Below the pieces are notes generated by a model, which saw nothing but the letters and a program-made list of their open reading frames with translations, was not told the DNA's origin and did not search any database. From contig CBDBLV010000004.1 of assembly GCA_965207225.1 (NCBI GenBank), forward strand, positions 512,001 to 576,000: a DNA stretch of 64,000 nucleotides, in the 5' to 3' direction. The stretch comes from Dehalococcoidia bacterium (GTDB lineage Bacteria; Chloroflexota; Dehalococcoidia; Plut-88900). Positions 1 through 64,000 of this stretch are shown here, in pieces (positions within the stretch are counted from its first letter, which is position 1; each line of letters opens with the position of its first letter). A program made the translations under genes and the position numbers.

Positions 1-340
<340 letters not shown>

Positions 341-474
341 GGGAGTAACTCTCCCGCCCACAGGGTGCGGAGACAGCTCCTAGGTCGGTCTCTCCGGCTA
401 GCCCGGAGAGCTTTATCCTCCCACTGGGAGGACCCGGCTTCCTTCCACTATTGAGTTGCTAAGGCGACAGGAAA

Positions 475-510
475 AGACGGGCCGGAATATCCGGCCCGTC
501 TCTCTTTATT
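475..510 (+). terminator. Intrinsic terminator after the 16S gene
   Basis: AGACGGGCCGG-aatat-CCGGCCCGTCT 11-bp stem followed by ctctttatt. Confidence 0.8.
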
Positions 511-553
511 AGCCACAGTCACCGTGTGATAGACTGATTTGCAGGAGGCCGAT

Positions 554-766
554 ATGCAAAGCATTGAAGTTGTCTTGTATAAAGAAAATGAGGTGTGGGT
601 GGCACAGGCATTAAACGTTGATGTTTCGTCTTTTGGAGACACCCGCGAAGAGGCCCGCTCTGCCATTCAAGAGGCTTTGGAACTGTATTTCGAAGACGCG
701 GAAAGCGCAGACGTTATCGAAGTCTCCGACGTGAAGTTAGAGACGGTCAGCGTTGCCGTCTTATAG
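554..766 (+). CDS. hicB: Short HicB-like antitoxin
   Basis: SD GGAGG at 544-548. Protein has the HicB pattern WVAQAL..VSSFGDTREEARSAIQEALELY and overlaps hicA. Confidence 0.85.
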   Translation: MQSIEVVLYKENEVWVAQALNVDVSSFGDTREEARSAIQEALELYFEDAESADVIEVSDVKLETVSVAVL

Positions 767-983
767 CAACCTCGAAGTAGTGCGGGCATTGGAGCGTTTA
801 GGATTTCGGAAAGTGTCCCAGCGAGGAAGCCACCTCAAAATGAGGCTGAAAACCCCAGAAATAACCAGGGCAGTTATCGTAAAGATGGGTGCCAAAGATG
901 TGCCACCGGGCACAATGGCTTCAATCCTTCGTCAGGCAGGGCTTAGCCGGGAAGAATTCCGGGCTGCGGTTAGAGGCGATTAG
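753..983 (+). CDS. hicA: HicA family toxin (mRNA interferase)
   Basis: EVVRALERLGF..VSQRGSH..GTMASILRQAGL, the HicA signature with the GSH catalytic His. TTG start. Confidence 0.9.
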   Translation: MPSYSNLEVVRALERLGFRKVSQRGSHLKMRLKTPEITRAVIVKMGAKDVPPGTMASILRQAGLSREEFRAAVRGD

Positions 984-1001
984 GCAGGGGTCCTAAACTC
1001 C

Positions 1002-3059
1002 CTACCCCTCCAAAGACTCCGCCAATATCTCCACCAGGTCCTTCGCCTCCAGCTTCCCTTCCTGTTCCTTCACCCGGATCCCGTCCTCGAACATCTGCAG
1101 ACAGAACGGGCACGACGTCCCCACCACCTCCGCCCCCGTATCCAGCGCATGCTCCGTCCTCACGTGGTTGATCCTCTTCCCCTTGGACGACTCCTCGATC
1201 CACATATGACCGCCCCCCGCCCCGCAGCAGAACCCCCGACTCCGGTTCCTCGCCATCTCCAGAGTCTTGATCCCCGGGATCTTCTTCATCATTCTTCGAG
1301 GCTCTTCATAGACTCCGTTGTGCCGACCCAGGTAGCACGAATCATGGTAGGCGACCTTCTTGTCGATAGGCTTCTTCGCCTTTATCTTGCCCTGCTCCAT
1401 CAGCTGGTCGATGAACTGATTATGGTGCAGCACCTCGAACTCGCCCCCGAACTGCGGATACTCGTTTTTCAGCGTGTTGAAGCAGTGCGGGCATGCCGTG
1501 ACTATTCGGTTGATGCCGTGCTTCTTTAGCGTCTCGATGTTCTGCTCCGCCATCAGCTGGAACAGGTACTCGTTCCCCATTCGCCGTGCCGGGTCCCCGT
1601 TACACGTCTCCTCATCCCCAAGGATCGAGAAGTTCACCCCTGCCGTATTCATCACCGACGCCAATGATTTGGCTATCCCCTGGCTCCTCTCCTCCAGCGC
1701 AGGCGTACACCCGACCCAGAACAGCACGTCGGGGTGGGGATTATCTGAGATCAGCTTGACGTCCACGCCCTCCGTCCAGTCAGTCCGAGTGAACTTTGTG
1801 CCGGACCAGGGATGGCCTCGTGTCTCCATGCTTCGGAGGGCGGCCTGGCCGGTCTCGGGCATCTTGCCTTCTTCCAGCACCAGGTGCCGGCGCATGTCTA
1901 CTATGCTGTCTATGTGCTCGATGGCCACCGGGCATTCCTGCTCGCAGGCGCCGCAGGTAACGCAGTCCCAGATCGCCTCCTCGGACACGGCATGCCCGAT
2001 GACCGGTATCGACGAACCGTTCCCGTTCTCACCCTCGGCCTTGATAACCCCAGGCCCGACTTCAAGCAGGTGGTCCTTTATCCCCTCCACCACGTGCATC
2101 GGCGAAAGCACCTTGCCCGTCAGGTTAGCAGGGCAAGCGTCCGAGCATCGACCGCACACCGCACAGGCGTAGCCGTCCAGCAGCTCTTTCCATGTGAACT
2201 CGTTGACCAGGTTAGCCCCGAAGCTCTCCGCAGTCTCGATGTCCTTGATCGGGTGAAGGGTGCCTCTCGGGTTTACGTCGTGGAGGAATGCGTTGATTGG
2301 CGCCCCGATCATGTGCATGTGCTTGGAGAACGGAATGTACATGCTGAAGCCGATAATCAACGCCAGGTGAGCCCACCAGAAGATCCCGTGTAAGGTGTTC
2401 ACCACCCCGAAGCTCGCCCCGTCGAACAGCTTCCCGAGCAGTGTCCCTACCGGCGAGGCCGCATGCGGGCTCACTTCCGCCACCGCATCCTGGTTGACCA
2501 TTGCGTTATAGAAACCTTCAACCAGGAATGTGAGAATCATCAGGTTGGCTATTGCCGCGACGATGATTACTGCATCCGAACTCCGGGTCAGGTCGAAGCT
2601 CAACCGCCTTGGCTTCGCCAGCCACCGCCGCACCAGCGCCCAGGTAAGAGCCGTCAGAATCGCAAGCCCAAGGGCGTCCAACACGAACACGTATACCTTG
2701 ACCCCGGTGTCGGTCAGTATCGTCTCGGAGATGTGCGGGTTAATCGAGTCCAGGAACACGAAGAGCACGTAGCTCAGCGCGAAGCACAGGAATCCCCAGA
2801 ACACGAAAACGTGCCCGAGCCCGGCTTTGTCCTTCAACGATACCCTCTGGAGTACCTTCCTCTGGCCCAGCACCACCACCAGGGCGTTCATGCTTCTCTG
2901 GATCGGGTGGTCGAACCGGTTCTCCTTCTTACCCAGCATCACCAGGCGGAACACACGGGTGTAGACCACGTAGCCCGCAAACCCGAACCCAAGCACCGCA
3001 AATGCGAACACTCCGATCCAGAGCGGTATGAATCCAAAAATCTCGCCTGGTGGCACCAT
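1002..3059 (-). CDS. Membrane-bound Fe-S oxidoreductase, FadF/HdrD/GlpC-like (TM domain, 2x[4Fe-4S], CCG domains)
   Basis: N-terminal TM helices with ..PFSKHMH.., CAVCGRCSDACP, CVTCGACEQECP, TACPHC, YHDSCYLGR, FCCGAGGG, SCPFC. ATG at 3059 with AGGAGA SD. Confidence 0.85.
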   Translation of the reverse strand: MVPPGEIFGFIPLWIGVFAFAVLGFGFAGYVVYTRVFRLVMLGKKENRFDHPIQRSMNALVVVLGQRKVLQRVSLKDKAGLGHVFVFWGFLCFALSYVLFVFLDSINPHISETILTDTGVKVYVFVLDALGLAILTALTWALVRRWLAKPRRLSFDLTRSSDAVIIVAAIANLMILTFLVEGFYNAMVNQDAVAEVSPHAASPVGTLLGKLFDGASFGVVNTLHGIFWWAHLALIIGFSMYIPFSKHMHMIGAPINAFLHDVNPRGTLHPIKDIETAESFGANLVNEFTWKELLDGYACAVCGRCSDACPANLTGKVLSPMHVVEGIKDHLLEVGPGVIKAEGENGNGSSIPVIGHAVSEEAIWDCVTCGACEQECPVAIEHIDSIVDMRRHLVLEEGKMPETGQAALRSMETRGHPWSGTKFTRTDWTEGVDVKLISDNPHPDVLFWVGCTPALEERSQGIAKSLASVMNTAGVNFSILGDEETCNGDPARRMGNEYLFQLMAEQNIETLKKHGINRIVTACPHCFNTLKNEYPQFGGEFEVLHHNQFIDQLMEQGKIKAKKPIDKKVAYHDSCYLGRHNGVYEEPRRMMKKIPGIKTLEMARNRSRGFCCGAGGGHMWIEESSKGKRINHVRTEHALDTGAEVVGTSCPFCLQMFEDGIRVKEQEGKLEAKDLVEILAESLEG

Positions 3060-3194
3060 ATTTTTCGTGTCTCCTGAGGGGGAATTTACGAACGGAAACC
3101 GGGCCGCGAGTGTAGCACGCCCCAAACTCCGCCAACAAGCGAAGGGGCCGCACATGGCGGCCCCTTCTTGACTATCTTTCTTCTCGGAATATCC

Positions 3195-4079
3195 CTAAAC
3201 CCCAGCCTTCCTCTTCGCCTTCTCCTCCACTGGCGCAGTCGACACCAGGTGCCTCTGCATCTCCATCTCCTTCGGGCTGAACCCGAGCGCCAGCCCGACC
3301 AGCTGCGGCAGATGCAGCACAGGCAGGTTTATCTTCTTACCCTTGTGCTGTTCCGCCCGACTCTGCGTCCCGTCCAACTCCAGGTGGCAGAGTGGACAGG
3401 GGGTTACCATCGCGTCGGCGCCCTTGTCCTTTGCCTCCAGCGTGTGAGTCCCGCACATCTCCAGGCTGTTCCGCTCGTTGGGGTACAGGATCGGGAACCC
3501 ACAGCACTTCCCTTTGCCCTTTGTCGCGACAACATTGCCACCGAGAGCCTTGATGGCGTTCTCTAGCGACACCTTCCGGCTCTCCTTGCCCTTCGGCACT
3601 ACCACCTCCGGTGGACGCCGCAGATAGCAGCCGTAGAAGGCAGCGACATTGAGCTCCTCGAGGGGGTTCACCACCATCTCCTGCAGCTTGTCCAGCCCAT
3701 AGTCCTCGTCCAGGACCCACAGGAAGTGCTTTACATCCGTGGTGCCTCTGTATTCAAGGCCTTCCTCCGCCAGGTACTCCCGGTTGATCCTGTCCCGGTA
3801 CTCGGGATCGTTGACCAACCGATGGTTAGCCTGCATCAGGCAGCCCTGGCAGGTGCTGCAGATCGTCATTATCGGTAGGCCCATAGCCTCGGCTTTAGCC
3901 AGCGTCCGGGCGTTGATCGGGTCTGAAACCTCCCTGCTCAGCACCCCTGCCCCCGTACACCCGACATCCTTCATCTCGAACAGCTCGATCCCAAGCTTTT
4001 CGGCTACCTTTATCGCCGCCGGGTACAGCTCGGGGCAGCCGCCTTTTGCTACACAGCCCGGGTAAAATGCGTATCTCAT
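3195..4079 (-). CDS. HdrB/SdhE-like CCG-domain subunit
   Basis: MRYAFYPGC.., [38 protein letters not shown]. The ATG overlaps the sdhB-like stop (ATGA). Confidence 0.85.
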
Positions 4080-5032
4080 TTGCTGCCTTTCTCCCACGTT
4101 TCGAATATCCTCTTGATGTGCTTGGCGCCCGGCCTCTTCTTGTGCAGATATGGCAGAGGCGCTTTGCGATGCGCCATCGCCTTGGCCGCCGTAGGCACCA
4201 GGTGCATCAGCCCTCCGATATTGGTCAGACCCTCGCTCTCGATGGCGAGCCGGGCCTCGTCCAGCCACCCGCTCGACTTTATCGACTTAGCAAAGCTGTC
4301 GTTGTGTCGCACCACCCGCGGAGTCCCGATGCCCCTCTTTATCGCCTCGTCCCTCAACGACAGAATCCTGTCCGTCGGGTCGATGCCCTTGGGGCAGTGC
4401 TCCGTCGCCTCGAAGCAGTGGACGCAGTCCCACATCCCCCTCTTCTCGCTCAGCTCCGAAAGCCGTCTTTCGATCACCTTGTCCCGGGGATCAGCCACCG
4501 GCTTGAACGCCCTCGTCAGCGCCGCCGGCCCGAGGAACGTCTTGTCGATGACCAGCACCGTGCATCCCTCGTCGCACATCCCGCACAACGTGCAGCTGGA
4601 GGCCTCCTGTAGTTCCTTGATCTTCTCCTGGGAGACTATGTGTTCCTCCGCAGGCCCGGGCGGCGAAGGCTCGATCCAGGGCTTCGTGGTTGCATACTTG
4701 TCGAACAGGAACTCTTCCTGGTCGTAGATCAGGTCCTTCACTTCCTTTACAAGCCTGGGCGGATCGAGCGTGATCTCTCCATCCACCTGGGCCTTGGAGA
4801 CCGGCATTCTGCACGCCCACTTCGCCTTGCCGTTAACCCTCATCGTGCAATCGCCGCAGAAGCCCGTCCGGCACGAGCCCCGGAACGACAAAGTCGCGTC
4901 CTGCTCATCTCGCACCTGGATCAAGGCATCCAGCACCGTGCTCTGCTCCTCCACCTCTACGGAGTAGGTCTGCCGGCTCCCGTCCCCGTTCGACACGGGA
5001 TCGTAGCGTCTTACATTCAGATTCACCTGCAT
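4076..5032 (-). CDS. Succinate dehydrogenase/fumarate reductase Fe-S subunit-like
   Basis: [2Fe-2S] motif [35 protein letters not shown], plus a C-terminal extension as in HdrB-anchored complexes. Confidence 0.85.
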
Positions 5033-6655
5033 CTAGCTGCTCCCTTCCGGCTGCCATCTGGTGACCGTTACGGGTTCATAGTCCAGTTTAACCCCGTCGC
5101 CCGAACCCCGGGCCACGGTATGCTTAAGCCAGTTCTCATCGTCCCTGTTCGGGAAGTCCGTCCGGGAGTGCGAACCCCTGCTTTCTTCCCGCGCCAGCGC
5201 CGAGGCTACAATAACCCCGGCCACGTCCAGCATGTTCCCCAGCTCGATTATCGAGCCGATCTCCGTGCTGTATCCTGTAGCTGGCCCCTGCACCCCAACC
5301 GCATCGCACCTTTCCCTCAACTCCGACAGTTTCGCTGCCGCCGCATCCAGCCCCGAGCCGTCCCTGTATATGCCCGCGTTTTCCTGCATCAGGGAGGCCA
5401 GCTCCCCCCTGATAACGCCTGCGCTATCGCTGCCCTTCCCCCGGGCCGCAATTGCCGCGACCTTCCTCTCCTCATCCGCCTGGTGGGATGCCAGGTCGGG
5501 TGCAGGCCCCACAGACCCAGCGTGCCCCGCCGCCGACTCCCCCGCTCTCCGGCCAACCACTACGCTCTCCAGAAGCGAGTTGCCGCCCAGCCGGTTCGCC
5601 CCGTTCAGCCCCGAGTTCGCACACTCACCGGCAGCATACAACCCCGCCACCTCCGTCGAGCCTGAACCGTCGGTCTTTATCCCGCCGATGGGCCGGTGCA
5701 TCACCGGCCTTACCGGGACCGGGTCCTTGCTTATGTCAATGCCGGCTAGGTCCTTTATCAGCGCCCGGGTCTCGGCCAGCCGCCCCGAGTCAACACTCGT
5801 GAAGTCAAGAGATACATCCCCGTTTACAAGCTCTTTTGCCACAGCCTGCGACACCACGTCGGAGCTTGCTAGGGAGTCGACCTGTGAACTATTAGATCCC
5901 ACCAGCACCGCCCCCTCTCCCCGTGCTGCTGCGGTTATCAAGACTCCATTCGGGGCCAAAGCAGTGGGTGCGAATTGCACCATCTCCATGTCCCTCAAAG
6001 CCGCTCCCGCTCGATACGCCATAGCCACCCCGTCGCCCGTGGAAGCCGTGGATGCCGTGTTGTCCCGGTACATTCGACCCATTCCACCCGTCGCCAGCAC
6101 CACCGCCCCCGACGAATACGCGACCAGCGAACCATCCCTCAGGCTTCGCGCAAACACCCCCTGGCAGGACCCGTCATCCATCATGATCAATGACACCGCC
6201 GAGCAGTCGTGGTGTACGGGTATCTGCACCCTCAAGACCTGTTCGTAGAGCGTCTGCAGGACGTTGTGGCCCGTGGCGTCACCGCAGTAGCAGGTGCGTG
6301 CCTCGGAAGACGCCGGGAACTTTATCTGGTCTATTCTCCCGTCGCCGTTCCGGTCGAATGGCACGCCCATGTGCTCCAGGCCAATGACCCTGGCAGCCGC
6401 CTCCTGGCAGATGCTTTCAACCACATCCTGGTCGGACAGGTAGGCGCCCGCCTTGACCGTATCCAGCCCGTGCGACTCCCAAGCATCCGCCCCCCTCAGC
6501 CCCGCATTTATCCCACTCTGCGCCCCCGACGAATGACTGCGCAACGGGTGCTGCTTGGTAACTATGCAAACGCTCGCCCCCTGCTCCCGGGCCGACAGGG
6601 CGGCGCTCATACCGGCGAAGCCTCCGCCAACTACTACTACGTCATATCGAGGCAA
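5033..6655 (-). CDS. SdhA/FrdA-family flavoprotein with a divergent active site
   Basis: GGGFAG FAD motif, RSHS..AQSG, LATGG, TGDG, GANRLGGNSL, REESRGSHSRTDFP. Probable TTG start at 6655 with CAGGAGG SD (alternative ATG at 6691). Confidence 0.85.
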   Translation of the reverse strand: MPRYDVVVVGGGFAGMSAALSAREQGASVCIVTKQHPLRSHSSGAQSGINAGLRGADAWESHGLDTVKAGAYLSDQDVVESICQEAAARVIGLEHMGVPFDRNGDGRIDQIKFPASSEARTCYCGDATGHNVLQTLYEQVLRVQIPVHHDCSAVSLIMMDDGSCQGVFARSLRDGSLVAYSSGAVVLATGGMGRMYRDNTASTASTGDGVAMAYRAGAALRDMEMVQFAPTALAPNGVLITAAARGEGAVLVGSNSSQVDSLASSDVVSQAVAKELVNGDVSLDFTSVDSGRLAETRALIKDLAGIDISKDPVPVRPVMHRPIGGIKTDGSGSTEVAGLYAAGECANSGLNGANRLGGNSLLESVVVGRRAGESAAGHAGSVGPAPDLASHQADEERKVAAIAARGKGSDSAGVIRGELASLMQENAGIYRDGSGLDAAAAKLSELRERCDAVGVQGPATGYSTEIGSIIELGNMLDVAGVIVASALAREESRGSHSRTDFPNRDDENWLKHTVARGSGDGVKLDYEPVTVTRWQPEGSS

Positions 6656-6711
6656 TGGCTCCTCCTGTAAGGGAAAATGCGGCGGTTTCATTCAGGGGTG
6701 ACCGCGCGGGG

Positions 6712-6741
6712 ATTATATTTAATGGCTGGGCTGGGTGTCAA
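6712..6741 (-). promoter_or_regulatory. Sigma70-type promoter for the sdh-like operon
   Basis: Perfect TTGACA-N18-TATAAT on the minus strand. Confidence 0.7.
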
Positions 6742-6812
6742 AAGCCTCAGGCATGATTTGCTCGTGATATCATATCTCCGGTTCCCGTCATCCCCGCTGG
6801 AGGTTAATTAAC

Positions 6813-8093
6813 ATGGTCTTGGGCTGGCTTACGGTGGAGGAGGCCTTGGAGAAGATCCTCGGTTACGTCAAGAGGCTGAGCGTCGAGGAGAAACCCCTCC
6901 TGGACTCCCTCGGACAGGTCCTGGCGGAAGACGCAGTCTCAGAATTCTCCATACCTCCCCGCGACAACACCGCAATGGACGGATACGCCGTCCGCTGGGA
7001 CGACATCCGGTCCGCCTCCTTCGACTCCCCGGTAGACCTAAAGGTCATCGAAGAGCTCCCCGCCGGCAAGATCGCAGTCAAGGCCGTTTCCGAAGGCGTT
7101 GCCATCAGGATTATGACCGGCGCCCCTATGCCCGATGGCGCCGACACCATAGTCCCCTTTGAAGACACCGACGAACTGGACCGTAATCCAAAACCCGGAC
7201 CCGGTGGTGTTGATGAGATTGGTATCCGTAAGGCATGGAAGATTGGCTCAAATATCCGCCGCGCCGGAGAAGACGTGGTTCCCGGAACAGTCATCATAAA
7301 GGCAGGCACTGTCCTACGTCCCGCCGAGATCGGAGTCCTTGCCTCCCTCGGAATGCCTACGGTCAAGGTCTATCGCAAGCCCGTTATCTCCGTTCTAGCC
7401 ACCGGGGACGAGCTCTTGGAAGTGGGAGAGGCCCTCGCCCCCGGCAAGATCTACAACAGCAACAACTACAGCGTCGCAGGCCTCGTGCTGCGATACGGCG
7501 GCATCCCCAAGGTCCTCGGTATCGCCCGGGACAACATGGACTCCCTCCAGGCCAAGATAGCCGAAGGCGTGGACGCCGATATGGTGATCACCTCCGCGGG
7601 AGTCTCCAAGGGTGACTATGACATCGTGAAGGACGTCCTCGCCCAGGAGGGCGAAATAGCCTTCTGGATGGTCAAAATGAAGCCCGCCCGGCCCCTCGCC
7701 TTTGGCCTCCTGAAGACCCGCGACACCTCGGGCCGCATGCGGGAGGTGCCCCACCTCGGACTTCCCGGCAACCCCGTAAGCTCCATGATCGCTTTCGAGC
7801 AGTTCGGGCGTCCTGCCTTGCTTAAAATGCAGGGCAAGAAAGACCTCGCCAAGCCCACCATAGAAGCCGTGATGGAGGACTCCATAGTCAACACTGACGG
7901 CCGACGCATTTTCGCCCGAGCCGTCGTCACCAAGCGCAACGGCCAATACTACGCCCGCACTACCGGGCCCCAGGGCTCCGGCATCCTGACTTCCATGTCT
8001 CTGGCCAACGGCCTCGCCATCGTCCCCGAGGATGTGGCCGCCGTCAGCGCGGGTGACTTTGTCCAGGTCCAGATGCTCGACTGGGGAGCCTAG
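6813..8093 (+). CDS. moeA: Molybdopterin molybdotransferase
   Basis: NTAMDGYA, RIMTGAPMPDGAD, ATGDEL, GVSKGDYD, GLPGNPVS, QGSGILTSMSLANG. GGAGG SD. Confidence 0.95.
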   Translation: MVLGWLTVEEALEKILGYVKRLSVEEKPLLDSLGQVLAEDAVSEFSIPPRDNTAMDGYAVRWDDIRSASFDSPVDLKVIEELPAGKIAVKAVSEGVAIRIMTGAPMPDGADTIVPFEDTDELDRNPKPGPGGVDEIGIRKAWKIGSNIRRAGEDVVPGTVIIKAGTVLRPAEIGVLASLGMPTVKVYRKPVISVLATGDELLEVGEALAPGKIYNSNNYSVAGLVLRYGGIPKVLGIARDNMDSLQAKIAEGVDADMVITSAGVSKGDYDIVKDVLAQEGEIAFWMVKMKPARPLAFGLLKTRDTSGRMREVPHLGLPGNPVSSMIAFEQFGRPALLKMQGKKDLAKPTIEAVMEDSIVNTDGRRIFARAVVTKRNGQYYARTTGPQGSGILTSMSLANGLAIVPEDVAAVSAGDFVQVQMLDWGA

Positions 8094-8103
8094 CCCCGAC
8101 GCC

Positions 8104-8385
8104 TCAGTCCACCCTGAACCCGATATACTGCTCCTCCGCATCGGACCAGCATGCCTCCACTGCCTCTACCTTGGCAGCCGGTGGGCCTATGTGAAGACGC
8201 TCCAAAAGACGTTCCAACTCCACTCTTGGCCCCTCCGCAACAACCTCCACGGAACTGCCGTCGACCCGATTGTACGCGTATCCCGTCAGTCCGCGTGAGA
8301 TGGCTTCGTTCTGCACAAAATACCTGAAGTAGACTCCCTGCACCCGTCCACGGACCAGTGCGGTGACTCTGACTGCGTCACTCAT
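8104..8385 (-). CDS. acyP: Acylphosphatase
   Basis: VRGRVQGVYFR..GYAYN..DGSSVEVVAEG..GPPAAKV. Confidence 0.92.
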   Translation of the reverse strand: MSDAVRVTALVRGRVQGVYFRYFVQNEAISRGLTGYAYNRVDGSSVEVVAEGPRVELERLLERLHIGPPAAKVEAVEACWSDAEEQYIGFRVD

Positions 8386-8460
8386 GTGGTTGTCTCAAGC
8401 CAGGGAGAATCGGCAGCACAGCCTACTTCACTTTCCTTGGTCGCGACATCCCCATTCGCA

Positions 8461-8490
8461 TTGCGTGGCGAAATGTCGCAAGCCTATAAT
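8461..8490 (+). promoter_or_regulatory. Sigma70-type promoter for the channel gene
   Basis: TTGCGT-N18-TATAAT upstream of a GGAGGAG SD. Confidence 0.5.
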
Positions 8491-8515
8491 GACATCCCCC
8501 GGAGGAGAGCATTCA

Positions 8516-9103
8516 GTGAATCGACACCGCCGCAGGGACAACCAGTTCGAGCGCATTGCCCCAGACAGGCCGGGTGAGGACGTCCTGCGCCGAAGAGTCC
8601 GGTCCAATCCTCAGCTCAGGCTGAGGCCTGGTCTGCCAGGCGTCGTGAATTTCGGAAAGGTGCTCTTCACCGAGACTCCCCTGCTCCTTTCACTGTCCAT
8701 TGTAGCCTTCATGGCCGGCATCGTAGCCACCCTTATCTACTTTTTGGAAAGGACCGCCAATCCCAACGTAGGTAGTTTCGTAGATGCGCTATGGTGGGCC
8801 ATCTTCACCATGCAGACCGCCGGAAACAGCTGGAGGCCCGAGACCCTATGGGGCGGCATCGTCGGTGGAGGCTGGTCCATTATCGGCACCATCATGTTCT
8901 ATGGCGCAATTATCGCGAGCGTCACCGTCTTCTTCATACGCAGGCGGGAACGCACCGATGTGGAATTGATCACCACAATCAAGCGAAACTTGGATGACCT
9001 GGACAACCTCACGCTGGAGGAGTTGGAGCTCCTTAGAGAGTCCACCAGCAATCTGGTTGCCCTCCATATTGAACAGATCAAAATGCGCACCCCGAACAGG
9101 TGA
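8516..9103 (+). CDS. Two-TM KcsA-like ion channel with a non-canonical filter
   Basis: TM1, pore helix SFVDALWWAIFTMQTAGNSWRPETLWG, TM2, coiled-coil tail. GTG start after GGAGGAG. Confidence 0.75.
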   Translation: MNRHRRRDNQFERIAPDRPGEDVLRRRVRSNPQLRLRPGLPGVVNFGKVLFTETPLLLSLSIVAFMAGIVATLIYFLERTANPNVGSFVDALWWAIFTMQTAGNSWRPETLWGGIVGGGWSIIGTIMFYGAIIASVTVFFIRRRERTDVELITTIKRNLDDLDNLTLEELELLRESTSNLVALHIEQIKMRTPNR

Positions 9104-9143
9104 TTGACCCACTCTTCCATCCTCCGAGTTAAAATACAAAACG

Positions 9144-9578
9144 ATGATTTACAGACGTATCATGGTGGCCGTAGACGGCAACACCGCCGACGAAGAGGCC
9201 GTATCTCTCGCCTGTAGGTTCGCCCAGGAAAGCAAGGGCACGGTCTTCGTACTCTACGTCATTGAAGTTCCTCGCTCATTCCCCCTGGATGCGGAAATGG
9301 GGTTGGAGGTCCGAAAGGCAGAGGCTGTCCTTGACTACATGGAAAGCCTGGCCAAGGGCCAGCACACATCGGTACAGACCGAAGTTGTCCAGGCCCGACA
9401 CTCGGGCCTGGGCGTTGTCAAGGCAGCAGCTGATCGCAGGATCGACCTGGTGGTGATGAACACCCTCTACGAAAGAAAATACGGGGAGTTCACCCTTGGC
9501 AGCGCCGCACCATACGTCTTGGAAAACGCGAAGTGCCACGTTTGGCTCTACCGCGGCCCTATGAATGGCGCAGGTTAA
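9144..9578 (+). CDS. Universal stress protein
   Basis: YRRIMVAVDG..LYVIEVP..DLVVM..LGSAAPYVLENAKCHV. Confidence 0.88.
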   Translation: MIYRRIMVAVDGNTADEEAVSLACRFAQESKGTVFVLYVIEVPRSFPLDAEMGLEVRKAEAVLDYMESLAKGQHTSVQTEVVQARHSGLGVVKAAADRRIDLVVMNTLYERKYGEFTLGSAAPYVLENAKCHVWLYRGPMNGAG

Positions 9579-9642
9579 CCTTGCCCTATTGTCTCATCGG
9601 AGTGAGCAGTTCGACTCCGCTGGAAATCTTCGTGAGTACACA

Positions 9643-10041
9643 ATGAATATAGTAATTGTAGGATGCGGCAGGGTCGGCGGCAGGCTTGGAACTGTCCTGG
9701 ATGCTGAAGGCCACAAGGTCACGGTCATGGATATCGACGAGGACAGCTTCCGTTTCTTGGGCCCCAGCTTCCGAGGTGAAGCGTTGATCGGCGACGGCAC
9801 CGACGATGACGACCTCGTCCGAACGGACATCGACGATACCGACGTTCTCATCGCGGCAACCGAGGATGACTCTTGCAACTTGCTCGCCGCTCAGAAGGCC
9901 AAGGTCCAGTACAAGGTCCCGAAAGTCGTCTGCCGGGTCTATGACCCCGTCCAGAAAGAACTCTTTAGAGATTTAGGAGTCGAAACCGTCACCCCGACTA
10001 CAGTTACCGTGGAGCTTCTCAAGGACGCGATCGAGAGGTAG
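9643..10041 (+). CDS. TrkA-family NAD-binding (RCK_N) protein
   Basis: MNIVIVGCGRVG, GDGTD, AATEDDSCN, RVYDP. Confidence 0.88.
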   Translation: MNIVIVGCGRVGGRLGTVLDAEGHKVTVMDIDEDSFRFLGPSFRGEALIGDGTDDDDLVRTDIDDTDVLIAATEDDSCNLLAAQKAKVQYKVPKVVCRVYDPVQKELFRDLGVETVTPTTVTVELLKDAIER

Positions 10042-10052
10042 GTGCCGCCAAC

Positions 10053-10736
10053 TTGTACATACTCCTAGTCGGGGGAGGCACCCTCTCCCATAACCTCGCC
10101 AAGGACCTCCTGCTGCGTTCCCATGAAGTGCTGATTGTCGAGCGTGATAGGGAGCGCGGCGAAGAGCTGTCTCGGATACTCGGCGATGTGGTATTGCGCG
10201 GTGACGGTTGCGAGGCTTCCGTCCTCGAAATGGCAGGTGCCAGCCGCGCCGACACCCTCATCGCCACCACCCGCGAGGACAAGGACAACCTGACTGCCTG
10301 CCAGGTCGCAAAAGCCAGGTTTCGCATCCCCCGCACCATATCCACCATCAACGACCCCCGCAACGAGCCGCTCTTCAAAAGGCTAGGTGTGGACGTGACC
10401 ATCAGCGTTACGGACATTATCCTCTCCAACATAGAACACCGGATACCGGAGCGTTCCGTAGTGCCGCTCTTTGAAATTGAGGAGTCGGGCGCCGAGCTCG
10501 TATCCGTCAAAATCCCCCCCGACGGCGGAATCAATGGTAAGCGGCTTGAAGATATCACGCTCCCGGAGGGCACAATCGTCACCCTAGTTATAGATAAGGA
10601 CGGTGCCGCCCAGCCCCCCAAACCCGACCTCGTACTCAATGAAGCCGACGAAGTAATCGCCTTGACCTCGTCTGAGGAAAAAGAGACCTTGCGCGCCACG
10701 CTTTCCGGCGAACTAATCCCTAGTTCCGATGACTAA
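10053..10736 (+). CDS. TrkA-family potassium uptake regulator (RCK_N + RCK_C)
   Basis: ILLVGGG, GDGCE, TREDKDN, INDPRN, and a C-terminal TrkA_C domain. Confidence 0.88.
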   Translation: MYILLVGGGTLSHNLAKDLLLRSHEVLIVERDRERGEELSRILGDVVLRGDGCEASVLEMAGASRADTLIATTREDKDNLTACQVAKARFRIPRTISTINDPRNEPLFKRLGVDVTISVTDIILSNIEHRIPERSVVPLFEIEESGAELVSVKIPPDGGINGKRLEDITLPEGTIVTLVIDKDGAAQPPKPDLVLNEADEVIALTSSEEKETLRATLSGELIPSSDD

Positions 10737-11556
10737 GCGCCTCGGGTTCCTCGGCCCTCCCGGTACCTTCACCGAAGAAGCCGCTGTTCTTTATGACTCC
10801 GGCGCCCACCTCGTTCCCCTTCCATCCATCTCTGCCGTGGGCTCCGGAGTCGTCTCCGGCATGGTCGAAGAGGGTGTGGTTGCCATCGAAAACAGCATCG
10901 AAGGCTCCGTCACCGACACCTTGGACCTCCTCATTCACGGCTCGGACCTCGCCATCAAGTACGAGGTCGTTCTGCCCATCCGCCACTGCCTCCTCGTCCA
11001 GCCCGGGGCCCAGGCCAACGACATCAAGGTCGTCTATTCCCACCCCCAGGCCCTGGCCCAGAGCCGCCGCTTCCTCGAAAGGTGCTTCCCCAAGGCACAA
11101 ATGGAAGCCGCCCTCAGCACCGCCGCAGGCGTGGAGGAAGTGAAGAAGAGCGACGGCTCAGCCGCAGCCGTCGCAACCAGGCGCGCCGCCGACCTTTACG
11201 GCGTCCACGTCCTCGCCTCCGACATTCAGGAGACCGTGACCAACGTCACCCGTTTCGTCGTCTTGGCTACCCAGGACCACCCTTCCACCGGCGCCGACCG
11301 CACCTCTCTCTGCTTCTCTTTCGATGACGACAAGCCCGGCATCCTGGTCGAGGTCCTCGGAGAGTTTGCCGGCCGGGGCATCAACCTCGGGAAAATTGAG
11401 TCCCGACCCTCCAAGGACGTCCTCGGCCGCTACATCTTCCTCGTAGACCTCTTCGGCCACCGCCTCGACCCCCCCGTCAAAGAAGCCCTTGACCGCATTA
11501 GTGAAATATCGTCCCGGCTCAGGGTATTCGGGTCCTATCCCCGCTTCACCTCATAA
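10729..11556 (+). CDS. pheA: Prephenate dehydratase
   Basis: FLGPPGTFTEEA, ENSIEGSV, SHPQALAQ, NVTRF, KIESRP, FGSYP. Confidence 0.95.
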   Translation: MTKRLGFLGPPGTFTEEAAVLYDSGAHLVPLPSISAVGSGVVSGMVEEGVVAIENSIEGSVTDTLDLLIHGSDLAIKYEVVLPIRHCLLVQPGAQANDIKVVYSHPQALAQSRRFLERCFPKAQMEAALSTAAGVEEVKKSDGSAAAVATRRAADLYGVHVLASDIQETVTNVTRFVVLATQDHPSTGADRTSLCFSFDDDKPGILVEVLGEFAGRGINLGKIESRPSKDVLGRYIFLVDLFGHRLDPPVKEALDRISEISSRLRVFGSYPRFTS

Positions 11557-11580
11557 CCCGACCAACTGAGCCGAGCGCTC

Positions 11581-11859
11581 TCACCTCGCCCCGGCTTGCC
11601 CCTCCTCCTTTGCCCCGGGGCCCCTCAGCCGCTGCACCATCTCGTTGAGTTCCGCAATCTTCTCGTCCGCCGCCTTCTGACCTTCTTCAAACGCCTCTTC
11701 AAGCTTCTCTCTGAATTCCGTCTGCACATCCTCCCCCGACAGCCCGTCGGGCTCTTTTCCCTCGCCCTGGTACTGGAACTGGGGCGAGGTAGCTAGCACT
11801 ATGGCCGCTCCCGCCGCCCCTCCCATCAGGAACCCGAGAATAAATGCAAACACGCTCAT
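11581..11859 (-). CDS. YtxH-like small membrane-anchored protein
   Basis: FILGFLMGGAAGAAIVLATSP N-terminus with a charged helical tail. AAGGAG SD. Confidence 0.65.
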   Translation of the reverse strand: MSVFAFILGFLMGGAAGAAIVLATSPQFQYQGEGKEPDGLSGEDVQTEFREKLEEAFEEGQKAADEKIAELNEMVQRLRGPGAKEEGQAGAR

Positions 11860-11935
11860 AACTCCTTGTTCATTGGGAAACCGTCAACCCTGGACGCGAC
11901 TCCCACCCGACCCACATCCTCTCCCCGATTAGACG

Positions 11936-12232
11936 CTACTTGCCGGAGAACTTGCTCAGGAATGAAAATGCTTTCTTTGCGCCGGCAGCCACACTCCATG
12001 CCTTGATGAGAGGCCTGATCACTGCGTCAGTGATCATCGTCGAAGACGCTGCCACGTTTCCCAGGGTCACCCGGGTGTTGTCCAAGTTTCCCTTGATCGC
12101 ATCCAGCAGCCCTCCCAGCTTGCGGTACAGCAGGAAGGCAATCAGAATCAGGATAACTACCAGCAGAGTCCCGAGTCCGAAGAAGACAATCAGGACTATG
12201 TCCCTGATAGTTCCTATAACAAGCAGGTCCAC
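11936..12232 (-). CDS. Hypothetical membrane protein (DUF948-like)
   Basis: GTG with GGAGG SD, one long TM helix then an amphipathic region. Lies upstream of the YtxH-like gene. Confidence 0.6.
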   Translation of the reverse strand: MDLLVIGTIRDIVLIVFFGLGTLLVVILILIAFLLYRKLGGLLDAIKGNLDNTRVTLGNVAASSTMITDAVIRPLIKAWSVAAGAKKAFSFLSKFSGK

Positions 12233-12577
12233 GACTAATTCCTCCAAAAAGTCCGGCGAGATGGTAGCACACGCCTTCTCGCCCCGCCAACCTGACCAAA
12301 GGCCTCGAAAATCGTTGGCCGGCATCGGGACGGAGGTATCGCCATCGCATTTGTCTGCTCAGCGAGAAGGCAGGACCCCCTTCACCCGTGCCCCGAGTCA
12401 GAAGCGCCCATCAACACGACGCAGGTCAGGCTTTTGCCCTGTATTCGATCTCCGCATCGAAGCGCGTAAGCACGCAAGGCCCGATTAGAAGAAATATACC
12501 GGTATCCGGGTCCCCGTCCCCGCCTCACAGACCCCCAATCGCTGGGGGCATTGATGTCAGCTGTAGTGACTGAAGAT

Positions 12578-12790
12578 CTAGCGGACCCTGGGCATATGGC
12601 CCACGCCGCTCCCGATCGGCTCGTTAATGAAAACGTCGCCGTTTCGGATCTTCAGGTTGTAGCCGCACTTCGGGTTACTGCACACCCATGCCTTGTATCG
12701 TATCGGGGCTCCCTGGCCACCGAAGTCCGATAGCGGCAACAAATCTCCGCTGCTGCAGGCCTGGCATGTGGGAAATGATTCAGACAACAC
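12578..12790 (-). CDS. Small zinc-ribbon protein
   Basis: CQAC..LLPLSDFG..YKAWVCSNPKC. GGAGGGGAG SD. Confidence 0.75.
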   Translation of the reverse strand: MLSESFPTCQACSSGDLLPLSDFGGQGAPIRYKAWVCSNPKCGYNLKIRNGDVFINEPIGSGVGHMPRVR

Positions 12791-12951
12791 CTCTCGCTCC
12801 CCTCCACATTGTTAATTTTTTTACAAAGTGGCTAGGCTTAAATATACCACCACGCCACCCTGATTTGCAAGCAACCTGGGAAGAATGCCGCCACCTCCTG
12901 CGCCTCCCTCCGATGGCAAACTCTTCGGTACCGCCCCTGGCCCGTTGCCCT

Positions 12952-13530
12952 TCACTGCCCCTTAGGGGTCCGGGCAATGGCATCCCGCACCTCGGGATAG
13001 GCATGCTTGGTCATCCGAGGCGGAATCTTCGGCTTGGGCCCCGAGTCCTCCACCATCAGGCAGACCAGCGTCGGGCCCCGCTTCTCCAGGATTTCCGGCA
13101 GGGTCAGTGCGAACTCCTCTAGTTCATCGAACTCGAAGACATTAGCGTATCCCGCCGCCTTTGCCATCCCTGTGAAGGAGAACTTCCCTACCCCCGGCAG
13201 GGGCTGCGCCCCGCTCAGCCCGTACACATTGTTCTGGTATACGAAATGGACGAAGTTCTCCGGCGCCATGTTGGCTATCGTCACCAGGCTCCCGAGGTTC
13301 ATCAAAAGGCTCCCGTCCGAGTCCACTACCTGCACCTTCAGGTCCGGCCTGCCCAGCGCCAGCCCGAGTCCTATCGACGATGCCTTGCTCATCGAGTTGA
13401 TCAACGGCAGGTGAAACTCCTGCCTGTCCGATATCGAGTCCCAGACCGTATACGGAGTCTCCGTGGTTATCACCACCGAGTCCCCCTGGTTCCGGGAAAT
13501 CACCTTGAGCGCTTCTATGCCGGGTATCAT
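12952..13530 (-). CDS. TPP-dependent decarboxylase beta subunit (ComE/phosphonopyruvate decarboxylase-like)
   Basis: SMSKASSIGLGLAL, TPP motif DSDGSLLMNLG..QNNVYGLSGAQP. ATGA overlap with the upstream gene. Confidence 0.8.
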   Translation of the reverse strand: MIPGIEALKVISRNQGDSVVITTETPYTVWDSISDRQEFHLPLINSMSKASSIGLGLALGRPDLKVQVVDSDGSLLMNLGSLVTIANMAPENFVHFVYQNNVYGLSGAQPLPGVGKFSFTGMAKAAGYANVFEFDELEEFALTLPEILEKRGPTLVCLMVEDSGPKPKIPPRMTKHAYPEVRDAIARTPKGQ

Positions 13531-14036
13531 CCTTGCTGGTACTCCGCTCCAATCAATACGGCCACGGGCTTCGACTTCTCCTGGGTCTCGGAGTACGCCG
13601 TCGATATCCGACCGACGTCCTCGTCCGTCTCCACCAGGTGGTATTCCATCCCCCACGCGCCGAGGATTGGCTCCAGGTACGTCGCCGCCGTGTCCACAAT
13701 CTCACCCTCCCGCTTGAACCCCCGATACCCGATGAATATCAGCAGCGGCAGCCCCACGTCCAGCGCCAACCCCCTCACCGCATCCCCCGATTCGTAGAAT
13801 CCCGTGCTCTGGATCATGCACACCGGCTTCTGCCCCGCCAGGATCAGGCCCATCGCTATGGGGATCGCCTCACCTTCGCGGCAAACCGGCACCAGCTTGA
13901 TGTCCGGGTCTGACGCCACCGCATCATATAGGAACCGGCTCTCCGTATCCGGGAGCCACACAATGTGGCTCACGCCCAGCTTCTTCAGCTCCTCAAGGAT
14001 CGAGGTCGGGGTTAGGGTCTTTTCACCTGTAGTCAT
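13527..14036 (-). CDS. TPP-dependent decarboxylase alpha subunit (ComD-like)
   Basis: IVWLPD, CREGEAIPIAMG, MIQSTG, PLLIFIGYRG. Confidence 0.8.
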   Translation of the reverse strand: MTTGEKTLTPTSILEELKKLGVSHIVWLPDTESRFLYDAVASDPDIKLVPVCREGEAIPIAMGLILAGQKPVCMIQSTGFYESGDAVRGLALDVGLPLLIFIGYRGFKREGEIVDTAATYLEPILGAWGMEYHLVETDEDVGRISTAYSETQEKSKPVAVLIGAEYQQG

Positions 14037-14068
14037 GGTTTGCAGCGTTGCGTCCTTTGCCCGGCGCC

Positions 14069-14437
14069 CTAGTCCGCAGGTATCACCGCCCGACGGTGCG
14101 ATGCGACCCCGATCTTCTTGTCACCCTCGTACGCTTCTATCGAATACGTCAGTTTGTTATTGTCCACTTCCGTCAGCTCCGACTTCACCGTCACCTTCCC
14201 ACCGACAGACGTGGGCGCGATGTGCCGGAGCCTGTCAACGGCGAACCCCACCGTGGTGAAACCTTTGGGCAGTAGGTGGTCCGTGGCCTTGATGCTCGTG
14301 TCTTCCATCAACCCCAGCATTGCCGGCGTCGAAAGCACGTCTGCGCCCTCCTTGCCCGTCCGGTTCGTGGTCAGGTCCTTTGTGACGGTAACTTCTTGCT
14401 CTGCGCTTTGGCCGGGTCGGATTGCACTCAAGTCCAT
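14069..14437 (-). CDS. Hot-dog fold thioesterase (fluoroacetyl-CoA thioesterase FlK-like)
   Basis: VLSTPAMLGLME, TTVG, HIAPT, HRRAVI. Confidence 0.85.
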   Translation of the reverse strand: MDLSAIRPGQSAEQEVTVTKDLTTNRTGKEGADVLSTPAMLGLMEDTSIKATDHLLPKGFTTVGFAVDRLRHIAPTSVGGKVTVKSELTEVDNNKLTYSIEAYEGDKKIGVASHRRAVIPAD

Positions 14438-14504
14438 GGTATCCAGTCCTTCTGCAGATTATTTGGCCCAAACCCCATTTTACAACAGCCCCGCCCCGCC
14501 GACC

Positions 14505-14705
14505 CTACCCCCGACCCCCCAGCCTGTACCTGTAGTACACGTACAACGTCACCAATGCCGTCGGGATTAACAGGATGATTGCACCCAGGATCAGTACCGC
14601 CGCCCATCCATCCACACCGAACATCGTGTCGATCCGGTGCATTATGGCGTCCAGCAGGTCGGGGTCGATAGCCCCTTCATGGTGGGCCGTGATAATTGGA
14701 AGCAA
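14505..14705 (-). CDS. Small hypothetical membrane protein
   Basis: TTG with GGAGAG SD and one C-terminal TM helix. Fills the gap in a co-directional run. Confidence 0.55.
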   Translation of the reverse strand: MLPIITAHHEGAIDPDLLDAIMHRIDTMFGVDGWAAVLILGAIILLIPTALVTLYVYYRYRLGGRG

Positions 14706-14720
14706 AGTCAGGTCTCTCCG

Positions 14721-16043
14721 TTAGGAGGCCAGCGCTGGCTCGGGCTCCTGGTACCTGATCGAATATTTCTTTTCCCGGATCGTGAAGGAGGATAGCGCAG
14801 CCGGAATTAACATCAGCCCTACAATAGCGAAGGGAATGAAGTAGCTTCCGGTCACGTCTCTCATCTCGCCGCCAAACTGCACGGCTGCCGCACTGCCAAT
14901 CTGGTGGGCCAGGAAAGCAATACTGTTCATGGTTCCCAGGCTCCTCAGCCCGTAAACGTCTGCAGTCAGTGAAGTCGTCAGCGGCGCGGTCGCCCACCAC
15001 GAAAATCCCCCGATACCCACGAAAGTCCATATCCCCCATCCCCCCGGCAGCAACAGCAGCGCCGCATACCCCAACCCCCTGGTCGCATATACCAGCGCCA
15101 GCAGGTTCTTCCGACCCATCTTGTCCGAGATCAGGCTTATCCCCACCAGCCCGAATATGTTCAGCCCGTTCATTATTCCGAAGGCCAGCGCCGCCGTGGA
15201 TTCGGTGACTCCCTTGTCAACCGCGTATGGCACGAAGTGAGTCCCCATGATTGCCGTGGTTGCCCCACAGACGAAATACGCCCCGCACATCTGCCAGATC
15301 GGCGCCGACCTCAGCGCCCTCCTCCAGGACTCCGTCTCCAGCGGGCCCTTAGCTTCAACAGCCTGCAGTTTCCGGTTCCGCCCCACTTGCCGCACTGGCT
15401 CGGCGTCTCCGTCGGGCTGCAGGCCCATCTTCTCGGGGCTCTCCCTGAAGATGAAGAAAGCCGCCGGCAATGCGAATATCAGAATCAGCGCTCCCAGCAC
15501 CACCCAGCCCGTGCGCCAGTTGGTCGTCGATATCAGGTACTGCGTGAACGGCACCAGCAGCATCCCGCCAATCGAAGCCCCGGCCATGCTGATTCCCAGC
15601 ACCGTCGCCCGATGCTTCCGGAACCACTTCGCCAGCATCGCCCCGGTTATCGGGTCCCCTGCACCGCTAGTCGCAACCGCCTGGACAATGCCGTACATCG
15701 CGATCAGGAAAACCAGGTGGAAAGTCTGCATCAGCAGCAGCATGGACACGCCCAGGATAATCAGGCTGGGGACAACTACTCTCCGGGCCCCGTATCGGTC
15801 GTATACCCGGCCCAGGAACGGCTGTGAAAACCCGTTGACCAACAGCCCGATCGAAGCGGCCAGCGAGATCTCGCCCCTGTCCCAGCCAAAGTCCGCCTCC
15901 AGCGGTAGGATGAATACGGTAAAGCTACTCCGACCCCCGATTGACACGAAATTGATTAGCAGGCACACGCCCACGATGAGCCAGCCGTAGAACAGCGGAC
16001 TGCGGGAGTCTCTGTCAGTCGGTGTGATGGTGCCTTCAGCCAT
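14721..16043 (-). CDS. MFS transporter
   Basis: FYGWLIV N-terminus, GRVYDRYGARR, ISDKMGRK, about 12 TM helices. Confidence 0.92.
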   Translation of the reverse strand: MAEGTITPTDRDSRSPLFYGWLIVGVCLLINFVSIGGRSSFTVFILPLEADFGWDRGEISLAASIGLLVNGFSQPFLGRVYDRYGARRVVVPSLIILGVSMLLLMQTFHLVFLIAMYGIVQAVATSGAGDPITGAMLAKWFRKHRATVLGISMAGASIGGMLLVPFTQYLISTTNWRTGWVVLGALILIFALPAAFFIFRESPEKMGLQPDGDAEPVRQVGRNRKLQAVEAKGPLETESWRRALRSAPIWQMCGAYFVCGATTAIMGTHFVPYAVDKGVTESTAALAFGIMNGLNIFGLVGISLISDKMGRKNLLALVYATRGLGYAALLLLPGGWGIWTFVGIGGFSWWATAPLTTSLTADVYGLRSLGTMNSIAFLAHQIGSAAAVQFGGEMRDVTGSYFIPFAIVGLMLIPAALSSFTIREKKYSIRYQEPEPALAS

Positions 16044-16167
16044 AATCAAGTCGTGGGAACGGCGTCAGATTACCACCCCCCTGGCGTAATTGGCAAAGAG
16101 CAATCCACCTTAAATACACGGACGCCATCACCCCCGACTGTTCCGTAATTCCCGCCTCGGCGCGGGG

Positions 16168-16490
16168 CCGCTCGCCCTGAGGCCCCTCGAAGAGCCTGCC
16201 CCTGCGAAGGCAGGGGGTCAAGCGGGGGGTGGCCCACCCCCCGACAACCCCTCACTTCCATCCATCGCCAACCCCCGCCCCTCTCTGTCATTCCGATGCC
16301 CTGCGAGGAATCTGGGGCGGGGTGGGTGGTCCCCCTCCTCCCTCCAGTACTGAACTAGAGGCAGACGTGGGTGCGCTGCACCCACGTCTGCCTCTGTTCT
16401 TCTCTCCCCCTCTCCCTTATAGGCCCTAAGGGAGAGGGGGAGAAAGGGGGTGAGGGTTCCCCTGGGGGGTTGGGGGGTATTCCCCCAAAA
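16168..16490. repeat. Cluster of REP/MITE-like palindromic elements
   Basis: CCGCTCGCCCTGAG..TCGAAG element (also at 55892), CGGGGGGTGGCCCACCCCCCG, an 18-bp perfect stem at 16357-16395 and a 17-bp perfect stem at 16403-16443. Confidence 0.7.
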
Positions 16491-16507
16491 CCCGTGCCCA
16501 AAAGCCC

Positions 16508-16576
16508 TTGACTTCTATTACACCCGTGCTAAACTGTTTCACAGTTCGAACTGATATTCAGTAACTTAAGGAGGAA
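16508..16576 (+). promoter_or_regulatory. Promoter-like element with dyads and an orphan SD
   Basis: TTGACT-N16-(TGc)TAAACT, dyads AACTG-tttca-CAGTT and ACTGA-tat-TCAGT, then TAAGGAGG with no start codon following. Confidence 0.45.
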
Positions 16577-17235
16577 CCAAAAACCCAGGGAAGCCCCGAG
16601 ACCCAACCCGAGGACTCAACGCCCTAGCCCATCCCAATGCCTCTCCCCTCCCATAGGGAGGCGACCGGCCAATCGCTCCCCTTGCGAGACAGGAAGGTTG
16701 CGGCACAAGCGAAAAGCGCCATCTCCTCACCTCACGGGTCCCCGTGTCCCTTCCCTGACCCACCAGGCGATGGATGGTCCATCGACTCTATGCGGCATCA
16801 GGCCTCTCTATGACGACGCCCTTGCCGATACGACGCCCCTTACCCAGGCGTATACGCCTCGCCGACTTAACCCTCGCCGAGGAATTCCGCGAGTCTTCTG
16901 ACTCGTTTTCCAGGGCCTTAGTGCCCTTATGCGGCTCCTCCCGCCCACGGCGGCTTCGAGCCGATATGCCGTCTCGTACAGCGGTCGAGCGCTGATGCCG
17001 GACGGATGTGCCCCGCGCAGAGACGCCCTCGACGCCGGCAAGTCTCCCAAGGCATGCGTGTAGGGAAAGGCAGGACAGCCGCCGATGCCACAAGCGTCAG
17101 CGTAGGTGCCAAAGAGATCCTGCATCTGAGTCCTGGACCTTCCATCGCCGACCCCCTCCAAAACAGACAAAATGCAAACCCAAACCCCACAACCGAACAA
17201 CACCTCCCCCACCGTCATCCCCGACTTACCCACCT

Positions 17236-17340
17236 GTCATTCCCGACTCCGATCGGGAATCCATCCCGAGGGGCGGGGTCGGGTTCCCGTAGGGACGACC
17301 CGCCGGTCGCCCTCCCCAGTGAGGAAGGTGAGGGTTCCCT
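17236..17340. repeat. REP-like palindromes (GTCATTCCCG-type and GTAG-type)
   Basis: GTCATTCCCGA-ctccga-TCGGGAATCC and GTAGGGACGACC-cgcc-GGTCGCCCT. GGTGAGGGTTCCC is shared with 16449-16461. Confidence 0.65.
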
Positions 17341-17591
17341 CCCCGTTCCTTAAACAATCAAAGCCGTGCCTGAAACTGCAAAACAATCAAACACCCGCCC
17401 CTCCCTCTTGCCCCTGCACCACGCGAAATCCCCAGAAATCCCTTTAGGCGTCATTCAATCAAACCAGCTATGAGTTCAATCAAAACTCCACCCCCGCAGC
17501 GGACGACTCCAAGAGGCTCACCCACCCCTCCCAACGTGATAACCTACCCGCAGGAAGTCTGCGCAATGCAAGCAGACCGGAGGTGCCAGCC

Positions 17592-18938
17592 ATGACCACC
17601 ACGAGACCCGCCTTCCTCACCGATACCTACGCCGGTTACCACCACCGTGACGTCCCGACCGAAGACATCGACCTTACCCACGTCGGCCCCGGCACTCCCG
17701 CGGGTGAATACCTCCGACGCTTCTGGCAGCCCATCGCCCATTCCAATGACCTGGAGGACCTGCCCGTGAGAGTCCGCATCCTCGGCGAAGACCTCGTCGT
17801 CTTCCGGGACGGCGCCGGGCGGGTCGGGCTGCTGGAGCTGCACTGCTGCCACAGGGGGACATCCCTGGAATACGGCAAGATCGAGCCGGTCGGCATCAGG
17901 TGCTGCTACCACGGCTGGCTCTTCGACATATCCGGCAAAATCCTGGAGACCCCCGGCGAACCCGAGACCAGCACCCTGAAAGACCGTCTCTACCACGGCG
18001 CCTACCCCGCACACGAATATAACGGCCTCGTCTTCGCCTACATGGGCCCTCCCGACAAGATCTACCCTTTCCCCATCTACGACGCCTACACCGCGCCCGG
18101 CATGTCCCTCGCAGTCGGGACCGGGAACTCGAAGGACTGCAACTGGCTCCAGGTAATGGACAACGTTGTCGACCCCGTCCACGAGGCCTTCCTCCACGCT
18201 CGCATCAGCAACGTCCAGTTCACCGACTCCGAAGGTAAGCCAATCGATGCCCTCCTCGACGTTGGCGCCTTCGACGTTCTGGAGTCCCCCATCGGCCTCA
18301 TGTGCTGCGTAACCCGCCGCATCGACGGCCACATCTGGTCCCACAACGTCGAGTACATCGCCCCCAACATCGCCCACATCCCCCTCCCCCCCGACCTCCC
18401 CCTCAAGTACAACGAGGGCCAGGACCAGGTCTGCATTTACCCCACCCTCTTCCGGTGGCGCGTCCCCCAGGACGACACTACGACATTGGAATTCACCTTC
18501 ACCCGCACCCCCGAAGGCCAGGTCGACGAGTACACCAACAACCCCGAGTTTGCCACCATGGCCCAGAACGCCGGCGCCGCTCGGCCCTACGAGGACCGCC
18601 AGCGATTCCCCGCCGACTACGACGCCCAGGTCGGCCAGCGCGAAATCGCCGTCCACGACCTTGAGCACCTCGCCACCACCGACAGGGGCGTGATAATGAT
18701 GCGCCGTATGATCCGAGACGGCATCCTCGCCATCGAACAGGGACGGGACCCCGTCGGCGTCTTCCGGGACCCCCCACCCGACCCCATCCCCACCTACGGC
18801 TACGAGACCTCCGCCAAAATCCCCCCCGCCCCCACCCCCGAACAAGACGAGAAGCTCATAAAGGAGACTGGCTTGAACTTCGCTAGAAGCTACCTTTCCC
18901 AACCCCCCGCCCAGTCCCCCTGTTTGAGAATCCAGTAG
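17592..18938 (+). CDS. Rieske non-heme iron oxygenase alpha subunit (phthalate 4,5-dioxygenase/LigXa-like)
   Basis: VGPGTPAGEYLRRFWQP, Rieske CCHRG..CCYHGW, mononuclear Fe DNVVDPVHEAFLH, EHLATTDRGV. Confidence 0.92.
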   Translation: MTTTRPAFLTDTYAGYHHRDVPTEDIDLTHVGPGTPAGEYLRRFWQPIAHSNDLEDLPVRVRILGEDLVVFRDGAGRVGLLELHCCHRGTSLEYGKIEPVGIRCCYHGWLFDISGKILETPGEPETSTLKDRLYHGAYPAHEYNGLVFAYMGPPDKIYPFPIYDAYTAPGMSLAVGTGNSKDCNWLQVMDNVVDPVHEAFLHARISNVQFTDSEGKPIDALLDVGAFDVLESPIGLMCCVTRRIDGHIWSHNVEYIAPNIAHIPLPPDLPLKYNEGQDQVCIYPTLFRWRVPQDDTTTLEFTFTRTPEGQVDEYTNNPEFATMAQNAGAARPYEDRQRFPADYDAQVGQREIAVHDLEHLATTDRGVIMMRRMIRDGILAIEQGRDPVGVFRDPPPDPIPTYGYETSAKIPPAPTPEQDEKLIKETGLNFARSYLSQPPAQSPCLRIQ

Positions 18939-18947
18939 AGCCCATCT

Positions 18948-20168
18948 ATGCCCGACTCTCAATTCGACATCGCCATTATCGGCGGCGGCATTATCGGCCT
19001 CGCCACCGCCCTCCAGATCTCCCGACGCTTCCCTTCCGCCAAATGCGTCGTCCTCGAAAAGGAAGCCTCCCTCGGACAGCACCAGACCGGCCACAACAAC
19101 TGCTGCATTCACACCGGCATCTACTACCGCACCGGCTCCCTCAAGGCCCGGAACTGTGTACGCGGCGCCCGGCTCCTCAAGGAGTTCTGCGACCAGAACG
19201 GCGTCGACTACGAAAACTGTGGCAAGGTCATCGTCGCAACTTCCGAGTCCGAGGTCCCTTCCCTTGAAGAGCTTTACCGCCGGGGCACGGCCAACGGCGT
19301 ATCCGGCCTCCAGGTCATAAGCCCCGAGAGACTCCGCGAAATCGAGCCCCACGCCAGCGGTGTCAAGGCCATCCACTCCCCCGAGACCGCCATCGTCGAC
19401 TACAACGAAGTCACCGACGCCTATGCCAGTCTCTTACAGGAGTCGGGGGGAGAAGTCCTTACGGGCGCGCGCGTCTCCTCTATCGCCTCCCGATCCGACG
19501 GCCTGACCATCAACACCACACGGGGCTCGGTCTCCACCCGCTACCTCGTCAACTGTGCAGGTCTTCACGCCGACAGCATTGCCGCCATGGCCGGTGTCCG
19601 GACCAATGTCCGCCTCATCCCCTTCCGCGGCGAGTTCTACGCCCTTAAGCCCAACGTCAGAGGCCTAGTCCGCAATCTCATTTACCCCGTCCCCGACCCG
19701 CGCTTCCCCTTCTTGGGCGCTACCTTCGGCAGGATCAAGGGCGGGGTCATCCGATGCGGCCCCAACGCCATGGTTGCCGGGTCCCGGGAGGGGTACTCAA
19801 TCACCACCCTTGATCCGTCAGAGGTCTGGTCCATAGCCTCCCAGCCCGCCTTCTGGCGCATGGCCGCCCGCTACTGGCGCACCGGATTCCAGGAAATCTA
19901 CTTCTCCCTCAGCAAGGCCGCGTTTGTCCGGTCTATGCAGAAGCTCGTCCCCGAGATCAACCCCAGCGATCTGGAAAAGTGGGGCAGCGGAGTCCGGGCC
20001 CAGGCCATCCTCCCTGACGGCTCCCTAGTAGACGATTTCGTCATCGAAGAGACATCCAACGCCGTCCACGTCATCAACGCCCCGTCACCCGGGGCCACAT
20101 CTTCACTCTCAATTGGACTCTACGTTGCGGACCGCGCAGCCGCCATCTTCGACCTTCCCACCCCCTAG
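18948..20168 (+). CDS. L-2-hydroxyglutarate oxidase-like FAD oxidoreductase (divergent paralog)
   Basis: GGGIIG, HQTGHNNCCIHTGIYY, IPFRGE, IYPVPDPRFPFLG, GVRAQA, NAPSPGATSSL. Confidence 0.88.
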   Translation: MPDSQFDIAIIGGGIIGLATALQISRRFPSAKCVVLEKEASLGQHQTGHNNCCIHTGIYYRTGSLKARNCVRGARLLKEFCDQNGVDYENCGKVIVATSESEVPSLEELYRRGTANGVSGLQVISPERLREIEPHASGVKAIHSPETAIVDYNEVTDAYASLLQESGGEVLTGARVSSIASRSDGLTINTTRGSVSTRYLVNCAGLHADSIAAMAGVRTNVRLIPFRGEFYALKPNVRGLVRNLIYPVPDPRFPFLGATFGRIKGGVIRCGPNAMVAGSREGYSITTLDPSEVWSIASQPAFWRMAARYWRTGFQEIYFSLSKAAFVRSMQKLVPEINPSDLEKWGSGVRAQAILPDGSLVDDFVIEETSNAVHVINAPSPGATSSLSIGLYVADRAAAIFDLPTP

Positions 20169-20171
20169 CCT

Positions 20172-20930
20172 CTACTCCTTCACCCCCCAGCACCACGCAG
20201 CCGGAGTACCCACCCCCCTTACCCCTACTACCCGTCCCCCTTGGCCTTCCACCCACGCCGATACTTCCTCTCCGTCAATCGGCGCCCCGTCCCAGGTCTT
20301 TCCCGCTTCCCGGGTATCGATCCCGAACAGACGGGGCAAAAGCGGCACCTTGCACCTATCCAAAACGCCCCAAATTACCCTCTCCCTCCACCCGATCTTT
20401 CGCTCCGTCTCACCGTTGTACTGGAACAAGAATCCTCCCGCGGGCCTCAACGTCCGCAGCATTTCAGCCACGTTCCTGAGGACTATCTCCTTTTCCGGCA
20501 CATGCTGGAACACCAGGAAACTGAAGGCAAAGTCCAGGCTCCCGCCCTCAATAGACGAGAGGTCAAATCCGTTCGTGATCTCCCACCTCACATTACCCAG
20601 TTCGGAGCAATAGCCTCGGGCCCGTTCAACCATCTCCCCCGATACGTCCGTTGCGTGCACAGACCTAAACCGCGCCGCCAACGCTCTCGTCATCCGCCCC
20701 ACCCCACACCCCAGCTCTAGCATCCCCGACTTGCTGGCATCCAACCCGAGTTCTCTAATCACGGGGTCCACGAACAACTCGCGGTCCCTCTTCCCTGACT
20801 CGAAGAACTCTTCTATGTCCCATTTGTGCCCGACCTTCCACGTCGAGTAGTAGAATGCGTCCGCCCGCGCCCGCTCATCCCAGTCCCGGCTCATCCTCGT
20901 GCCCCATTCACTCTTGGTCCGTTCGTTCAT
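20172..20930 (-). CDS. Class I SAM-dependent methyltransferase
   Basis: MLELGCGVGR, TDVSGEM, DFAFSFLVFQH, LRPAG. Start uncertain. Confidence 0.85.
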   Translation of the reverse strand: MNERTKSEWGTRMSRDWDERARADAFYYSTWKVGHKWDIEEFFESGKRDRELFVDPVIRELGLDASKSGMLELGCGVGRMTRALAARFRSVHATDVSGEMVERARGYCSELGNVRWEITNGFDLSSIEGGSLDFAFSFLVFQHVPEKEIVLRNVAEMLRTLRPAGGFLFQYNGETERKIGWRERVIWGVLDRCKVPLLPRLFGIDTREAGKTWDGAPIDGEEVSAWVEGQGGRVVGVRGVGTPAAWCWGVKE

Positions 20931-21058
20931 TATCTTTCTGTACTGAATATCACCCGAACGCAACCTCCATTGCCCGAAAGACGGAGCCGGGCGTGAGGAG
21001 GTAGAATGGCCGTCGGCGGCCTTGCCGGGTTCTGAAGGTTAGCAAAGGTGTACATTAA

Positions 21059-21889
21059 ATGATTCGACGCGTAGCAATTATAGGCGCCGGCAGGTTCGCA
21101 GAGGTCATGCTCGACGTCATGACCACCCCCGAGGAGCGCGCCGCGGGATTCGAAGTCGTCGCTTCCCACCGCCGTCCCGAACGTCGGGCCGAACTCCAAC
21201 AGCGCTACAACATCACCGTCTACGCTGACAACCGTGAGGCCTGCCACGATGCAGACGTTGTATACACCCTTGTCCGTCCTGACCAGATGGCCAACCTAAT
21301 GAAGGAAATCGGCCCTGTCATCACGGATGACCAGGTCCTCGCTGCTGGGGCCGCGACCCTTCCCATGTCGTTCTACAGGCCCTTCCTCGCCTCCAAATGC
21401 ACCCTGTCCTGGGTTTTTCCTACGCCCTTCATGCGCCAGAAATCCGGTTTCCTGGCGCTCTGCCCCGAGCCCGGCTCCAACCCCGACCGCATCCATGACC
21501 TCGAGTCCTACTGGTCTCGCTTCTGCGAGCGGATAATCACCATCGACGAGCGGGCCATGGACACCTTCGTCCTGCTCCACGCCGCGGGTCTCACATTCCT
21601 CTGGCCGATTATGAAGGCGTACGTGGAATTCGGAGCAGCCAACGGTCTTACACGGGAAGAGGCGCAGGCAATAACCCTCAGCACATTTGTAAATGGCGGA
21701 CACTGGATGGAGCAAAACGACTCCAGCCCCATGGGCATCGAAGGCATGATGGAGGAATTCTCCGTTCCCGGAAGCCTGACTGCAGCCGGCCTGTCAGTCC
21801 TCCGCCGTAACTTCGTAGAGTCCCTCTACGCCCAGACCCTTGAGACCGGCATGTCCCAGGCCCGGGCCAACAGAGAGATTGCAGGCTAG
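21059..21889 (+). CDS. Pyrroline-5-carboxylate reductase-like NAD(P)H oxidoreductase (divergent)
   Basis: VAIIGAG Rossmann motif, LVRPDQ, GLTREEA, and SVPGSLTAAGL resembling ProC TSPGGTT. Confidence 0.65.
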   Translation: MIRRVAIIGAGRFAEVMLDVMTTPEERAAGFEVVASHRRPERRAELQQRYNITVYADNREACHDADVVYTLVRPDQMANLMKEIGPVITDDQVLAAGAATLPMSFYRPFLASKCTLSWVFPTPFMRQKSGFLALCPEPGSNPDRIHDLESYWSRFCERIITIDERAMDTFVLLHAAGLTFLWPIMKAYVEFGAANGLTREEAQAITLSTFVNGGHWMEQNDSSPMGIEGMMEEFSVPGSLTAAGLSVLRRNFVESLYAQTLETGMSQARANREIAG

Positions 21890-22254
21890 CAGCCCTCCGC
21901 AAGGACAAACTCATTGCCGTCCGGGTCTGCAAAAATGGCGAATGACCCCCATTTCATCTTCGTGGGCATCTGCGAAAACTCCACCCCCAGCCCCGACAAC
22001 CGACGGTATTCTGCATCAACATCCTCGCACCCAAACACAACCGAAGGCTTCCGCCTGTCCCAGTCCTGCATCATCTCCCGCGGGTAAATAACAATTCGAG
22101 ACTGCGCCCCCGGAGGCGCCACTTCTAACCATCTCCCCTGCCGGCCCATTGAAAGATCTGCCCTCACCTCAAACCCTAGCGCCTCCGTGTAGAAACGTAG
22201 CGCCGCATCCTGGTCAGAAACGTACACCCCAACAGTCCTGATATTGCTTATCAT
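21886..22254 (-). CDS. VOC/glyoxalase family protein
   Basis: VYVSDQDAALRFYTEALGF, RWLEVAPPG, WGSFAIFADPDGNEF. Confidence 0.9.
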   Translation of the reverse strand: MISNIRTVGVYVSDQDAALRFYTEALGFEVRADLSMGRQGRWLEVAPPGAQSRIVIYPREMMQDWDRRKPSVVFGCEDVDAEYRRLSGLGVEFSQMPTKMKWGSFAIFADPDGNEFVLAEGC

Positions 22255-22278
22255 CCATCAAATTCTCCGGCTCATTGA

Positions 22279-22298
22279 CTCAGAGGTCAAACTCTGAG
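22279..22298. promoter_or_regulatory. Dyad operator candidate between divergent genes
   Basis: CTCAGAG-gtcaaa-CTCTGAG overlapping TTGACT (+) and TTGACC (-) hexamers. Confidence 0.4.
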
Positions 22299-22386
22299 GA
22301 TAACGTCCCATGTCGGACGGGTGGCTACCCGACCTTTTTCTGGCATACCCTAGACACAACGAATTCTCTTACACATCAGGAAGGAC

Positions 22387-23631
22387 ATACCAGTTACCAC
22401 TAGACCGAGGCTCTTTTACGGCTGGTGGATCGTCATCGCCGCGGTCCCCGTATCCATCATCACCGGCGCATTCTTCTATGGCTTCTCCGCCCTCTTCGAC
22501 CCCATTCTCGAAGAGTTTGGATGGTCCAGAGCCGTCACCTCCGTGGCTTTTGCCCTTCAGCAGGGCGAAAGTGGCATCGCCGCGCCCCTTGTGGGCGTTC
22601 TTGTAGATAGGCTCGGCCCCAGACGCGTGATCTTCGTAGGAGGCATTGTATACGGCCTCGGCTTCCTGCTACTCGGTCGCATCGATAGCCTCTGGCTTTT
22701 CTACGCTACCTTTCTCGTCATCTCTGTCGGCAGCAGCGGTTGCAACCCTATCGTCATGTATATCGGTGCCGCCCAGTGGTTCCGCCGCAAGCAGGGCCGG
22801 GCTATGGCCCTTATCGCCAGTGGGTCGGCTTTCAGTGGCATCATGGTCTACCTACTGGTCGTCCTCATCAACGCCTACGGTTGGCGAAACACCGTTTTCG
22901 TCATGGGAGTCGCATCCTGGATCATCGTCCTTCCCCTGGCCTTGGTCTTTCGACATCGACCCCAGCAATACGGCCTCTCCCCCGACGGCGGATCCGTCAC
23001 AAGAGCTTCCACCTCCCACCCCCGACGCCAGGAGATCGACTTCCCATTCCGCAGGGCCATAGCCACCCGCACATTCTGGTATCTGGGCGCCGTCTTCACC
23101 CTATGGACCCTAGTCCACGGCGCCGTCATTTCCCAGCTTATCTCCGCTCTCACCCTGGATGGCGAAGTTTCCAGGAACATAGCCGGTATTGCTGGTGCTG
23201 CCGTACCCCTCTTCAGCCTGATCGGCCGCCTCGGCTTCGGTACCCTCTCGGATTTCGTAGACAAGAACCTGGTAGTTGTCATCAGCCTTGCCATTCAGGC
23301 CGTGGGCCTGGTCCTATTCGTCAACCCCGCTTCACCCTTCCTGGCCATAGCCGGGTCCTTCTTCTACGGGGTGGGGTCGGGTGGGGTTATACCTGTCCGC
23401 TCTGCCCTCCAGGCCGACCTTTTCGGGGCCCGAAACTTCGGCGCCATCCAGGGCGGCCTCCGATTCCTCGCCACCGCCGGTGGCATAGCAGGTCCTATCA
23501 TGGCCGGCTTCATCGCCGACGTGCAGGACTCCTACGCCCTCTTCTATTTCATCGCCATCGGTGCCCTCGCCCTCACCGCCGTCTTCGTCATACTCCTCCG
23601 CCAGCCCCACCCCCCAAGGCGCCTCGCTTAG
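22387..23631 (+). CDS. MFS transporter (no canonical start codon for the N-terminal part)
   Basis: The frame of ORF 22543..23631 stays open upstream through RPRLFYGWWIVIAA..FGWSRA, which matches the other MFS N-termini, back to a TAG at 22351. Confidence 0.8.
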   Translation: MPVTTRPRLFYGWWIVIAAVPVSIITGAFFYGFSALFDPILEEFGWSRAVTSVAFALQQGESGIAAPLVGVLVDRLGPRRVIFVGGIVYGLGFLLLGRIDSLWLFYATFLVISVGSSGCNPIVMYIGAAQWFRRKQGRAMALIASGSAFSGIMVYLLVVLINAYGWRNTVFVMGVASWIIVLPLALVFRHRPQQYGLSPDGGSVTRASTSHPRRQEIDFPFRRAIATRTFWYLGAVFTLWTLVHGAVISQLISALTLDGEVSRNIAGIAGAAVPLFSLIGRLGFGTLSDFVDKNLVVVISLAIQAVGLVLFVNPASPFLAIAGSFFYGVGSGGVIPVRSALQADLFGARNFGAIQGGLRFLATAGGIAGPIMAGFIADVQDSYALFYFIAIGALALTAVFVILLRQPHPPRRLA

Positions 23632-23640
23632 CAAGCCATT

Positions 23641-24765
23641 TCATCGTAAAGTGGTTGGCTGGCCTGCAGAATTCTCCCGCCCTAACCCATACCTCCCCAC
23701 TACCCTCGACTCCTCCCCTCTCCACACCTCCCTCGCCACAGTCTGCCCCACGATAGCCGCAAGAGTTATCCCACTGTGCATAGCCGCCACATACACCCCC
23801 TCCACCCCCGGCACCCGACCTATCAGCGGCAGACCATCCTCCGGCATCGGCCTCAACCCGATCCTAAACTCGGTTATCTCCAGCTCTCCGAGCCCCTTGA
23901 TATCCCGTGCTGCTACATCTCTCAGTCCATACAGCCAGGAAGGCACGCTAGAAGTTTCCGTGTATTCATCGGCAAGGACATCGAAAGCGTCACTGCCAAT
24001 CTGCAAGCCCCCGTCTTCGGTTGGCCTGCAGTGATAAATGCCCGGGTAGACGACACCCTTCAACAGGGGCTTCGGCGGCTTGAAGACCGCCAGCACCCCC
24101 ACCGTCCGACCCATCGGCAGCTGGTATCCGAGCGGCGCCAGCAGCCCCCCACTCGACACTCCTGCCGCTACAACCACCTCGTCTCCGGCAACGAAACCCT
24201 CCGTAGTATCCACCCCTCTCACCCTACCCCCGCAGATCGTGATCTCAACCACAGAGCACGAGTCCGCAATCCGCGTGCCCATTTCCGTCGCTCTTTCGCA
24301 GAGCGACCGGGCCAAAGTTGTCCCTTCTACCCACCTCTCGTTGGGCAGGTGCAGCACCGGGCCCCAGTGGTCCCTGACCCGGACATTTGGTTCTATCTCC
24401 GCCGCCTGCTCCGGGTTCAATACTTCGTGGGGATAGTCCCACTCCTCCAACTCGGCCAGAACTCTGTCAAACGTCTTCAGCCCACCGACCATGGAGGCCG
24501 GCCAATGCAGCGCCCCCCGAGACCCTATCCCACTCCCCGGCCCCAGTTCTTCCTCGAGTCTGTCATATGCCTCGACACCTAGCCGGCTGAACCTGTGATA
24601 GTGCTCGGGCCGCTTCAAAACAGCGTTGACGTAAGCAGTGGACGCCCCCGACGTCCCACCCCCCACCCTACCCCGCTCTACTACAGTCACCCGTGCACCC
24701 TCTTTGCTGAGGTAGTAAGCTATGGCCGAACCGACAACCCCGGCTCCAATTACAATTACCTGCAA
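23641..24765 (-). CDS. FAD-dependent oxidoreductase, DadA/DAAO family
   Basis: VIVIGAGVVG, GTSGAS, GLRPMPEDGLPLIG, MHSGITLA. Confidence 0.88.
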   Translation of the reverse strand: MQVIVIGAGVVGSAIAYYLSKEGARVTVVERGRVGGGTSGASTAYVNAVLKRPEHYHRFSRLGVEAYDRLEEELGPGSGIGSRGALHWPASMVGGLKTFDRVLAELEEWDYPHEVLNPEQAAEIEPNVRVRDHWGPVLHLPNERWVEGTTLARSLCERATEMGTRIADSCSVVEITICGGRVRGVDTTEGFVAGDEVVVAAGVSSGGLLAPLGYQLPMGRTVGVLAVFKPPKPLLKGVVYPGIYHCRPTEDGGLQIGSDAFDVLADEYTETSSVPSWLYGLRDVAARDIKGLGELEITEFRIGLRPMPEDGLPLIGRVPGVEGVYVAAMHSGITLAAIVGQTVAREVWRGEESRVVGRYGLGRENSAGQPTTLR

Positions 24766-24829
24766 GTTGTGACCTCTAGAGCAATACCGAAATTACCAAC
24801 CCGGACGACTGGAACGGAATCATACACTA

Positions 24830-25606
24830 ATGACCATTGAAGATCTCAAGCTGAAGGCCATCAACATAGCTCCTATCAAGTCCCTCGGACTTTCCCACCC
24901 GACAACTGTCCATGTCGTAGAAAAAGGCATTGTCGAAGATCGGCGCTTCCACGTTATCGACGACAGGGGCAGGCTGATGACCCAGCGGCAGATCGCCCGC
25001 ATGGTGCAGATTCAGGCCGATTACCGCCTCGAACCCGAGAGCCTCTCCCTGACCTTCCCCGATGGGACTTCAATCCAGGGCCCGCCGCAAACGGAAGAGA
25101 GCGTGTCTACCTTCATATTCGGGCGCATGGTCAAGGGAAACGTTGTAGCCGGAGACTTCAATCAGGCACTATCTACCTTCTGCGGCGCCAATCTCCGGCT
25201 GGTCAAGTCCGAAACTCCCGGCCAGGCCCAGGACGCCTACCCCATTTCCATCCTATCCCAAGGCTCACTCGACCAGCTCGCCAATCAAGCAGGCCTCGCG
25301 ACTCCCTTGGACAGCCGACGCTTCCGCCCCAACTTCCTCATCCACAACTCCACCCCCCACGAAGAAGATGCATGGGTGGGAAGCGAAGTTGCAGTCGGTG
25401 ATGAAGTGCTAATCAGCGTCGTCTCCCGGGACCCGAGGTGCGCCATCACCACCCACGACCCTAACACCGGCCAGCGGGACATGAACACCCTCCGCATAAT
25501 CCTAGGCTACCGCCCCGACCCCCAGGCCGCCTATTTCGGCGTATATGGCAACGTTTCGTCCCCTGGTTCCGTATCCCTAGGGGACGCGGTCGCCCCTTTA
25601 GCCTAG
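24830..25606 (+). CDS. MOSC domain protein (YcbX/mARC-like)
   Basis: IAPIKSL, EDRRF, DAYPISILS, RRFRPN, RCAITTHDP, FGVYG. Confidence 0.9.
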   Translation: MTIEDLKLKAINIAPIKSLGLSHPTTVHVVEKGIVEDRRFHVIDDRGRLMTQRQIARMVQIQADYRLEPESLSLTFPDGTSIQGPPQTEESVSTFIFGRMVKGNVVAGDFNQALSTFCGANLRLVKSETPGQAQDAYPISILSQGSLDQLANQAGLATPLDSRRFRPNFLIHNSTPHEEDAWVGSEVAVGDEVLISVVSRDPRCAITTHDPNTGQRDMNTLRIILGYRPDPQAAYFGVYGNVSSPGSVSLGDAVAPLA

Positions 25607-26241
25607 TCTCCCACCCCCGGCACCCACAGCCCCTTACGCCTGCGGTCCTGGTCTATACGCTCCATCACCTGCTGGAACACCTCGTAAGGTTGTGCCCCGG
25701 AAATCAGGTACCGGTCCATGATGAACGCCGGCACCCCTGATATCCCATACGTCCGGGCCTGCATAAGTTGTTGGTCTACCGCCGGCCTGAATCTCCCTCC
25801 TCCTCCCGAGTCCTCGTACTCCTCCCAGTCCATCCCGCACTCCTCGAACAGGTCCTGCAATACGTCATCGGTGCCTATGTTCCGCCCCTCCTCCCAGAAT
25901 GCCCTGAAAACCGCCTTGTGAAAGTCGTCAAATTTGTCCTTCTCTTTTGCGAACTCCGTCGCCTGGAAAGCGGGAATCGTGTACGGCGTGATCTCCTGCC
26001 TCCGCATTTTCGACAGGCCCGCCTCCTCGGCCGCATCCTTCATGTGACCCCGAAGATCCGACGTTTCACCTTCCTTGAACGGCCGGGGAGTGCCCTCGGG
26101 GGGTGTTCCGGGGACCAGCTCAAATGCCTTCCACTCGATGTCTACGTCGTACTCCTCTGCCAGTCTTTCGGTCCGTTCCAGGCCGATGTAGCACCACGGT
26201 CAAATGTAGTCCGAGAATACCTGTACTTTCACGGGTTCCAT
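25603..26241 (-). CDS. DsbA/FrnE-family thiol oxidoreductase, probable selenoprotein (UGA at 26202-26200)
   Basis: MEPVKVQVFSDYI-UGA-PWCYIGL..WKAFEL.. continues in frame into ORF 25603..26043 (GISGVPAF, ISGAQP). SD GGTGA upstream. Confidence 0.88.
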
Positions 26242-26286
26242 GTCAAATCACCTGCCTGTCGCTTGGCTTTTTAAGGACGCCAATCG

Positions 26287-26315
26287 AGTCTAGGTAGGGA
26301 GTCTGCACATGTCAA
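26287..26315 (-). promoter_or_regulatory. Sigma70-type promoter for the DsbA-like gene
   Basis: TTGACA-N17-TAGACT. Confidence 0.65.
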
Positions 26316-26324
26316 TCGAGCCCC

Positions 26325-27290
26325 TTATAGCTTAGGCAATACCTCTTCCACCAATTTATGGGTATGCTCGTTCGGATCGTAGACTGGATTGAGCATCAGC
26401 ATGTCCAAGTCCTCCTCAACCACCCCGGACAGCTCTTCCGTCACCTGCTCTACCGTCCCGAACACCGCCACCCGGTCCGCCAGGTCGGCATCGTGGTAGT
26501 ATTCCCCGAACCACTGCCGCATCTTTAATCGAACGGACTCCCTATCCTCCCCAATCCCTAGAAATATCCTCTTCGATATCGGGTAAGTCCTCGGGTCCCG
26601 ACCCTCCTTCTCCAGCAAACCCCTCACGAACTTGATCTGTACCTTGAAGTCTGCAATCGTAGAGGCCCCCGCTCCCATCCATCCGTCCGCGTACTTGACT
26701 GCCCGCACGAGCGCCGCCTCAGCATGACCCCCTATCCAGATCGGAGCTCGGGGTTCCTGCAAGGGCTTCGGTGCCACTGTCGCATGGTTGAGCCGCAGGA
26801 ATCTTCCATTCAGGTCCACTGTTTCTTGTGTCCACAGCGCCTTGATGACCTCAATTTGCTCCTCGAACCTCGCCACCCGACCCTTGGGAGTCATCCCGAA
26901 CGCCGGATAAACGTGCGTGTCGCTCCCTATCCCTAGCCCCAGGATAAACCGACCCCCGCTTATGTGGTCCAGGCTTGCCCCCGACTTCGCCAGATGCACG
27001 GGGCTCCTGTAGGGCGTCACCACCACTGATATACCCAGCTTGACCCTTGTAGTGTGGCGAGCTGCGCAGGCCAGCAGCACGAACGGGTCCAGCGTTTGGA
27101 TTGTGCCTATAGCCTGGTCGTGGGTCCACACGCTGTCGAACCCCTGAGACTCCATCAGCTTCAGGTTCTCTTCGATTATCGAGATGTCGAACGGGCCATC
27201 GGGAAATGTCTGCGGAACGGCTATCCCCACCCTGGTCCGTTTGCCTATAACAATTCCGATTGTCTTGCTCCTCGCCTGGGCTGGGCCCAT
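26325..27290 (-). CDS. LLM-class flavin/F420-dependent oxidoreductase
   Basis: GFDSVWTHD, LDHISGGRFILGLGIG, PKPLQ..PIWIGG, ADGW. Start uncertain. Confidence 0.9.
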   Translation of the reverse strand: MGPAQARSKTIGIVIGKRTRVGIAVPQTFPDGPFDISIIEENLKLMESQGFDSVWTHDQAIGTIQTLDPFVLLACAARHTTRVKLGISVVVTPYRSPVHLAKSGASLDHISGGRFILGLGIGSDTHVYPAFGMTPKGRVARFEEQIEVIKALWTQETVDLNGRFLRLNHATVAPKPLQEPRAPIWIGGHAEAALVRAVKYADGWMGAGASTIADFKVQIKFVRGLLEKEGRDPRTYPISKRIFLGIGEDRESVRLKMRQWFGEYYHDADLADRVAVFGTVEQVTEELSGVVEEDLDMLMLNPVYDPNEHTHKLVEEVLPKL

Positions 27291-27349
27291 TGTAGCAGTC
27301 GGGCTTCCGACTGTGGACTCACCTCCCACTTGGCGTTAACCTTATTATC

Positions 27350-28702
27350 ATGGCCGAGACCTCCGCAGAGAGCCACGATCCAAGCCTTCTATCGGGCCCG
27401 GGCACCCGGGCAATCGAAAAGAGACCCCGGATCTTTTATGGCTGGTACATGGTCGCTTGCGGGTGGGTCTCCCTCACCCTCGGTTATGGAGTCCTCTTCT
27501 CTGCTCCGCTCATCTTCTTCGAGTCCTGGTCCGATACCTTCGGCTGGGCCCGAGGCACCATCTCCAACGCCTTCTCCCTAACCCTTCTCGTAGTGGCACT
27601 GACTTCTCCAGTAGCAGGCAAGATAACCGACAAATACGGTGCCCAGCCCGTAATGTTCTTCGGCGGCGTCACCATGGGGCTGGGCATACTACTGCTCCGC
27701 TGGATCGCCGAGCCTTGGCACCTCTACGGCGCCCTCATGATCGCCGCCCTCGGTTTCGCTTTTGCCGTTGCCGTTCCCGTCAACGTCCTTATAGCCCGCT
27801 GGTTCGAACGCAGAAGGAGCCTCGCCATCGCCATCACGTACACCGGTATCGGTGCAGGAGGTCTGGTCGGCATCCCCATAGCCGCCGCATTCATCAATCT
27901 CTACGGCTGGCACCTTACCAGTACGATCTTGGCCATTTCCGTGTGGGCTCTACAGATCCCTCTTAGCATCTTCGTCGTCCGCCGGGATCCCCAATCCCTG
28001 GGCCTCCTCCCCGACGGAGGCCCGGAACCCGTAGCCCTGCCCGAAGACCGCCTCGCCCGCTCGTCCCCTCTCCCCGAATCCATACCGGGTGTCACCCTCA
28101 GCAAGGCTACCAAAACCCTCAGGTTCTGGGTTGTTGGAATACTCTTTTTCATAGCCCTCTGCAGCTCTTTTGGCACCTTTACCCAGACCCAGCCCTTTCT
28201 CGGCGATCTTGGCTATGCACCCGAAGTCGCTACTGCCCTTCTCAGCATCAACGGCGGGATCGTCATTTTCAGCAAATTCATGTACGCCTACCTCAGCGAC
28301 AAGGTGCCCATTAAAGCCATACTTGGCACAGCCACCATCGGCGCAATGATGGCCCCGACCTTCATGTTCAGCGTAGTCTTCCTGGAAGGCCCGACCTTTA
28401 TGGGGCTGCTCATACCCCTTATCCTCGCCAGTGCGGGAACGGCTTTCAGTGCAATTGTGCCCATCGTCGCCGCCTCGTCTTTTGGGATCAGGCACGTGGG
28501 CGCCATTTCAGGAGCGCTGGGGAGTTTTGCCCTTTTCGGCATGGCCGCCGGCCCGACCGTCATCGGCAACCTCTACCAGCTGAACGATAGCTATTCCCTG
28601 CCCTCCGGCCTTTTCATGAGTTGCATGTTCGCCGCTTTCCTGATGCTCATCCTGGGCCCCTCCCTCGGCGGAGGTAAGTTCTGGGTCAAGAAGTCATCAT
28701 GA
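27350..28702 (+). CDS. MFS transporter
   Basis: IFYGWYMV, GKITDKYG, RWFERRRS, about 12 TM helices. Confidence 0.9.
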   Translation: MAETSAESHDPSLLSGPGTRAIEKRPRIFYGWYMVACGWVSLTLGYGVLFSAPLIFFESWSDTFGWARGTISNAFSLTLLVVALTSPVAGKITDKYGAQPVMFFGGVTMGLGILLLRWIAEPWHLYGALMIAALGFAFAVAVPVNVLIARWFERRRSLAIAITYTGIGAGGLVGIPIAAAFINLYGWHLTSTILAISVWALQIPLSIFVVRRDPQSLGLLPDGGPEPVALPEDRLARSSPLPESIPGVTLSKATKTLRFWVVGILFFIALCSSFGTFTQTQPFLGDLGYAPEVATALLSINGGIVIFSKFMYAYLSDKVPIKAILGTATIGAMMAPTFMFSVVFLEGPTFMGLLIPLILASAGTAFSAIVPIVAASSFGIRHVGAISGALGSFALFGMAAGPTVIGNLYQLNDSYSLPSGLFMSCMFAAFLMLILGPSLGGGKFWVKKSS

Positions 28703-29916
28703 CTCCCGACTACGATGTAGCAGTGATAGGTGGCGGCATCCTCGGACTATCCTCCGCCCGGGAACTCCTCCTCCGATTCCCCCACCTCTCTGTCCTAGTC
28801 ATCGAAAAGGAGCCCGACCTCGCCCGACACCAGACCGGCCACAACAGCGGTGTCATCCACTCCGGCATCTACTATCGGCCCGGCTCCCTCAAGGCCCGCA
28901 ACTGCGTGGAAGGCGCCCGGCTCCTCACCCATTACTGCAACGAACGCGGCATCTCCTACGAAAAATGCGGCAAGGTCATCGTCGCCGTCGACGAAACCGA
29001 GGTTCCCGCCCTCGAGGAACTCTATCGCCGCGGTGTGGCTAACGGCGTCCCAGACCTTCAACGCATCGGTCCTGGCGAATTGAAGCGCCTCGAACCCCAC
29101 GCCCGGGGCGTCGCCGCTCTCCACTCTCCCGACACCGGCATCATCGACTACAGGCAAGTCACCGAGGCCTATGCCACCGACTTCCGAGAGTCGGGCGGCC
29201 AAATATCTTTATCAATCTCTCTTAACGGCATTCGGGGCCTTTCCCATGGCATGGAATTGCAGACCTCCCGGGGCGCAATCCGTGCCCGACACCTCATCAA
29301 CTGCGCGGGGCTATACGCTGATGTCGTGGCCAACATGACCTCCCCCGACAATCAGGTCCGCATTATCCCCTTCCGCGGCGACTACTACACCCTCTCTCCC
29401 CACGCCGAGTCCATGGTGAACGGCCTCATCTACCCCGTCCCTGACCCCGCCTTCCCTTTCCTCGGCGTCCACTTCACCAGGACTGTTCACGGTTATACTG
29501 AAGCTGGGCCCAACGCCGTTCTCGCCTTCGCTCGGGAGGGCTACTCAATCGGAAAAGTGAACGTCGGAGAGTTTGCGCTGACAATTTCATATCCCGGCTT
29601 CTGGCGCCTCACTTTGCGCTACTGGCGCATGGGCTCCCAGGAGCTCTACCGGTCCCTCAGCAAACGTGCCTTCTTAAAAGCCGCCCAAAGGCTCCTGCCT
29701 GAAGTCCGCCTTAAAGACCTAGTCAACCGCGGCTCGGGCGTCAGGGCCCAGGCCGTAGACCGAAAGGGCCGGTTGCTGGATGACTTTGTCATAGCCAGGG
29801 GCAATAATGCAGTGCACGTCAGGAACGCCCCTTCGCCCGGGGCCACGGCATCCCTCGCTATTGGAAAGCACATCGTCGACATAGTCCAGGAGACCTTTGA
29901 CCTGACCGGAAGCTGA
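28699..29916 (+). CDS. lhgO: L-2-hydroxyglutarate oxidase
   Basis: HQTGHNSGVIHSGIYY, FPFLGVHFT, EAGPNA, GVRAQA, RNAPSPGATASL, all canonical. Confidence 0.88.
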   Translation: MTPDYDVAVIGGGILGLSSARELLLRFPHLSVLVIEKEPDLARHQTGHNSGVIHSGIYYRPGSLKARNCVEGARLLTHYCNERGISYEKCGKVIVAVDETEVPALEELYRRGVANGVPDLQRIGPGELKRLEPHARGVAALHSPDTGIIDYRQVTEAYATDFRESGGQISLSISLNGIRGLSHGMELQTSRGAIRARHLINCAGLYADVVANMTSPDNQVRIIPFRGDYYTLSPHAESMVNGLIYPVPDPAFPFLGVHFTRTVHGYTEAGPNAVLAFAREGYSIGKVNVGEFALTISYPGFWRLTLRYWRMGSQELYRSLSKRAFLKAAQRLLPEVRLKDLVNRGSGVRAQAVDRKGRLLDDFVIARGNNAVHVRNAPSPGATASLAIGKHIVDIVQETFDLTGS

Positions 29917-29985
29917 AATAGGCGACAAATCGCAGCTGCTCCCGTCCTCGGCTCGCAGAACTTCGACCAGGGAGACACAAGTAGC

Positions 29986-30636
29986 TTGACAACCCGGAAC
30001 AGCAACTCAGGGCCCCTCGTCCTGGTCATCGACTACGGAGCCAGCAATCTCCGAAGCGTCCAGAAGGCCTTCGCCAAGCTGGGCCACGACGCCCGCGTCT
30101 CTTCCAAACCCACTGACCTCGCCGCCGCCGATGCCCTCGTCCTCCCAGGCCAGGGCGCTGCTCCTCCTACAATGAAGGGCCTCAAAGACCGCGGTCTCCT
30201 CAACCCAATGCTCACCGAAATCGCTAGCGGCAAACCCTTCTTCGGGGTTTGCATGGGACTACAAGTCCTGTTTGACTTCTCCGCTGAGGGACAGCAGGGC
30301 TGCCTCGGCGTCTTCTCCGGCGAAGTTGAGCGCCTCCCCGACACCGTCAAGCAACCCCACATCGGCTGGAACCAGGTCGCCCTGTCCAGACCCAGCCCCC
30401 TCTTCAAAGGAATCGCCGACCGCTCTTATTTCTACTTCGTCCACAGCTACCACCCCGTGCCCCGGGACTCGGGACTCATCCTTGCCAGCACCGAATACGG
30501 ACGCATCTTTTGCTGTGCAGCCGCCAGGGACAACGTAGTCGCCACCCTCTTCCATCCCGAGAAGAGCGGTACACTTGGCCTCAAGATGTACGAAAACTTC
30601 ATGAATAGCTGGGTGTTTAAACAGCTATGGAAGTGA
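29986..30636 (+). CDS. hisH: Imidazole glycerol phosphate synthase glutaminase subunit
   Basis: IDYGASNLRSV, LPGQG, GVCMG, PHIGWN, YFVHSY, FHPEKSG. Confidence 0.95.
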   Translation: MTTRNSNSGPLVLVIDYGASNLRSVQKAFAKLGHDARVSSKPTDLAAADALVLPGQGAAPPTMKGLKDRGLLNPMLTEIASGKPFFGVCMGLQVLFDFSAEGQQGCLGVFSGEVERLPDTVKQPHIGWNQVALSRPSPLFKGIADRSYFYFVHSYHPVPRDSGLILASTEYGRIFCCAAARDNVVATLFHPEKSGTLGLKMYENFMNSWVFKQLWK

Positions 30637-31340
30637 TACCTGCTATAGATTTGAAGGACGGCCGCTGTGTCCGCCTCCTCCAGGGTGACTTTGACAAAGA
30701 GACCCTCTTCTCCACCGACCCCGCTGCCGTCGCCCGACGCTGGCAGGAAGCCGGCGCACCCAGAATCCACGTGGTCGACCTCCAAGGTGCGGCTTCCGGC
30801 AGACCCCGCAACACCGAGGCTGTGGCCAGCATTCTGGACAGTGTGGACATCCCAATCCAACTTGGCGGCGGCGTCCGCGACATGGTCACCCTGGAACTAT
30901 GGCTGTCCCGAGGCGTCCAGAGGGTGGTACTGGGCACCTCCGCCGTGGAAGATCCCGACTTCTTGATAGAGGCTTGCTCACGGTTCGGGGATTCGGTAAT
31001 CACCGGTATAGACGCGAGGAATGGCAAGGTGGCAGCCTCAGGCTGGACTAGAACCACGGATGTGGAAGCCATTTCCTTCGTTGAATGGGTTGGCGAGGTT
31101 GGTGCCCGACGCATCATCTACACCGACATCGCCACCGACGGTATGCTATCAGGCCCCAATTTGGGCTCCGTCCGTCAGGTAATGTCCCACACCCGACTCC
31201 CCGTCATCGCCTCCGGCGGCGTCACCACCATCGACCACCTCATTTCCCTAAGCGCTATGGGGGTAGAGGGAGCCATAATCGGACGGGCCCTCTATACCGG
31301 AGACCTCGACCTACGGGAAGCTATCAAGGCCGTCAGTTAG
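30627..31340 (+). CDS. hisA: ProFAR isomerase
   Basis: IPAIDLKDGRCVRLLQG, HVVDL, GGGVR, YTDIATDGMLSGPN, IASGGV. Confidence 0.96.
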   Translation: MEVIPAIDLKDGRCVRLLQGDFDKETLFSTDPAAVARRWQEAGAPRIHVVDLQGAASGRPRNTEAVASILDSVDIPIQLGGGVRDMVTLELWLSRGVQRVVLGTSAVEDPDFLIEACSRFGDSVITGIDARNGKVAASGWTRTTDVEAISFVEWVGEVGARRIIYTDIATDGMLSGPNLGSVRQVMSHTRLPVIASGGVTTIDHLISLSAMGVEGAIIGRALYTGDLDLREAIKAVS

Positions 31341-31354
31341 TTGGGAGTGCGTAG

Positions 31355-31639
31355 ATGCCTGCAGAACGAGCCAAATCAACCGTCCTTATCGACAACGACA
31401 GAGTGCGAGTCCTGGAGTGGCGTTTCTCTCCGGGCGCAGAAGTCGGCCACCACCGCCACGAACTGGACTACGTCGTCGTTCCCATCATGGATGGCAATAT
31501 CCGTGTGCTGACTACGGACGGCGAGTCCGTCAATCAACTAGCGGTCGGCCGGCCCTACTTCAGAAACGCCGGAGTTGAACACAACGTCATCAACGCCAAC
31601 CCGACCGAGTTCGCATTCGTAGAAGTGGAGATTAAGTAG
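31355..31639 (+). CDS. Cupin domain protein
   Basis: HHRHELDYVVVP..GVEHNVIN..FVEVEIK. Confidence 0.85.
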   Translation: MPAERAKSTVLIDNDRVRVLEWRFSPGAEVGHHRHELDYVVVPIMDGNIRVLTTDGESVNQLAVGRPYFRNAGVEHNVINANPTEFAFVEVEIK

Positions 31640-31653
31640 GCCCGAGTCTTTCC

Positions 31654-31965
31654 CTACCGCCACTCCTCATCCGAAGGGTAGATGTTCGTGCATAGCGTCC
31701 GGGTGTAGGGCTTTGCCAGCCAGTCCTTGGTCGTGTCCCGCCACTTGACGAAGTGCGGAGCTTCTCTGTGCGCCGCTATCGCCGCCTCGTCTTTGTACAC
31801 CTCGTACAGGTGGATTCGATTGGGGTCTTCGTTGTCCTGCAGAACGTCGAACCTCAGGCATCCGGGCTCCACGTCATTCGCCCCCTTGGCGTCCAACATC
31901 AGCTCTTCCATGAACCGCTCTTTGTACTCGGGTTGGATATCTATGGTGACCAGCAATGCGATCAT
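31654..31965 (-). CDS. Antibiotic biosynthesis monooxygenase (LsrG-like) protein
   Basis: EPGCLRFDVLQ..LYEVYKDEAA..HREAPHF. Confidence 0.88.
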   Translation of the reverse strand: MIALLVTIDIQPEYKERFMEELMLDAKGANDVEPGCLRFDVLQDNEDPNRIHLYEVYKDEAAIAAHREAPHFVKWRDTTKDWLAKPYTRTLCTNIYPSDEEWR

Positions 31966-32002
31966 TATTTTCTCCCAGTTGGTTTTTGGCCATAAGTCGC
32001 CC

Positions 32003-33043
32003 TTATAGCGGCAACGACACTGCTTTCCGAAGCTGCGCGCTCCGGGTCACCGCCTCGGTGAATTCCATGTACTTTACTCCGTCCTGAAACGAAGTCAGTT
32101 TTATCTGCTCCTCACCCCTGATTGCCCCGATGAACTCTTCTTCCACCCTCCAACCCCCTCTCTTTTCAGGTGCAATCTCTATCTCCTCCAGACCCAAGTC
32201 CCCCTTCTGACCCCCCATCAGCTTCTGCCCCGACTCGCCAATGAACAGGCTCCCATCCGTACCGTTTATCCAGATCCCCGACTCTTGCCCCATCCCGATA
32301 ACCGTGCTTATCCTAATCCTGGCCTGCGCCCCGATTGCCATACGGCAGAGCACATCAATGTGGTCCGGCACGTCTGTATGAACAAGATTCCCATCGTCGT
32401 CCCTGCGAATGGGCACGTTAACCGAAGTCATAGCCATCACCTCGGAAGCCGGGCCCACCCACCGCATTAAAGCCTCATACCAGATCCCCATGTGCATAAT
32501 GTTCAGTCCACTCAGCGCCCTGTCCTGCCGCCACGACATAGGCGCTTCCCGCTCCAGGAACTGGTCGCCGTTCACGTTCACGTCGATTGCAAGAACATCC
32601 CCAAGATAACCGTCAAGGACCATCGACCGCACGGCCTCGTCTACTGCGAATGTAAAGGGAGACGGGACTATCTGGGTGACCAGGCCTGGGTGCTCCCTGG
32701 ATGCATCGAGCATGATGTGGGCCTCGTCGGCGTTCATAGCCATCCGGGCCTCAGTCATCACGTGTTTCTCGTTTTCCAGCGCCGCCAGCGTCATGGTGCA
32801 GTGCAGGTACGGCCAGGTCCCGATGCACACTGCATCAATTTCATCGTCCTCCACCACGTCCCACCAGTCTTCAAATACCTTCGGGATACCGAACTGGTCG
32901 GCCACCCTCTGGCTAGACTCCCGGGACCTGTTACACACGCTTACCACCTCTACACCCTCGATGGCCTGAAATCCCGGAATATGCCGGTCCCGAGTGTTTT
33001 TGCCCGCTCCGATCAAGCCGATTCTGACTGATTCTGCTCCCAT
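32003..33043 (-). CDS. Gfo/Idh/MocA family oxidoreductase
   Basis: IGLIGAG, DAVCIGTWPYLH, KHVMTEARMA. Confidence 0.9.
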   Translation of the reverse strand: MGAESVRIGLIGAGKNTRDRHIPGFQAIEGVEVVSVCNRSRESSQRVADQFGIPKVFEDWWDVVEDDEIDAVCIGTWPYLHCTMTLAALENEKHVMTEARMAMNADEAHIMLDASREHPGLVTQIVPSPFTFAVDEAVRSMVLDGYLGDVLAIDVNVNGDQFLEREAPMSWRQDRALSGLNIMHMGIWYEALMRWVGPASEVMAMTSVNVPIRRDDDGNLVHTDVPDHIDVLCRMAIGAQARIRISTVIGMGQESGIWINGTDGSLFIGESGQKLMGGQKGDLGLEEIEIAPEKRGGWRVEEEFIGAIRGEEQIKLTSFQDGVKYMEFTEAVTRSAQLRKAVSLPL

Positions 33044-33235
33044 ATCAACTTCCTCCAGGGGTCTTTTCTAAGGGGTTTGCCCGCTTACACGAGCCTGGCG
33101 ATTATAGCACGCACCCCTCCCCACCCCGACCCTTTTCCAGTGCCCCTTGAGATGATTCATCACTTCCCGCTTGTTAGACTATGTTGCTTCCCAGCCAACG
33201 GTTAGGACAACTAGAAGAAGGAGCAGATCCCAAAA

Positions 33236-33697
33236 ATGGACATTGAATTCTCGACCACTCAGGTGGAATCCCAGCCCGTCCTGGGCATAAGGACCCAGGC
33301 AAAGATGCAAGACTTGCCAAAAATAATGGGCGACCTCTTTGGAGAAGTCTTCGGATACGTCAGTCAGGGCGGACAACAGCCCGCCGGAATGCCTTTCTCC
33401 CGATACCACTCCATGGACGACGAATCCGTGGATATGGAGTGCGGGTTGCCCGTAACCTCCCCCAGAGACGGCACCGCCCGCATCAAGGCGGGCGAGCTTC
33501 CCGGTGGAACGGTCGCCACGGTCATCCACGAGGGCCCCTACGAAGGTCTTCCCCAAACGTGGGCTGCGCTTTTTGAGTGGATTAATAGACAAGGTCTTGA
33601 GCCAGCAGGCGCTCCGTGGGAGGTCTACCTCACCGACCCCGGCGCGGAACCCGACCAATCAAAATGGCGCACTCAGATCTTCTTCCCCGTCCAATGA
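33236..33697 (+). CDS. GyrI-like small-molecule binding protein
   Basis: HEGPYEGL, PWEVYLTDP..WRTQIFFPV. AAGGAG SD. Confidence 0.88.
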   Translation: MDIEFSTTQVESQPVLGIRTQAKMQDLPKIMGDLFGEVFGYVSQGGQQPAGMPFSRYHSMDDESVDMECGLPVTSPRDGTARIKAGELPGGTVATVIHEGPYEGLPQTWAALFEWINRQGLEPAGAPWEVYLTDPGAEPDQSKWRTQIFFPVQ

Positions 33698-33738
33698 CTT
33701 GCGTCTGCCCTGGTTAACTGTCCACTAACCCACCCGCC

Positions 33739-33939
33739 ATGTACATCACCCGAGGCGCTATTGCACTCCTGGTCTTTTTCCTGACCTCGATTATCTGTGG
33801 CATCGTAGGGACCATCGGCGTGCTGGTGGTACTCTACGGCGACCTCTGGTGGGGCATAGGCTATCTGGTCGGGACACTCTTGATCGCCGTGGTGGGCTCA
33901 TTCTGGGCCTACAGGATAAACAAGGGTCCCAGCCCCTGA
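33739..33939 (+). CDS. Small two-TM membrane protein
   Basis: 66-aa ORF with two hydrophobic helices in a co-directional gap. Confidence 0.55.
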   Translation: MYITRGAIALLVFFLTSIICGIVGTIGVLVVLYGDLWWGIGYLVGTLLIAVVGSFWAYRINKGPSP

Positions 33940-34040
33940 TTTCATTCAGGCCGCTAGGAAGACGTGCAATGGCCTTGCTACGTACGCCTATTGCGTTAAC
34001 ATTTAGGTAGAGGCCCCGGCCAACAGGAAGGAGCGAACCC

Positions 34041-34163
34041 ATGGCAAACATCGAATGCGCAGCCTGCAAACGGAAATTCGAGACCCAGCTTCTCCAGCTC
34101 AACAACAAGCTCTACTGCGTAGACTGTTTCAACGTCGTGAAGGCCAAGGAGCAGTCCCAATAG
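34041..34163 (+). CDS. 40-aa CxxC..CxxC zinc-finger microprotein (not in the ORF track)
   Basis: AGGAAGGAG SD, MANIECAACKRKFETQLLQLNNKLYCVDCFNVVKAKEQSQ*, followed by a terminator. Confidence 0.75.
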   Translation: MANIECAACKRKFETQLLQLNNKLYCVDCFNVVKAKEQSQ

Positions 34164-34210
34164 CGCTCACATAACAGACTTCTGCTTTTCTGTAGGAGCA
34201 GGCTCTCCAT

Positions 34211-34250
34211 AGGCCGCCCGGGCTAAGGGCCGCGGGCGGCCTTCTCTTCT
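34211..34250 (+). terminator. Intrinsic terminator candidate
   Basis: AGGCCGCCCG..CGGGCGGCCT stem followed by tctcttct. Confidence 0.6.
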
Positions 34251-34289
34251 CCACGACTTCCTCCATTTCTGCCGCTCTCCGGCCACTTA

Positions 34290-34317
34290 TTGACAAATTT
34301 TGAACAAATCCTAAAAT
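34290..34317 (+). promoter_or_regulatory. Sigma70-type promoter for the GHKL gene
   Basis: TTGACA-N16-TAAAAT in an AT-rich patch. Confidence 0.55.
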
Positions 34318-34363
34318 TGTCATAAGGTTTCGTATAGCTACCCGTTCCGAAAGGGGGTTTACA

Positions 34364-35848
34364 TTGGAAAAGATAGTAGATGTCGAACTCAACAAGGCCA
34401 ATGCCCTCATCACCCTCGGCTCCATGTACCGAAGTGCCGCCGACGCCATCAAGGAGTACGTCAGCAACGCCCTTGACGAATGGGCCATGGCCCGCTCCCG
34501 AGGCGCCGCCATCCAGCAGTGCCAGGTCACCTTCACCCTCGAAAAGAAGGCTATTACCATCGGCTACAATGCTCCAGGCATGGATGCCGACTCCTTCGAA
34601 ACTGCTCTGCGTCACGTCGTTGACTCCGCTAAGCGGGACTCCGCCGTACCCCAGATTGGACGTCTTGGAATCGGGCTCTGGGCTTTCAACCAGGTCGGTA
34701 CCCAAGCGACATTCCTCAGCAAACGCTCCCCAGACTCCCCCACCCTCAAGGTCATCCTCTCTCGGGAATCCGCAGAGGCCCGCTTCTTCACCCCCAACCC
34801 CTCCGAGGAGCGCTCTACGCCCGGCATGACCATCAAGATCACCGGTCTATTCCAGGACCCCACCCGACGCTATGGCCCTCTTTCCCAGGCCCGGCTCAAA
34901 CACGTCCTCGCTGACAGGTTTGACACGTATCTCAGGACGGACCAGTTGAAGATCAGCATCAAGTCAGGCAGCAGCGAGACCGAGGTCGTTCCCGTCCAAC
35001 TTGACCTCCCGGAGATCGGGGCCCGCTTCCAGAAATCTCACATCCCAAGCGATTCCGCGAAGACCTTCACCACCCGGTTCTGGTTTGATCCTTCCGGGCA
35101 AGGCCGCGTCTCCATGCGACATACGGGCGTCGTAGTAATCGAAGATATTCGCGAACTGTTCGACTTCGAGCTCTCCGGCAGCATCCTCATCAGCGGCCTT
35201 ATCAAGGGCTACGTCGACGCCGACTTCCTTTCCCCCCTCCCCGCCCGGAGCCAGTTTCTCGAAGACGACAACCTCGCCAAGCTCCTGGACGCCCTAAAGA
35301 CCACCGGCGAAGAGCTCGACTCCGAGATTACCGGCTTCCGCGACGAAGCCGAAAACGAGCGACTTCAGGCCCTCTTCCGCCGCGCAACCAAAGTCGCCCG
35401 GGAGATTTTGAGCCAGGATGAGTTCATGGACCTGGAGCTTATCGACGGATTGCGCCGAGTCAGCAGGGCCAACGGCGACGCCCAGGTCGCCAACGGCGCC
35501 AAGACCAACGGACATGAAGTCAACGGACACGAGACCAACGGACACCGACGGATTGGAGGGAACGGACACCACACCCGCCCCACCCGACGCCCCGTCATCC
35601 GCCGTTCAGACTTCGGAGGCGACGTTCGACACCGCAGCCGCCTCAACGACGGCGCCATCGAAATCAACATCAACAGCCCCGACTTCCTCGCCCTCTCCCG
35701 TGTCCCCCGCTCCCACCAGGTCGCCTACGTCGCCATGCTCCTCGGCAAGGAGATAATCGCCTACAACGACTCCAGCCGCGCCAGCGATGAGGCACTCGAA
35801 AAGATGGCCGCCTACGGCACCAGGGTCCTTTCCAACGTCCTGCGCTAG
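34364..35848 (+). CDS. GHKL (MORC/Hsp90-like) ATPase-domain protein
   Basis: N-box AIKEYVSNALDE, S-K (DSAK), G2 box QIGRLGIG, PGMTIKI, then an S5-like domain, NGH repeats and C-terminal IEININSPDF. TTG start. Confidence 0.78.
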   Translation: MEKIVDVELNKANALITLGSMYRSAADAIKEYVSNALDEWAMARSRGAAIQQCQVTFTLEKKAITIGYNAPGMDADSFETALRHVVDSAKRDSAVPQIGRLGIGLWAFNQVGTQATFLSKRSPDSPTLKVILSRESAEARFFTPNPSEERSTPGMTIKITGLFQDPTRRYGPLSQARLKHVLADRFDTYLRTDQLKISIKSGSSETEVVPVQLDLPEIGARFQKSHIPSDSAKTFTTRFWFDPSGQGRVSMRHTGVVVIEDIRELFDFELSGSILISGLIKGYVDADFLSPLPARSQFLEDDNLAKLLDALKTTGEELDSEITGFRDEAENERLQALFRRATKVAREILSQDEFMDLELIDGLRRVSRANGDAQVANGAKTNGHEVNGHETNGHRRIGGNGHHTRPTRRPVIRRSDFGGDVRHRSRLNDGAIEININSPDFLALSRVPRSHQVAYVAMLLGKEIIAYNDSSRASDEALEKMAAYGTRVLSNVLR

Positions 35849-35874
35849 CTGTTTTCTAGCGCTTTAAGACAATC

Positions 35875-35907
35875 AACAGGCCGGTCGGCAAGACCGACCG
35901 GCCTGTT
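35875..35907. terminator. Bidirectional terminator between convergent genes
   Basis: AACAGGCCGGTCGG-caaga-CCGACCGGCCTGTT perfect 14-bp stem. Confidence 0.75.
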
Positions 35908-35936
35908 CCATTCGGGGTGCGGGAATCCGACCCTAG

Positions 35937-36365
35937 CTACTTCCCCTTAGTCTGCGAAAGGCTTGAGGCCCAGGACTCCACCTGTTCGAGCCGCGCCTGC
36001 ACCAGGTCATGGTCCAGCCCTCTGGCCACGTCCGCGTGTCCTGCCCTTACCAGCATCGGCACTATCCGGCGCCGCAGCTTGTCCAGGGCCCATGGTATCG
36101 GCGCCCCGTTGGTTGTGCAGTCCAGGAATAGTCGTTCGTCTTTGCCGTCTGGGCCGTAATGATAGTGTGGGGCGTCATCAAAGCAGTCGAACCTCAGTAG
36201 CTCCGTTTCTTTCCCCTCCAGGTCCGCATAGACATGAATAGCCACACCTTGGTCCCCACCGAAGTGCCGGTAGTCCAGCCCAAAGTTGATGTTCCCGGCG
36301 TCTATCTTCTCCATCTCTCCCACAACTATCTCGTGGTTCATGTGGTCGTGAGCTTCTTCTGCCAT
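35937..36365 (-). CDS. Conserved hypothetical protein
   Basis: GGAGGAAGGA SD. Natural-looking protein with ELLRFDCFDDAPHYHY. Confidence 0.75.
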   Translation of the reverse strand: MAEEAHDHMNHEIVVGEMEKIDAGNINFGLDYRHFGGDQGVAIHVYADLEGKETELLRFDCFDDAPHYHYGPDGKDERLFLDCTTNGAPIPWALDKLRRRIVPMLVRAGHADVARGLDHDLVQARLEQVESWASSLSQTKGK

Positions 36366-36452
36366 TTGTCCTTCCTCCCAAGTCTTGTTACTGCCCGATA
36401 TCTGTAACCCGAATAATCCACAAACCCCTTTTCCCAGTCAAGCACCCGACCC

Positions 36453-37427
36453 CTAGTACCCCTTCCGCTTGTCGATCACCCCCGTCAACTGTCTCCCGTC
36501 CAGGTACCGCCTGAGATTGTCGCAAAACACGTCCACTATCCGAGCCACCCTAACCGGAGACCCGCCAGCCGTGTGCGGTGTCACCACCACGTTCTCCATA
36601 TTCCACAGTGGATGGTCATCCTCCAGAGGCTCTCCCGGCGATGTATCCAGCCCCGCCCCACCGATCTCCCCAGATTTCAACGCCTCCAAAAGCGCCGGCC
36701 CGTCGACAATATCCCCACGGGTCACGTTTATCAGCAGCGCATGCTCCCGCATGTGCCTGAAAGCCTTCGCATCGAAAATACCCCTCGTGTCATCCGTAAG
36801 CGGCAGGCAGATCACCACTACGTCCGACTCCTCCAGCAAGTCGTAGAATCTATCGGGCGCCCACACCTCCTCCACGAAGGGCGGTTTTTTCACGTCCTCG
36901 GTGTCCAGCGCCAGCGTCCGCATCCCGAACCCTTGCGCCCGACGCGCCACCTCCACCCCCGTCCCCCCCAGCCCAAACACCCCCAATGTCATCCCCGCTA
37001 ATTCCCACGACCTCGCCCTTATCGGCATCCGCACCCGCCAGTTCTTCTCTCTTAAGGCCGTGTGAATCCCCCGGGTCAAGGCCAGAAGCAGTGCCCACGC
37101 GTGGTCGGCTAAATGAGTTCCGACCGTTCCTTTCGCACTTGTCAGTATCACGTCACTCTCCACGAATTCATCGAACAGCACCCCGTCAATCCCCGACCCT
37201 ATCGACTGCACCCACTTCAACTTCCCAGCCGCGTCAAACATCTCCCGGGAGAAGTCCCCGAATACCACTTCCGTGTCCCTCATCGCAGCCTGGGTCTCCT
37301 CCACCGACTGTGGCACCACAATGTCCACTTCCTCCGAAATCGCCTGGATCTTGTTGAGGTATTCCTGCGTGAATCCTTCCGTGACGACAACATTCTCCTC
37401 TAGACGCACATTGATCATTAGCTTCAT
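36453..37427 (-). CDS. D-2-hydroxyacid dehydrogenase family protein
   Basis: GLGGTG, LPLT, INVTRG, GAGLD..EPL, TPHTAG. Confidence 0.92.
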   Translation of the reverse strand: MKLMINVRLEENVVVTEGFTQEYLNKIQAISEEVDIVVPQSVEETQAAMRDTEVVFGDFSREMFDAAGKLKWVQSIGSGIDGVLFDEFVESDVILTSAKGTVGTHLADHAWALLLALTRGIHTALREKNWRVRMPIRARSWELAGMTLGVFGLGGTGVEVARRAQGFGMRTLALDTEDVKKPPFVEEVWAPDRFYDLLEESDVVVICLPLTDDTRGIFDAKAFRHMREHALLINVTRGDIVDGPALLEALKSGEIGGAGLDTSPGEPLEDDHPLWNMENVVVTPHTAGGSPVRVARIVDVFCDNLRRYLDGRQLTGVIDKRKGY

Positions 37428-37466
37428 AGTCGTTCCTCAGTCAAGAGCTACCGACCGCCCGACACC

Positions 37467-38648
37467 CTAGAAGAGCGCTGCCAGTTTGGATATCCCCTCC
37501 CGTATCGTCTCCTCGTCTTGGTGGGCAAAAGCCAGCCTCAAGTAATTATTCCCTTTTCCTGACGGCGAGAAAATCGGCCCCGCCCCGAACCGAATCCCCT
37601 GCTCCTTCGCCTTTTCCAGCACGGGCATCACGTCGGTCCCTTTCGGGAACCGCAGCCACAGGAACATCCCACCTGGGGGATTGGAGCACTCCACCCCTGG
37701 CCCGAAACTTTCTCTTATCGCCGCCAGCATCACATCCTTTCGGGACTTGTAAAGCTCGATCACTTCAGAAACGTGCTGGTCTCGGTGTTTTTTCAGGTAG
37801 TTGTACGCCGCCAGTATCGAAAACTGGCTCGGCGTTGCTCCCTGCTGCAGCATACCTACCCTCTCAGTAATCTCCGGCGGCGCCACTATCCAACCCAGCC
37901 GCATCCCCGGCCCGATTATCTTCGAAGACGACCCGCAGTACATCACCGAACCCGTATCGTCCATCGAGTGTATTGCCGGCTTCATTTCCCCCTCGAACCT
38001 GAGGTCAGCGTAACAGTCGTCCTCGAATATCGGGGTCCCGTACTTCCTCCCGACCGCAAGTATCGCAGCGCGCCTCTCCGTGCCTACATCCAGCCCGGTC
38101 GGATTCTGGAACGTGGGTACCGTGTAGATGTACTTGACCCGTTCGCCTGCTGCCTTCAGTTCAAGAATCTTCTCTTCCAGTTTGTCCGGGCGCATCGCTT
38201 CGTCGTCGCCCTCCACCTCCACTATGTTTGCCTGGAACCGACGCATCACCCTGATCGTCCCGTTGTATATGAACTCGTCTGTCAGCACCGTGTCCCCGGG
38301 GTCGACGAACAGCTCAGTCAGCAATACCAGGGCCTGCATCGATCCCGCCGTGAGCGTCACGTCGTCTCCCGAGACCCTCATCCCCCTGTTTCGCCCCAAA
38401 TTATCCGCCACTAACTCCCGCATCCCCGGATGTCCCTGTGGGTGTGGGTATACCGCCAGCTTCTCGCCCTCCTCCTCCACCCCCGACTGCAATGCCTCAA
38501 CCAGGTGGTCCCCTGGAAACGTCTCCCCGTCTGCAAACGCTATCGCAAAATCATAAGGAAATTGCTGTGCTAGTGGGTTCACGGCGTCCGGCTTAGGTGG
38601 CGTGGTGGAAGCAAATAAGGCCTCATAATCAAGCTGGGAAGCGGTCAT
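37467..38648 (-). CDS. PLP-dependent aminotransferase class I/II (MocR/LysN-like)
   Basis: YTVPTFQNPTG, EDDCY, SSSKIIGPGMRLGW, GGMFLW. ATG at 38648 with AAGGAG SD. Confidence 0.9.
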   Translation of the reverse strand: MTASQLDYEALFASTTPPKPDAVNPLAQQFPYDFAIAFADGETFPGDHLVEALQSGVEEEGEKLAVYPHPQGHPGMRELVADNLGRNRGMRVSGDDVTLTAGSMQALVLLTELFVDPGDTVLTDEFIYNGTIRVMRRFQANIVEVEGDDEAMRPDKLEEKILELKAAGERVKYIYTVPTFQNPTGLDVGTERRAAILAVGRKYGTPIFEDDCYADLRFEGEMKPAIHSMDDTGSVMYCGSSSKIIGPGMRLGWIVAPPEITERVGMLQQGATPSQFSILAAYNYLKKHRDQHVSEVIELYKSRKDVMLAAIRESFGPGVECSNPPGGMFLWLRFPKGTDVMPVLEKAKEQGIRFGAGPIFSPSGKGNNYLRLAFAHQDEETIREGISKLAALF

Positions 38649-38770
38649 CTGATGCTCCTTACAGAACAGGTGGGACCCGGCACTATAGTACCACCTATTC
38701 CCCTGGTGCTCTTCGCTCGATTGACAACCGATACTGCTAGCCATAGACTTTCTACAAAGAGAAAGCCGAA

Positions 38771-38862
38771 TAAGGGGAGCTTGGCGAGCCAGGCTGAGAG
38801 GGCGGCCCAACCGATGCCGCCGACCCCTAGCACCTGAACTGGGTAATGCCAGCGGAGGGACA
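38771..38862 (+). ncRNA. TPP riboswitch
   Basis: GGGGAGC..GCTGAGAG..GACCC..ACCTGAACTGGGTAATGCCAGCGGAGGGA directly upstream of thiG. Confidence 0.95.
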
Positions 38863-38874
38863 GCGTTCCGAGTT

Positions 38875-38903
38875 GAAGCCGCCTCCGTCAGGCGGTTCTT
38901 TTG
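38875..38903 (+). terminator. Riboswitch expression-platform terminator
   Basis: GAAGCCGCCT-ccgtc-AGGCGGTTC followed by a T-run. Confidence 0.75.
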
Positions 38904-38943
38904 TTATTGCACCTTGCCTGCTCAAGGATGGGAGGTTTCGGAA

Positions 38944-39723
38944 GTGAAAATGGACGACACCCTGACCATCGGCAACCGGACATTCAAGTCTCGGCTTATC
39001 CTCGGCACCGGAAAATACCGTAGCTACGAGGAGATGAACGCCTCCTTCGAGGCCTCCGGCGCGGAGATGATTACCGTCGCCCTGCGTAGACTCGACCTTG
39101 ATGACCCATCCAAGCGCACTCTCCTCGACTACATCGACTGGAACAAGTACGTCATTCTCCCCAACACCGCCGGCGCCCGGACCGCCGGGGAAGCAATAAG
39201 GACCGCCCGGCTTGCAAGAGCCATGGGCCTTTCCGACCTCGTTAAGCTGGAAGTCATCCCCGACTCAAAATATCTTCTCCCAGACCCCATCGGCACCCTT
39301 GAAGCCGCCCGCACCCTGGTCGATGAGGGGTTTGTTGTCCTGCCCTACATCAACGCCGATCCCGCCCTTGCCATGCGACTTCAGGAAATAGGCACAGCTA
39401 CCGTGATGCCCCTCGCCTCACCCATTGGCTCGGGGCAGGGGATGGTCTCCTTTGAGCAGATCAAGATAATCATCGAACAAGCCACGGTACCCGTAGTAGT
39501 CGACGCCGGAATAGGCGCACCTTCCGATGCCGCCCTCGCCATGGAGATCGGCGCCGACGCCTGCCTCATCAACACCGCCGTCGCCCAGGCCGGCAACCCT
39601 GCCATGATGGCCGATGCCATGGCCCAGGCCGTCAGGGCAGGCCGCAGTGCATTCCTTGCTGGCCGCATCCCCAGGAAGTCCTACGCATCCGCCAGCAGTC
39701 CCCTGGAAGGCGTCGTGCGTTAG
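38944..39723 (+). CDS. thiG: Thiazole synthase
   Basis: SRLILGTGKY, LPNTAG, VKLEVIPD, VMPLASPIGSGQG, VDAGIG, ASSP. GTG start after GGAGG. Confidence 0.97.
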   Translation: MKMDDTLTIGNRTFKSRLILGTGKYRSYEEMNASFEASGAEMITVALRRLDLDDPSKRTLLDYIDWNKYVILPNTAGARTAGEAIRTARLARAMGLSDLVKLEVIPDSKYLLPDPIGTLEAARTLVDEGFVVLPYINADPALAMRLQEIGTATVMPLASPIGSGQGMVSFEQIKIIIEQATVPVVVDAGIGAPSDAALAMEIGADACLINTAVAQAGNPAMMADAMAQAVRAGRSAFLAGRIPRKSYASASSPLEGVVR

Positions 39724-39802
39724 CGCTTCACCTAAAGTGCTATCATAGCCCGGCATACCACCACCAGGCCCCGTGCCCCGACGTTTCCCCAGGGAGGTTC
39801 CC

Positions 39803-40954
39803 GTGCCCAATTCATCCGACGTTCTCATAGCCGGCGGCGGCATTATCGGCTGCTCCATCGCCTATCACCTTGCACAGCTTGGCATCAAGAGCACCATCAT
39901 CGAACGGGAGTCCGTGGGAAGCCAGGCATCGGGGGCTGCGACAGGCCTCCTGGTCGCGCTGAAAGAGAGCGGGGCCCCCGAGTACTTCACCCAACTTGTT
40001 GAGGAGAGTTGCAAGCGCCACAAAGAGATAGTCCCGGCGGTTGAAGAGCTATCAAAGATAGACGCTCGATACGGCGAATTCGCATGGACGGAACTTGCCT
40101 GCTCTGATGAGGAAGATTCCGGGCTGAAAGAGGCTTTCGCCGAGGTTCTGGCCTCACCTACTGCCCATTGGCTCTCGGAACCCGACCTCCGGGAGATGGA
40201 GCCCCGAGTTACCCAGGAAGCAATTGGCGGGGCCTACATCGGCGGGCAGGCTCAGGTAGACGCTTACCGCTTAACCTTGGCCTTCGCCCAGGCCGCCGAG
40301 GCTCTCGGCTGCACAATCCGTTACGCCGAGGTCACGGGTCTTCGAACCGAAGCAGGCCGCGTTACTGGCCTCAACACATCCCTCGGCCCCATGGATTCCG
40401 ACACAGTGGTTCTGTCCATCGGATCCTGGAGCAAGCGTATAGAGGAATGGATAGGCATGGACGTACCGGTTGAGCCCCTCAAGGGCCAGACCATCCACGT
40501 CGAGATCCCGGGCCCCGACCTACCCTGTATGATCCACCACGTCGATAGGTACGTTGCCCCTAAGATCGGCGGCACGGTCATAACCGGCACCTACGACGGA
40601 TTCATGGGATTTGACACCTCTATTCACGACCAGGGTGTTGCCAAGATATCCGAAGGCGTCCAAAGCCTCTGCCCCGGTATTCTCGAAAGTAAGGTCGTCA
40701 GCCATGTCACCGGCCTCCGGCCCGCTTCCGCCGATTGGCTCCCGATACTGGGCGCCGTGCCCTCGATTCAGGGCGCATACGTCGCCACGGGCCACCAGCG
40801 CTTGGGCATTACCCTCAGCGCCATCACCGGAGAACTCATGTCCCAGCTGATCAGTGGCGCAACCCCGAGGTTGGACCTCCACCCCTTCCGCCTGGACCGC
40901 TTCGAAGGAGCCACCGTGCAAATGGTGAGAGACCGCTTCGGCGCCGTCCACTGA
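39803..40954 (+). CDS. Glycine oxidase ThiO-like FAD oxidoreductase (copy 1)
   Basis: GGGIIG, QASGAATG, PLKGQ, GLRP, GHQRLGITL, within the thi operon. Confidence 0.8.
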   Translation: MPNSSDVLIAGGGIIGCSIAYHLAQLGIKSTIIERESVGSQASGAATGLLVALKESGAPEYFTQLVEESCKRHKEIVPAVEELSKIDARYGEFAWTELACSDEEDSGLKEAFAEVLASPTAHWLSEPDLREMEPRVTQEAIGGAYIGGQAQVDAYRLTLAFAQAAEALGCTIRYAEVTGLRTEAGRVTGLNTSLGPMDSDTVVLSIGSWSKRIEEWIGMDVPVEPLKGQTIHVEIPGPDLPCMIHHVDRYVAPKIGGTVITGTYDGFMGFDTSIHDQGVAKISEGVQSLCPGILESKVVSHVTGLRPASADWLPILGAVPSIQGAYVATGHQRLGITLSAITGELMSQLISGATPRLDLHPFRLDRFEGATVQMVRDRFGAVH

Positions 40955-40965
40955 GAATCCATCCC

Positions 40966-41184
40966 ATGGCCACCCTCCTCGTAAACGGTAAACGCCGCGA
41001 AGTCGAGACCCCCGTTGCCCTACTCGGCTATCTTGCGTCCCACAAGATTGAGCCACGCCTCATCGCCATTGAATACAACGGCGAAATAGTGAAGCGGGAC
41101 CGGTGGGAAGGCATCACCCTCCAGGACGGCGACAAGCTCGAAATAGTCCACATGGTCTCCGGCGGAGCCCCGATACCCCAATGA
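40966..41184 (+). CDS. thiS: Sulfur carrier protein ThiS (with a C-terminal extension after GG)
   Basis: LLVNGK..IAIEYNGEIV..LQDGDKLEIVHMVSGG-APIPQ. Confidence 0.92.
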   Translation: MATLLVNGKRREVETPVALLGYLASHKIEPRLIAIEYNGEIVKRDRWEGITLQDGDKLEIVHMVSGGAPIPQ

Positions 41185-42314
41185 TCTCCTCCCCTGACGT
41201 AGTTATAGTCGGCGGCGGGATAATGGGCGGCTCCGTCGCCTATCATCTGGCCAAACTTGGCATAAGGCCCTTAATCCTCGAGCGGGAGTCCATAGGCTGC
41301 GAGGCGTCGGGCGTCGCAACAGGCATGATCTCCGTCATGTCCATCGACTCCCCGGGGCCCTACCTCGACCTCGCCAAGCTCTCCTTCGAGAAGTACAAGA
41401 CCCTCATCCCTGAGATGGAAGAGGCCTCCGGCGTCAACACTTTCTACGGCAACATCACCTGGCTTGACCTGGCCTTCGATGAAAACGACGAGGCGGACAA
41501 CCGCCATGCCATGGAGTGGCGCAAGACTCTCATGCCAAGGGTCTCCTGGGTTCAGCCCGACGACCTTATCCACATCGATTCCCGCATAACCCCTGAGGCC
41601 ATCAGCGGCCTCTACTTCGAAGACCTCAACCAGGCCGACGCCTACCGCCTCACCCTCGCCTACATCGGCGCCGCCGAATCCCTTGGAGTGGAAGTCCGGT
41701 ACACTGACGTCACTGGTCTGCAGAAGGACAGAGATAGGATCACCGGGGTATGTACTGCGGATGGCGTTATCCCCTGCGATGCCGTTGTCCTTGCAATGGG
41801 GGCCTGGACTGCAAACGCCTCCGACTGGATCGGGATCCCCATCCCCGTTCGCCCCTACAAGGGTCAGATGCTGGAGCTCCAGGCCCCCGGCCCGCCCCTC
41901 GGTGCCAACATCCACCACGGCCGCTCCTACGTCACCTCAAAGCTCAACGGCACTATCCTTTCCGGCAGCTACGACGGCTTCCAGGGCTACGACAAGTCCG
42001 TGTCCCAGGATGGTATCCAGCACGTGCTGGAAGGAGCACTAAAGGTCTGCCCGGCCATGGAGGAAGCCCACATTACCTGGCCCATCACGGGACTCCGACC
42101 CGCCACCCCCGACGAAGTACCAATCATCGGCCCGGTCCCGGGACTGGATGGCGCTTACATCTCCGCCGGCCACCAGCGCAAGGGTATCACTATGGCCGCC
42201 ATGACCGGAGAGATGATTGCCGACCTAGTGGCCGGCAACGATACCCGAATACCCGTGGAGCCCTTCTCCATCGCCCGCTTCGACGACATCCCGGACCCCT
42301 GGGCCGACTCCTAG
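41181..42314 (+). CDS. Glycine oxidase ThiO-like FAD oxidoreductase (copy 2)
   Basis: GGGIMG, EASGVATG, PYKGQ, GLRPATPD, GHQRKGITM. Paralog of 39803..40954. Confidence 0.8.
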   Translation: MISSPDVVIVGGGIMGGSVAYHLAKLGIRPLILERESIGCEASGVATGMISVMSIDSPGPYLDLAKLSFEKYKTLIPEMEEASGVNTFYGNITWLDLAFDENDEADNRHAMEWRKTLMPRVSWVQPDDLIHIDSRITPEAISGLYFEDLNQADAYRLTLAYIGAAESLGVEVRYTDVTGLQKDRDRITGVCTADGVIPCDAVVLAMGAWTANASDWIGIPIPVRPYKGQMLELQAPGPPLGANIHHGRSYVTSKLNGTILSGSYDGFQGYDKSVSQDGIQHVLEGALKVCPAMEEAHITWPITGLRPATPDEVPIIGPVPGLDGAYISAGHQRKGITMAAMTGEMIADLVAGNDTRIPVEPFSIARFDDIPDPWADS

Positions 42315-42363
42315 CCCTCCACTCCTGTACAATACCCCGACACCCTACCGGAGGCCCTCCACC

Positions 42364-43296
42364 ATGCTTATTGCGGGCAAAAAGACCAGGGTAGGCATCG
42401 CCGTACCCCAGATGTTTCCATACGGACCTGTCGACATGAATCTCGTTGCCGAGCACCTGGCTCTAGTCGAGTCTCTCGGATATGACAGCGTGTGGACGCA
42501 AGACTCGGTCCTCGGCACCATGGACACTCTCGATCCTTTTACACTACTCGCTTACGCTTCCACCGTCACCGAAAGGGTTGGGCTCGGTATCTCCGTCCTG
42601 GTTACACCCTTCCAGAACCCCATCCATCTCGCCAAGATTTCCGCCAGCCTCGACCAGCTGTCCAGGGGCCGGCTCATCCTCGGCGTAGGCATCGGTGGCC
42701 ACGAGGAGAAATACCCTGCCTTCGGCTTTGATGCCCGGCACCGGGTCACCCGCTTCGAACACACTCTTGAGCTTGTGAAACGCCTCTGGACCGAGACCTC
42801 CGTCACCTTCAAAGACCGATTCTGGAACCTCCGGAACGTCAGCATCAACCCTAAGCCTCTCCAGTCTCCCCGACCCCCCATCTGGTTTGGCGCTCACGCC
42901 GAGCCCGCATTGGAACGGGCCGTAAGAGTCGGCGACGGCTGGATGGGCGCCGGTTCTTCCTCGACCAATGCTTTCAAGCGCGCCATCGGACACATCCGCT
43001 CCTACATGGCGGAGGTGGGTCGGGATCCGACCACCTTCCCCCTCGGTAAGCGCGTTTACGTTGCAATTGACAACGACAAAGAAAGGGCCGCCCGACGCCT
43101 GGAAGAATGGTTCGACGGCTACTACCACGACGCTGAACGAGCCCGTGAGGTTGCAGTCTTCGGTTCCGAGGAAGAGGTGATTGACGGCCTGGGCCGGATC
43201 ATGGAGGAAGACCCCGACATGATTATGTTCAATCCCGTCTTTGACCTCATGGATCACGCCAAGCGTATCGCCGCCGACATTGTGCCCAAGCTTTAA
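42364..43296 (+). CDS. LLM-class flavin/F420-dependent oxidoreductase
   Basis: GYDSVWTQD, LDQLSRGRLILGVGIG, PKPLQ, GDGWMGAG. Close paralog of 26325..27290. Confidence 0.9.
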   Translation: MLIAGKKTRVGIAVPQMFPYGPVDMNLVAEHLALVESLGYDSVWTQDSVLGTMDTLDPFTLLAYASTVTERVGLGISVLVTPFQNPIHLAKISASLDQLSRGRLILGVGIGGHEEKYPAFGFDARHRVTRFEHTLELVKRLWTETSVTFKDRFWNLRNVSINPKPLQSPRPPIWFGAHAEPALERAVRVGDGWMGAGSSSTNAFKRAIGHIRSYMAEVGRDPTTFPLGKRVYVAIDNDKERAARRLEEWFDGYYHDAERAREVAVFGSEEEVIDGLGRIMEEDPDMIMFNPVFDLMDHAKRIAADIVPKL

Positions 43297-43304
43297 GCCG
43301 ATTC

Positions 43305-44342
43305 ATGCGCATCATCGACTTCCGCAGCGACACTGTAACCCACCCCACCCCCGAGATGTACCAGGCCATGCTCAACGCCGAGCTTGGTGATGATGAATAC
43401 GGCGACGACCCCACCGTAAACCGACTTGAATCCCTCGCCGCCGAAAAGCTCGGCAAGGAGGCTGCCCTTTTCACTGTCTCCGGCACCATGAGCAACCTCG
43501 TCGCCATCCTCACCCACTGCCGCAGGGGTGACGAGCTTCTCGTCGGCGACAAGTCCCACATATTCCTGGAGGAAGGAGGTGGAGCTTCCGCCCTGGGCGG
43601 CGTCCATCTCCAGACCCTCTCCAACGACGACCACGGTATGCTCGACCCCCAACTTGTCCAGGAAGCCATCCGCCCCGACGACCCCCACGACCCCCGCACC
43701 GGCCTCATTGCCCTGGAAAACACCCATACTTTCTGCGGAGGATCGGTCCTTACACAGGACGACATAGCCTCTGTGTCGTCCGTCGCCCACGAGCACGACC
43801 TCCCTCTACACGTAGACGGGGCCCGCATCTTCAATGCCGCCGTCTATCTGGAGACCCCAGTTTCGGAACTCGTCAAGGACGCCGACTCGGTGAGCTTCTG
43901 CCTCTCCAAGGGCCTCAGCTGTCCCATAGGCTCCATGCTCTGCGGCTCCGCCGACTTCATCAACCGCGCACGCTACTGGCGCGAGACTGTAGGCGGTGGC
44001 CTCAGGCAGGTCGGGATCATAGCTGCCGCGGGTATCGTGGGTCTGGAGAGCATGGTGGACCGCCTCGCCGAGGACCACGCCAACGCCCGACGCCTCGCCC
44101 TCGGCCTCAGCCAGATCCCCGGCATCGAAATCGAACCTGACCGCTACCCCACCAACCAGGTCTACTTCGACGTCACCGCCGGCCCTCCTGCCGACATTGC
44201 AGCCAAACTAGACAGCTCGGGCATCAAGGGCGGCACCGGTGACAAGAACTGGAGATTCGTCACTCACTACGGCCTCGGCTCCGAGGATATTGACTACGCT
44301 CTGGACATAGTCGAATCCCTCTTCCGGGAATACGCTTCCTAA
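43305..44342 (+). CDS. ltaE: Low-specificity L-threonine aldolase
   Basis: DFRSDTVT, SGTMSN, LENTH, HVDGARIFNA, CLSKGL, DHANA, RFVTH. Confidence 0.93.
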   Translation: MRIIDFRSDTVTHPTPEMYQAMLNAELGDDEYGDDPTVNRLESLAAEKLGKEAALFTVSGTMSNLVAILTHCRRGDELLVGDKSHIFLEEGGGASALGGVHLQTLSNDDHGMLDPQLVQEAIRPDDPHDPRTGLIALENTHTFCGGSVLTQDDIASVSSVAHEHDLPLHVDGARIFNAAVYLETPVSELVKDADSVSFCLSKGLSCPIGSMLCGSADFINRARYWRETVGGGLRQVGIIAAAGIVGLESMVDRLAEDHANARRLALGLSQIPGIEIEPDRYPTNQVYFDVTAGPPADIAAKLDSSGIKGGTGDKNWRFVTHYGLGSEDIDYALDIVESLFREYAS

Positions 44343-44701
44343 CCCTGCAATAAACAAAGTTCGTTGCCGTCCGGGTCCTCCACGACCGTCCAGCCCTCCC
44401 CGTCCTCTAGGAATGCCGCCAGCCTTCTGCCTCCCAACTCCTCCACCCGCGCCAGCGACCATTCCATATCCTTCACCGTCACATCCAGGTGCACCCTGGT
44501 CTTGCTCGTCTTCTCCTCCGGCACTTTTTGCAGATACACGGTCAACTCGCCCGGTAAGGGTTCGAAGTTCAGGTAGTTGTCATGTGCAGCGAAGCGCTTG
44601 ACCCCCAGCAACGCTGAATAGAAAGCCTCCGCCCTACCCAGGTCTGATACATCTATCCCCACCTGCGTCAAGATTCCTATCGCCTGGCTCTGTTCTGTCA
44701 T
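44339..44701 (-). CDS. VOC/glyoxalase family protein
   Basis: IDVSDLGRAEAFYSALLG, KTRVHLD, DPDGNELC. Confidence 0.88.
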   Translation of the reverse strand: MTEQSQAIGILTQVGIDVSDLGRAEAFYSALLGVKRFAAHDNYLNFEPLPGELTVYLQKVPEEKTSKTRVHLDVTVKDMEWSLARVEELGGRRLAAFLEDGEGWTVVEDPDGNELCLLQG

Positions 44702-44738
44702 CGGTTCAACTCCTGGTGATTCTGCACTTTTGAAGGTT

Positions 44739-45131
44739 TTAGCAGTTTACTGGCACGGCATCCAGGTCAAAGTTCAGCAGGCAGAATTCGTTCCCGTCAG
44801 GATCGGCAAACACGGCGAGCCCGTCGGTCGGTTCTCCGTATTCTTCGACCAGCAACCTGGCACCGAGCGCCTGGACCTTTGGCACCGTCGCCTTGACGTC
44901 GGATACCGTCAGGTCTACATGCACCCGAGTCTTGCTCGTCTTCTTATCCGGCACCTGCTGCAGAAAGACGATCATTCCGTTAGGAAGCGGCTCCAAGGCT
45001 ACATATTCGTCCCACGCCCTATACCTCTTGACTCCCAGCAACGCTGAATAAAACTCCTCCGCCCGGCCCAAGTCCGAAACGTCTATCCCCACGTGCGTGA
45101 GCGCCGCAATTGCCTCAGCTTGCTCCGCCAT
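44739..45131 (-). CDS. VOC/glyoxalase family protein (tandem paralog)
   Basis: IDVSDLGRAEEFYSALLG, KTRVHVD, DPDGNEFC. Confidence 0.88.
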   Translation of the reverse strand: MAEQAEAIAALTHVGIDVSDLGRAEEFYSALLGVKRYRAWDEYVALEPLPNGMIVFLQQVPDKKTSKTRVHVDLTVSDVKATVPKVQALGARLLVEEYGEPTDGLAVFADPDGNEFCLLNFDLDAVPVNC

Positions 45132-45257
45132 AGCCAATACTCCAAACGTCAAATTCGAATTGGTCATTCCGCGCAGGGGCGACCCATTGTTAGTTGCCCA
45201 GGCCGGTTCGATAGTTGGCGATCCTATGCAACCACCGGGCGCATAAGCGTTGCTTTC

Positions 45258-45968
45258 CTAGTACGCCGCCATAATCAGCTGCATCCCTGGCCGCAGCCGT
45301 ACCCTCCACTTCCTCTCCAGATCATCACTCCACTCTGGATCCAGCTTGCTCGCCGCTTCGCAGATGCTATCCAGCCACAGCTCGTACAGCCTCGGGTGTA
45401 TGTCTCTCCACGCCCGACTGTGTATCCGACCCAAGTTGTTCATCATGTCCCGCATCCCCGGGTCTGTCACGTCGTTAGCCACCATCATGTAGACCGACTG
45501 CCGAAGCACTTTCCTCTGCCTCTCGAAGTTGGTCGCAGAGAAATACGGGGCGATCTCCGGCGAAGAGTTCAGGAAAATTCCATAGAACGTCTCCGCAAAG
45601 TTGCCGTTCTCCTCGCACCTGTCGAAGCTACTTCTGACATCCTCATCCGCAAACCCACCCGGCGCCGCTCCAGACTCCCCCACTCCCTTTTCGCGGAAAA
45701 GGTCTAGCCGACAGCTCACCGGCCCATCTGCGGCCACCCGATGCGGTACTTCCGGGTGAATCGTAACTAGTTCCGGCGCCTCGATTGTCCGCTCTTCCCC
45801 ACTCGCAATATCAACAAATTTCAAGCTGCCCTCAAAAACGTGCAGAACGCCCCAGTGCCCCGACGCCAGCTTATGCTCCTTCTTGAGCGCTTCCGGTATC
45901 ATGTCCTGCGTGAATACGTGCGAGCCACTGCTCGGGATAAGGTCTGTGGGTATGCGGTCAACGGCCAT
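45258..45968 (-). CDS. DUF1971 (TehB/YeaR-like cupin)-globin fusion protein
   Basis: N-terminal FTQDMIPEAL..H..GHWGVL..G.L..PEVPHRV. C-terminal globin FYGIFL..PEIAPYF..FERQ..LGRIH..LYELW. Confidence 0.75.
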   Translation of the reverse strand: MAVDRIPTDLIPSSGSHVFTQDMIPEALKKEHKLASGHWGVLHVFEGSLKFVDIASGEERTIEAPELVTIHPEVPHRVAADGPVSCRLDLFREKGVGESGAAPGGFADEDVRSSFDRCEENGNFAETFYGIFLNSSPEIAPYFSATNFERQRKVLRQSVYMMVANDVTDPGMRDMMNNLGRIHSRAWRDIHPRLYELWLDSICEAASKLDPEWSDDLERKWRVRLRPGMQLIMAAY

Positions 45969-46158
45969 TCAAACTCTCCTTAAGGGCGCAATGCGTGGCC
46001 CCGATTATAGGTGCGACACATCCCTTCTTCAACCGCAATACCTCCTTCAGTACCTTGGACACGACACAATGCACTCCCTCGCTTGCGCCCTTGACCTTCC
46101 GGTGGGAAACTTAATATTCGGCGATGGTTTCCTGCTACGTCGCCTATACCCGATCTGT

Positions 46159-46243
46159 GCGGAAGTGTCGGAACCGGTAGACGAGCATGACTTAGGATCA
46201 TGTGCCTTCGGGCGTGTGGGTTCGAGTCCCACCTTCCGCACCA
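46159..46243 (+). tRNA. tRNA-Leu (anticodon TAG)
   Basis: Acceptor GCGGAAG/CTTCCGC-A-CCA, anticodon arm CATGA-CTTAGGA-TCATG, long variable arm, GGTTCGAGTCC T-loop. Confidence 0.96.
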
Positions 46244-46251
46244 CCCCAACT

Positions 46252-46731
46252 ATGCCCCGTCGACGAAACACCCAAACACAAGAACTGGACCTCCACGGCC
46301 TCTCCTGGCCCGAGGCCCGAAGGCAGTTCATCGACTTCTATAACAACGCCTTAGCTTCTGGCAAGAGACGAACCCGGCTGGAGATTATTCACGGATGGGG
46401 AGCGTCTGGGCAGGGTGGCGTCCTGCGCAATCGGTTGAGACGATTCCTGGTCGGCTGCCGAGACAGCCTTGAATTCACCCCCGGTGAAGACGCCGACGGC
46501 AACAGAGGCTGCACCTACGTCACCCCCCTCGAACCTCTCCCGGACGCCAATAACACCCTCGCCGAAGCGATCTGGGACTTCTGTCGGCGCCCCCGCGCCA
46601 TGAGCAAGGTAGCCGGCCAGTTCCGCCGCCACGGCGATCCCCAGGTGTTGGCCGCAGTCCGTTACCTCAAGAAACAGGGCCGTCTCATTGAGACCCAAAA
46701 AGGCAGCGCAGCTCTCCTCGAAGCGCGCTAA
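46252..46731 (+). CDS. Smr/MutS2 domain protein with a probable C-terminal winged helix
   Basis: ELDLHGL, IIHGWG..GGVLR, GNRGCTYV. Confidence 0.85.
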   Translation: MPRRRNTQTQELDLHGLSWPEARRQFIDFYNNALASGKRRTRLEIIHGWGASGQGGVLRNRLRRFLVGCRDSLEFTPGEDADGNRGCTYVTPLEPLPDANNTLAEAIWDFCRRPRAMSKVAGQFRRHGDPQVLAAVRYLKKQGRLIETQKGSAALLEAR

Positions 46732-46742
46732 CCCTTTCGGAT

Positions 46743-47150
46743 CTATCTTAACTTGCTGACGGCATCCGCCGGGCTGACGGCTGGTATGGGAGACTGCTTG
46801 TAGTCCTTCAGGTTCCTTGTGACTATCATCGTTGCTCCGCACGCCCGGGCTGCTGCGACCTGCAGGGCATCTTCGAAATCCCTCATTGGGAGCGAGGCGG
46901 CGTACCTGACTCCTTCAGTATCAGTCTTGGCAACATCTACTATGTGGGTCAGGTCCACAATGAAGTCCAGGATGCTGAAACCTTTATGTCTTGAGGAGAC
47001 TAGGTAGTACAGGCTGGAAACGCTGTGCCAGGCTATGGAGGCCCTTTCATAGCCCAGCTCCACAAGGTCCAGAACTTTGGCGGATGCTTCTGCGAAGGGC
47101 TGCTGGTCCAGGGCCACATCGACCAATACGTCGGTATCTATGAGGATCAT
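46743..47150 (-). CDS. PIN-domain toxin (VapC-like)
   Basis: ILIDTDVLVD, DFEDALQ, IVTRNLKDY. Confidence 0.9.
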   Translation of the reverse strand: MILIDTDVLVDVALDQQPFAEASAKVLDLVELGYERASIAWHSVSSLYYLVSSRHKGFSILDFIVDLTHIVDVAKTDTEGVRYAASLPMRDFEDALQVAAARACGATMIVTRNLKDYKQSPIPAVSPADAVSKLR

Positions 47151-47371
47151 TTAAGGTATTTTCGGGCCAGGGCCTCATATCGCGGGTCGTCGCCTTCGGC
47201 TGGCCTGAACCGCCCTCTCCACTTCGATGACAATGTCGGCTCGTATTTGACGGCGGCTTCCCTCAATTTCCTCTCTACGAGGGAGGATAGGGATTCCCCT
47301 TTGGAGTAGGCGAATTTCTTGGCCTTCGGTATTAGTTCTTCGTCAACTGTTATTGTGAGTTTCTTTTTCAT
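47147..47371 (-). CDS. RHH antitoxin (DUF6364/VapB-like)
   Basis: KKKLTITVDEELI..AKKFA..SLSSLVE..YLK. ATGA overlap with the PIN gene. Confidence 0.85.
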   Translation of the reverse strand: MKKKLTITVDEELIPKAKKFAYSKGESLSSLVERKLREAAVKYEPTLSSKWRGRFRPAEGDDPRYEALARKYLK

Positions 47372-47394
47372 GGCTCGCATTCCTTACGTGTGCC

Positions 47395-47433
47395 GTATAC
47401 GTGTATTATATTACCGTATACTCCCCTTTTCAA
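47395..47433 (-). promoter_or_regulatory. TA promoter with an autoregulatory dyad
   Basis: TTGAAA-N17-TATAAT. Inverted repeat GTATACG (47395-47401)/CGTATAC (47415-47421) flanks the -10. Confidence 0.65.
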
Positions 47434-47465
47434 CCCCTCGTCCGTTTTCGTTTTCCCCCGAGCCT

Positions 47466-48299
47466 TTACCCGTCCTTTTTCACCCGTATGCCGCCAAATC
47501 TTTCTGCTCTCCACTCCAGGGCAGCTCTTAGCCCTTTCTCATCAATCATGTCAAGAAATTCCCGCACTTGGGGAGCGAGGTGCGTGAAGGCAGAGTTCTC
47601 TGTCGCCAGCCTCTGTGAGGCAGCGTACCCCATGTTGTCCAGCACTTTGTTGACCAGCGATTTGTTCGGCTCCAGCAGATCAAGTGGTTGCAGCGCCAGC
47701 TTCTGTGCCAGTTTGTCCACTTCGGCCTCAAGGTCTTCCTCCGGCACTGACTTGAACGTGAGCCCAATCCTCTCCGCCGTTTTCCCATCAATGTTATCCC
47801 CCGTCAACAAGACGTACTTCGCCCATTGCGGCCCGACCAGATATGTCCACGCGTGCCTGAGCACGCTCTGCATGCCCTTGACATCCGGACACCCTATCTG
47901 CGCGTCCTCTGCCGCTATGATGAAGTCGCATGTCAGGAACAAGTCCGTGGCCCCGGCCAGGAAATAGCCATGCACCTGCACAATCGTAGGTTTGCTTATC
48001 CCTCGAATCATGTCGGCGGTCTCAGTCCAGATTTTGGTTACTTTCTTGTAATCGTAGGCATTCTTGGCATCTCCGGAACGATCTGTCTGGTCGGGTGCTA
48101 GGTCTGCCCCCGCCGTGAAGGCCCTTCCATTCCCTTTTATCACAATCACCGTCACATCGCGGGCATCGTCCATGTCCTTCAGCGCATCGAAAATCTCCCT
48201 GACGAACGGCTTGTTTAGCGCGTTCAGTTTCTTGGGACGGTTCAATATTAGGTACCCTATGTTGCCTTTCCTTTCGGTCAGCACGTATTCGTAAGCCAC
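47466..48299 (-). CDS. Enoyl-CoA hydratase/isomerase family protein
   Basis: LNRPKKLNAL, GRAFTAGADL, KPTIVQVHG, LLTGD, AERIGL. Confidence 0.9.
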   Translation of the reverse strand: MAYEYVLTERKGNIGYLILNRPKKLNALNKPFVREIFDALKDMDDARDVTVIVIKGNGRAFTAGADLAPDQTDRSGDAKNAYDYKKVTKIWTETADMIRGISKPTIVQVHGYFLAGATDLFLTCDFIIAAEDAQIGCPDVKGMQSVLRHAWTYLVGPQWAKYVLLTGDNIDGKTAERIGLTFKSVPEEDLEAEVDKLAQKLALQPLDLLEPNKSLVNKVLDNMGYAASQRLATENSAFTHLAPQVREFLDMIDEKGLRAALEWRAERFGGIRVKKDG

Positions 48300-48350
48300 G
48301 TTTTCCTCCGTTGCCTGTTTTCACCTGCGCCTGACTATGTCCGACGTCTA

Positions 48351-49502
48351 CTATTGGCCATTCTCTTTCCGGAATCTCGGCACGACCTCCGTGCCGAACA
48401 ATTCGATACTTTCCATGTACTGGTCGAATTCAATGAACGGTATGCTAGGAAATATCTGGAAATGCTGGAAGTTGATCTCCCTGTTCAACCTGTCCAGCTG
48501 CTCTGCGAGATGGTCCGGCGTCCCGATCATGATGACGTTGTGTTTCCACAGGAAGTCAAACCAGTCGCAGTTCAGATCGTCATTAGTGAGTTCTTCGTTG
48601 GACCCCAGCAGGCCCTGCCGCACCCGACCCATGTGCGCCTCTATGTTTCCATAAAGATCATTGATGCCCGGCCTCGCTACTTCAAACGCCTCTTCCATGG
48701 TCTTCGCGCAGAACGTCATATACTGGATGGATGTCTTCTCACCCAGTGGCAGACCCTTGCAAGCACTTTCGGTGCCCCTCTTGTACGCTTCGAAGCCCTC
48801 CCTGACCCCTTCCAAGGACCTGGCCGACCCCATGCCAAAGAGCCCCCTGGCCCCGGCCACTTCCCACGAACGGTTGCTGGTCACCATCTGAGTGATTGGA
48901 GGATGGGGCTTCTGGTACGGCTTCGGCAACACCGATACTTTGACCAACTCCCCGTCAGGCGTATAGTGTGGCGGCTCCAGGGGTACGCCGGGATCCGTCT
49001 CCATCCAGCCCGGTAGGGGGATTGTATAAAACCTTCCTTTATGGCTGAAAGCGTCCTCAGTCCATGCCTTGATAATGATGTCCAGGGACTCCGTGAACAA
49101 GGCATAGTTCTTCTCGTTGTCCCGGCGGTCAGCCTCCGGGTTCAACTGAGCGCCCCATCGGCTATTGAACCCTCTCCCTATGCCGAACTCCGCCCTACCC
49201 TTCGTCATATGGTCCAGGGTGGCGATGTCCTCCGCCACCCTGATCGGGTGCCAATCACATATGGATGTAGGGCTCTGTCCAACTTTCAATGTCTTGGTAT
49301 GAAGGGCAATGTCCAGTCCCGTCATAATCGGATTCGTTGCGGTGGAGAAGAACCCATCGTGCCAAAGGTGGTGCTCCGCCACCCACGCGGTTTCAAACCC
49401 GAGAGCCTCCAGCGCCCGACCGTATTCCCGATATTCGTCTACCTGGATATGCCATGGAATCACCTTCTTGGTATGCCAGTAAATTGAGCTGTCGAATCTC
49501 AT
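48351..49502 (-). CDS. LLM-class flavin-dependent monooxygenase (luciferase-like)
   Basis: WVAEHH, WHPIRVAEDIATLDHMTKGR, PKPYQKPHPP, ELFGTEVVP. Confidence 0.9.
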   Translation of the reverse strand: MRFDSSIYWHTKKVIPWHIQVDEYREYGRALEALGFETAWVAEHHLWHDGFFSTATNPIMTGLDIALHTKTLKVGQSPTSICDWHPIRVAEDIATLDHMTKGRAEFGIGRGFNSRWGAQLNPEADRRDNEKNYALFTESLDIIIKAWTEDAFSHKGRFYTIPLPGWMETDPGVPLEPPHYTPDGELVKVSVLPKPYQKPHPPITQMVTSNRSWEVAGARGLFGMGSARSLEGVREGFEAYKRGTESACKGLPLGEKTSIQYMTFCAKTMEEAFEVARPGINDLYGNIEAHMGRVRQGLLGSNEELTNDDLNCDWFDFLWKHNVIMIGTPDHLAEQLDRLNREINFQHFQIFPSIPFIEFDQYMESIELFGTEVVPRFRKENGQ

Positions 49503-49562
49503 CCGGGTCCTCTTCTTTGAATCTCTTAAGTGCCCACCGAAGGCTCAGGTGCGTCAGTGGAT

Positions 49563-50639
49563 TTACAAATCAGCTGCCGCTGGCTCCGCAAATGTTAACG
49601 CGCGTTTCGGGTTGTCTACCAGTATCCTCTGGATATCTTCTTCCTTAAATCCCTTGGCCCGCATCCTGGGGACCATGTATTCAAGAAAATAACAGTATCC
49701 TTGGCCCCCGTACTTTACCAGTTGGCTCTTCCTTGCTATGTCATGGGAGACCAAAAGCTGACCCCCGTGCCCCTCGCCTGTCAGCCACAACATCATGCTC
49801 AGCCGGTGAGCATCATTCATTATGTCTATATGAGGTGCCGACGGAAAATACGATGCCTCCTCTCCAAAGAAGTCGTACTCCAAGAAACATCCTGTCTCCG
49901 CCAGTTTCTTCAGTATCCTCTTGTCGAATACAGTCCGATCCAGGTGACCGATGATCACCCGAAAAAGGTTTGCCTCGGCTTCCTGAAGCACTTCCATGAT
50001 CTCTCCCGGAGCATTCTGATCTCTTCCTGGGTGTATCAAGATCGACGCTCCCGTAACCCTCTGCGCCCGAGCCGTAGCCCTTAACACCTTCCGTTCATTA
50101 GGCAGCAATGGCCAGGAACACCCGACCTCTCCCATTATCCCAGCCTTTACGCCCGTCCTGCCCACCCCTCTCATCACATCCCCGGCTATCTGCTCGGCGA
50201 GCGAGTCTTCACTCCTGTCATCCATATCGGGGGGATGCGTAGCACCGACATAGAAGGAGGAACCCATGATCACGTGCACCCCAGTGGCCCGGGAAATACG
50301 AGCCAGACCAACCGGGTCCCGACCGATACCAATGTTCGTAGCATCCACCAACGTCGAGCCGCCATACTGCTTGTACAACCCCACCTCAGCGATGATCGTC
50401 GATATGTCATCTAGCTTGGAATTGTCCTTGTTGTCTCCCTGCCCGTGATAAAGCCGACCCAGATCCTCCATGCTCACAGGAGCTTCGTATAGCCACCTCA
50501 GGCTTGCTCCCTGTGGCTCTTGTGATACCCCATCGAAAGACGACAACAGATGCTCATGGGTCATGGTCACCCCCAGCTCTTCCGGCTCTATCGGCCCGAG
50601 CACCGTCTGAACCTTTCCTGCGAGGCTCACTCCGTTCAT
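49563..50639 (-). CDS. Phosphotriesterase-family metallohydrolase (copy 3)
   Basis: THEH, GEVG, IHPG, GHLD, SHDI metal ligands, and DNPKRAL. Confidence 0.92.
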   Translation of the reverse strand: MNGVSLAGKVQTVLGPIEPEELGVTMTHEHLLSSFDGVSQEPQGASLRWLYEAPVSMEDLGRLYHGQGDNKDNSKLDDISTIIAEVGLYKQYGGSTLVDATNIGIGRDPVGLARISRATGVHVIMGSSFYVGATHPPDMDDRSEDSLAEQIAGDVMRGVGRTGVKAGIMGEVGCSWPLLPNERKVLRATARAQRVTGASILIHPGRDQNAPGEIMEVLQEAEANLFRVIIGHLDRTVFDKRILKKLAETGCFLEYDFFGEEASYFPSAPHIDIMNDAHRLSMMLWLTGEGHGGQLLVSHDIARKSQLVKYGGQGYCYFLEYMVPRMRAKGFKEEDIQRILVDNPKRALTFAEPAAADL

Positions 50640-51700
50640 CCAGGCTCCGCAAATGTCAGCGCTCGCTTCGGGTTCTCCACCAGAATGCGCTGGATGTCGT
50701 CCTCCCGAAACCCTTTGATCCGCATCCTGGGTACCATGTATTCCAGGAAATACCCGTATCCGTGACCGCCGTATTTCACGAGGTGAGCCTTCTGGGCTAT
50801 GTCATGTCCCACCACTATCTGGCCCCCGTGCCCCTCGCTTATCAGCCACTCGATCACATTCAGACGCTGTGCGTCATTCATGATGTCTATATGAGGCGCC
50901 GGTGGATAATAGCTGACCTCCTGCCCAAAGACGTCGTACTCTAGGAAGCACCCCGTCTCAGCCAGCTCCTTTATCAGCCTTCTGTCGAATAGTGTCCTGT
51001 CCAGATGTCCGACTATCACCCGCGTTAGGTCAGCTCCTGCTTCCTTCAGAATCTCCATTATCTCCGCAGGGCACGACTGGTCCCGACCCGGGTGAATCAA
51101 TATCGGCGCCCCCGTCTCCCTCTGCGCCCGAGCCGTGGCTCTCAACACCTTCCTCTCGTTGGGATGTAGCGGGAAGGAACACCCCACCTCCCCCAGCACC
51201 CCCGACCGAACACCCGTGATACCCACACCATTCCTTACGTCTCTCACCATCTGACCCGTCAATGAATCCTCGGTCCTTTCGTCCATGTCCGCGGGATGCC
51301 GTGAAGCTACGTAAAAGGATGACCCCATGATGATGTGCACCCCTGTACCCCGGGAAATGCGAGCCAGCCCTACCGGGTCACGTCCGATGCCTATGTTCGT
51401 GGCATCCACCAGCGCAGAACCGCCGAATTGCTTGTATAGCTCTACCTCCTCGATGAGGGTCGAGATATCATCCAGCTTGGCGTTGTCGCTGTTAGGCCAT
51501 CGACCGTGATGAATCCAGCCTAGTATGCCCAGGCTGAACGGAGCTTCATATCTCCCCCTGTAGCTGGCCTCCTCGGGCACTGGAAACACGCCGTCAAAGG
51601 ATCCCAGGATGTGCTCGTGGGTCATGGTCGGCCCCAGGTCCCCAGGGTTTATCGGCCCGAGAACCGTCTGCACTCTACCGGCCTGGCTGACGCCCTTCAT
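50636..51700 (-). CDS. Phosphotriesterase-family metallohydrolase (copy 2)
   Basis: THEH, GEVG, IHPG, GHLD, GHDI. Confidence 0.92.
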   Translation of the reverse strand: MKGVSQAGRVQTVLGPINPGDLGPTMTHEHILGSFDGVFPVPEEASYRGRYEAPFSLGILGWIHHGRWPNSDNAKLDDISTLIEEVELYKQFGGSALVDATNIGIGRDPVGLARISRGTGVHIIMGSSFYVASRHPADMDERTEDSLTGQMVRDVRNGVGITGVRSGVLGEVGCSFPLHPNERKVLRATARAQRETGAPILIHPGRDQSCPAEIMEILKEAGADLTRVIVGHLDRTLFDRRLIKELAETGCFLEYDVFGQEVSYYPPAPHIDIMNDAQRLNVIEWLISEGHGGQIVVGHDIAQKAHLVKYGGHGYGYFLEYMVPRMRIKGFREDDIQRILVENPKRALTFAEPG

Positions 51701-51789
51701 GACCGCGTCCCCATGTTCGCTAGCTTGTATATATCAGAAGCTGACTGAACAGTCTTTCCTCAACCGGAGGAGACAAGCTGAAAGCCTTC

Positions 51790-52860
51790 TCATTCCTCCA
51801 CCGGCTCCACGAACGCCAGCGCCCGCTTCGGGTTGTCTATCAATATCCGCCAGATGTCCCTTTCATCAAATCCCTTGATACGCATCCTCGGCACCATGTA
51901 TTCCAGGAAGTAGCAATACCCGTGGCCCCCGTACTTCACCAGCCGGTTCTTCCGGGCTATGTCGTGCGAGACAAGCAGCTGACCCCCGTGCCCCTCGCTG
52001 ATGAGCCAGGCCAGCATGTTTAGCCTTTGTCCATCGTTGGGCATGTCGATGTGCGGCGCGGCCGGATAGAGCGAAGTCTCCTGCCCGAAGACGTCGTACT
52101 CCAGGAAGCATCCGGTCTCCGCAAGGTCTTTGAGTAGTTTCTTGTCGAAGATGGTCCTGTCCAGGTGGCCAACAATCACCCGCTTGGGGTCAGCCCCTGC
52201 TTCCAGCAGGATGGACATTATTTCCGCCGGGCTTGACTGGTCCCGACCCGGGTGTATCAGGATCGGAGCACCCGTTATCCTCTGGGCCCGGGCCGTGGCC
52301 CTCAGCACTTTCTGCTCGTTCGGGCGTAAGGGCCACGTGCACCCCACCTCCCCCATCACCCCCGACTTGATTCCCGTATTTCCCACACCTGTTAGGACAT
52401 CACTTACTATCTGATCGATGAGCGACTCCTCGCTTCTGTCATCCATGTCCGCGGGATGCGTCACCCCGACGTAGAACGACGACCCCATGATGATGTTCAC
52501 CCCCGTGGCCCGGGATATTCGCGTCAGGCCTATCGGGTCCCGACCCAGTCCCATGCTTGTGGCATCTACCAGCGCCGTGCCGCCGAACTGCTTGTAGAGG
52601 TTCACCTCTTCAATGATCGTAGGGATGTGGTCCAGCTTGGAGTTGTCTTTGTTTATCCCTCGACCGTGAAGCAGCCATCCTAGGATCTCGATGCTGAATG
52701 GGGCTTCCCACCTTGCCCTCTCACTCGCCTCCGTCGGCTCCTTGTACACCCCCACCGTCGAGACTAGCAGGTGTTCGTGGGTCATGGTGACCCCGAGATC
52801 ATCCGGGTCTATAGGCCCGAGTACCGTCTGCACCTTCCCGGCTAGGCTTTCACTATTCAT
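51790..52860 (-). CDS. Phosphotriesterase-family metallohydrolase (copy 1)
   Basis: THEH, GEVG, IHPG, GHLD, SHDI. Confidence 0.92.
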   Translation of the reverse strand: MNSESLAGKVQTVLGPIDPDDLGVTMTHEHLLVSTVGVYKEPTEASERARWEAPFSIEILGWLLHGRGINKDNSKLDHIPTIIEEVNLYKQFGGTALVDATSMGLGRDPIGLTRISRATGVNIIMGSSFYVGVTHPADMDDRSEESLIDQIVSDVLTGVGNTGIKSGVMGEVGCTWPLRPNEQKVLRATARAQRITGAPILIHPGRDQSSPAEIMSILLEAGADPKRVIVGHLDRTIFDKKLLKDLAETGCFLEYDVFGQETSLYPAAPHIDMPNDGQRLNMLAWLISEGHGGQLLVSHDIARKNRLVKYGGHGYCYFLEYMVPRMRIKGFDERDIWRILIDNPKRALAFVEPVEE

Positions 52861-52890
52861 GGATTGCCCTCAACGCGTACGCAATCGGCC

Positions 52891-53604
52891 CTAGTCCCTG
52901 ATGTTGAAGCCGCGATAGACCTCTGCGTATTTCAGACCCCTCGGCTTTCCGTTTTCGCTGCGCCATAGCCTCATGTATTTTTCGGCGTCCTCTGGCCTGA
53001 CCTGGCTTCTGTGTTGCTTCAGGGCCTCGATAGCCGTTTCAATGGTGTCCGATACATCAATGACTGTGTTGGCGTCGTCTCCCCGGTCCAACACCAGCAA
53101 CGTGGCAACCTTGTGTGGTTCGAATCCTTCATCCAGGAGCTCCGGGAACGTGAGCCGGTCCCGCGCCGCTGGGTACACCGCCGACAACGTCGCTTCTCCC
53201 ACCGCTATGTGGTCCGGATGCCCAATGTAGTCCCCGTGATCGAAGCTGCGTATCGGGCAGGGAGCGATCAGGATGTCGGGCCTGTGCCTTCTGATCTCCC
53301 TGGAAATGTCCTTTCGCAACTCAAGGGATGGGGTAAGCATCGCATCTTCATAGTCCAGGAAGATAACGTCTCGGACTCCGAGCACGACCGCTGCGTCCCT
53401 TTGCTCCTGCCTTCGCATTTCGGCAAGTTGCTGGTTGTTTATCTCCGGTACGTCGGTACCCTTGTTTCCGTTCGTGCATATCACGTAGACCACATCCATC
53501 CCCTCCCGACACCACTTCGCCACCGTCCCCGAGCATCCCCACTCCGCATCGTCGGGATGGGCCACTATCACCATCCCGCGCTGAGGCTTGATATCGTCTT
53601 CCAT
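52891..53604 (-). CDS. PIG-L/LmbE family deacetylase
   Basis: AHPDDAE, TNGNKG, RRQEQ, HPDH. Confidence 0.92.
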   Translation of the reverse strand: MEDDIKPQRGMVIVAHPDDAEWGCSGTVAKWCREGMDVVYVICTNGNKGTDVPEINNQQLAEMRRQEQRDAAVVLGVRDVIFLDYEDAMLTPSLELRKDISREIRRHRPDILIAPCPIRSFDHGDYIGHPDHIAVGEATLSAVYPAARDRLTFPELLDEGFEPHKVATLLVLDRGDDANTVIDVSDTIETAIEALKQHRSQVRPEDAEKYMRLWRSENGKPRGLKYAEVYRGFNIRD

Positions 53605-53655
53605 GCTCCTTGTACCTCTGTGTTCGATTAGTTGATTTGAAAGTAGGCCTTGACG

Positions 53656-54405
53656 TCAGCCGTACCGGTCTATCAGTTCACGGGTCAGGAGAGTCAGGCC
53701 GGAGATGATTATGACCGCAACCACCGCAAACCTCAACATCGACTCCCGCATCTTCCCCACCAACCGGGAAGCCACCCAGAACCCGACCAGCGTCGCCGGC
53801 AGCAGCATCAGGTTGAGCAGCCATCTCTCTCCCGTGTACACACCGAATATCACGTACAGCACGATCGCAAAGACCGCAACTGTCGAGTAGTAGACCGCTA
53901 TCGTCACCCGGATAGTCCGTGGCCCGTGACCCTGGTTGAAAAGGTGCCACGCCACAATCGGGATTCCGACCCCCAGTCCCGTTACCAGCGCCGCCCCGCT
54001 GAACCCGAAAACCGCATCCGAGATCTTGGACTTTGGTATCGGGACTCTCCTTCTCGCAAGGCTCACCACGGCCAACACTACTATCACCGCCCCAATGAGT
54101 ATCTTTAGGGCATCGGGTGCAAGGGTCTCCAGGACCAACAGACCCAGGGGTACCCCGCACAGCCCTGCGATCACCAGCGGCCGGGCCGTCTCCCCGGACA
54201 CCTCCTTCCTGTTGCGCACCCCGATCATCGCCAGCCCCACAAATGACAGGCTGTTGACTGCCAGTACTACCGGCTGCGGCTCCAGCACCAACAGAAGTAG
54301 CGGTGACAGCATCATCCCCATACCGAACCCCACCAGCCCCGCCACCACCGAGCTTGCAAACACCGCCGCCAGGGCGAAAGCAAGCTCTCCACCGGAAAGA
54401 AGCAT
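53656..54405 (-). CDS. Sulfite exporter TauE/SafE family protein
   Basis: GLVGFGMG..PLL, GVPLG, GVGIP, about 8 TM helices. Confidence 0.82.
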   Translation of the reverse strand: MLLSGGELAFALAAVFASSVVAGLVGFGMGMMLSPLLLLVLEPQPVVLAVNSLSFVGLAMIGVRNRKEVSGETARPLVIAGLCGVPLGLLVLETLAPDALKILIGAVIVVLAVVSLARRRVPIPKSKISDAVFGFSGAALVTGLGVGIPIVAWHLFNQGHGPRTIRVTIAVYYSTVAVFAIVLYVIFGVYTGERWLLNLMLLPATLVGFWVASRLVGKMRESMLRFAVVAVIIISGLTLLTRELIDRYG

Positions 54406-54480
54406 TATCCGGTGCTCTCCATCCCGACCGCTGGTTCTTCAGTTCCCACCCGACCCTCGTTCAGGTAGAATCCAACTACC

Positions 54481-55851
54481 ATGTCTATCCTTCTGACCGA
54501 AGCCACAATAGTCACCTCCAACCCAGACAGCGAAGTCCTGTACGACTCCTCCCTCGCGGTGGACAAGGGCCGCATCGCCGCCCTCGGCTCCACCACAGAT
54601 CTCCTCTCTCAATTCCCTGACGCAGAGCAAGTCAATTGTCGGGGCAAGACCATATTTCCAGGGCTGATAAACGCCCACACTCACCTCATGCGCACCGTGG
54701 GTCGGGGCATCCTGGAAGATACGGGTTACCCTAGCACTCTGCAACATCCTGAGGACATCCGGGACATCCTCACCCCCGACGAGACCCTGGCCATGACCAC
54801 CCTCGGGGCCCTGGAGTCTATCAAGAGCGGGGCCACCGCCGTGCTGGAAATAGGTCGGAACGTCGCATCCTATGCCCGCGCCCTTTCCAGCACGGGTCTG
54901 CGTCTGGTCCTCTCCGAAGTCATCGATGACCTGGACCCCGGGCCCGCCCGTCTGGGTAACTACGAGTATTCCGAAGAAAAAAGAGAATCCCGACTCGAAG
55001 TCGCCGAGGACCTGGTCAAGGAGTGGCACGGCGCCGCTTACGGACGAGTCACCTGTTTCCTCGCCCCCGGCACCCCCGAGTCCTGCTCCCCCCAAATGCT
55101 CCGCTCCGTAAGGGAGATGGCCGAGCGCTACCACATCGGCTACACCATCCACCTCTGCCAGAGCATGGTCGAGATGAATTCAATTTACCGCATCCACGGC
55201 ACCCGCCCTACCCACTACCTCTTTGCCAACGAGTTCCTCTCCCCCCGACTCCTCACAGCCCACAACCGCTACGTAGACCACTCCGAAATCGCAATGCTCG
55301 GCTGGGGCAAAGTGAACATCTCCAACAACCCGGCCATCGCCGCCCGACGCGGCACTGCCGCTCCCGTTCTCGAACTGGAAGCAGCGGGGTGCAACATCGC
55401 CATGGGCTCCGACAACATGACCCATGACATGGTCGAGGTCCTCCGTTCCGGCGTTTTCTACGAGAGGGTGCGGCGCAACTCCCAGATGCACCCCATCCCC
55501 GAGGACGTCCTCCAATGGGCAACCATGGGCTCGGCCCGTGCTCTCCGCATCGACGACAAGGTCGGGTCCCTGGAGCCGGGCAAGCACGCCGACCTCTTCA
55601 TCATCAACTCCTCCCGCGCCCATCTCGTCCCCAACCTCCGAATCGTCTCAGCCTTCGTCCATAACGGCCAGGCTGGCGACGTTGAGTCGGTCATGATAGA
55701 CGGCAAGTGGGTCATGCGCGACAGAGAAGTCCTCACCATCGACGAGCCTAGAGTCGTGGAAGCCGCCCAGGAAGTCGGGACCCGAGCCTGGCAAAAGCTC
55801 CTCGAACACTACCCCAACGTCCCCTTCCCCTTCACCCTCACCCCAAGCTAG
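54481..55851 (+). CDS. Metal-dependent amidohydrolase (SsnA/MTA-SAH deaminase-like)
   Basis: PGLINAHTH, IHLCQS, AHN, GSDN, GSLEPGKHAD, VMIDG. Confidence 0.88.
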   Translation: MSILLTEATIVTSNPDSEVLYDSSLAVDKGRIAALGSTTDLLSQFPDAEQVNCRGKTIFPGLINAHTHLMRTVGRGILEDTGYPSTLQHPEDIRDILTPDETLAMTTLGALESIKSGATAVLEIGRNVASYARALSSTGLRLVLSEVIDDLDPGPARLGNYEYSEEKRESRLEVAEDLVKEWHGAAYGRVTCFLAPGTPESCSPQMLRSVREMAERYHIGYTIHLCQSMVEMNSIYRIHGTRPTHYLFANEFLSPRLLTAHNRYVDHSEIAMLGWGKVNISNNPAIAARRGTAAPVLELEAAGCNIAMGSDNMTHDMVEVLRSGVFYERVRRNSQMHPIPEDVLQWATMGSARALRIDDKVGSLEPGKHADLFIINSSRAHLVPNLRIVSAFVHNGQAGDVESVMIDGKWVMRDREVLTIDEPRVVEAAQEVGTRAWQKLLEHYPNVPFPFTLTPS

Positions 55852-55891
55852 CGCTCAATTCTATGTTTGTCCCAAAGGGGGAAGGGGCATT

Positions 55892-55930
55892 CCGCTCGCC
55901 CTGAGCGAAGTCGAAGGGTCTCAAGAGCGG
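55892..55930. repeat. REP-like element, second copy of the 16168 family
   Basis: CCGCTCGCCCTGAGCGAAGTCGAAGGGTC..GAGCGG. First 14 nt are identical to 16168-16181. Confidence 0.6.
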
Positions 55931-56014
55931 CGTAGGGTAGGTGGGGCAGGGCGCAATCACACGCTATAATGCCTCCACCGCGAGCCCTCTCACCCGACCA
56001 AAAAGGAGGCCCTC

Positions 56015-57544
56015 ATGCGCGTAAGACCCCCGTCCCTCGACACCCTGGCCGCCATCGCCGAATCCTTCGGCATGGAACTCTCCGAGGAGGATCTGGATTC
56101 CTTTCACGGCCTGATCGCACCCATAATGGCCTCCTATGAACGGCTCGACCAGCTCCCCGAGCCTTCTCTCCCCGTCAAGTACCCCAGGACCCCCGGCCAC
56201 CGCCCCGCCGCCGAGGACAATCCCCTCAACGCCTGGTACTGGCGCAGCGAGATCAAGGGTGCATCAGAAGGCCCATTGGCCGGCAAGACCATTGCCATCA
56301 AGGACAACGTTTCCGTCGCCGGTGTTCCCATGATGAACGGCACTGCCATCCTGGAAGGCTACGTTCCCGACTCCGACGCCACAATCGTCACCCGAATCCT
56401 TGATGCCGGTGGCACTATTCTCGGCAAGGCCGTCTGTGAAAGTCTGTGCATATCCGGCGGAAGCCACACTTCGGACACCGGTCCCGTCCGCAACCCCTAC
56501 GACCCCACCCGCAGCGCCGGGGGCTCGTCCAGCGGCAGTGCTGCCCTGGTCGGTGCGGGCGATGTCGACATGGCCATTGGCGGTGACCAGGGAGGTTCCA
56601 TCCGCATCCCCGGCTGCTGGTGCGGGATCTACGGCCTCAAGCCCACCTACGGACTGGTCCCATACACCGGCATATTCCCTATTGAGATCACCCTTGACCA
56701 CACCGGCACTATGGCCCGCTCCGCTGCCGACTGTGCCCTCCTTCTGGAAGCCATCGCCGGCCCCGACGGCCTGGACCCCCGCCAGAATGCCAACCTCCAG
56801 CCCCAAGCCTACGCCCAGGCCCTTACTGGTGACATCTCGGGCCTACGCATCGGGGTGCTGGAGGAGGGTTTTGGAATAGACGGCCTTTCAGAAGAAGACG
56901 TCGATGAGTCGAACCGGGAGGCCGCCGCAGCCTTCGAAAAGCTAGGCGCGAGCGTCACCAGCGTTTCCGTACCCTGGCACAAGGACGGCGTCCATGTATG
57001 GAATGGTATCGGCATCGAGGGCTTGACCCTCCTCATGATCGCCGACAACGGCATGGGCACAAACTGGAAGGGCCACTACTCCACCTCCCTCCTCGACGCC
57101 TTCGCCCGAGGCCGCCGCACCCGCGCCAACGACTTTTCGGAAACCGTCAAGATGGTCATCCTCCTCGGCCAGTATCTCCACGACGACTATCACGGGCGCT
57201 ACTACGCCAAGGCCCAGAATTTAGGCCGTAGCCTGAAGGCCGCCTACGACCAGGCCTTTGAGGACGTTGACCTCCTGTTAATGCCCACCCTCCCACTCAA
57301 GGCCACCAGGATCCCGGGCCCCGACGCCTCCCGCGAAGAGTATGTCGCTAGAGCCTTGGAGATGATCCCCAACACCGCCCCCTTCGATATCACAGGGCAC
57401 CCTGCCATGACCGTACCCTGCGGCATGTCGGAGGGGCTGCCTGTGGGATTGATGCTGGTCGGGCGCACGGGAGAGGATGCCACTGTCTTACGCGCGGCCG
57501 ACGCCTTCCAGCGCAACATCTACTCCCCCGACTACCCATCCTGA
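56015..57544 (+). CDS. Amidase signature family amidase (CX3C subgroup)
   Basis: KDN, CESLC, GGSSSGS, GGDQGGSIRIP. AGGAGG SD. Confidence 0.93.
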   Translation: MRVRPPSLDTLAAIAESFGMELSEEDLDSFHGLIAPIMASYERLDQLPEPSLPVKYPRTPGHRPAAEDNPLNAWYWRSEIKGASEGPLAGKTIAIKDNVSVAGVPMMNGTAILEGYVPDSDATIVTRILDAGGTILGKAVCESLCISGGSHTSDTGPVRNPYDPTRSAGGSSSGSAALVGAGDVDMAIGGDQGGSIRIPGCWCGIYGLKPTYGLVPYTGIFPIEITLDHTGTMARSAADCALLLEAIAGPDGLDPRQNANLQPQAYAQALTGDISGLRIGVLEEGFGIDGLSEEDVDESNREAAAAFEKLGASVTSVSVPWHKDGVHVWNGIGIEGLTLLMIADNGMGTNWKGHYSTSLLDAFARGRRTRANDFSETVKMVILLGQYLHDDYHGRYYAKAQNLGRSLKAAYDQAFEDVDLLLMPTLPLKATRIPGPDASREEYVARALEMIPNTAPFDITGHPAMTVPCGMSEGLPVGLMLVGRTGEDATVLRAADAFQRNIYSPDYPS

Positions 57545-57586
57545 TACGGCCTCGTTTGCAGGCACACATGGCAAAGGAGCGGACCA

Positions 57587-58222
57587 GTGGAGATGAACGA
57601 AAGCCGCCGTCGACTCGCTGCAGCCTACGCCTTGGAGAGCGAGAGTCAGCTCCTGGAGCAATATGATTCCTGGGCCGACGTCTACGACGCCGATCTCGCA
57701 TCCTACGGATACCGCATGCCCCCGGTTGTTACCGGTCTGATAGTGAGACACATACCCGACACAAGCAGCCCAATATTGGATGCAGGGTCCGGTACAGGCA
57801 TTCTCGGGGAGGGTCTGCATGTCCTCGGCTACTCCAATGTCACCGCCCTGGACATATCCGAAGGCATGCTAAGGGTGGCCGCAAACAAGGGTATCTACCG
57901 CGCCACCCGGCAAATGGCCCTCGGCGAACACTTGGACTTCTCCGACGATTACTTTGCCTGTATCGCCGCAATGGGCGTTCTCACCGTCGGCCACGCGCCG
58001 CCCTCGTCCCTGGATGAGTTCGTGAGGGTTACCAGGCCCGGAGGCGTCATCATCTTCAGCATGCTCCACCAGGAACCGGTCGAGTCCGACTTTAGACGCA
58101 AACAGGACGACCTTGAGCACCGAGGCCTATGGCGGCTCGCCGAAGATACTTCTTACTTCCAAAGCCTCCCCTACGGCGAACCCGACGTCTCCCACAAAGT
58201 CTACGTCTACCGAGTCCTCTAG
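57587..58222 (+). CDS. Class I SAM-dependent methyltransferase
   Basis: YDSWADVYD, ILDAGSGTG, LDISEGML, RPGG. Confidence 0.88.
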   Translation: MEMNESRRRLAAAYALESESQLLEQYDSWADVYDADLASYGYRMPPVVTGLIVRHIPDTSSPILDAGSGTGILGEGLHVLGYSNVTALDISEGMLRVAANKGIYRATRQMALGEHLDFSDDYFACIAAMGVLTVGHAPPSSLDEFVRVTRPGGVIIFSMLHQEPVESDFRRKQDDLEHRGLWRLAEDTSYFQSLPYGEPDVSHKVYVYRVL

Positions 58223-58231
58223 GAGGGGCCT

Positions 58232-59224
58232 TCACCCCCCAAACACCGCATTCGCAAACCTCTCGATAATCTCCTCAAATGTTGGGTAAGGGCCCCCCGC
58301 CCCGGGCAGTGTAATCACAACCTCGCTGATCTCCGGCATCTCAGCTAGCGCAGCAACTTTCTCTCTGACCTCTCCGGCATCTCCTGCAACCGCAAACCTA
58401 TCTATGAATGAGCCGAGCCCTGGCACAGGAGGCATTTCTGCTCCTCCAAGGCTCGCAAAGTTGTAGTCCCTCCTGAACACTTCTATCGCCCGTTTGTCCT
58501 CCTCGCTGAACCGACTCTTGTCCACCATGTTCAGCATAGTCAGCACCCGACCCTGCACATGCGAACGCGCCACCGCCCCGTCCTTCGCCACCGACGTTAT
58601 CACCCACGCCGCTCTCTTCACCACACCCGACTCCCTCCCTGCCTCCGACTCCCCCTCGCTCACTAGATCCATACCGTCCTTCACCTGTGACGGCACCGCT
58701 CCGTAGTGAAGCAAAACGCCATCCGCCACCCGCCCCGCCGACTTCGTAATCCTCGGCCCGGACACCGCAAAATAAATCGGTATCCCTGTAGGCTTATCCA
58801 AGTACGAGATGCCACTGCTGACCCCCCTCCCGAACTCCACCTCCCCACCCGACAGCAGACCCCTCACCTTCCCCGTGTACGCCTCCAGCGATGCAATGGT
58901 TGACCTCTTAGCCCCGATGCTATTCACCAGCGTGTTCCCGACACTCATCCCCAGTATCAACCTGCCCTGAGCAATGTCATTCAGCGAAGCGAACGCCCCC
59001 GCCGTCACGCTGGCATGTCTTGTCCGGGGTGCCGTGACCCCTGCCGCCAATTTGATCCGGGACGTAGCCAGGGCGCAGGCCGTAAGCGTTACGTAAAGCT
59101 CCCGACACGTTAGCTGTGAGTCGATCATCCACGCGCTTTCGTAGCCCAGGTCTTCAGCCAGCTTCACCTGTTCCACCACCCGGGGCACGGGCAAATTACT
59201 CACGATGCCAACGCCGTATTTCAT
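58232..59224 (-). CDS. LLM-class oxidoreductase, Mer-like (probably F420-dependent)
   Basis: AEDLGYESAWMIDSQ, GVTAPRTRH, GRLILG, PIYFAVSGPR, VADGV. Confidence 0.88.
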   Translation of the reverse strand: MKYGVGIVSNLPVPRVVEQVKLAEDLGYESAWMIDSQLTCRELYVTLTACALATSRIKLAAGVTAPRTRHASVTAGAFASLNDIAQGRLILGMSVGNTLVNSIGAKRSTIASLEAYTGKVRGLLSGGEVEFGRGVSSGISYLDKPTGIPIYFAVSGPRITKSAGRVADGVLLHYGAVPSQVKDGMDLVSEGESEAGRESGVVKRAAWVITSVAKDGAVARSHVQGRVLTMLNMVDKSRFSEEDKRAIEVFRRDYNFASLGGAEMPPVPGLGSFIDRFAVAGDAGEVREKVAALAEMPEISEVVITLPGAGGPYPTFEEIIERFANAVFGG

Positions 59225-59332
59225 ATCGCTTCGTCCTGATTCCAGAGTTCAACCAAATGGGCGCGTTGATGTAAGGTGATGATTATAGTGGGTCTATGCC
59301 TAAACGGCCGGGAGTTGGCGAACGGCCCGGAG

Positions 59333-60445
59333 CTACATGTCCCGGTAGATCGCCAGCCCTTCCGTAAGCCTGTCGGTCCGGTCCAGCCCGACGTAACGCG
59401 CATTACCCAGATACGTCCGCACGAAGTCCCCCAGCAGGTTCCCGACCCGCCTCATCCCCGTCCTCACCCCCTCCACCCCGTGGCCCATGATCACACCCAG
59501 CGACTCCGGCAGCACCGGGTCTTTCAGGTCCCTAACCATCTGGGTCTCCGCAATGTCCAGGACTCTATGGAACACCCTCTCTTTCTTTGGCTGCTCCGAC
59601 AGCGAGTACTTGACGTGGGCCAGGCTGTAGGTCAGGTGTCTGGCCTTATCCTGAAGGCATCGCGCGAATATCGCCTTCTCTGCAGGATTGTGCGCAAACA
59701 TCTCTCCGTATCTGTAAAGCGTCTGCGTGAACGACCCCCTGAGAACGTGCAGGAACAGGCATGTCGAGGTCCAGTCGTTGTTGCTTTGCAGTATCACCCT
59801 GTCCACTTCAGCCCGGCTCTCGAGTCCCAGGCCCCCGCCGTTGCTCAGCGCCCGCTTCCTGAACGCGTCGAAGTGTCGGGCCGCATCGAAAACTTCTGAG
59901 GCTAGGAACACCTTCACCTCGTGGAAGCCGTAGGACATCTGCTGTATCCAGCCTGCCACGGTCTCGTATTCCACGTTGGCCTGCTGGCACAGCTCCGTGC
60001 ACAGCTGGCACATGGCGCGCTCAACGTCGTCCGGCAGCGGTTCAATAGTGTCCCAGGGAATGTCGGTAGCCGGCACCCATCGTTTCTGAATGGTCTCCTC
60101 GTACAGGTCGGCGGCGTTGTCAGCCCACAGTTCCCGCTTGTGCCTCAGGTTGATGTTGGCGATGAATGGGCGCTCTGCACTGGGATAGGCCCCGCGCAAA
60201 GCCCGAGTCCGGTCTTCGTGGTATTCCGGGATCTCGCCGTAGATCCCTACGTTCAGAGACCCGATCGTCATGCCCTTCTTGCCGGGCTTTACCCTTACTC
60301 CCCACTCCAGGTTGTGCTCCATCCAGTCAAGCGACAGTTGGGGAGTCTCGGACTCTTCTTCCTCCACTATCTCCTGCAGGATACGCTGGTGCCTCTTAAC
60401 ACCAGCTTTCTGTTGACCCTCGGTTCTTTCTTCGGATTTGGGCAT
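59333..60445 (-). CDS. Ferritin-like fold protein with a degenerate di-iron site (putative beta subunit)
   Basis: Collinear with 60526..61620 (ATDIPW..PLPDD.ERA, FRKRALSNGGGL) but DAARH and DKARH replace DExRH. Confidence 0.78.
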   Translation of the reverse strand: MPKSEERTEGQQKAGVKRHQRILQEIVEEEESETPQLSLDWMEHNLEWGVRVKPGKKGMTIGSLNVGIYGEIPEYHEDRTRALRGAYPSAERPFIANINLRHKRELWADNAADLYEETIQKRWVPATDIPWDTIEPLPDDVERAMCQLCTELCQQANVEYETVAGWIQQMSYGFHEVKVFLASEVFDAARHFDAFRKRALSNGGGLGLESRAEVDRVILQSNNDWTSTCLFLHVLRGSFTQTLYRYGEMFAHNPAEKAIFARCLQDKARHLTYSLAHVKYSLSEQPKKERVFHRVLDIAETQMVRDLKDPVLPESLGVIMGHGVEGVRTGMRRVGNLLGDFVRTYLGNARYVGLDRTDRLTEGLAIYRDM

Positions 60446-60525
60446 GTTTAGACAACCTGTGGTCTAGTTTGTGTCGCAGGTGCGGAGCGCCTGGCGCCCG
60501 ATTAGGACACCCGCGCCCGACGCTA

Positions 60526-61620
60526 TCAGTTGCGGAGCAGCTTCAGGACCTCGGGGTGCGCCCGGCCGTTCGTGAATCGCTCCTCGAACCCCGCCGACTT
60601 CACCCTCTGCACCCATTCCCTCATCTGGCGCCTGTTGATTGCCATCAGCAGACGCCATCCTTCGTCGATCTTGTCCTTGCCACCGCCCAAGAGTACCGCC
60701 ATCGAAGCCGTGCTCGACCTGTCCGTCCCCGCAGACCCGACCGCTGAGCCCGAGAACAGGTACTCTTCTCCCTCGTCCAGGTAGGTCTGGATCTCCTCCC
60801 GGCGCTCCGGCTCGGTCTGTCCAATGTAGCGCATGTGCATGATGCCAAAAGCCACGTGTCGGGACTCGTCCTGTGCCGCCAACCGGTATATCCGTTTTTC
60901 GGCTTCATTCTTGGCCAGCAGCTCACCGGTCCGGAAGATGGTCAGCACGGGCGACTCGCCTATGACGTGCACCCGGGCGGACATCTCCGAAAAGTCCCGT
61001 GCCATGTCGATGCTTACCACCCCGCCACCCATAGTATCCTCGGAGGAGCGCATCAGTCCGCCGCCGTTGGATAGTGCCCGCTTGCGGAACACGTCCAGGT
61101 GTCGGGCCTCATCCATCATCTGGGTCATCAGGAACATCCGGGTTTCCAGGTAGTCGGGGCTGATGGTGGCGACCCACCGTCCCGGGATGTCCGCGGCAAC
61201 GAACTCAATGTCGCTGAGGAAAGTCGTAAACTGGCATGCCGCCCGCTCGATGTCATCGGGAAGGGGTTCGATTGTCTCCCATGGAATGTCGGTAGCCGAG
61301 CTCCACTGCCTTTGCAGGGCCTCTTCGTACAGGCCGCCGGCGTTCCTCAGCCAGACGTCTTGCTTGGAGTTGACGTAGTAGGCGCCGCTCCGGTAGTTCC
61401 ACTCCCGCGCCGCCGACCCCCGCTGCCGCCCCGACCTTATGGAGCTGCTTTCGGGGGCATCTCCGTAGGACTCCATCTGGATATCTTCAAGGGTCAGCCC
61501 GTGCTTGCCCGGTTCGGCCTTCATTCCCCACTGACCCTTGGAGTCCATCCAGTCCAATGTGGGTTCGTAATGCTCGTCGTAAGCTACGCCCGGACCCGCA
61601 GAGATGGTGGTGTTCGGCAT
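60526..61620 (-). CDS. Ferritin-like di-iron carboxylate protein (putative alpha subunit)
   Basis: E(DIEF)..DEARH..E(IGES)..DESRH complete ligand pattern. AGGGAG SD. Confidence 0.85.
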   Translation of the reverse strand: MPNTTISAGPGVAYDEHYEPTLDWMDSKGQWGMKAEPGKHGLTLEDIQMESYGDAPESSSIRSGRQRGSAAREWNYRSGAYYVNSKQDVWLRNAGGLYEEALQRQWSSATDIPWETIEPLPDDIERAACQFTTFLSDIEFVAADIPGRWVATISPDYLETRMFLMTQMMDEARHLDVFRKRALSNGGGLMRSSEDTMGGGVVSIDMARDFSEMSARVHVIGESPVLTIFRTGELLAKNEAEKRIYRLAAQDESRHVAFGIMHMRYIGQTEPERREEIQTYLDEGEEYLFSGSAVGSAGTDRSSTASMAVLLGGGKDKIDEGWRLLMAINRRQMREWVQRVKSAGFEERFTNGRAHPEVLKLLRN

Positions 61621-61803
61621 GTCTTTACTCCCTGAATTCCACTACCCTATCCGAGACCAATGTACCACGCTCAATATACTTGCTGGCCTGAACTCGTGTC
61701 AAACCCGACGTTAGGCTCGATAAGCCTTTCATCCCCTCATGGTACAATCCACCCCTCCATCCCCTCTCGCCAAACCTGTGGATATGAAAGAGGAACCCGT
61801 GGC

Positions 61804-64000
61804 ATGACAACTACCTCCCCAATTTCCCTCAACGTCAATGGTTCGACCCATACCATCGACGCCCCGCCCGACAGCACTCTCCTCGAAGTCCTTAGAAACG
61901 ACCTCGATCTTATAGGCGCAAAGCAGGCCTGCGACGTTGGCGAGTGCGGCAGCTGCATAGTCATGTTCGGCGGCAAGGGCGTCATGTCTTGCCTTCTGCC
62001 CGCTCGTCGGGCACAAAACAAGCCCATCGTCACCATTGAGGGCCTCGCTGAATGGCACGCTGAATCCACTGAGACCTCAGACCCCCAGCCCGACTCCCTT
62101 CATCCACTTCAGCAGGCCTTCATAGACCTTGGCGCTTCCCAGTGCGGCTACTGCATACCGGGCATAATCATGGAGGCTTCGGCCCTTCTCGCGAAGAATC
62201 CCAACCCTACCCGTGAGGACGTGGTCAAGCGGCTGTCCCGGAACATCTGCCGGTGCACGGGCTACGTAAAAGTTGTCGAGGCAGTCCTCGGGGCTGCAGA
62301 AGCCATCCGTGATGGTACCCTGACCGCTAGAGAATTGACCAATGGCGGCTCCACTGTCGGCGCCAGCATCACCCGGCTCGACGATAGAGACAAGGTTACC
62401 GGCGTCGCCCGCTACGCCGCCGACCTCAAGATGCCCGGCGTCCTGTACGCAAAGGTCCTCCGCAGCAAGGTCCACCATGCCAACATCATTTCCATCGATA
62501 CCAGTGCCGCCGAGGCAGTCCCGGGCGTCGAGGCCATCGTCACCGCCAGGGATATTCCGGGAAGCCCCGTAATGATCAATGCCAAGCCCCAGAGATTCCT
62601 GTTCCCCAGCGACAAAATCAGGTTCATGGGCGAGGCCCTTGGCGCGGTAGCCGCTGACTCCGAAGAAGCCGCCGAAGAAGCCCTGTCGAAGATAGTAGTC
62701 GAATACGAGGAGCTTCCCCCAATACTCGATTTCCGCAAGGCCGATGACCCCGATGCACCGCTCATCAATCCCCCCGAACCCAACACGATATTCTCCAGAA
62801 GAGTGATTTCGGGAGACGCCAGTGCGGCCATGGAAAAGGCCGACGTTGTGGTGCGAAACACCTTCTCCAGCCCAAGATGGGAACACTTCTACATGGAGCC
62901 CGAGGCTGGTCTCGGCTATATCGATGAAGATGGCCGTATCTTCCTCAACTTCCCATCCCACGAGCCCTTTGAAGGACACGCCTTCATCGCCAGCCTTCTC
63001 GGCATCGACGAGGACCGCATCAGGATAGTCTGCCCGACCATGGGCGGAAACTTCGGAGGTCGGGAGGACTACGTCACGGCCGGAGTTATGGCCGTCCTCG
63101 TGCACAAGACTCGCAAGCCCGTGAGGGTGGTGTTGAGCCGGGAGGAGTCGTTGTTCGGTTCTTCCAAGTGGTTTGGCTTCCAAGTGGACTGCACCACCGG
63201 CGCAACCAGGGACGGAAAACTCGTCGCTGTTGACACCCAGGTCCTGGTCGACGGCGGCAACTGGAGCCACGAGCCCGGCCAAGAGATCAACGACTGCGTG
63301 GGCCGAAACTCCTACTTCCTCACCGGCCCCTACCTCGTCCCCGACGTCAAAATCGAGGTGATGGAGGCCTGCACCAACAGCGCCCGGGCCATCCCCATAC
63401 GCGGCATTACCAGCATCAACTCCGCCCTGGTCCACGAGACTCAGATGGACCTCCTCGCCGAGAAGCTGGGCATGGACAAGCTGGACTTCAGGATCAAAAA
63501 CGCCTTGGTGGCAGGCGACACCCTCCACACCGGCATGCTCCTTGAAGAGAGCGTGGAGGTAAAGGCCACCCTGGAGCAGTCCAGGAGGCCCTACGCCGAA
63601 GCCCGTGCCCGCACAGAGTCCGACCCACCTCCCGCACCATGGAAGCGGGGCATTGGCATCGGCACCGGATGGAGGGCCGTGGGTGTTGGGGGAAGGTACT
63701 TCTCTGCGGCGGAGCTGTTGGAATCGGGCAAGGTAAAGGTGTATCTCGGTGCGGTTGAAAAGGGCCAGGGGAGCAAGACTGCCATGGCCCAGATTGCCGC
63801 CGGAGAACTCGGGCTGCCACTGGACGCCATCGAGGTAGTGATGGGCGACACCATCGCCGCACCCTACCATCACATAACCGCATCCCAGGGCACTATAACC
63901 ATGGTCGGCGGGGCGCTCCACCAGGCCACGATAGCACTAAAGAAGGCGCTGGTAGAGGCCGCTTCGGAGATTCTTGAGGACTCTGCTGACAACATCGAAT
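61804..64000 (+). CDS. Xanthine/aldehyde oxidoreductase family molybdoenzyme, fused 2x[2Fe-2S] + molybdopterin domains (3'-partial, missing from the ORF track)
   Basis: CDVGECGSC..SC, QCGYC, NICRCTGY, DKVTG, HFYMEP, MGGNFGGR, EKGQG, GDT. Frame is open to the window end. Confidence 0.92.
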   Translation, partial: MTTTSPISLNVNGSTHTIDAPPDSTLLEVLRNDLDLIGAKQACDVGECGSCIVMFGGKGVMSCLLPARRAQNKPIVTIEGLAEWHAESTETSDPQPDSLHPLQQAFIDLGASQCGYCIPGIIMEASALLAKNPNPTREDVVKRLSRNICRCTGYVKVVEAVLGAAEAIRDGTLTARELTNGGSTVGASITRLDDRDKVTGVARYAADLKMPGVLYAKVLRSKVHHANIISIDTSAAEAVPGVEAIVTARDIPGSPVMINAKPQRFLFPSDKIRFMGEALGAVAADSEEAAEEALSKIVVEYEELPPILDFRKADDPDAPLINPPEPNTIFSRRVISGDASAAMEKADVVVRNTFSSPRWEHFYMEPEAGLGYIDEDGRIFLNFPSHEPFEGHAFIASLLGIDEDRIRIVCPTMGGNFGGREDYVTAGVMAVLVHKTRKPVRVVLSREESLFGSSKWFGFQVDCTTGATRDGKLVAVDTQVLVDGGNWSHEPGQEINDCVGRNSYFLTGPYLVPDVKIEVMEACTNSARAIPIRGITSINSALVHETQMDLLAEKLGMDKLDFRIKNALVAGDTLHTGMLLEESVEVKATLEQSRRPYAEARARTESDPPPAPWKRGIGIGTGWRAVGVGGRYFSAAELLESGKVKVYLGAVEKGQGSKTAMAQIAAGELGLPLDAIEVVMGDTIAAPYHHITASQGTITMVGGALHQATIALKKALVEAASEILEDSADNIE

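Follow-up and report, generated by a model that had tools for sequence, protein, structure and literature searches.

A second complex II-like operon in sponge-associated Dehalococcoidia lacks dicarboxylate-site residues and may encode a repurposed quinone-linked flavoenzyme

The window analysed here is a stretch of 64,000 nt from a Dehalococcoidia genome. Positions 3195–6741 of the window hold a three-gene operon on the minus strand. Its products are a flavoprotein that resembles SdhA, an Fe-S protein of the SdhB kind and an HdrB-like protein with two CCG domains. This gene order agrees with the type-E/MFR-like architecture proposed in an earlier sequence-only reading. The features of the locus are as follows:

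6712–6741, minus strand: sigma-70-type promoter, with TTGACA at 6741-6736, an 18-nt spacer and TATAAT at 6717-6712
6653–6666, minus strand: Shine-Dalgarno AGGAGG (6666-6661) and likely start codon TTG (6655-6653), read from the sequence
5033–6691, minus strand: SdhA-like flavoprotein, 552 aa if it starts at ATG 6691, about 540 aa if at TTG 6655
4076–5032, minus strand: SdhB-like Fe-S subunit, 318 aa, with Fer2_3 and Fer4_8 domains
3195–4079, minus strand: HdrB/SdhE-like CCG subunit, 294 aa from ATG 4079, with two CCG domains
3133–3163, minus strand: GC-rich hairpin GGGGCCGC-CATGT-GCGGCCCC (3163-3143), then TTCGCTTGTT, a terminator candidate

The perfect TTGACA-N18-TATAAT promoter and the intact, tightly coupled genes described in the sequence-only reading were both recovered. 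The promoter showed 12/12 consensus matches in a consensus scan, and 6.2 kb contained two promoter-like sites, against 1.2 expected from shuffles. It was also kept upstream of the orthologue in 9/9 genomes of the genus and in G309; in G310 and G311, TTGACC with TATAAT was seen by eye at the same place. An identical CAGGAGGAGCCATTG precedes the flavoprotein gene in the other genomes of the genus, and in 6/9 genus genomes no start codon of the frame comes before this TTG. The flavoprotein therefore probably starts at TTG 6655 behind AGGAGG, which is favoured over ATG 6691. The ATG of the Fe-S gene directly follows the flavoprotein stop TAG, and the CCG start and the Fe-S stop share ATGA. The hairpin at 3133–3163 is likely the terminator of the three-gene operon. 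It was found at the same place in 9/9 genus genomes, with stems that differ in sequence and are still complementary, and it was missed by the consensus scan because its T-run is too weak. In one sponge metatranscriptome run, 12 small contigs matched the stretch at an identity of at least 85%, and small contigs of this kind were found on all three operon genes at 93–98% identity. These RNA contigs give a weak hint that the operon is expressed, DNA carry-over being possible.

The TM/HdrD-like gene at 1002–3059 was considered as a fourth member of the operon and rejected. A hairpin with compensatory stem changes, a TGnTACACT box and the gene's own Shine-Dalgarno and ATG lie between it and the CCG gene in 9/9 genus genomes. 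The gene is single-copy and present in 35/41 relatives, and in the other three genera of the family it is at least 87 kb distant or sits on a different contig.

The flavoprotein has the Pfam architecture of complex II, with FAD_binding_2 (6e-85) and Succ_DH_flav_C (2e-38). It scored 546 bits with TIGR01812, below the cut-off of 567.3, and every equivalog model scored far below its cut-off. The AF2 model (pLDDT 85.4) matched E. coli FrdA (6awf_A) with a TM of 0.92 and an rmsd of 2.0, and by this model the four-domain fold is intact. Residues were called from a HMMER alignment to solved SdhA/FrdA chains. Ala241 (codon 5971-5969, in QFAPT) stands where SdhA/FrdA have the distal-carboxylate His (E. 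coli SdhA H242). Ala254 (codon 5932-5930, in LITAAARGEG) replaces the Glu of the T-E pair (E255), and Ser277 (codon 5863-5861, in SLASSD) occupies the catalytic Arg site (E. coli SdhA R286) in the capping domain. The flavoprotein also reads AQSG and HRPIGG, and alignment gaps against the solved chains showed that the capping domain is shortened. The flavin-linking His53 (RSH, codon 6535-6533) is retained, as are the two flavin-proximal residues His332 (codon 5698-5696; SdhA H354) and Arg367 (codon 5593-5591, in GANRLGGNSL; SdhA R399). All substitutions and retained residues named in the sequence-only reading were thus seen in the alignment.

The sequence-only reading had listed AQSG and HRPIGG alongside the lost residues, and this list can be refined. 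Both are hallmarks of a wider family, here called the HRPIGG family, which is defined in the present analysis and corresponds to no curated family. Its traits are HRP[IMLV]GG for HY.MGG, (H/Q)SG for QGG after the flavin His, and a Cys209-to-Ala change in the partner subunit, and all of them were found here. The motif HRP[IMLV]GG occurred in 120/121 aligned rows (the query and its best 120 matches), and a branch of length 0.5 (support 100) sets the family off. The catalytic His, Glu and Arg are kept in 92/120 of the HRPIGG-type full-length rows classed, so AQSG and HRPIGG lie outside the degeneration. A related-locus search with the family alignment used patterns that were too general and returned 80 loci. 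L085, the sole parsed locus among them, was HRPIGG-type; the 79 unparsed loci had 36–46% identity and came from many phyla. Judged by these sequence characters, the paralogue is a member of a separate HRPIGG family, found alongside the canonical sdhABE.

In the family of the window's genome, 12/12 genomes carry both the paralogue and a canonical type-E sdhABE operon. The paralogue has the same gene order and three intact frames in all of them. The canonical sdhABE of the window's own genome lies elsewhere with every motif intact, and AAQGG, QYHPT, SEA, SRD and HYQMGG are invariant among the canonical copies of the family. In the paralogue, the His is lost in 12/12 family genomes, the Arg in 10/12 (the nine of the genus and G310), and the Glu in the nine genus genomes. 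As read from the sequences, these losses are nested and stepwise: the His went first, the Arg next and the Glu last, along with a portion of the cap. The triple-loss clade comprises 9/9 genus genomes and 6 metagenome proteins, with a stem branch of 0.43 and support 100, and the H-to-A, E-to-A and R-to-S/N changes are conserved in it. LITAAARGEG is unaltered in 14/15 members, and the former Arg position is Ser or Asn in all nine genus genomes, with indels nearby.

In SdhA, R286 protonates and deprotonates the substrate, that is, it acts as proton donor/acceptor (PMC9557727). Because the paralogue has lost the residues responsible for binding and protonating the distal half of fumarate or succinate, it should not interconvert the two by the known mechanism. 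From the known roles of these residues, it appears well supported that the paralogue is no longer a normal succinate/fumarate enzyme. An enzyme of this kind could persist if other residues did the work of the lost His, Glu and Arg, such as Arg333 of HRPIGG, a family-specific basic residue beside His332. The wider family, most of which keeps the three residues, lends this idea some support. The His is also lost in the Glu-keeping members P0080 and P0083, and is therefore dispensable in the HRPIGG family. However, Arg333 is equally common in members that retain the catalytic Arg, so it did not originate as a substitute. None of the 12 canonical copies of the family has a change at the catalytic Arg position, the His or the Glu, and the His and Glu motifs were present in the HY-type copies parsed (38 loci, one without a parsed Glu motif, and 21 loci). 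A canonical enzyme is already present in every genome, and the proton role of R286 also speaks against a replacement. We consider a continued fumarate reductase or succinate dehydrogenase function quite improbable.

Selection analysis within the genus, against genome G000, gave a dN/dS of 0.073–0.090 (about 0.075) for the flavoprotein, which indicates purifying selection, and of 0.009–0.063 for the Fe-S and CCG subunits, with dS up to about 1.9. The flavoprotein evolved at 2.5–4 times the canonical rate (e.g., dN 0.063 vs 0.016). The omega of the cap core was 0.195 vs 0.013 in the canonical copy, an approximately 15-fold relaxed constraint limited to this region, and that of the N-terminal FAD domain was 0.060 vs 0.015. 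The C-terminal FAD, helical and C-terminal domains were constrained as in the canonical copy. At 22 positions, the residue fixed in the clade differs from the one kept in at least 80% of the relatives that retain His, Glu and Arg; H363N, F164S and V47Q are examples. The loss of three catalytic residues and part of a domain, together with the raised amino-acid rate of the flavoprotein, would be expected of a decaying, functionless leftover of a duplicated complex II. Such decay is at odds with the three intact frames in 12/12 family genomes, with the dN/dS values of 0.07–0.09 for the flavoprotein and 0.01–0.06 for its partners, and with the conserved promoter, Shine-Dalgarno, coupling and terminator. 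We regard it as extremely improbable and close to refuted. Strain-specific decay is refuted by the conserved clade, the dN/dS of about 0.075 and the canonical second copy.

The Fe-S subunit scored 209.8 bits with PRK05950, below the cut-off of 228, and has a long C-terminal tail that is likewise present in the canonical paralogue. Its second ferredoxin motif has lost the third Cys (C-x2-C-x2-A-x3-C-P; Ala209, codon 4408-4406), and the remaining 11 cluster cysteines are retained. Position 209 is Ala in 13/13 HRPIGG-type operons and Cys in 11/11 canonical operons. In the third subunit, Pfam CCG matched two stretches (3e-20). The best NCBIfam match was MFR_anch_SdhE with 204 bits (cut-off 500), and HdrB TIGR03288 gave 199.6 (cut-off 345). 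Ten cysteine columns common to this subunit and its canonical paralogue are kept in 12/12 family genomes. The CCG subunit is the most conserved of the three, with a cross-genus identity of 77–82% vs 53–59% for the flavoprotein.

This last contrast fits the main rival of our best reading, in which the flavoprotein is an electron-transfer-only subunit or pseudoenzyme that has ceased to convert small substrates at the flavin and is kept as an FAD-bearing or purely structural partner of the Fe-S subunit. The chemistry would then take place at the CCG clusters (thiol/disulfide or other HdrB-type) or at a protein docked where the cap closed. Relaxation focused on the cap core and the N-terminal FAD domain, with the other three domains as in the canonical copy, is consistent with this role, as is the alternation of Ser and Asn at the former catalytic Arg site; no substitute acid/base residue was identified. 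On the other hand, the flavoprotein as a whole retains an omega of about 0.075, and even its cap core has no more than 0.195. HRPIGG, GANRLGG and His53 are fixed in the clade, LITAAARGEG is kept in all members but one, and the 22 clade-specific replacements suggest new constraints beyond loss alone. The type-E CCG subunit is also viewed as the anchor, with no substrate site (PMC2754724). We rate the electron-transfer-only role as rather unlikely.

The sequence-only reading also held that the lost residues are needed for covalent flavinylation. The residue losses, however, do not have to abolish it. R399 of SdhA is the flavin-stabilising Arg for the quinone-methide intermediate, and in E. coli with the assembly factor SdhE, approximately 30% flavinylation is supported even by acetate (PMC9557727). 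The equivalent of R399, Arg367, is kept in the paralogue. The flavinylation factor Sdh5/SdhE (PF03937) was not found in genome G000; its absence is uninformative because the canonical copy of the genome is also without it.

The retained His332 and Arg367 match the His/Arg pair of NadB, which mutagenesis literature has shown to bind aspartate. No NadB above the cut-off was found in genome G000 (92% complete), and the paralogue could on these grounds be an L-aspartate oxidase-like enzyme that passes electrons to quinone in place of the missing NadB. However, NadA and aspartate dehydrogenase were also not found in this genome, so there would be no quinolinate pathway to feed. Leu145 of the paralogue falls in a column where all 5 readable NadB-like proteins of relatives have Glu, and the 370.7 bits that the paralogue scored with TIGR00551 are below the cut-off of 452.75. 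NadB replacement was rejected on the missing NadA and aspartate dehydrogenase and on Leu145, and we consider it hardly credible.

The best reading is that the paralogue is a repurposed quinone-linked flavoenzyme that does not interconvert succinate and fumarate. As a joint claim we hold it to be evenly balanced, and the nature of the new substrate and the quinone link are speculative. The monocarboxylate or sulfur substrate, or pure electron transfer, put forward in the sequence-only reading is likewise a conjecture. The complex would still be a membrane-associated, quinone-linked oxidoreductase. Its FAD would exchange hydride with a substrate that needs a single carboxylate, without the Arg/Glu proton shuttle; monocarboxylates with a 2-hydroxy or 2-amino group, or other small acceptors, would be candidates. 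From FAD, electrons would pass through the three clusters of the Fe-S subunit and the CCG subunit to the quinone pool. The FAD-binding motifs, His53, the flavin-proximal carboxylate pair His332 and Arg367 and the active-site loop LIT are kept under purifying selection, as are both CCG domains and, except for one Cys-to-Ala change throughout the family, the cysteine ligands of the Fe-S clusters.

The cap forms half of the substrate site in the complex II flavoprotein family. Relaxation is strongest in the cap and the former Arg site is variable, which fits an abandoned site as well as a remodelled one. Because His332 and Arg367 have a role in flavin chemistry as well, the fact that they are kept is no proof of substrate binding. 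The operon neighbours (MoeA, Usp, TrkA and prephenate dehydratase) suggest no substrate, and neither do those of the operon in G668 that keeps His, Glu and Arg (YbeY, DnaX, transketolase, an MFS transporter and LeuRS). No linked gene for a plausible substrate pathway was found around the operon or further downstream in the contig. We tentatively speculate, at somewhat less than even confidence, that a complex II lineage in sponge-associated Dehalococcoidia dropped its dicarboxylate chemistry, kept the FAD/Fe-S/CCG wire and became a new quinone-linked flavoenzyme that acts on something other than a dicarboxylate, for instance an enoate, a sulfur compound or a 2-hydroxy/2-amino monocarboxylate.

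Few known enzymes are as strongly conserved as the complex II flavoproteins, and the His and the catalytic Arg position were unchanged in every canonical copy parsed. A clade without these residues in which purifying selection still maintains the complete complex is a natural experiment on the other abilities of the scaffold. A full-text literature search, which did not extend to subscription journals and bioRxiv supplements, returned no description of the paralogue or of an SdhA without these residues. JGI labels relatives of this protein 'succinate dehydrogenase / fumarate reductase flavoprotein subunit'. As a consequence, a metabolic reconstruction of these sponge-associated bacteria would include a second SDH/FRD, which very likely is not truly one. 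The HRPIGG family offers a graded series: some members retain His, Glu and Arg, some genera are without the His alone or without both His and Arg, and the clade is without all three and part of the cap. This series is ready biochemistry material on the dismantling or rebuilding of an active site. If the proposed repurposing is true, the intermediates alive in sister genera make a path of neofunctionalisation directly testable.

Among known systems, the type-E SQR (SdhABEF of Sulfolobus/Acidianus) shares with the paralogue its three core parts and their order, with a CCG protein in place of the haem-b anchor. In type E, four Cys in the second ferredoxin motif provide a second [4Fe-4S] cluster in place of [3Fe-4S]. 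The genome's own canonical copy is type E with these four Cys, whereas the Fe-S subunit of the paralogue has Ala at the third of them. The paralogue also differs from type E in its flavoprotein, which is without the dicarboxylate-site His, Glu and Arg, has a shortened cap and falls below the TIGR01812 cut-off, and in the lack of a gene for the fourth small subunit at the operon. SdhE is described as a monotopic anchor with CCG domains and a bound [4Fe-4S] cluster (PMC2754724). The sdhABE order and the CCG-type third subunit are also common to the paralogue and MFR, the 8-methylmenaquinol:fumarate reductase (SdhABE) of Wolinella/Campylobacter. The MFR operon carried the annotation 'succinate dehydrogenase' although its true activity is a different one, which makes it a precedent (PMC2680327). 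The three MFR models, however, scored far below their cut-offs with the paralogue (347 vs 1100, 127 vs 600 and 204 vs 500). MFR is periplasmic and Tat-exported, and no twin-arginine motif was seen at the N-terminus of the paralogue flavoprotein. MFR reduces fumarate, whereas the paralogue flavoprotein is without the residues for this reaction.

In TfrAB, the thiol:fumarate reductase of methanogens, the flavoprotein belongs to the same family as that of the paralogue and is joined to Fe-S and CCG domains; the enzyme reduces fumarate. The paralogue scored far below the cut-offs of TfrA (385 bits, cut-off 718) and TfrB (119, cut-off 385), and TfrB combines in one protein the Fe-S and CCG parts that two genes encode here. 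NadB shares the fold, the FAD domain and the flavin-adjacent His/Arg pair with the paralogue; it is not known to have Fe-S or CCG partners. The NadB-like proteins of relatives keep QFHPT, SEA, PRD and the family-invariant Glu after DATG, where the paralogue has Leu145. A parallel at the residue level is the set of E. coli FrdA/SdhA variants at R287/R286, E245/E255 and H232/H242, laboratory substitutions that disable proton transfer and dicarboxylate binding. The structural neighbours of the AF2 model include the FrdA E245Q entry 5vpn. The paralogue naturally carries such substitutions all at once; the E. coli variants are engineered losses of function, whereas the state of the paralogue is fixed in a clade, under purifying selection, beside a canonical enzyme.

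The sequence-only reading had claimed three tightly coupled genes in 3195-6741, and this was borne out by the annotation:

5033-6691, minus strand: flavoprotein, 552 aa, with FAD_binding_2 and Succ_DH_flav_C domains
4076-5032, minus strand: Fe-S subunit, 318 aa, a 2Fe-2S/4Fe-4S protein
3195-4079, minus strand: CCG subunit (HdrB/SdhE-like), 294 aa, with two CCG domains

The stop codon of the flavoprotein gene abuts the ATG of the Fe-S subunit, and the Fe-S and CCG genes overlap in ATGA. The nearest NCBIfam models for the three products were SdhA/FrdA, SdhB, and the MFR anchor SdhE/HdrB, and these matches, together with the domains, confirmed the proposed type E/MFR architecture. None of the products reached a curated NCBIfam cut-off (the flavoprotein scored 546 bits, with 567.3 needed for TIGR01812). 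The perfect TTGACA-N18-TATAAT promoter noticed earlier is present at 6741-6712, with 12/12 consensus matches. The listed flavoprotein start, ATG 6691, lies just 21 nt behind the -10 box, and a consensus AGGAGG (6666-6661) precedes TTG 6655. In six other genus genomes no start codon comes before the equivalent of this TTG, so the true start is more likely TTG 6655. A GC-rich hairpin is located 3′ of the CCG gene (3163-3143) and occurs at the same place in 9/9 genus genomes, where its stems vary yet stay complementary. Beyond it come TTCGCTTGT, a TGnTACACT box, and the SD and start ATG (3059) of the next gene.

This next gene, listed at 1002-3155 on the minus strand, probably starts at ATG 3059. 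In its product a membrane domain of several helices at the N-terminus is fused to an HdrD/TmcB/TfrB-like C-terminal half with two 4Fe-4S motifs and two CCG domains. The product presumably resembles membrane Fe-S oxidoreductases that accept electrons from ETF. It was considered as a part of the operon and rejected: it has its own box and SD behind the hairpin, is single-copy, is present in 35/41 relatives, and adjoins the operon only in the window's genus. It is therefore a neighbour. Just downstream of it, a small ORF (539-766, plus strand) matched DUF7387 (E 8e-7, 29.9 bits, cut-off 27.9). A MoeA molybdopterin molybdotransferase gene (6813-8093, plus strand) diverges from the operon promoter region; this adjacency was found in 9/9 genus genomes and in none of the three other genera. 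The genes past MoeA (8363-11556) encode a weak ion-transport-like membrane protein, a universal stress protein, two TrkA-N proteins, and prephenate dehydratase, and no link between them and the operon was evident.

The flavoprotein motifs were compared with solved structures (M. smegmatis Sdh and E. coli FrdA) by HMMER alignment. The flavoprotein has QFAPT instead of QFHPT/QYHPT, LITAAARGEG instead of L(I/M)(S/T)E, SLASSD instead of LAPRD, RSHSSGAQSG instead of RSHT.AAQGG, and HRPIGG instead of HY.MGG, and its capping domain shows gaps of at least 8 residues. The changes reported from the single sequence (H242 to A at codon 5971-5969, here Ala241; E255 to A; R286 to S; a shortened cap) were all present, and the FAD-linking His, H354, and R399 were kept as His53, His332, and Arg367. 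The AlphaFold2 model, built with 32 relatives as input, was confident (pLDDT 85.4, pTM 0.90) and superposed on E. coli FrdA with a TM of 0.92 and an rmsd of 2.0 Å, so the overall fold, including the smaller cap, is predicted to be intact.

In SdhA, R286 carries out substrate protonation and deprotonation, and R399 stabilises a flavin intermediate (PMC9557727, in excerpt). The same excerpt states that covalent flavinylation requires a carboxylate near N5, and that in E. coli, with the assembly factor SdhE, acetate still gives about 30% flavinylation. As the window flavoprotein has neither the Arg nor the Glu nor the distal His, the known mechanism should not allow it to convert succinate to fumarate or the reverse, and a fumarate activity preserved by compensation is unlikely. 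It appears to retain what is required for holding and reducing FAD and for binding one adjacent carboxylate.

Contig C2 of the same genome (G000) carries a second operon, with a canonical sdhA. The two flavoproteins share 46% identity by genome search (43% by BLAST), all motifs of the C2 protein are canonical (AAQGG, QYHPT, LLSEAARGEG, ELASRD, HYQMGG), and separate Fe-S and CCG genes come next in this operon. Among the 61 relatives searched, both copies were present in all 11 other genomes of the family, which comprises nine genomes of the window's genus and one from each of three other genera (G309, G310, G311). Several family genomes are single contigs, so the pair is not an effect of assembly or contamination. 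Both loci were retrieved from all 12 genomes. The canonical copies were invariant at every motif (12/12), and the residue losses in the paralogue were conserved and stepwise, with all three positions lost in 9/9 genus genomes.

Residue losses in the flavoprotein paralogue across the 12 family genomes
Distal His (SdhA H242): lost in 12/12; Ala in 10, Thr in 1, Ser in 1
Catalytic Arg (R286): Ser or Asn in the 9 genus genomes, Ser in G310; retained in G309 and G311
Glu (E255): Ala in the 9 genus genomes; retained in the three other genera
Capping domain: progressively shorter along the same genome series

Since the canonical enzyme is present in every family genome, the best reading of the window operon would be a repurposed complex II paralogue.

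An alignment of the query and its best 120 database matches (121 rows) placed these losses in a wider family. HRP[IMLV]GG was found in 120/121 rows and the distal His was retained in 93, so AQSG and HRPIGG are family hallmarks. Both motifs had been correctly noticed, and they do not belong to the degeneration. Even the flavin-linking His is replaced in 14/121 rows, by Gln, Ala, or Met. When the full-length rows were classed by the residue feature itself, 92 kept His and Glu, 13 had lost His and kept Glu, and 15 were fully degenerate. Two matches are named 'FAD-dependent oxidoreductase [Dehalococcoidia bacterium]' by NCBI, and relatives are named 'succinate dehydrogenase / fumarate reductase flavoprotein subunit' by JGI.

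A quick maximum-likelihood tree was built from 62 rows: the 12 family paralogues, five canonical copies, the database matches P0013-P0024, and every third of P0026-P0125, the other two thirds being left out. A branch of 0.5 (support 100) separated the HRPIGG family from the canonical copies. All paralogues of the window's family formed, with their metagenome relatives, one 24-row group (support 86), within this tree the fully degenerate type was a 15-row clade (support 100, stem 0.43), and His was lost independently elsewhere in P0080, P0083, and P0086.

Occurrence was surveyed in evenly drawn samples of 301 phylum genomes (225 with a match) and 401 class genomes (155 with a match); the tallies take in five genomes flagged unpublished, and the claims are independent of them. 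Motifs were parsed on the best-matching loci only, up to 30 per search. The HRPIGG type made up 9 of 47 parsed loci (47/56 parsed; phylum-sample and relatives searches), all from the window's family, and 9 of 30 further parsed loci, eight from the family and one, L085, from a Dehalococcoidia MAG. The L085 operon has Fe-S and CCG genes and keeps His and Glu; its genome has a second flavoprotein locus (45% identity). One class relative carries two tandem flavoprotein genes (G493:C16:21350-24816), 52–53% identical to the match P0041, of which one was parsed as canonical-type.

Pairwise Nei-Gojobori dN/dS against G000 was 0.073–0.090 for the flavoprotein paralogue within the genus (dS 0.17 to 1.9), 0.009–0.063 for the Fe-S subunit, 0.012–0.063 for the CCG subunit, and 0.028–0.075 for the canonical flavoprotein. 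The paralogue gene is clearly maintained. Amino-acid change in the degenerate flavoprotein was 2.5–4 times that of the canonical one in the same genome pairs (e.g., dN 0.063 vs. 0.016 and 0.13 vs. 0.05); with these dN/dS values, decay of the operon is unlikely. The release of constraint was mainly at the former dicarboxylate-binding region.

Domain omega summed over 10 genome pairs (paralogue; canonical)
Cap core (258-305): 0.195; 0.013
N-terminal FAD domain: 0.060; 0.015
C-terminal FAD domain: 0.082; 0.083
Helical domain: 0.129; 0.093
C-terminal domain: 0.108; 0.096

The dS of the degenerate operon (3195-6691) was about twice that of the canonical one (G000:C2:39955-43469) in the same pairs (e.g., 0.86 vs. 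0.37 and 1.7 vs. 0.8); recombination, or a codon bias that is stronger in the canonical genes, could account for this.

In the degenerate clade, 22 positions were fixed for a residue unlike that conserved in relatives keeping His, Glu, and Arg, among them H363N (adjoining Arg367), F164S, V47Q, and A42C. The LITAAARGEG loop was identical in 14/15 members. The 22 fixed positions point to new constraints on the degenerate flavoprotein.

The CCG subunit is the most conserved of the three (77–82% between genera) and retains 10 cysteine columns in common with its canonical paralogue. In the Fe-S subunit, 11 cluster cysteines are retained. Its second ferredoxin motif has Ala in place of the third Cys (residue 209, 4406-4408) in 13/13 HRPIGG-type operons, and Cys at this position in 11/11 canonical ones. 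The third cluster may be a [3Fe-4S] cluster whose C-x2-C ligand pattern is unusual, or it may have a non-Cys ligand. Apart from this replacement, the electron wire appears intact. We speculate that the complex would be a quinone-linked flavoenzyme acting on a different substrate, for which no Arg/Glu shuttle would be needed. In the main rival reading, the flavin site has stopped being catalytic and the complex acts via its Fe-S and CCG parts; the relaxation of the cap and the variation between Ser and Asn where the Arg used to be agree with this as well as with repurposing.

Public runs with parts of the window were mostly labelled sponge metagenome, and one sponge metagenome contig spans 1528-8200 at about 95% identity. 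In one sponge metatranscriptome run, small contigs that match all three operon genes (93–98% identity; possible DNA carry-over) hint at transcription of the operon. NadA, aspartate dehydrogenase, and NadB above cut-off were all not found in G000 (92% complete), and this sponge-associated lineage may lack the de novo route from aspartate to NAD; a NadB-like role of the flavoprotein is unlikely. Just a weak QRPTase_C match was present (C5:1871749-1872312).

A full-text literature search found no description of such a paralogue, and passages of a review from 2023 about non-canonical forms of complex II (PMC10238741) make no mention of it. The architecture of the window operon is already known from type E and MFR enzymes (PMC2754724 and PMC2680327, both in excerpt). 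New relative to it are the conserved loss of catalytic residues, the family-wide change of an Fe-S ligand, and the living intermediates.

Follow-up and report, generated by a model that had tools for sequence, protein, structure and literature searches.

A ferritin-fold paralogue pair in Dehalococcoidia, one member with a complete dinuclear-metal ligand set and one without its four glutamates, as a candidate two-subunit R2-like oxidase/oxygenase

In yeast, Rnr4, a protein in which several of the iron ligands are missing, aids the folding of Rnr2 and the loading of its cofactor. The yeast R2 protein is described as a heterodimer of Rnr2 and Rnr4 (PMC4245953). Catalytic and structural ferritin-like paralogues are likewise paired in the alpha and beta subunits of sMMO, ToMO and phenol hydroxylase, and in PaaA and PaaC. 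VlmB, a diiron azoxy synthase, belongs to an antibiotic cluster, where it acts downstream of VlmO, a membrane enzyme; in the VlmB literature consulted we saw no mention of a degenerate partner subunit. We also know of no degenerate partner gene for R2lox. R2lox is reported to contain a Val–Tyr ether cross-link adjoining the metal site (PMC6060897).

We have analysed a stretch of 64,000 nucleotides from a Dehalococcoidia bacterium (contig CBDBLV010000004.1, positions 512,001 to 576,000; hereafter the window) that carries two ferritin-fold genes, here called A and B (Table 1). The genes are co-directional, with A upstream of B and a gap of 80 bp between them in the open reading frame listing of the window, and a search of the source genome for further members of the family returned only these two. 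Their products are identical at 111 of 336 aligned positions (33%, BLASTP E 8e-65), the alignment spanning the stretches LYEE..W..ATDIPW.TIEPLPDD.ERA.CQ and FRKRALSNGGGL that are common to both proteins. In A, the motifs SDIEF, MDEARH, VIGES and QDESRH provide the ligands E139, E171, H174, E222, E252 and H255, that is, the full E/ExxH/E/ExxH set, whereas B, with QQANV, FDAARH, VLRGS and QDKARH, has A156, A188, H191, G237, K267 and H270 at the same columns, His191 and His270 being the retained histidines and Arg236, Lys267 and Glu159 conserved residues around the lost ligands. The preliminary description of this DNA, which saw here a paralogous ferritin-like pair, one copy intact and the other stripped of all four glutamates, is thus confirmed, with the motifs as it gave them. 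The best explanation, and in our judgement a fairly probable one, is a dinuclear-metal oxidase/oxygenase of R2-like ferritin fold, so far uncharacterised, in which A and B form the two subunits, B being the non-catalytic partner across an R2-type interface.

Table 1. Positions of the gene pair and of neighbouring features in the window
Feature	Position	Strand	Description
Gene A	60526..61620	minus	364 aa, R2-like ferritin-fold, complete dinuclear-metal ligand set; presumed catalytic subunit
Gene B	59333..60445	minus	370 aa, paralogue of A, all four Glu ligands replaced; presumed non-catalytic partner subunit
Luciferase-like (LLM) oxidoreductase gene	58232..59224	minus	Pfam Bac_luciferase E 1.7e-43; nearest F420-dependent LLM families
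Sigma-70-like promoter match	61673..61702	minus	TTGACA, 18 nt, TATATT; 11/12; upstream of A

The two ligand patterns are a general feature of the family. All six ligands (EEHEEH) are kept in every one of the 120 best A homologues, and none of the 120 best B homologues has any of the four glutamates, 96 of them displaying exactly the pattern AAHGKH. The gain of Lys or Arg and of offset acidic residues in the degenerate copy, which had been pointed out from the single sequence, is real and extends to these homologues: an Arg precedes the column of the lost third Glu in 119 of the 120, an acidic residue stands three positions past the lost first Glu in 118, and the lost fourth Glu is replaced by Lys in the majority. 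As far as can be judged from sequence, salt bridges between these residues may have taken the place of the metal. Retention of both histidines, also claimed for the degenerate copy, applies to B and to most B-type proteins but has exceptions in the alignment of the locus set. That set comprises 47 rows, 25 with full and 22 with degenerate sites, and the order is invariably full followed by degenerate.

In a quick maximum-likelihood tree of 32 rows, from which 15 near-duplicate rows had been dropped, a single branch divides the full from the degenerate copies (SH-aLRT 100), and the two halves have the same branching order, with a gammaproteobacterial group nested among Dehalococcoidia in both. 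Seven within-clade comparisons gave dN/dS values of 0.015–0.055 for A and 0.033–0.047 for B, so that B is under purifying selection on a par with A; the adjoining LLM gene gave 0.09–0.32 in the same comparisons. We fetched 33 loci, drawn from Gammaproteobacteria, Dehalococcoidia and further members of the Chloroflexota, and in 24 of them A is followed by B. Taken together, the ligand patterns, the dN/dS of B, the mirrored halves of the tree and the A-then-B loci argue that the pair is an old, selected arrangement rather than a drifting duplicate. A drifting duplicate was what the preliminary description would have concluded had homologues of the degenerate gene proved rare, variable or unlinked, and this objection largely fails, since they are many, share one pattern, are conserved by selection and come after A in 24 of the 33 loci; adjacency to A, on the other hand, is not universal. 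A stands alone in six of the 33 loci, two of which end less than 350 bp from A, and in a survey of the class, where a high-scoring match was counted as A-type, 31 of the 79 A-type matches among the 150 listed of 177 were not followed by a family member in the next 1.5 kb. Stand-alone A-type genes are therefore common, as are B-type genes paired only with a small protein that is considered below.

A Pfam search of A and B gave no usable match, the Pfam AurF model (PF11583) included, a phmmer search of B against the PDB gave chance-level matches only, and the best PDB profile match had an E value of 1e-4. In structural searches with predicted models, which have low confidence in the first ~75 residues of each protein, the nearest folds to A were a VlmB homologue, R2lox and RNR R2, all R2-type, together with ADO, and B has retained the fold, matching ADO at 24.1, 6d9f at 23.6 and R2lox at 21.5. 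PaaA, BoxB, AurF, CmlI and desaturase folds appeared in a wide structural search, far under the R2-type matches. The alpha and beta chains of the bacterial multicomponent monooxygenases (BMM) were not the best match; together with PaaA/PaaC they scored 2–7 Z units under the VlmB homologue, RNR R2 and R2lox and 1–4 under ADO. The sMMO, ToMO and phenol hydroxylase subunits or PaaA/PaaC, originally proposed as the model for the pair, are for this reason better replaced by an R2-type dimer in which one of the subunits is dead. It could still be that the pair belongs to the BMM or PaaA/PaaC type, with its coupling protein and NADH reductase encoded elsewhere, but we regard this as very improbable. 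Besides the scores, A has 364 aa as against 511 residues in the matched sMMO alpha chain, and the accessory genes conserved in relatives differ in kind from the partners of BMM and Paa enzymes. Moreover, the window contains no gene for a coupling protein, a Rieske protein, a ferredoxin reductase or PaaB/D/E, nor do such genes recur beside the pair in 14 diverse loci, where the sole exception is a P450 with a Rieske protein at L019. More generally, no conserved reductase, ferredoxin, regulator or transporter recurs among the 121 open reading frames of these flanks, which were picked greedily, a procedure that can favour antisense frames in GC-rich DNA and may have overlooked genuine genes. The flanks are of mixed catabolic content, with amidohydrolases, acyl-CoA dehydrogenases, PhyH dioxygenases and metallo-beta-lactamase-fold proteins.

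Another possibility is that the pair generates a radical or handles metal (as an RNR R2-like radical subunit, a ferroxidase or a metal store) rather than oxidising a substrate. We find this hardly credible, because the position four residues past the first His, which in E. coli R2 holds the radical tyrosine, is occupied by Phe (Phe178 in A) in 120/120 A homologues and 119/120 B homologues, because no ribonucleotide reductase large-subunit domain was found in the window neighbourhood or in the scanned flanks, and because the genes that recur beside the pair encode a zinc ribbon and a protein resembling a lipid carrier.

The LLM gene reads in the same direction as B and is separated from its downstream end by 108 bp; its best NCBIfam matches are F420-type and each under its cutoff. 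A scan of the minus strand for terminator-like sites gave none between A, B and the LLM gene, which could be a co-transcribed neighbour of B. It follows B in eight of the 33 fetched loci (L003–L010), a genus-level clade, whereas the remaining 25 lack it there, and it was rejected as a core component since it accompanies the pair only in these near-identical loci. A gene for a fused 2Fe-2S and molybdopterin enzyme, divergent from A, was rejected as an electron partner on the same grounds. Upstream of A, a Shine-Dalgarno-like GGGAG precedes the start codon; the promoter match of Table 1 is weak evidence, as it is a consensus match only and two promoter-type matches were found in the region against 1.7 expected from shuffled sequences.

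That the pair lacks accessory genes, as had been noted, is correct for the window and does not extend to relatives. A small SCP2-like protein, an FmdB-type four-cysteine zinc ribbon, or both are encoded downstream of B in 13 of the 33 loci, and in a sister genus A, B, the small protein and the ribbon are contiguous. The source genome has both as well, side by side on another contig (C3), with a second small protein on a further one (C5). The ribbon passes Pfam Zn_ribbon_8 with 40.4–44.8 bits (cutoff 34.4) and, for the source genome copy, NCBIfam TIGR02605 with 42.1 bits (cutoff 31.3). The assignment of the small protein to SCP2 is weak: none of 13 members matched Pfam SCP2 (PF02036) at E up to 10, the best PDB profile match, to the Thermus SCP2 2cx7, had an E value of 0.16, and one Atlas neighbour cluster was 13% SCP2. 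The small protein was found in 41 of 151 sampled Dehalococcoidia genomes, 40 of which also have the A/B family.

The position of the small-protein genes bears directly on the role of B. There are 60 of them in the 151 genomes, of which 23 directly follow a B-type gene (eight with A upstream and 15 without) and none directly follows an A-type gene, suggesting that B may act with the small protein independently of A. Four loci (L032, L033, L035 and L039) have a B-type gene and the small protein with no A in the DNA examined, although many of the B-only contigs are short and A may lie beyond their ends. From this, one could suppose that B is no subunit of A but a carrier or ligand-binding protein, free of metal, whose working partner is the small SCP2-like protein and which lies beside A only because the two serve a common pathway, its former metal site, with a conserved Arg and Lys, being able to bind an anionic head group. 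We consider this unlikely, if far from negligible. The branching orders of A and B in the tree match, A precedes B in most of the loci, R2-type proteins are dimers and B has retained the whole fold, and in the source genome it is A, not the small protein, that B adjoins.

We therefore return to A and B as subunits of one enzyme, for which the following scheme may be proposed. A would hold a carboxylate-bridged Fe/Fe or Mn/Fe site within its four-helix bundle and would activate O2. B, derived from a common ancestor with A, would have had its metal site swapped for the conserved network of Arg/Lys and Asp/Glu, and would pair with A through the usual R2-type dimer interface, by analogy with Rnr2–Rnr4; the proposal of a heterodimer draws on this analogy and on co-inheritance. 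The pair would form the core of a cassette to which relatives add one or two of the small SCP2-like proteins and the zinc ribbon. The small proteins are probably carriers of a hydrophobic substrate, which we infer to be the kind of substrate that the A/B enzyme acts on, and the ribbon protein may have a structural role or may carry electrons as rubredoxin does. In the source genus, the small protein and ribbon tail would have been relocated to another contig, the F420-type LLM oxidoreductase following B instead. A bolder version, which we think decidedly unlikely, would have the SCP2-like protein pass a lipid-like substrate to B, whose former metal pocket, now lined by the conserved Arg and Lys, would dock its anionic head, so that B and the small protein together would be a delivery module for one or several A-type subunits, even where these are encoded elsewhere, and the ribbon would bind iron and feed electrons in the manner of rubredoxin. 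Were this docking role of B true, the abundant Chloroflexota and Gammaproteobacteria of the sea would possess a new, self-contained type of dinuclear-metal oxygenase that has neither a coupling protein nor a flavoprotein reductase.

The family is sizeable and widespread among bacteria of the sea and of soil. A profile search (50% clustering, E up to 1e-3) gave 876 representatives; of the 151 Dehalococcoidia genomes sampled, 49 have members, as many as 10 in a single genome, and marine Gammaproteobacteria have them too; yet no name, Pfam family or publication was found for it in a search of the literature and databases. The oxidation of recalcitrant organic matter is commonly attributed to these lineages, so that a common and unstudied enzyme presumed to activate O2 would be a good target for new chemistry. 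The pair also offers a clean system in which to ask why a metal-free ferritin-fold subunit is retained.

Compared with the described systems, A and B appear, on sequence grounds, to match no characterised enzyme, in keeping with the original suggestion of a distinct one. With R2lox (4hr0, 3ee4, 7qbp), A shares the R2-type fold and the six ligands with Glu first, which are also present in 120/120 of its best homologues and not in B. However, the best R2lox model of NCBIfam, NF006200, gives A 40.8 bits and B 11.9 bits, and its curated cutoff of 194 is reached by neither. Furthermore, where E139 aligns with R2lox E69, the position of R2lox Val72 is taken by Ala142, invariant in 120/120 A homologues, so that the Val half of the cross-link is absent, a result that covers the Val position only and uses R2lox numbering taken from mutant names in PDB titles and a HMMER alignment, placed by the ligand register. 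VlmB and its Kitasatospora homologue (8wvr, 6d9f) are only about 20% identical to the A/B family, which adds a conserved N-terminal region of ~100 residues and the SCP2-like and zinc-ribbon neighbours; a general gene scan of the window and of the flanks of 14 loci gave no recurring membrane partner. The closest precedent for the proposed architecture is yeast Rnr2–Rnr4, in which, too, an active R2-fold subunit dimerises with its paralogue, and which differs in using a tyrosyl radical for nucleotide reduction where A carries Phe at the radical position. With a live subunit and a dead one in a fixed pair, A and B would be a bacterial counterpart to the yeast design, a resemblance of design and not of membership.

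The two adjacent, co-directional ORFs of the pair, whose limits match exactly those in the preliminary description (see the table below), are clear paralogues (33% identity, 111/336 residues, E 8e-65), and they are the sole members of their family in the source genome. The product of gene A carries the motifs SDIEF, MDEARH, VIGES and QDESRH that had been claimed for it, with E139, E171, H174, E222, E252 and H255 as ligands, an arrangement (E / ExxH / E / ExxH) that is the classic set of dinuclear carboxylate proteins. At the same columns the product of gene B does read QQANV, FDAARH, VLRGS and QDKARH, that is, A, A, H, G, K and H. No terminator-like site was found on the minus strand between A, B and the next gene. 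Gene A is preceded by a GGGAG motif and by a near-consensus sigma-70-type promoter match, the latter being a weak point because promoter-like matches in the region are not more numerous than in shuffles.

Features of the window and of two related loci
Feature	Position	Strand	Details
16S rRNA gene, last 334 positions	1-337	+	bacterial; Rfam, 324.5 bits
Long ORFs	1002-3155	both	just past the 16S rRNA gene
tRNA-Leu	46159-46243	+	anticodon TAG; only tRNA of the window
Mixed hydrolase island	51790-58222		beside the pair; phosphotriesterase family, PIG-L deacetylase family, amidohydrolase, amidase; also TauE/SafE exporter, class I methyltransferase
Gene B	59333-60445	-	370 aa; 80 bp downstream of A
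Gene A	60526-61620	-	364 aa
Promoter match	61702-61673	-	before A; 11/12 positions
Molybdopterin gene	61660-63999, past window end	+	single chain with 2Fe-2S (Fer2, Fer2_2) and aldehyde oxidase/xanthine dehydrogenase molybdopterin domains; divergent from A
Locus L036, source-genome contig C5	1507-3017	-	second small protein, directly downstream of a 361-aa protein
Locus L040, contig C6 of genome G123	3822-8225	-	four-gene array A-A-B-small

As to the surroundings, the listed ATG of the molybdopterin gene (61660) and the promoter-like site of A overlap, and translation therefore probably begins later, at the Met before TTTSPISL about 47 codons in. In distant relatives the pair is not accompanied by any gene of the hydrolase island. 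At the other end of the window, the 16S rRNA gene appears to be unlinked from a 23S rRNA gene, as no 23S match occurs anywhere in the 64 kb and long ORFs follow directly.

One could regard B as a decaying duplicate of A, but abundance, conserved substitutions, purifying selection and the tree all argue against decay. Homologue searches at E up to 1e-3 returned 1581 proteins with A and 2105 with B; among the 240 matches listed (the best 120 of each search) none had a precomputed Pfam domain, and names went no further than 'hypothetical' or 'ferritin-like domain-containing'. The six ligand columns read EEHEEH in all of the 120 best A homologues (of 1581), and none of the 120 best B homologues (of 2105) keeps any of the four Glu, 96 of them reading AAHGKH. 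Since an Arg just before the lost third Glu (119/120) and an acidic residue three positions past the lost first Glu (118/120) recur across these same B homologues, with Lys as the usual replacement of the fourth Glu, the gained Lys/Arg and offset Glu residues pointed out in the preliminary description are a trait of the B family, and they might form salt bridges filling the old metal site. In seven comparisons with close relatives (L007, whose A gene differs in length, was excluded), dN/dS was 0.015-0.055 for A, 0.033-0.047 for B and 0.09-0.32 for the next downstream gene, values indicating purifying selection on A and B. A single branch (SH-aLRT 100) parts full from degenerate copies in a maximum-likelihood tree, built by a quick search from 32 rows after removal of 15 near-duplicates. 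The two halves have matching branching orders, each with a gammaproteobacterial group placed inside the Dehalococcoidia, which fits one old duplication after which A and B would have been inherited and transferred together.

Among 33 related loci taken from species-representative genomes, 24 have A and then B in the same orientation, six have A alone (two of these contigs end <350 bp from A), and three have a B-type gene alone. Clustering of flanking ORFs revealed two more recurrent genes directly after B. One encodes a small protein of ~150 aa (starting FPSVEWF) without family assignment, the other a ribbon protein of ~100 aa (starting MPIYEYRC) that exceeds the Pfam and NCBIfam cutoffs for the FmdB-type four-cysteine zinc ribbon and may be structural or an electron carrier. 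For the small protein, the best PDB profile match was Thermus SCP2 (E 0.16), one Atlas neighbour cluster had SCP2 on 13% of its members, and Pfam SCP2 matched 0/13 members, which weakly suggests an SCP2 lipid-carrier fold. The order is A-B-small-small-ribbon at four gammaproteobacterial loci, A-B-ribbon-small at five marine Dehalococcoidia loci, A-B-small at one locus and B-small at three; in a sister-genus genome A-B-small-ribbon is contiguous. In the source genome itself a small protein gene is directly followed by a ribbon gene on contig C3, and a second small protein is encoded on contig C5. The preliminary remark on a lack of adjacent accessory genes thus holds within the window and is misleading for the system. 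The eight loci nearest to the window have the order A-B-luciferase-like; this F420-type gene is not in the conserved core and may act on the same substrate. The 361-aa protein on C5 starts like Amidohydro_2-type amidohydrolases, a resemblance by sequence with no NCBIfam model matched, and an Amidohydro_2 gene also adjoins the A/B pair at another locus (L011), so the small protein may work with enzymes of different kinds.

The A/B family was present in 49 of 151 Dehalococcoidia genomes surveyed, with up to 10 copies per genome, and the small protein in 41, 40 of which also have the family; most of the nine family-positive genomes without it hold only a distant family member. Gene order shows pairing to be common without being obligatory. 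Of 177 matches, 150 were listed; these include 79 A-type (high-scoring) ones, 48 of which are followed within 1.5 kb by a family member in the same orientation and 31 of which are not. At locus L040 both A copies are full (EEHEEH) and B reads AAHNTQ, this array indicating that additional tandem duplications have enlarged the family in some genomes. The small protein goes with B, not with A, its 60 genes lying directly after a B-type gene in 23 cases (8 with A upstream, 15 without), never directly after an A-type gene, and elsewhere in 37. Our main rival explanation, that B and the small protein act together without need of A, would draw on those 15 cases; set beside the A-B order at most related loci and the mirrored tree halves, we hold it to be improbable. 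We rather favor, with some confidence, a catalytic A with a non-catalytic partner B. A would bind two metal ions (Fe/Fe or Mn/Fe) and activate O2, and B, of the same fold without the metal site, would pair with A as R2-type proteins dimerise, giving a heterodimer with one active site.

AlphaFold2 models (mean pLDDT 77 for A, 78 for B) have a confident helical core and low confidence in the first ~75 residues. A matched the VlmB homologue 6d9f best (Z 23.7, rmsd 2.6, 255 aligned), then VlmB 8wvr (23.3), R2lox (21.4-22.1), RNR R2 (21.5-21.7), aldehyde-deformylating oxygenase (ADO; 20.6-21.6), the beta subunits of ToMO and phenol hydroxylase (18.9-19.3), sMMO alpha and beta (18.2-18.3), PaaC (16.2), BoxB (15.6), acyl-ACP desaturase (15.5), and AurF and CmlI (14.1). 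B retains the fold of A, matching ADO (24.1), 6d9f (23.6) and R2lox (21.5). Both share a basic, glycine-rich loop (FRKRALxNGGGL) and a conserved N-terminal region of ~100 residues (WM..W..PGK.G.T...YG), low-confidence in AlphaFold, and His218 of A, one helical turn (four residues) before E222, is invariant in the 120 best A homologues. R2lox habitually binds lipid, and ADO substrates are aliphatic. Given these properties, the lipid-carrier-like small protein and the aliphatic substrates of VlmB (PMC11705231), the substrate would be hydrophobic and probably aliphatic, a class much less certain than the roles of A and B.

At the sequence level, A reached only the VlmB homologue, at a profile E of 1e-4, and an R2lox model, the latter with a score far below its cutoff (40.8 vs 194 bits). 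No papers on the A/B family were found in the literature searched, most subscription journals being outside its reach. Where R2lox has the Val of its Val-Tyr cross-link the A family has an invariant Ala, and at the position that we take, by R2 numbering, to be that of the radical tyrosine of RNR R2 it has an invariant Phe, both of which argue against A belonging to the known families. A and B belong to a family of R2-like dinuclear-metal proteins that has a degenerate copy as a fixed partner, along with accessory proteins of its own. Ligand loss is a feature of yeast Rnr4. The proposed A-B heterodimer would resemble the yeast Rnr2-Rnr4 small subunit, described as a heterodimer in PMC4245953.
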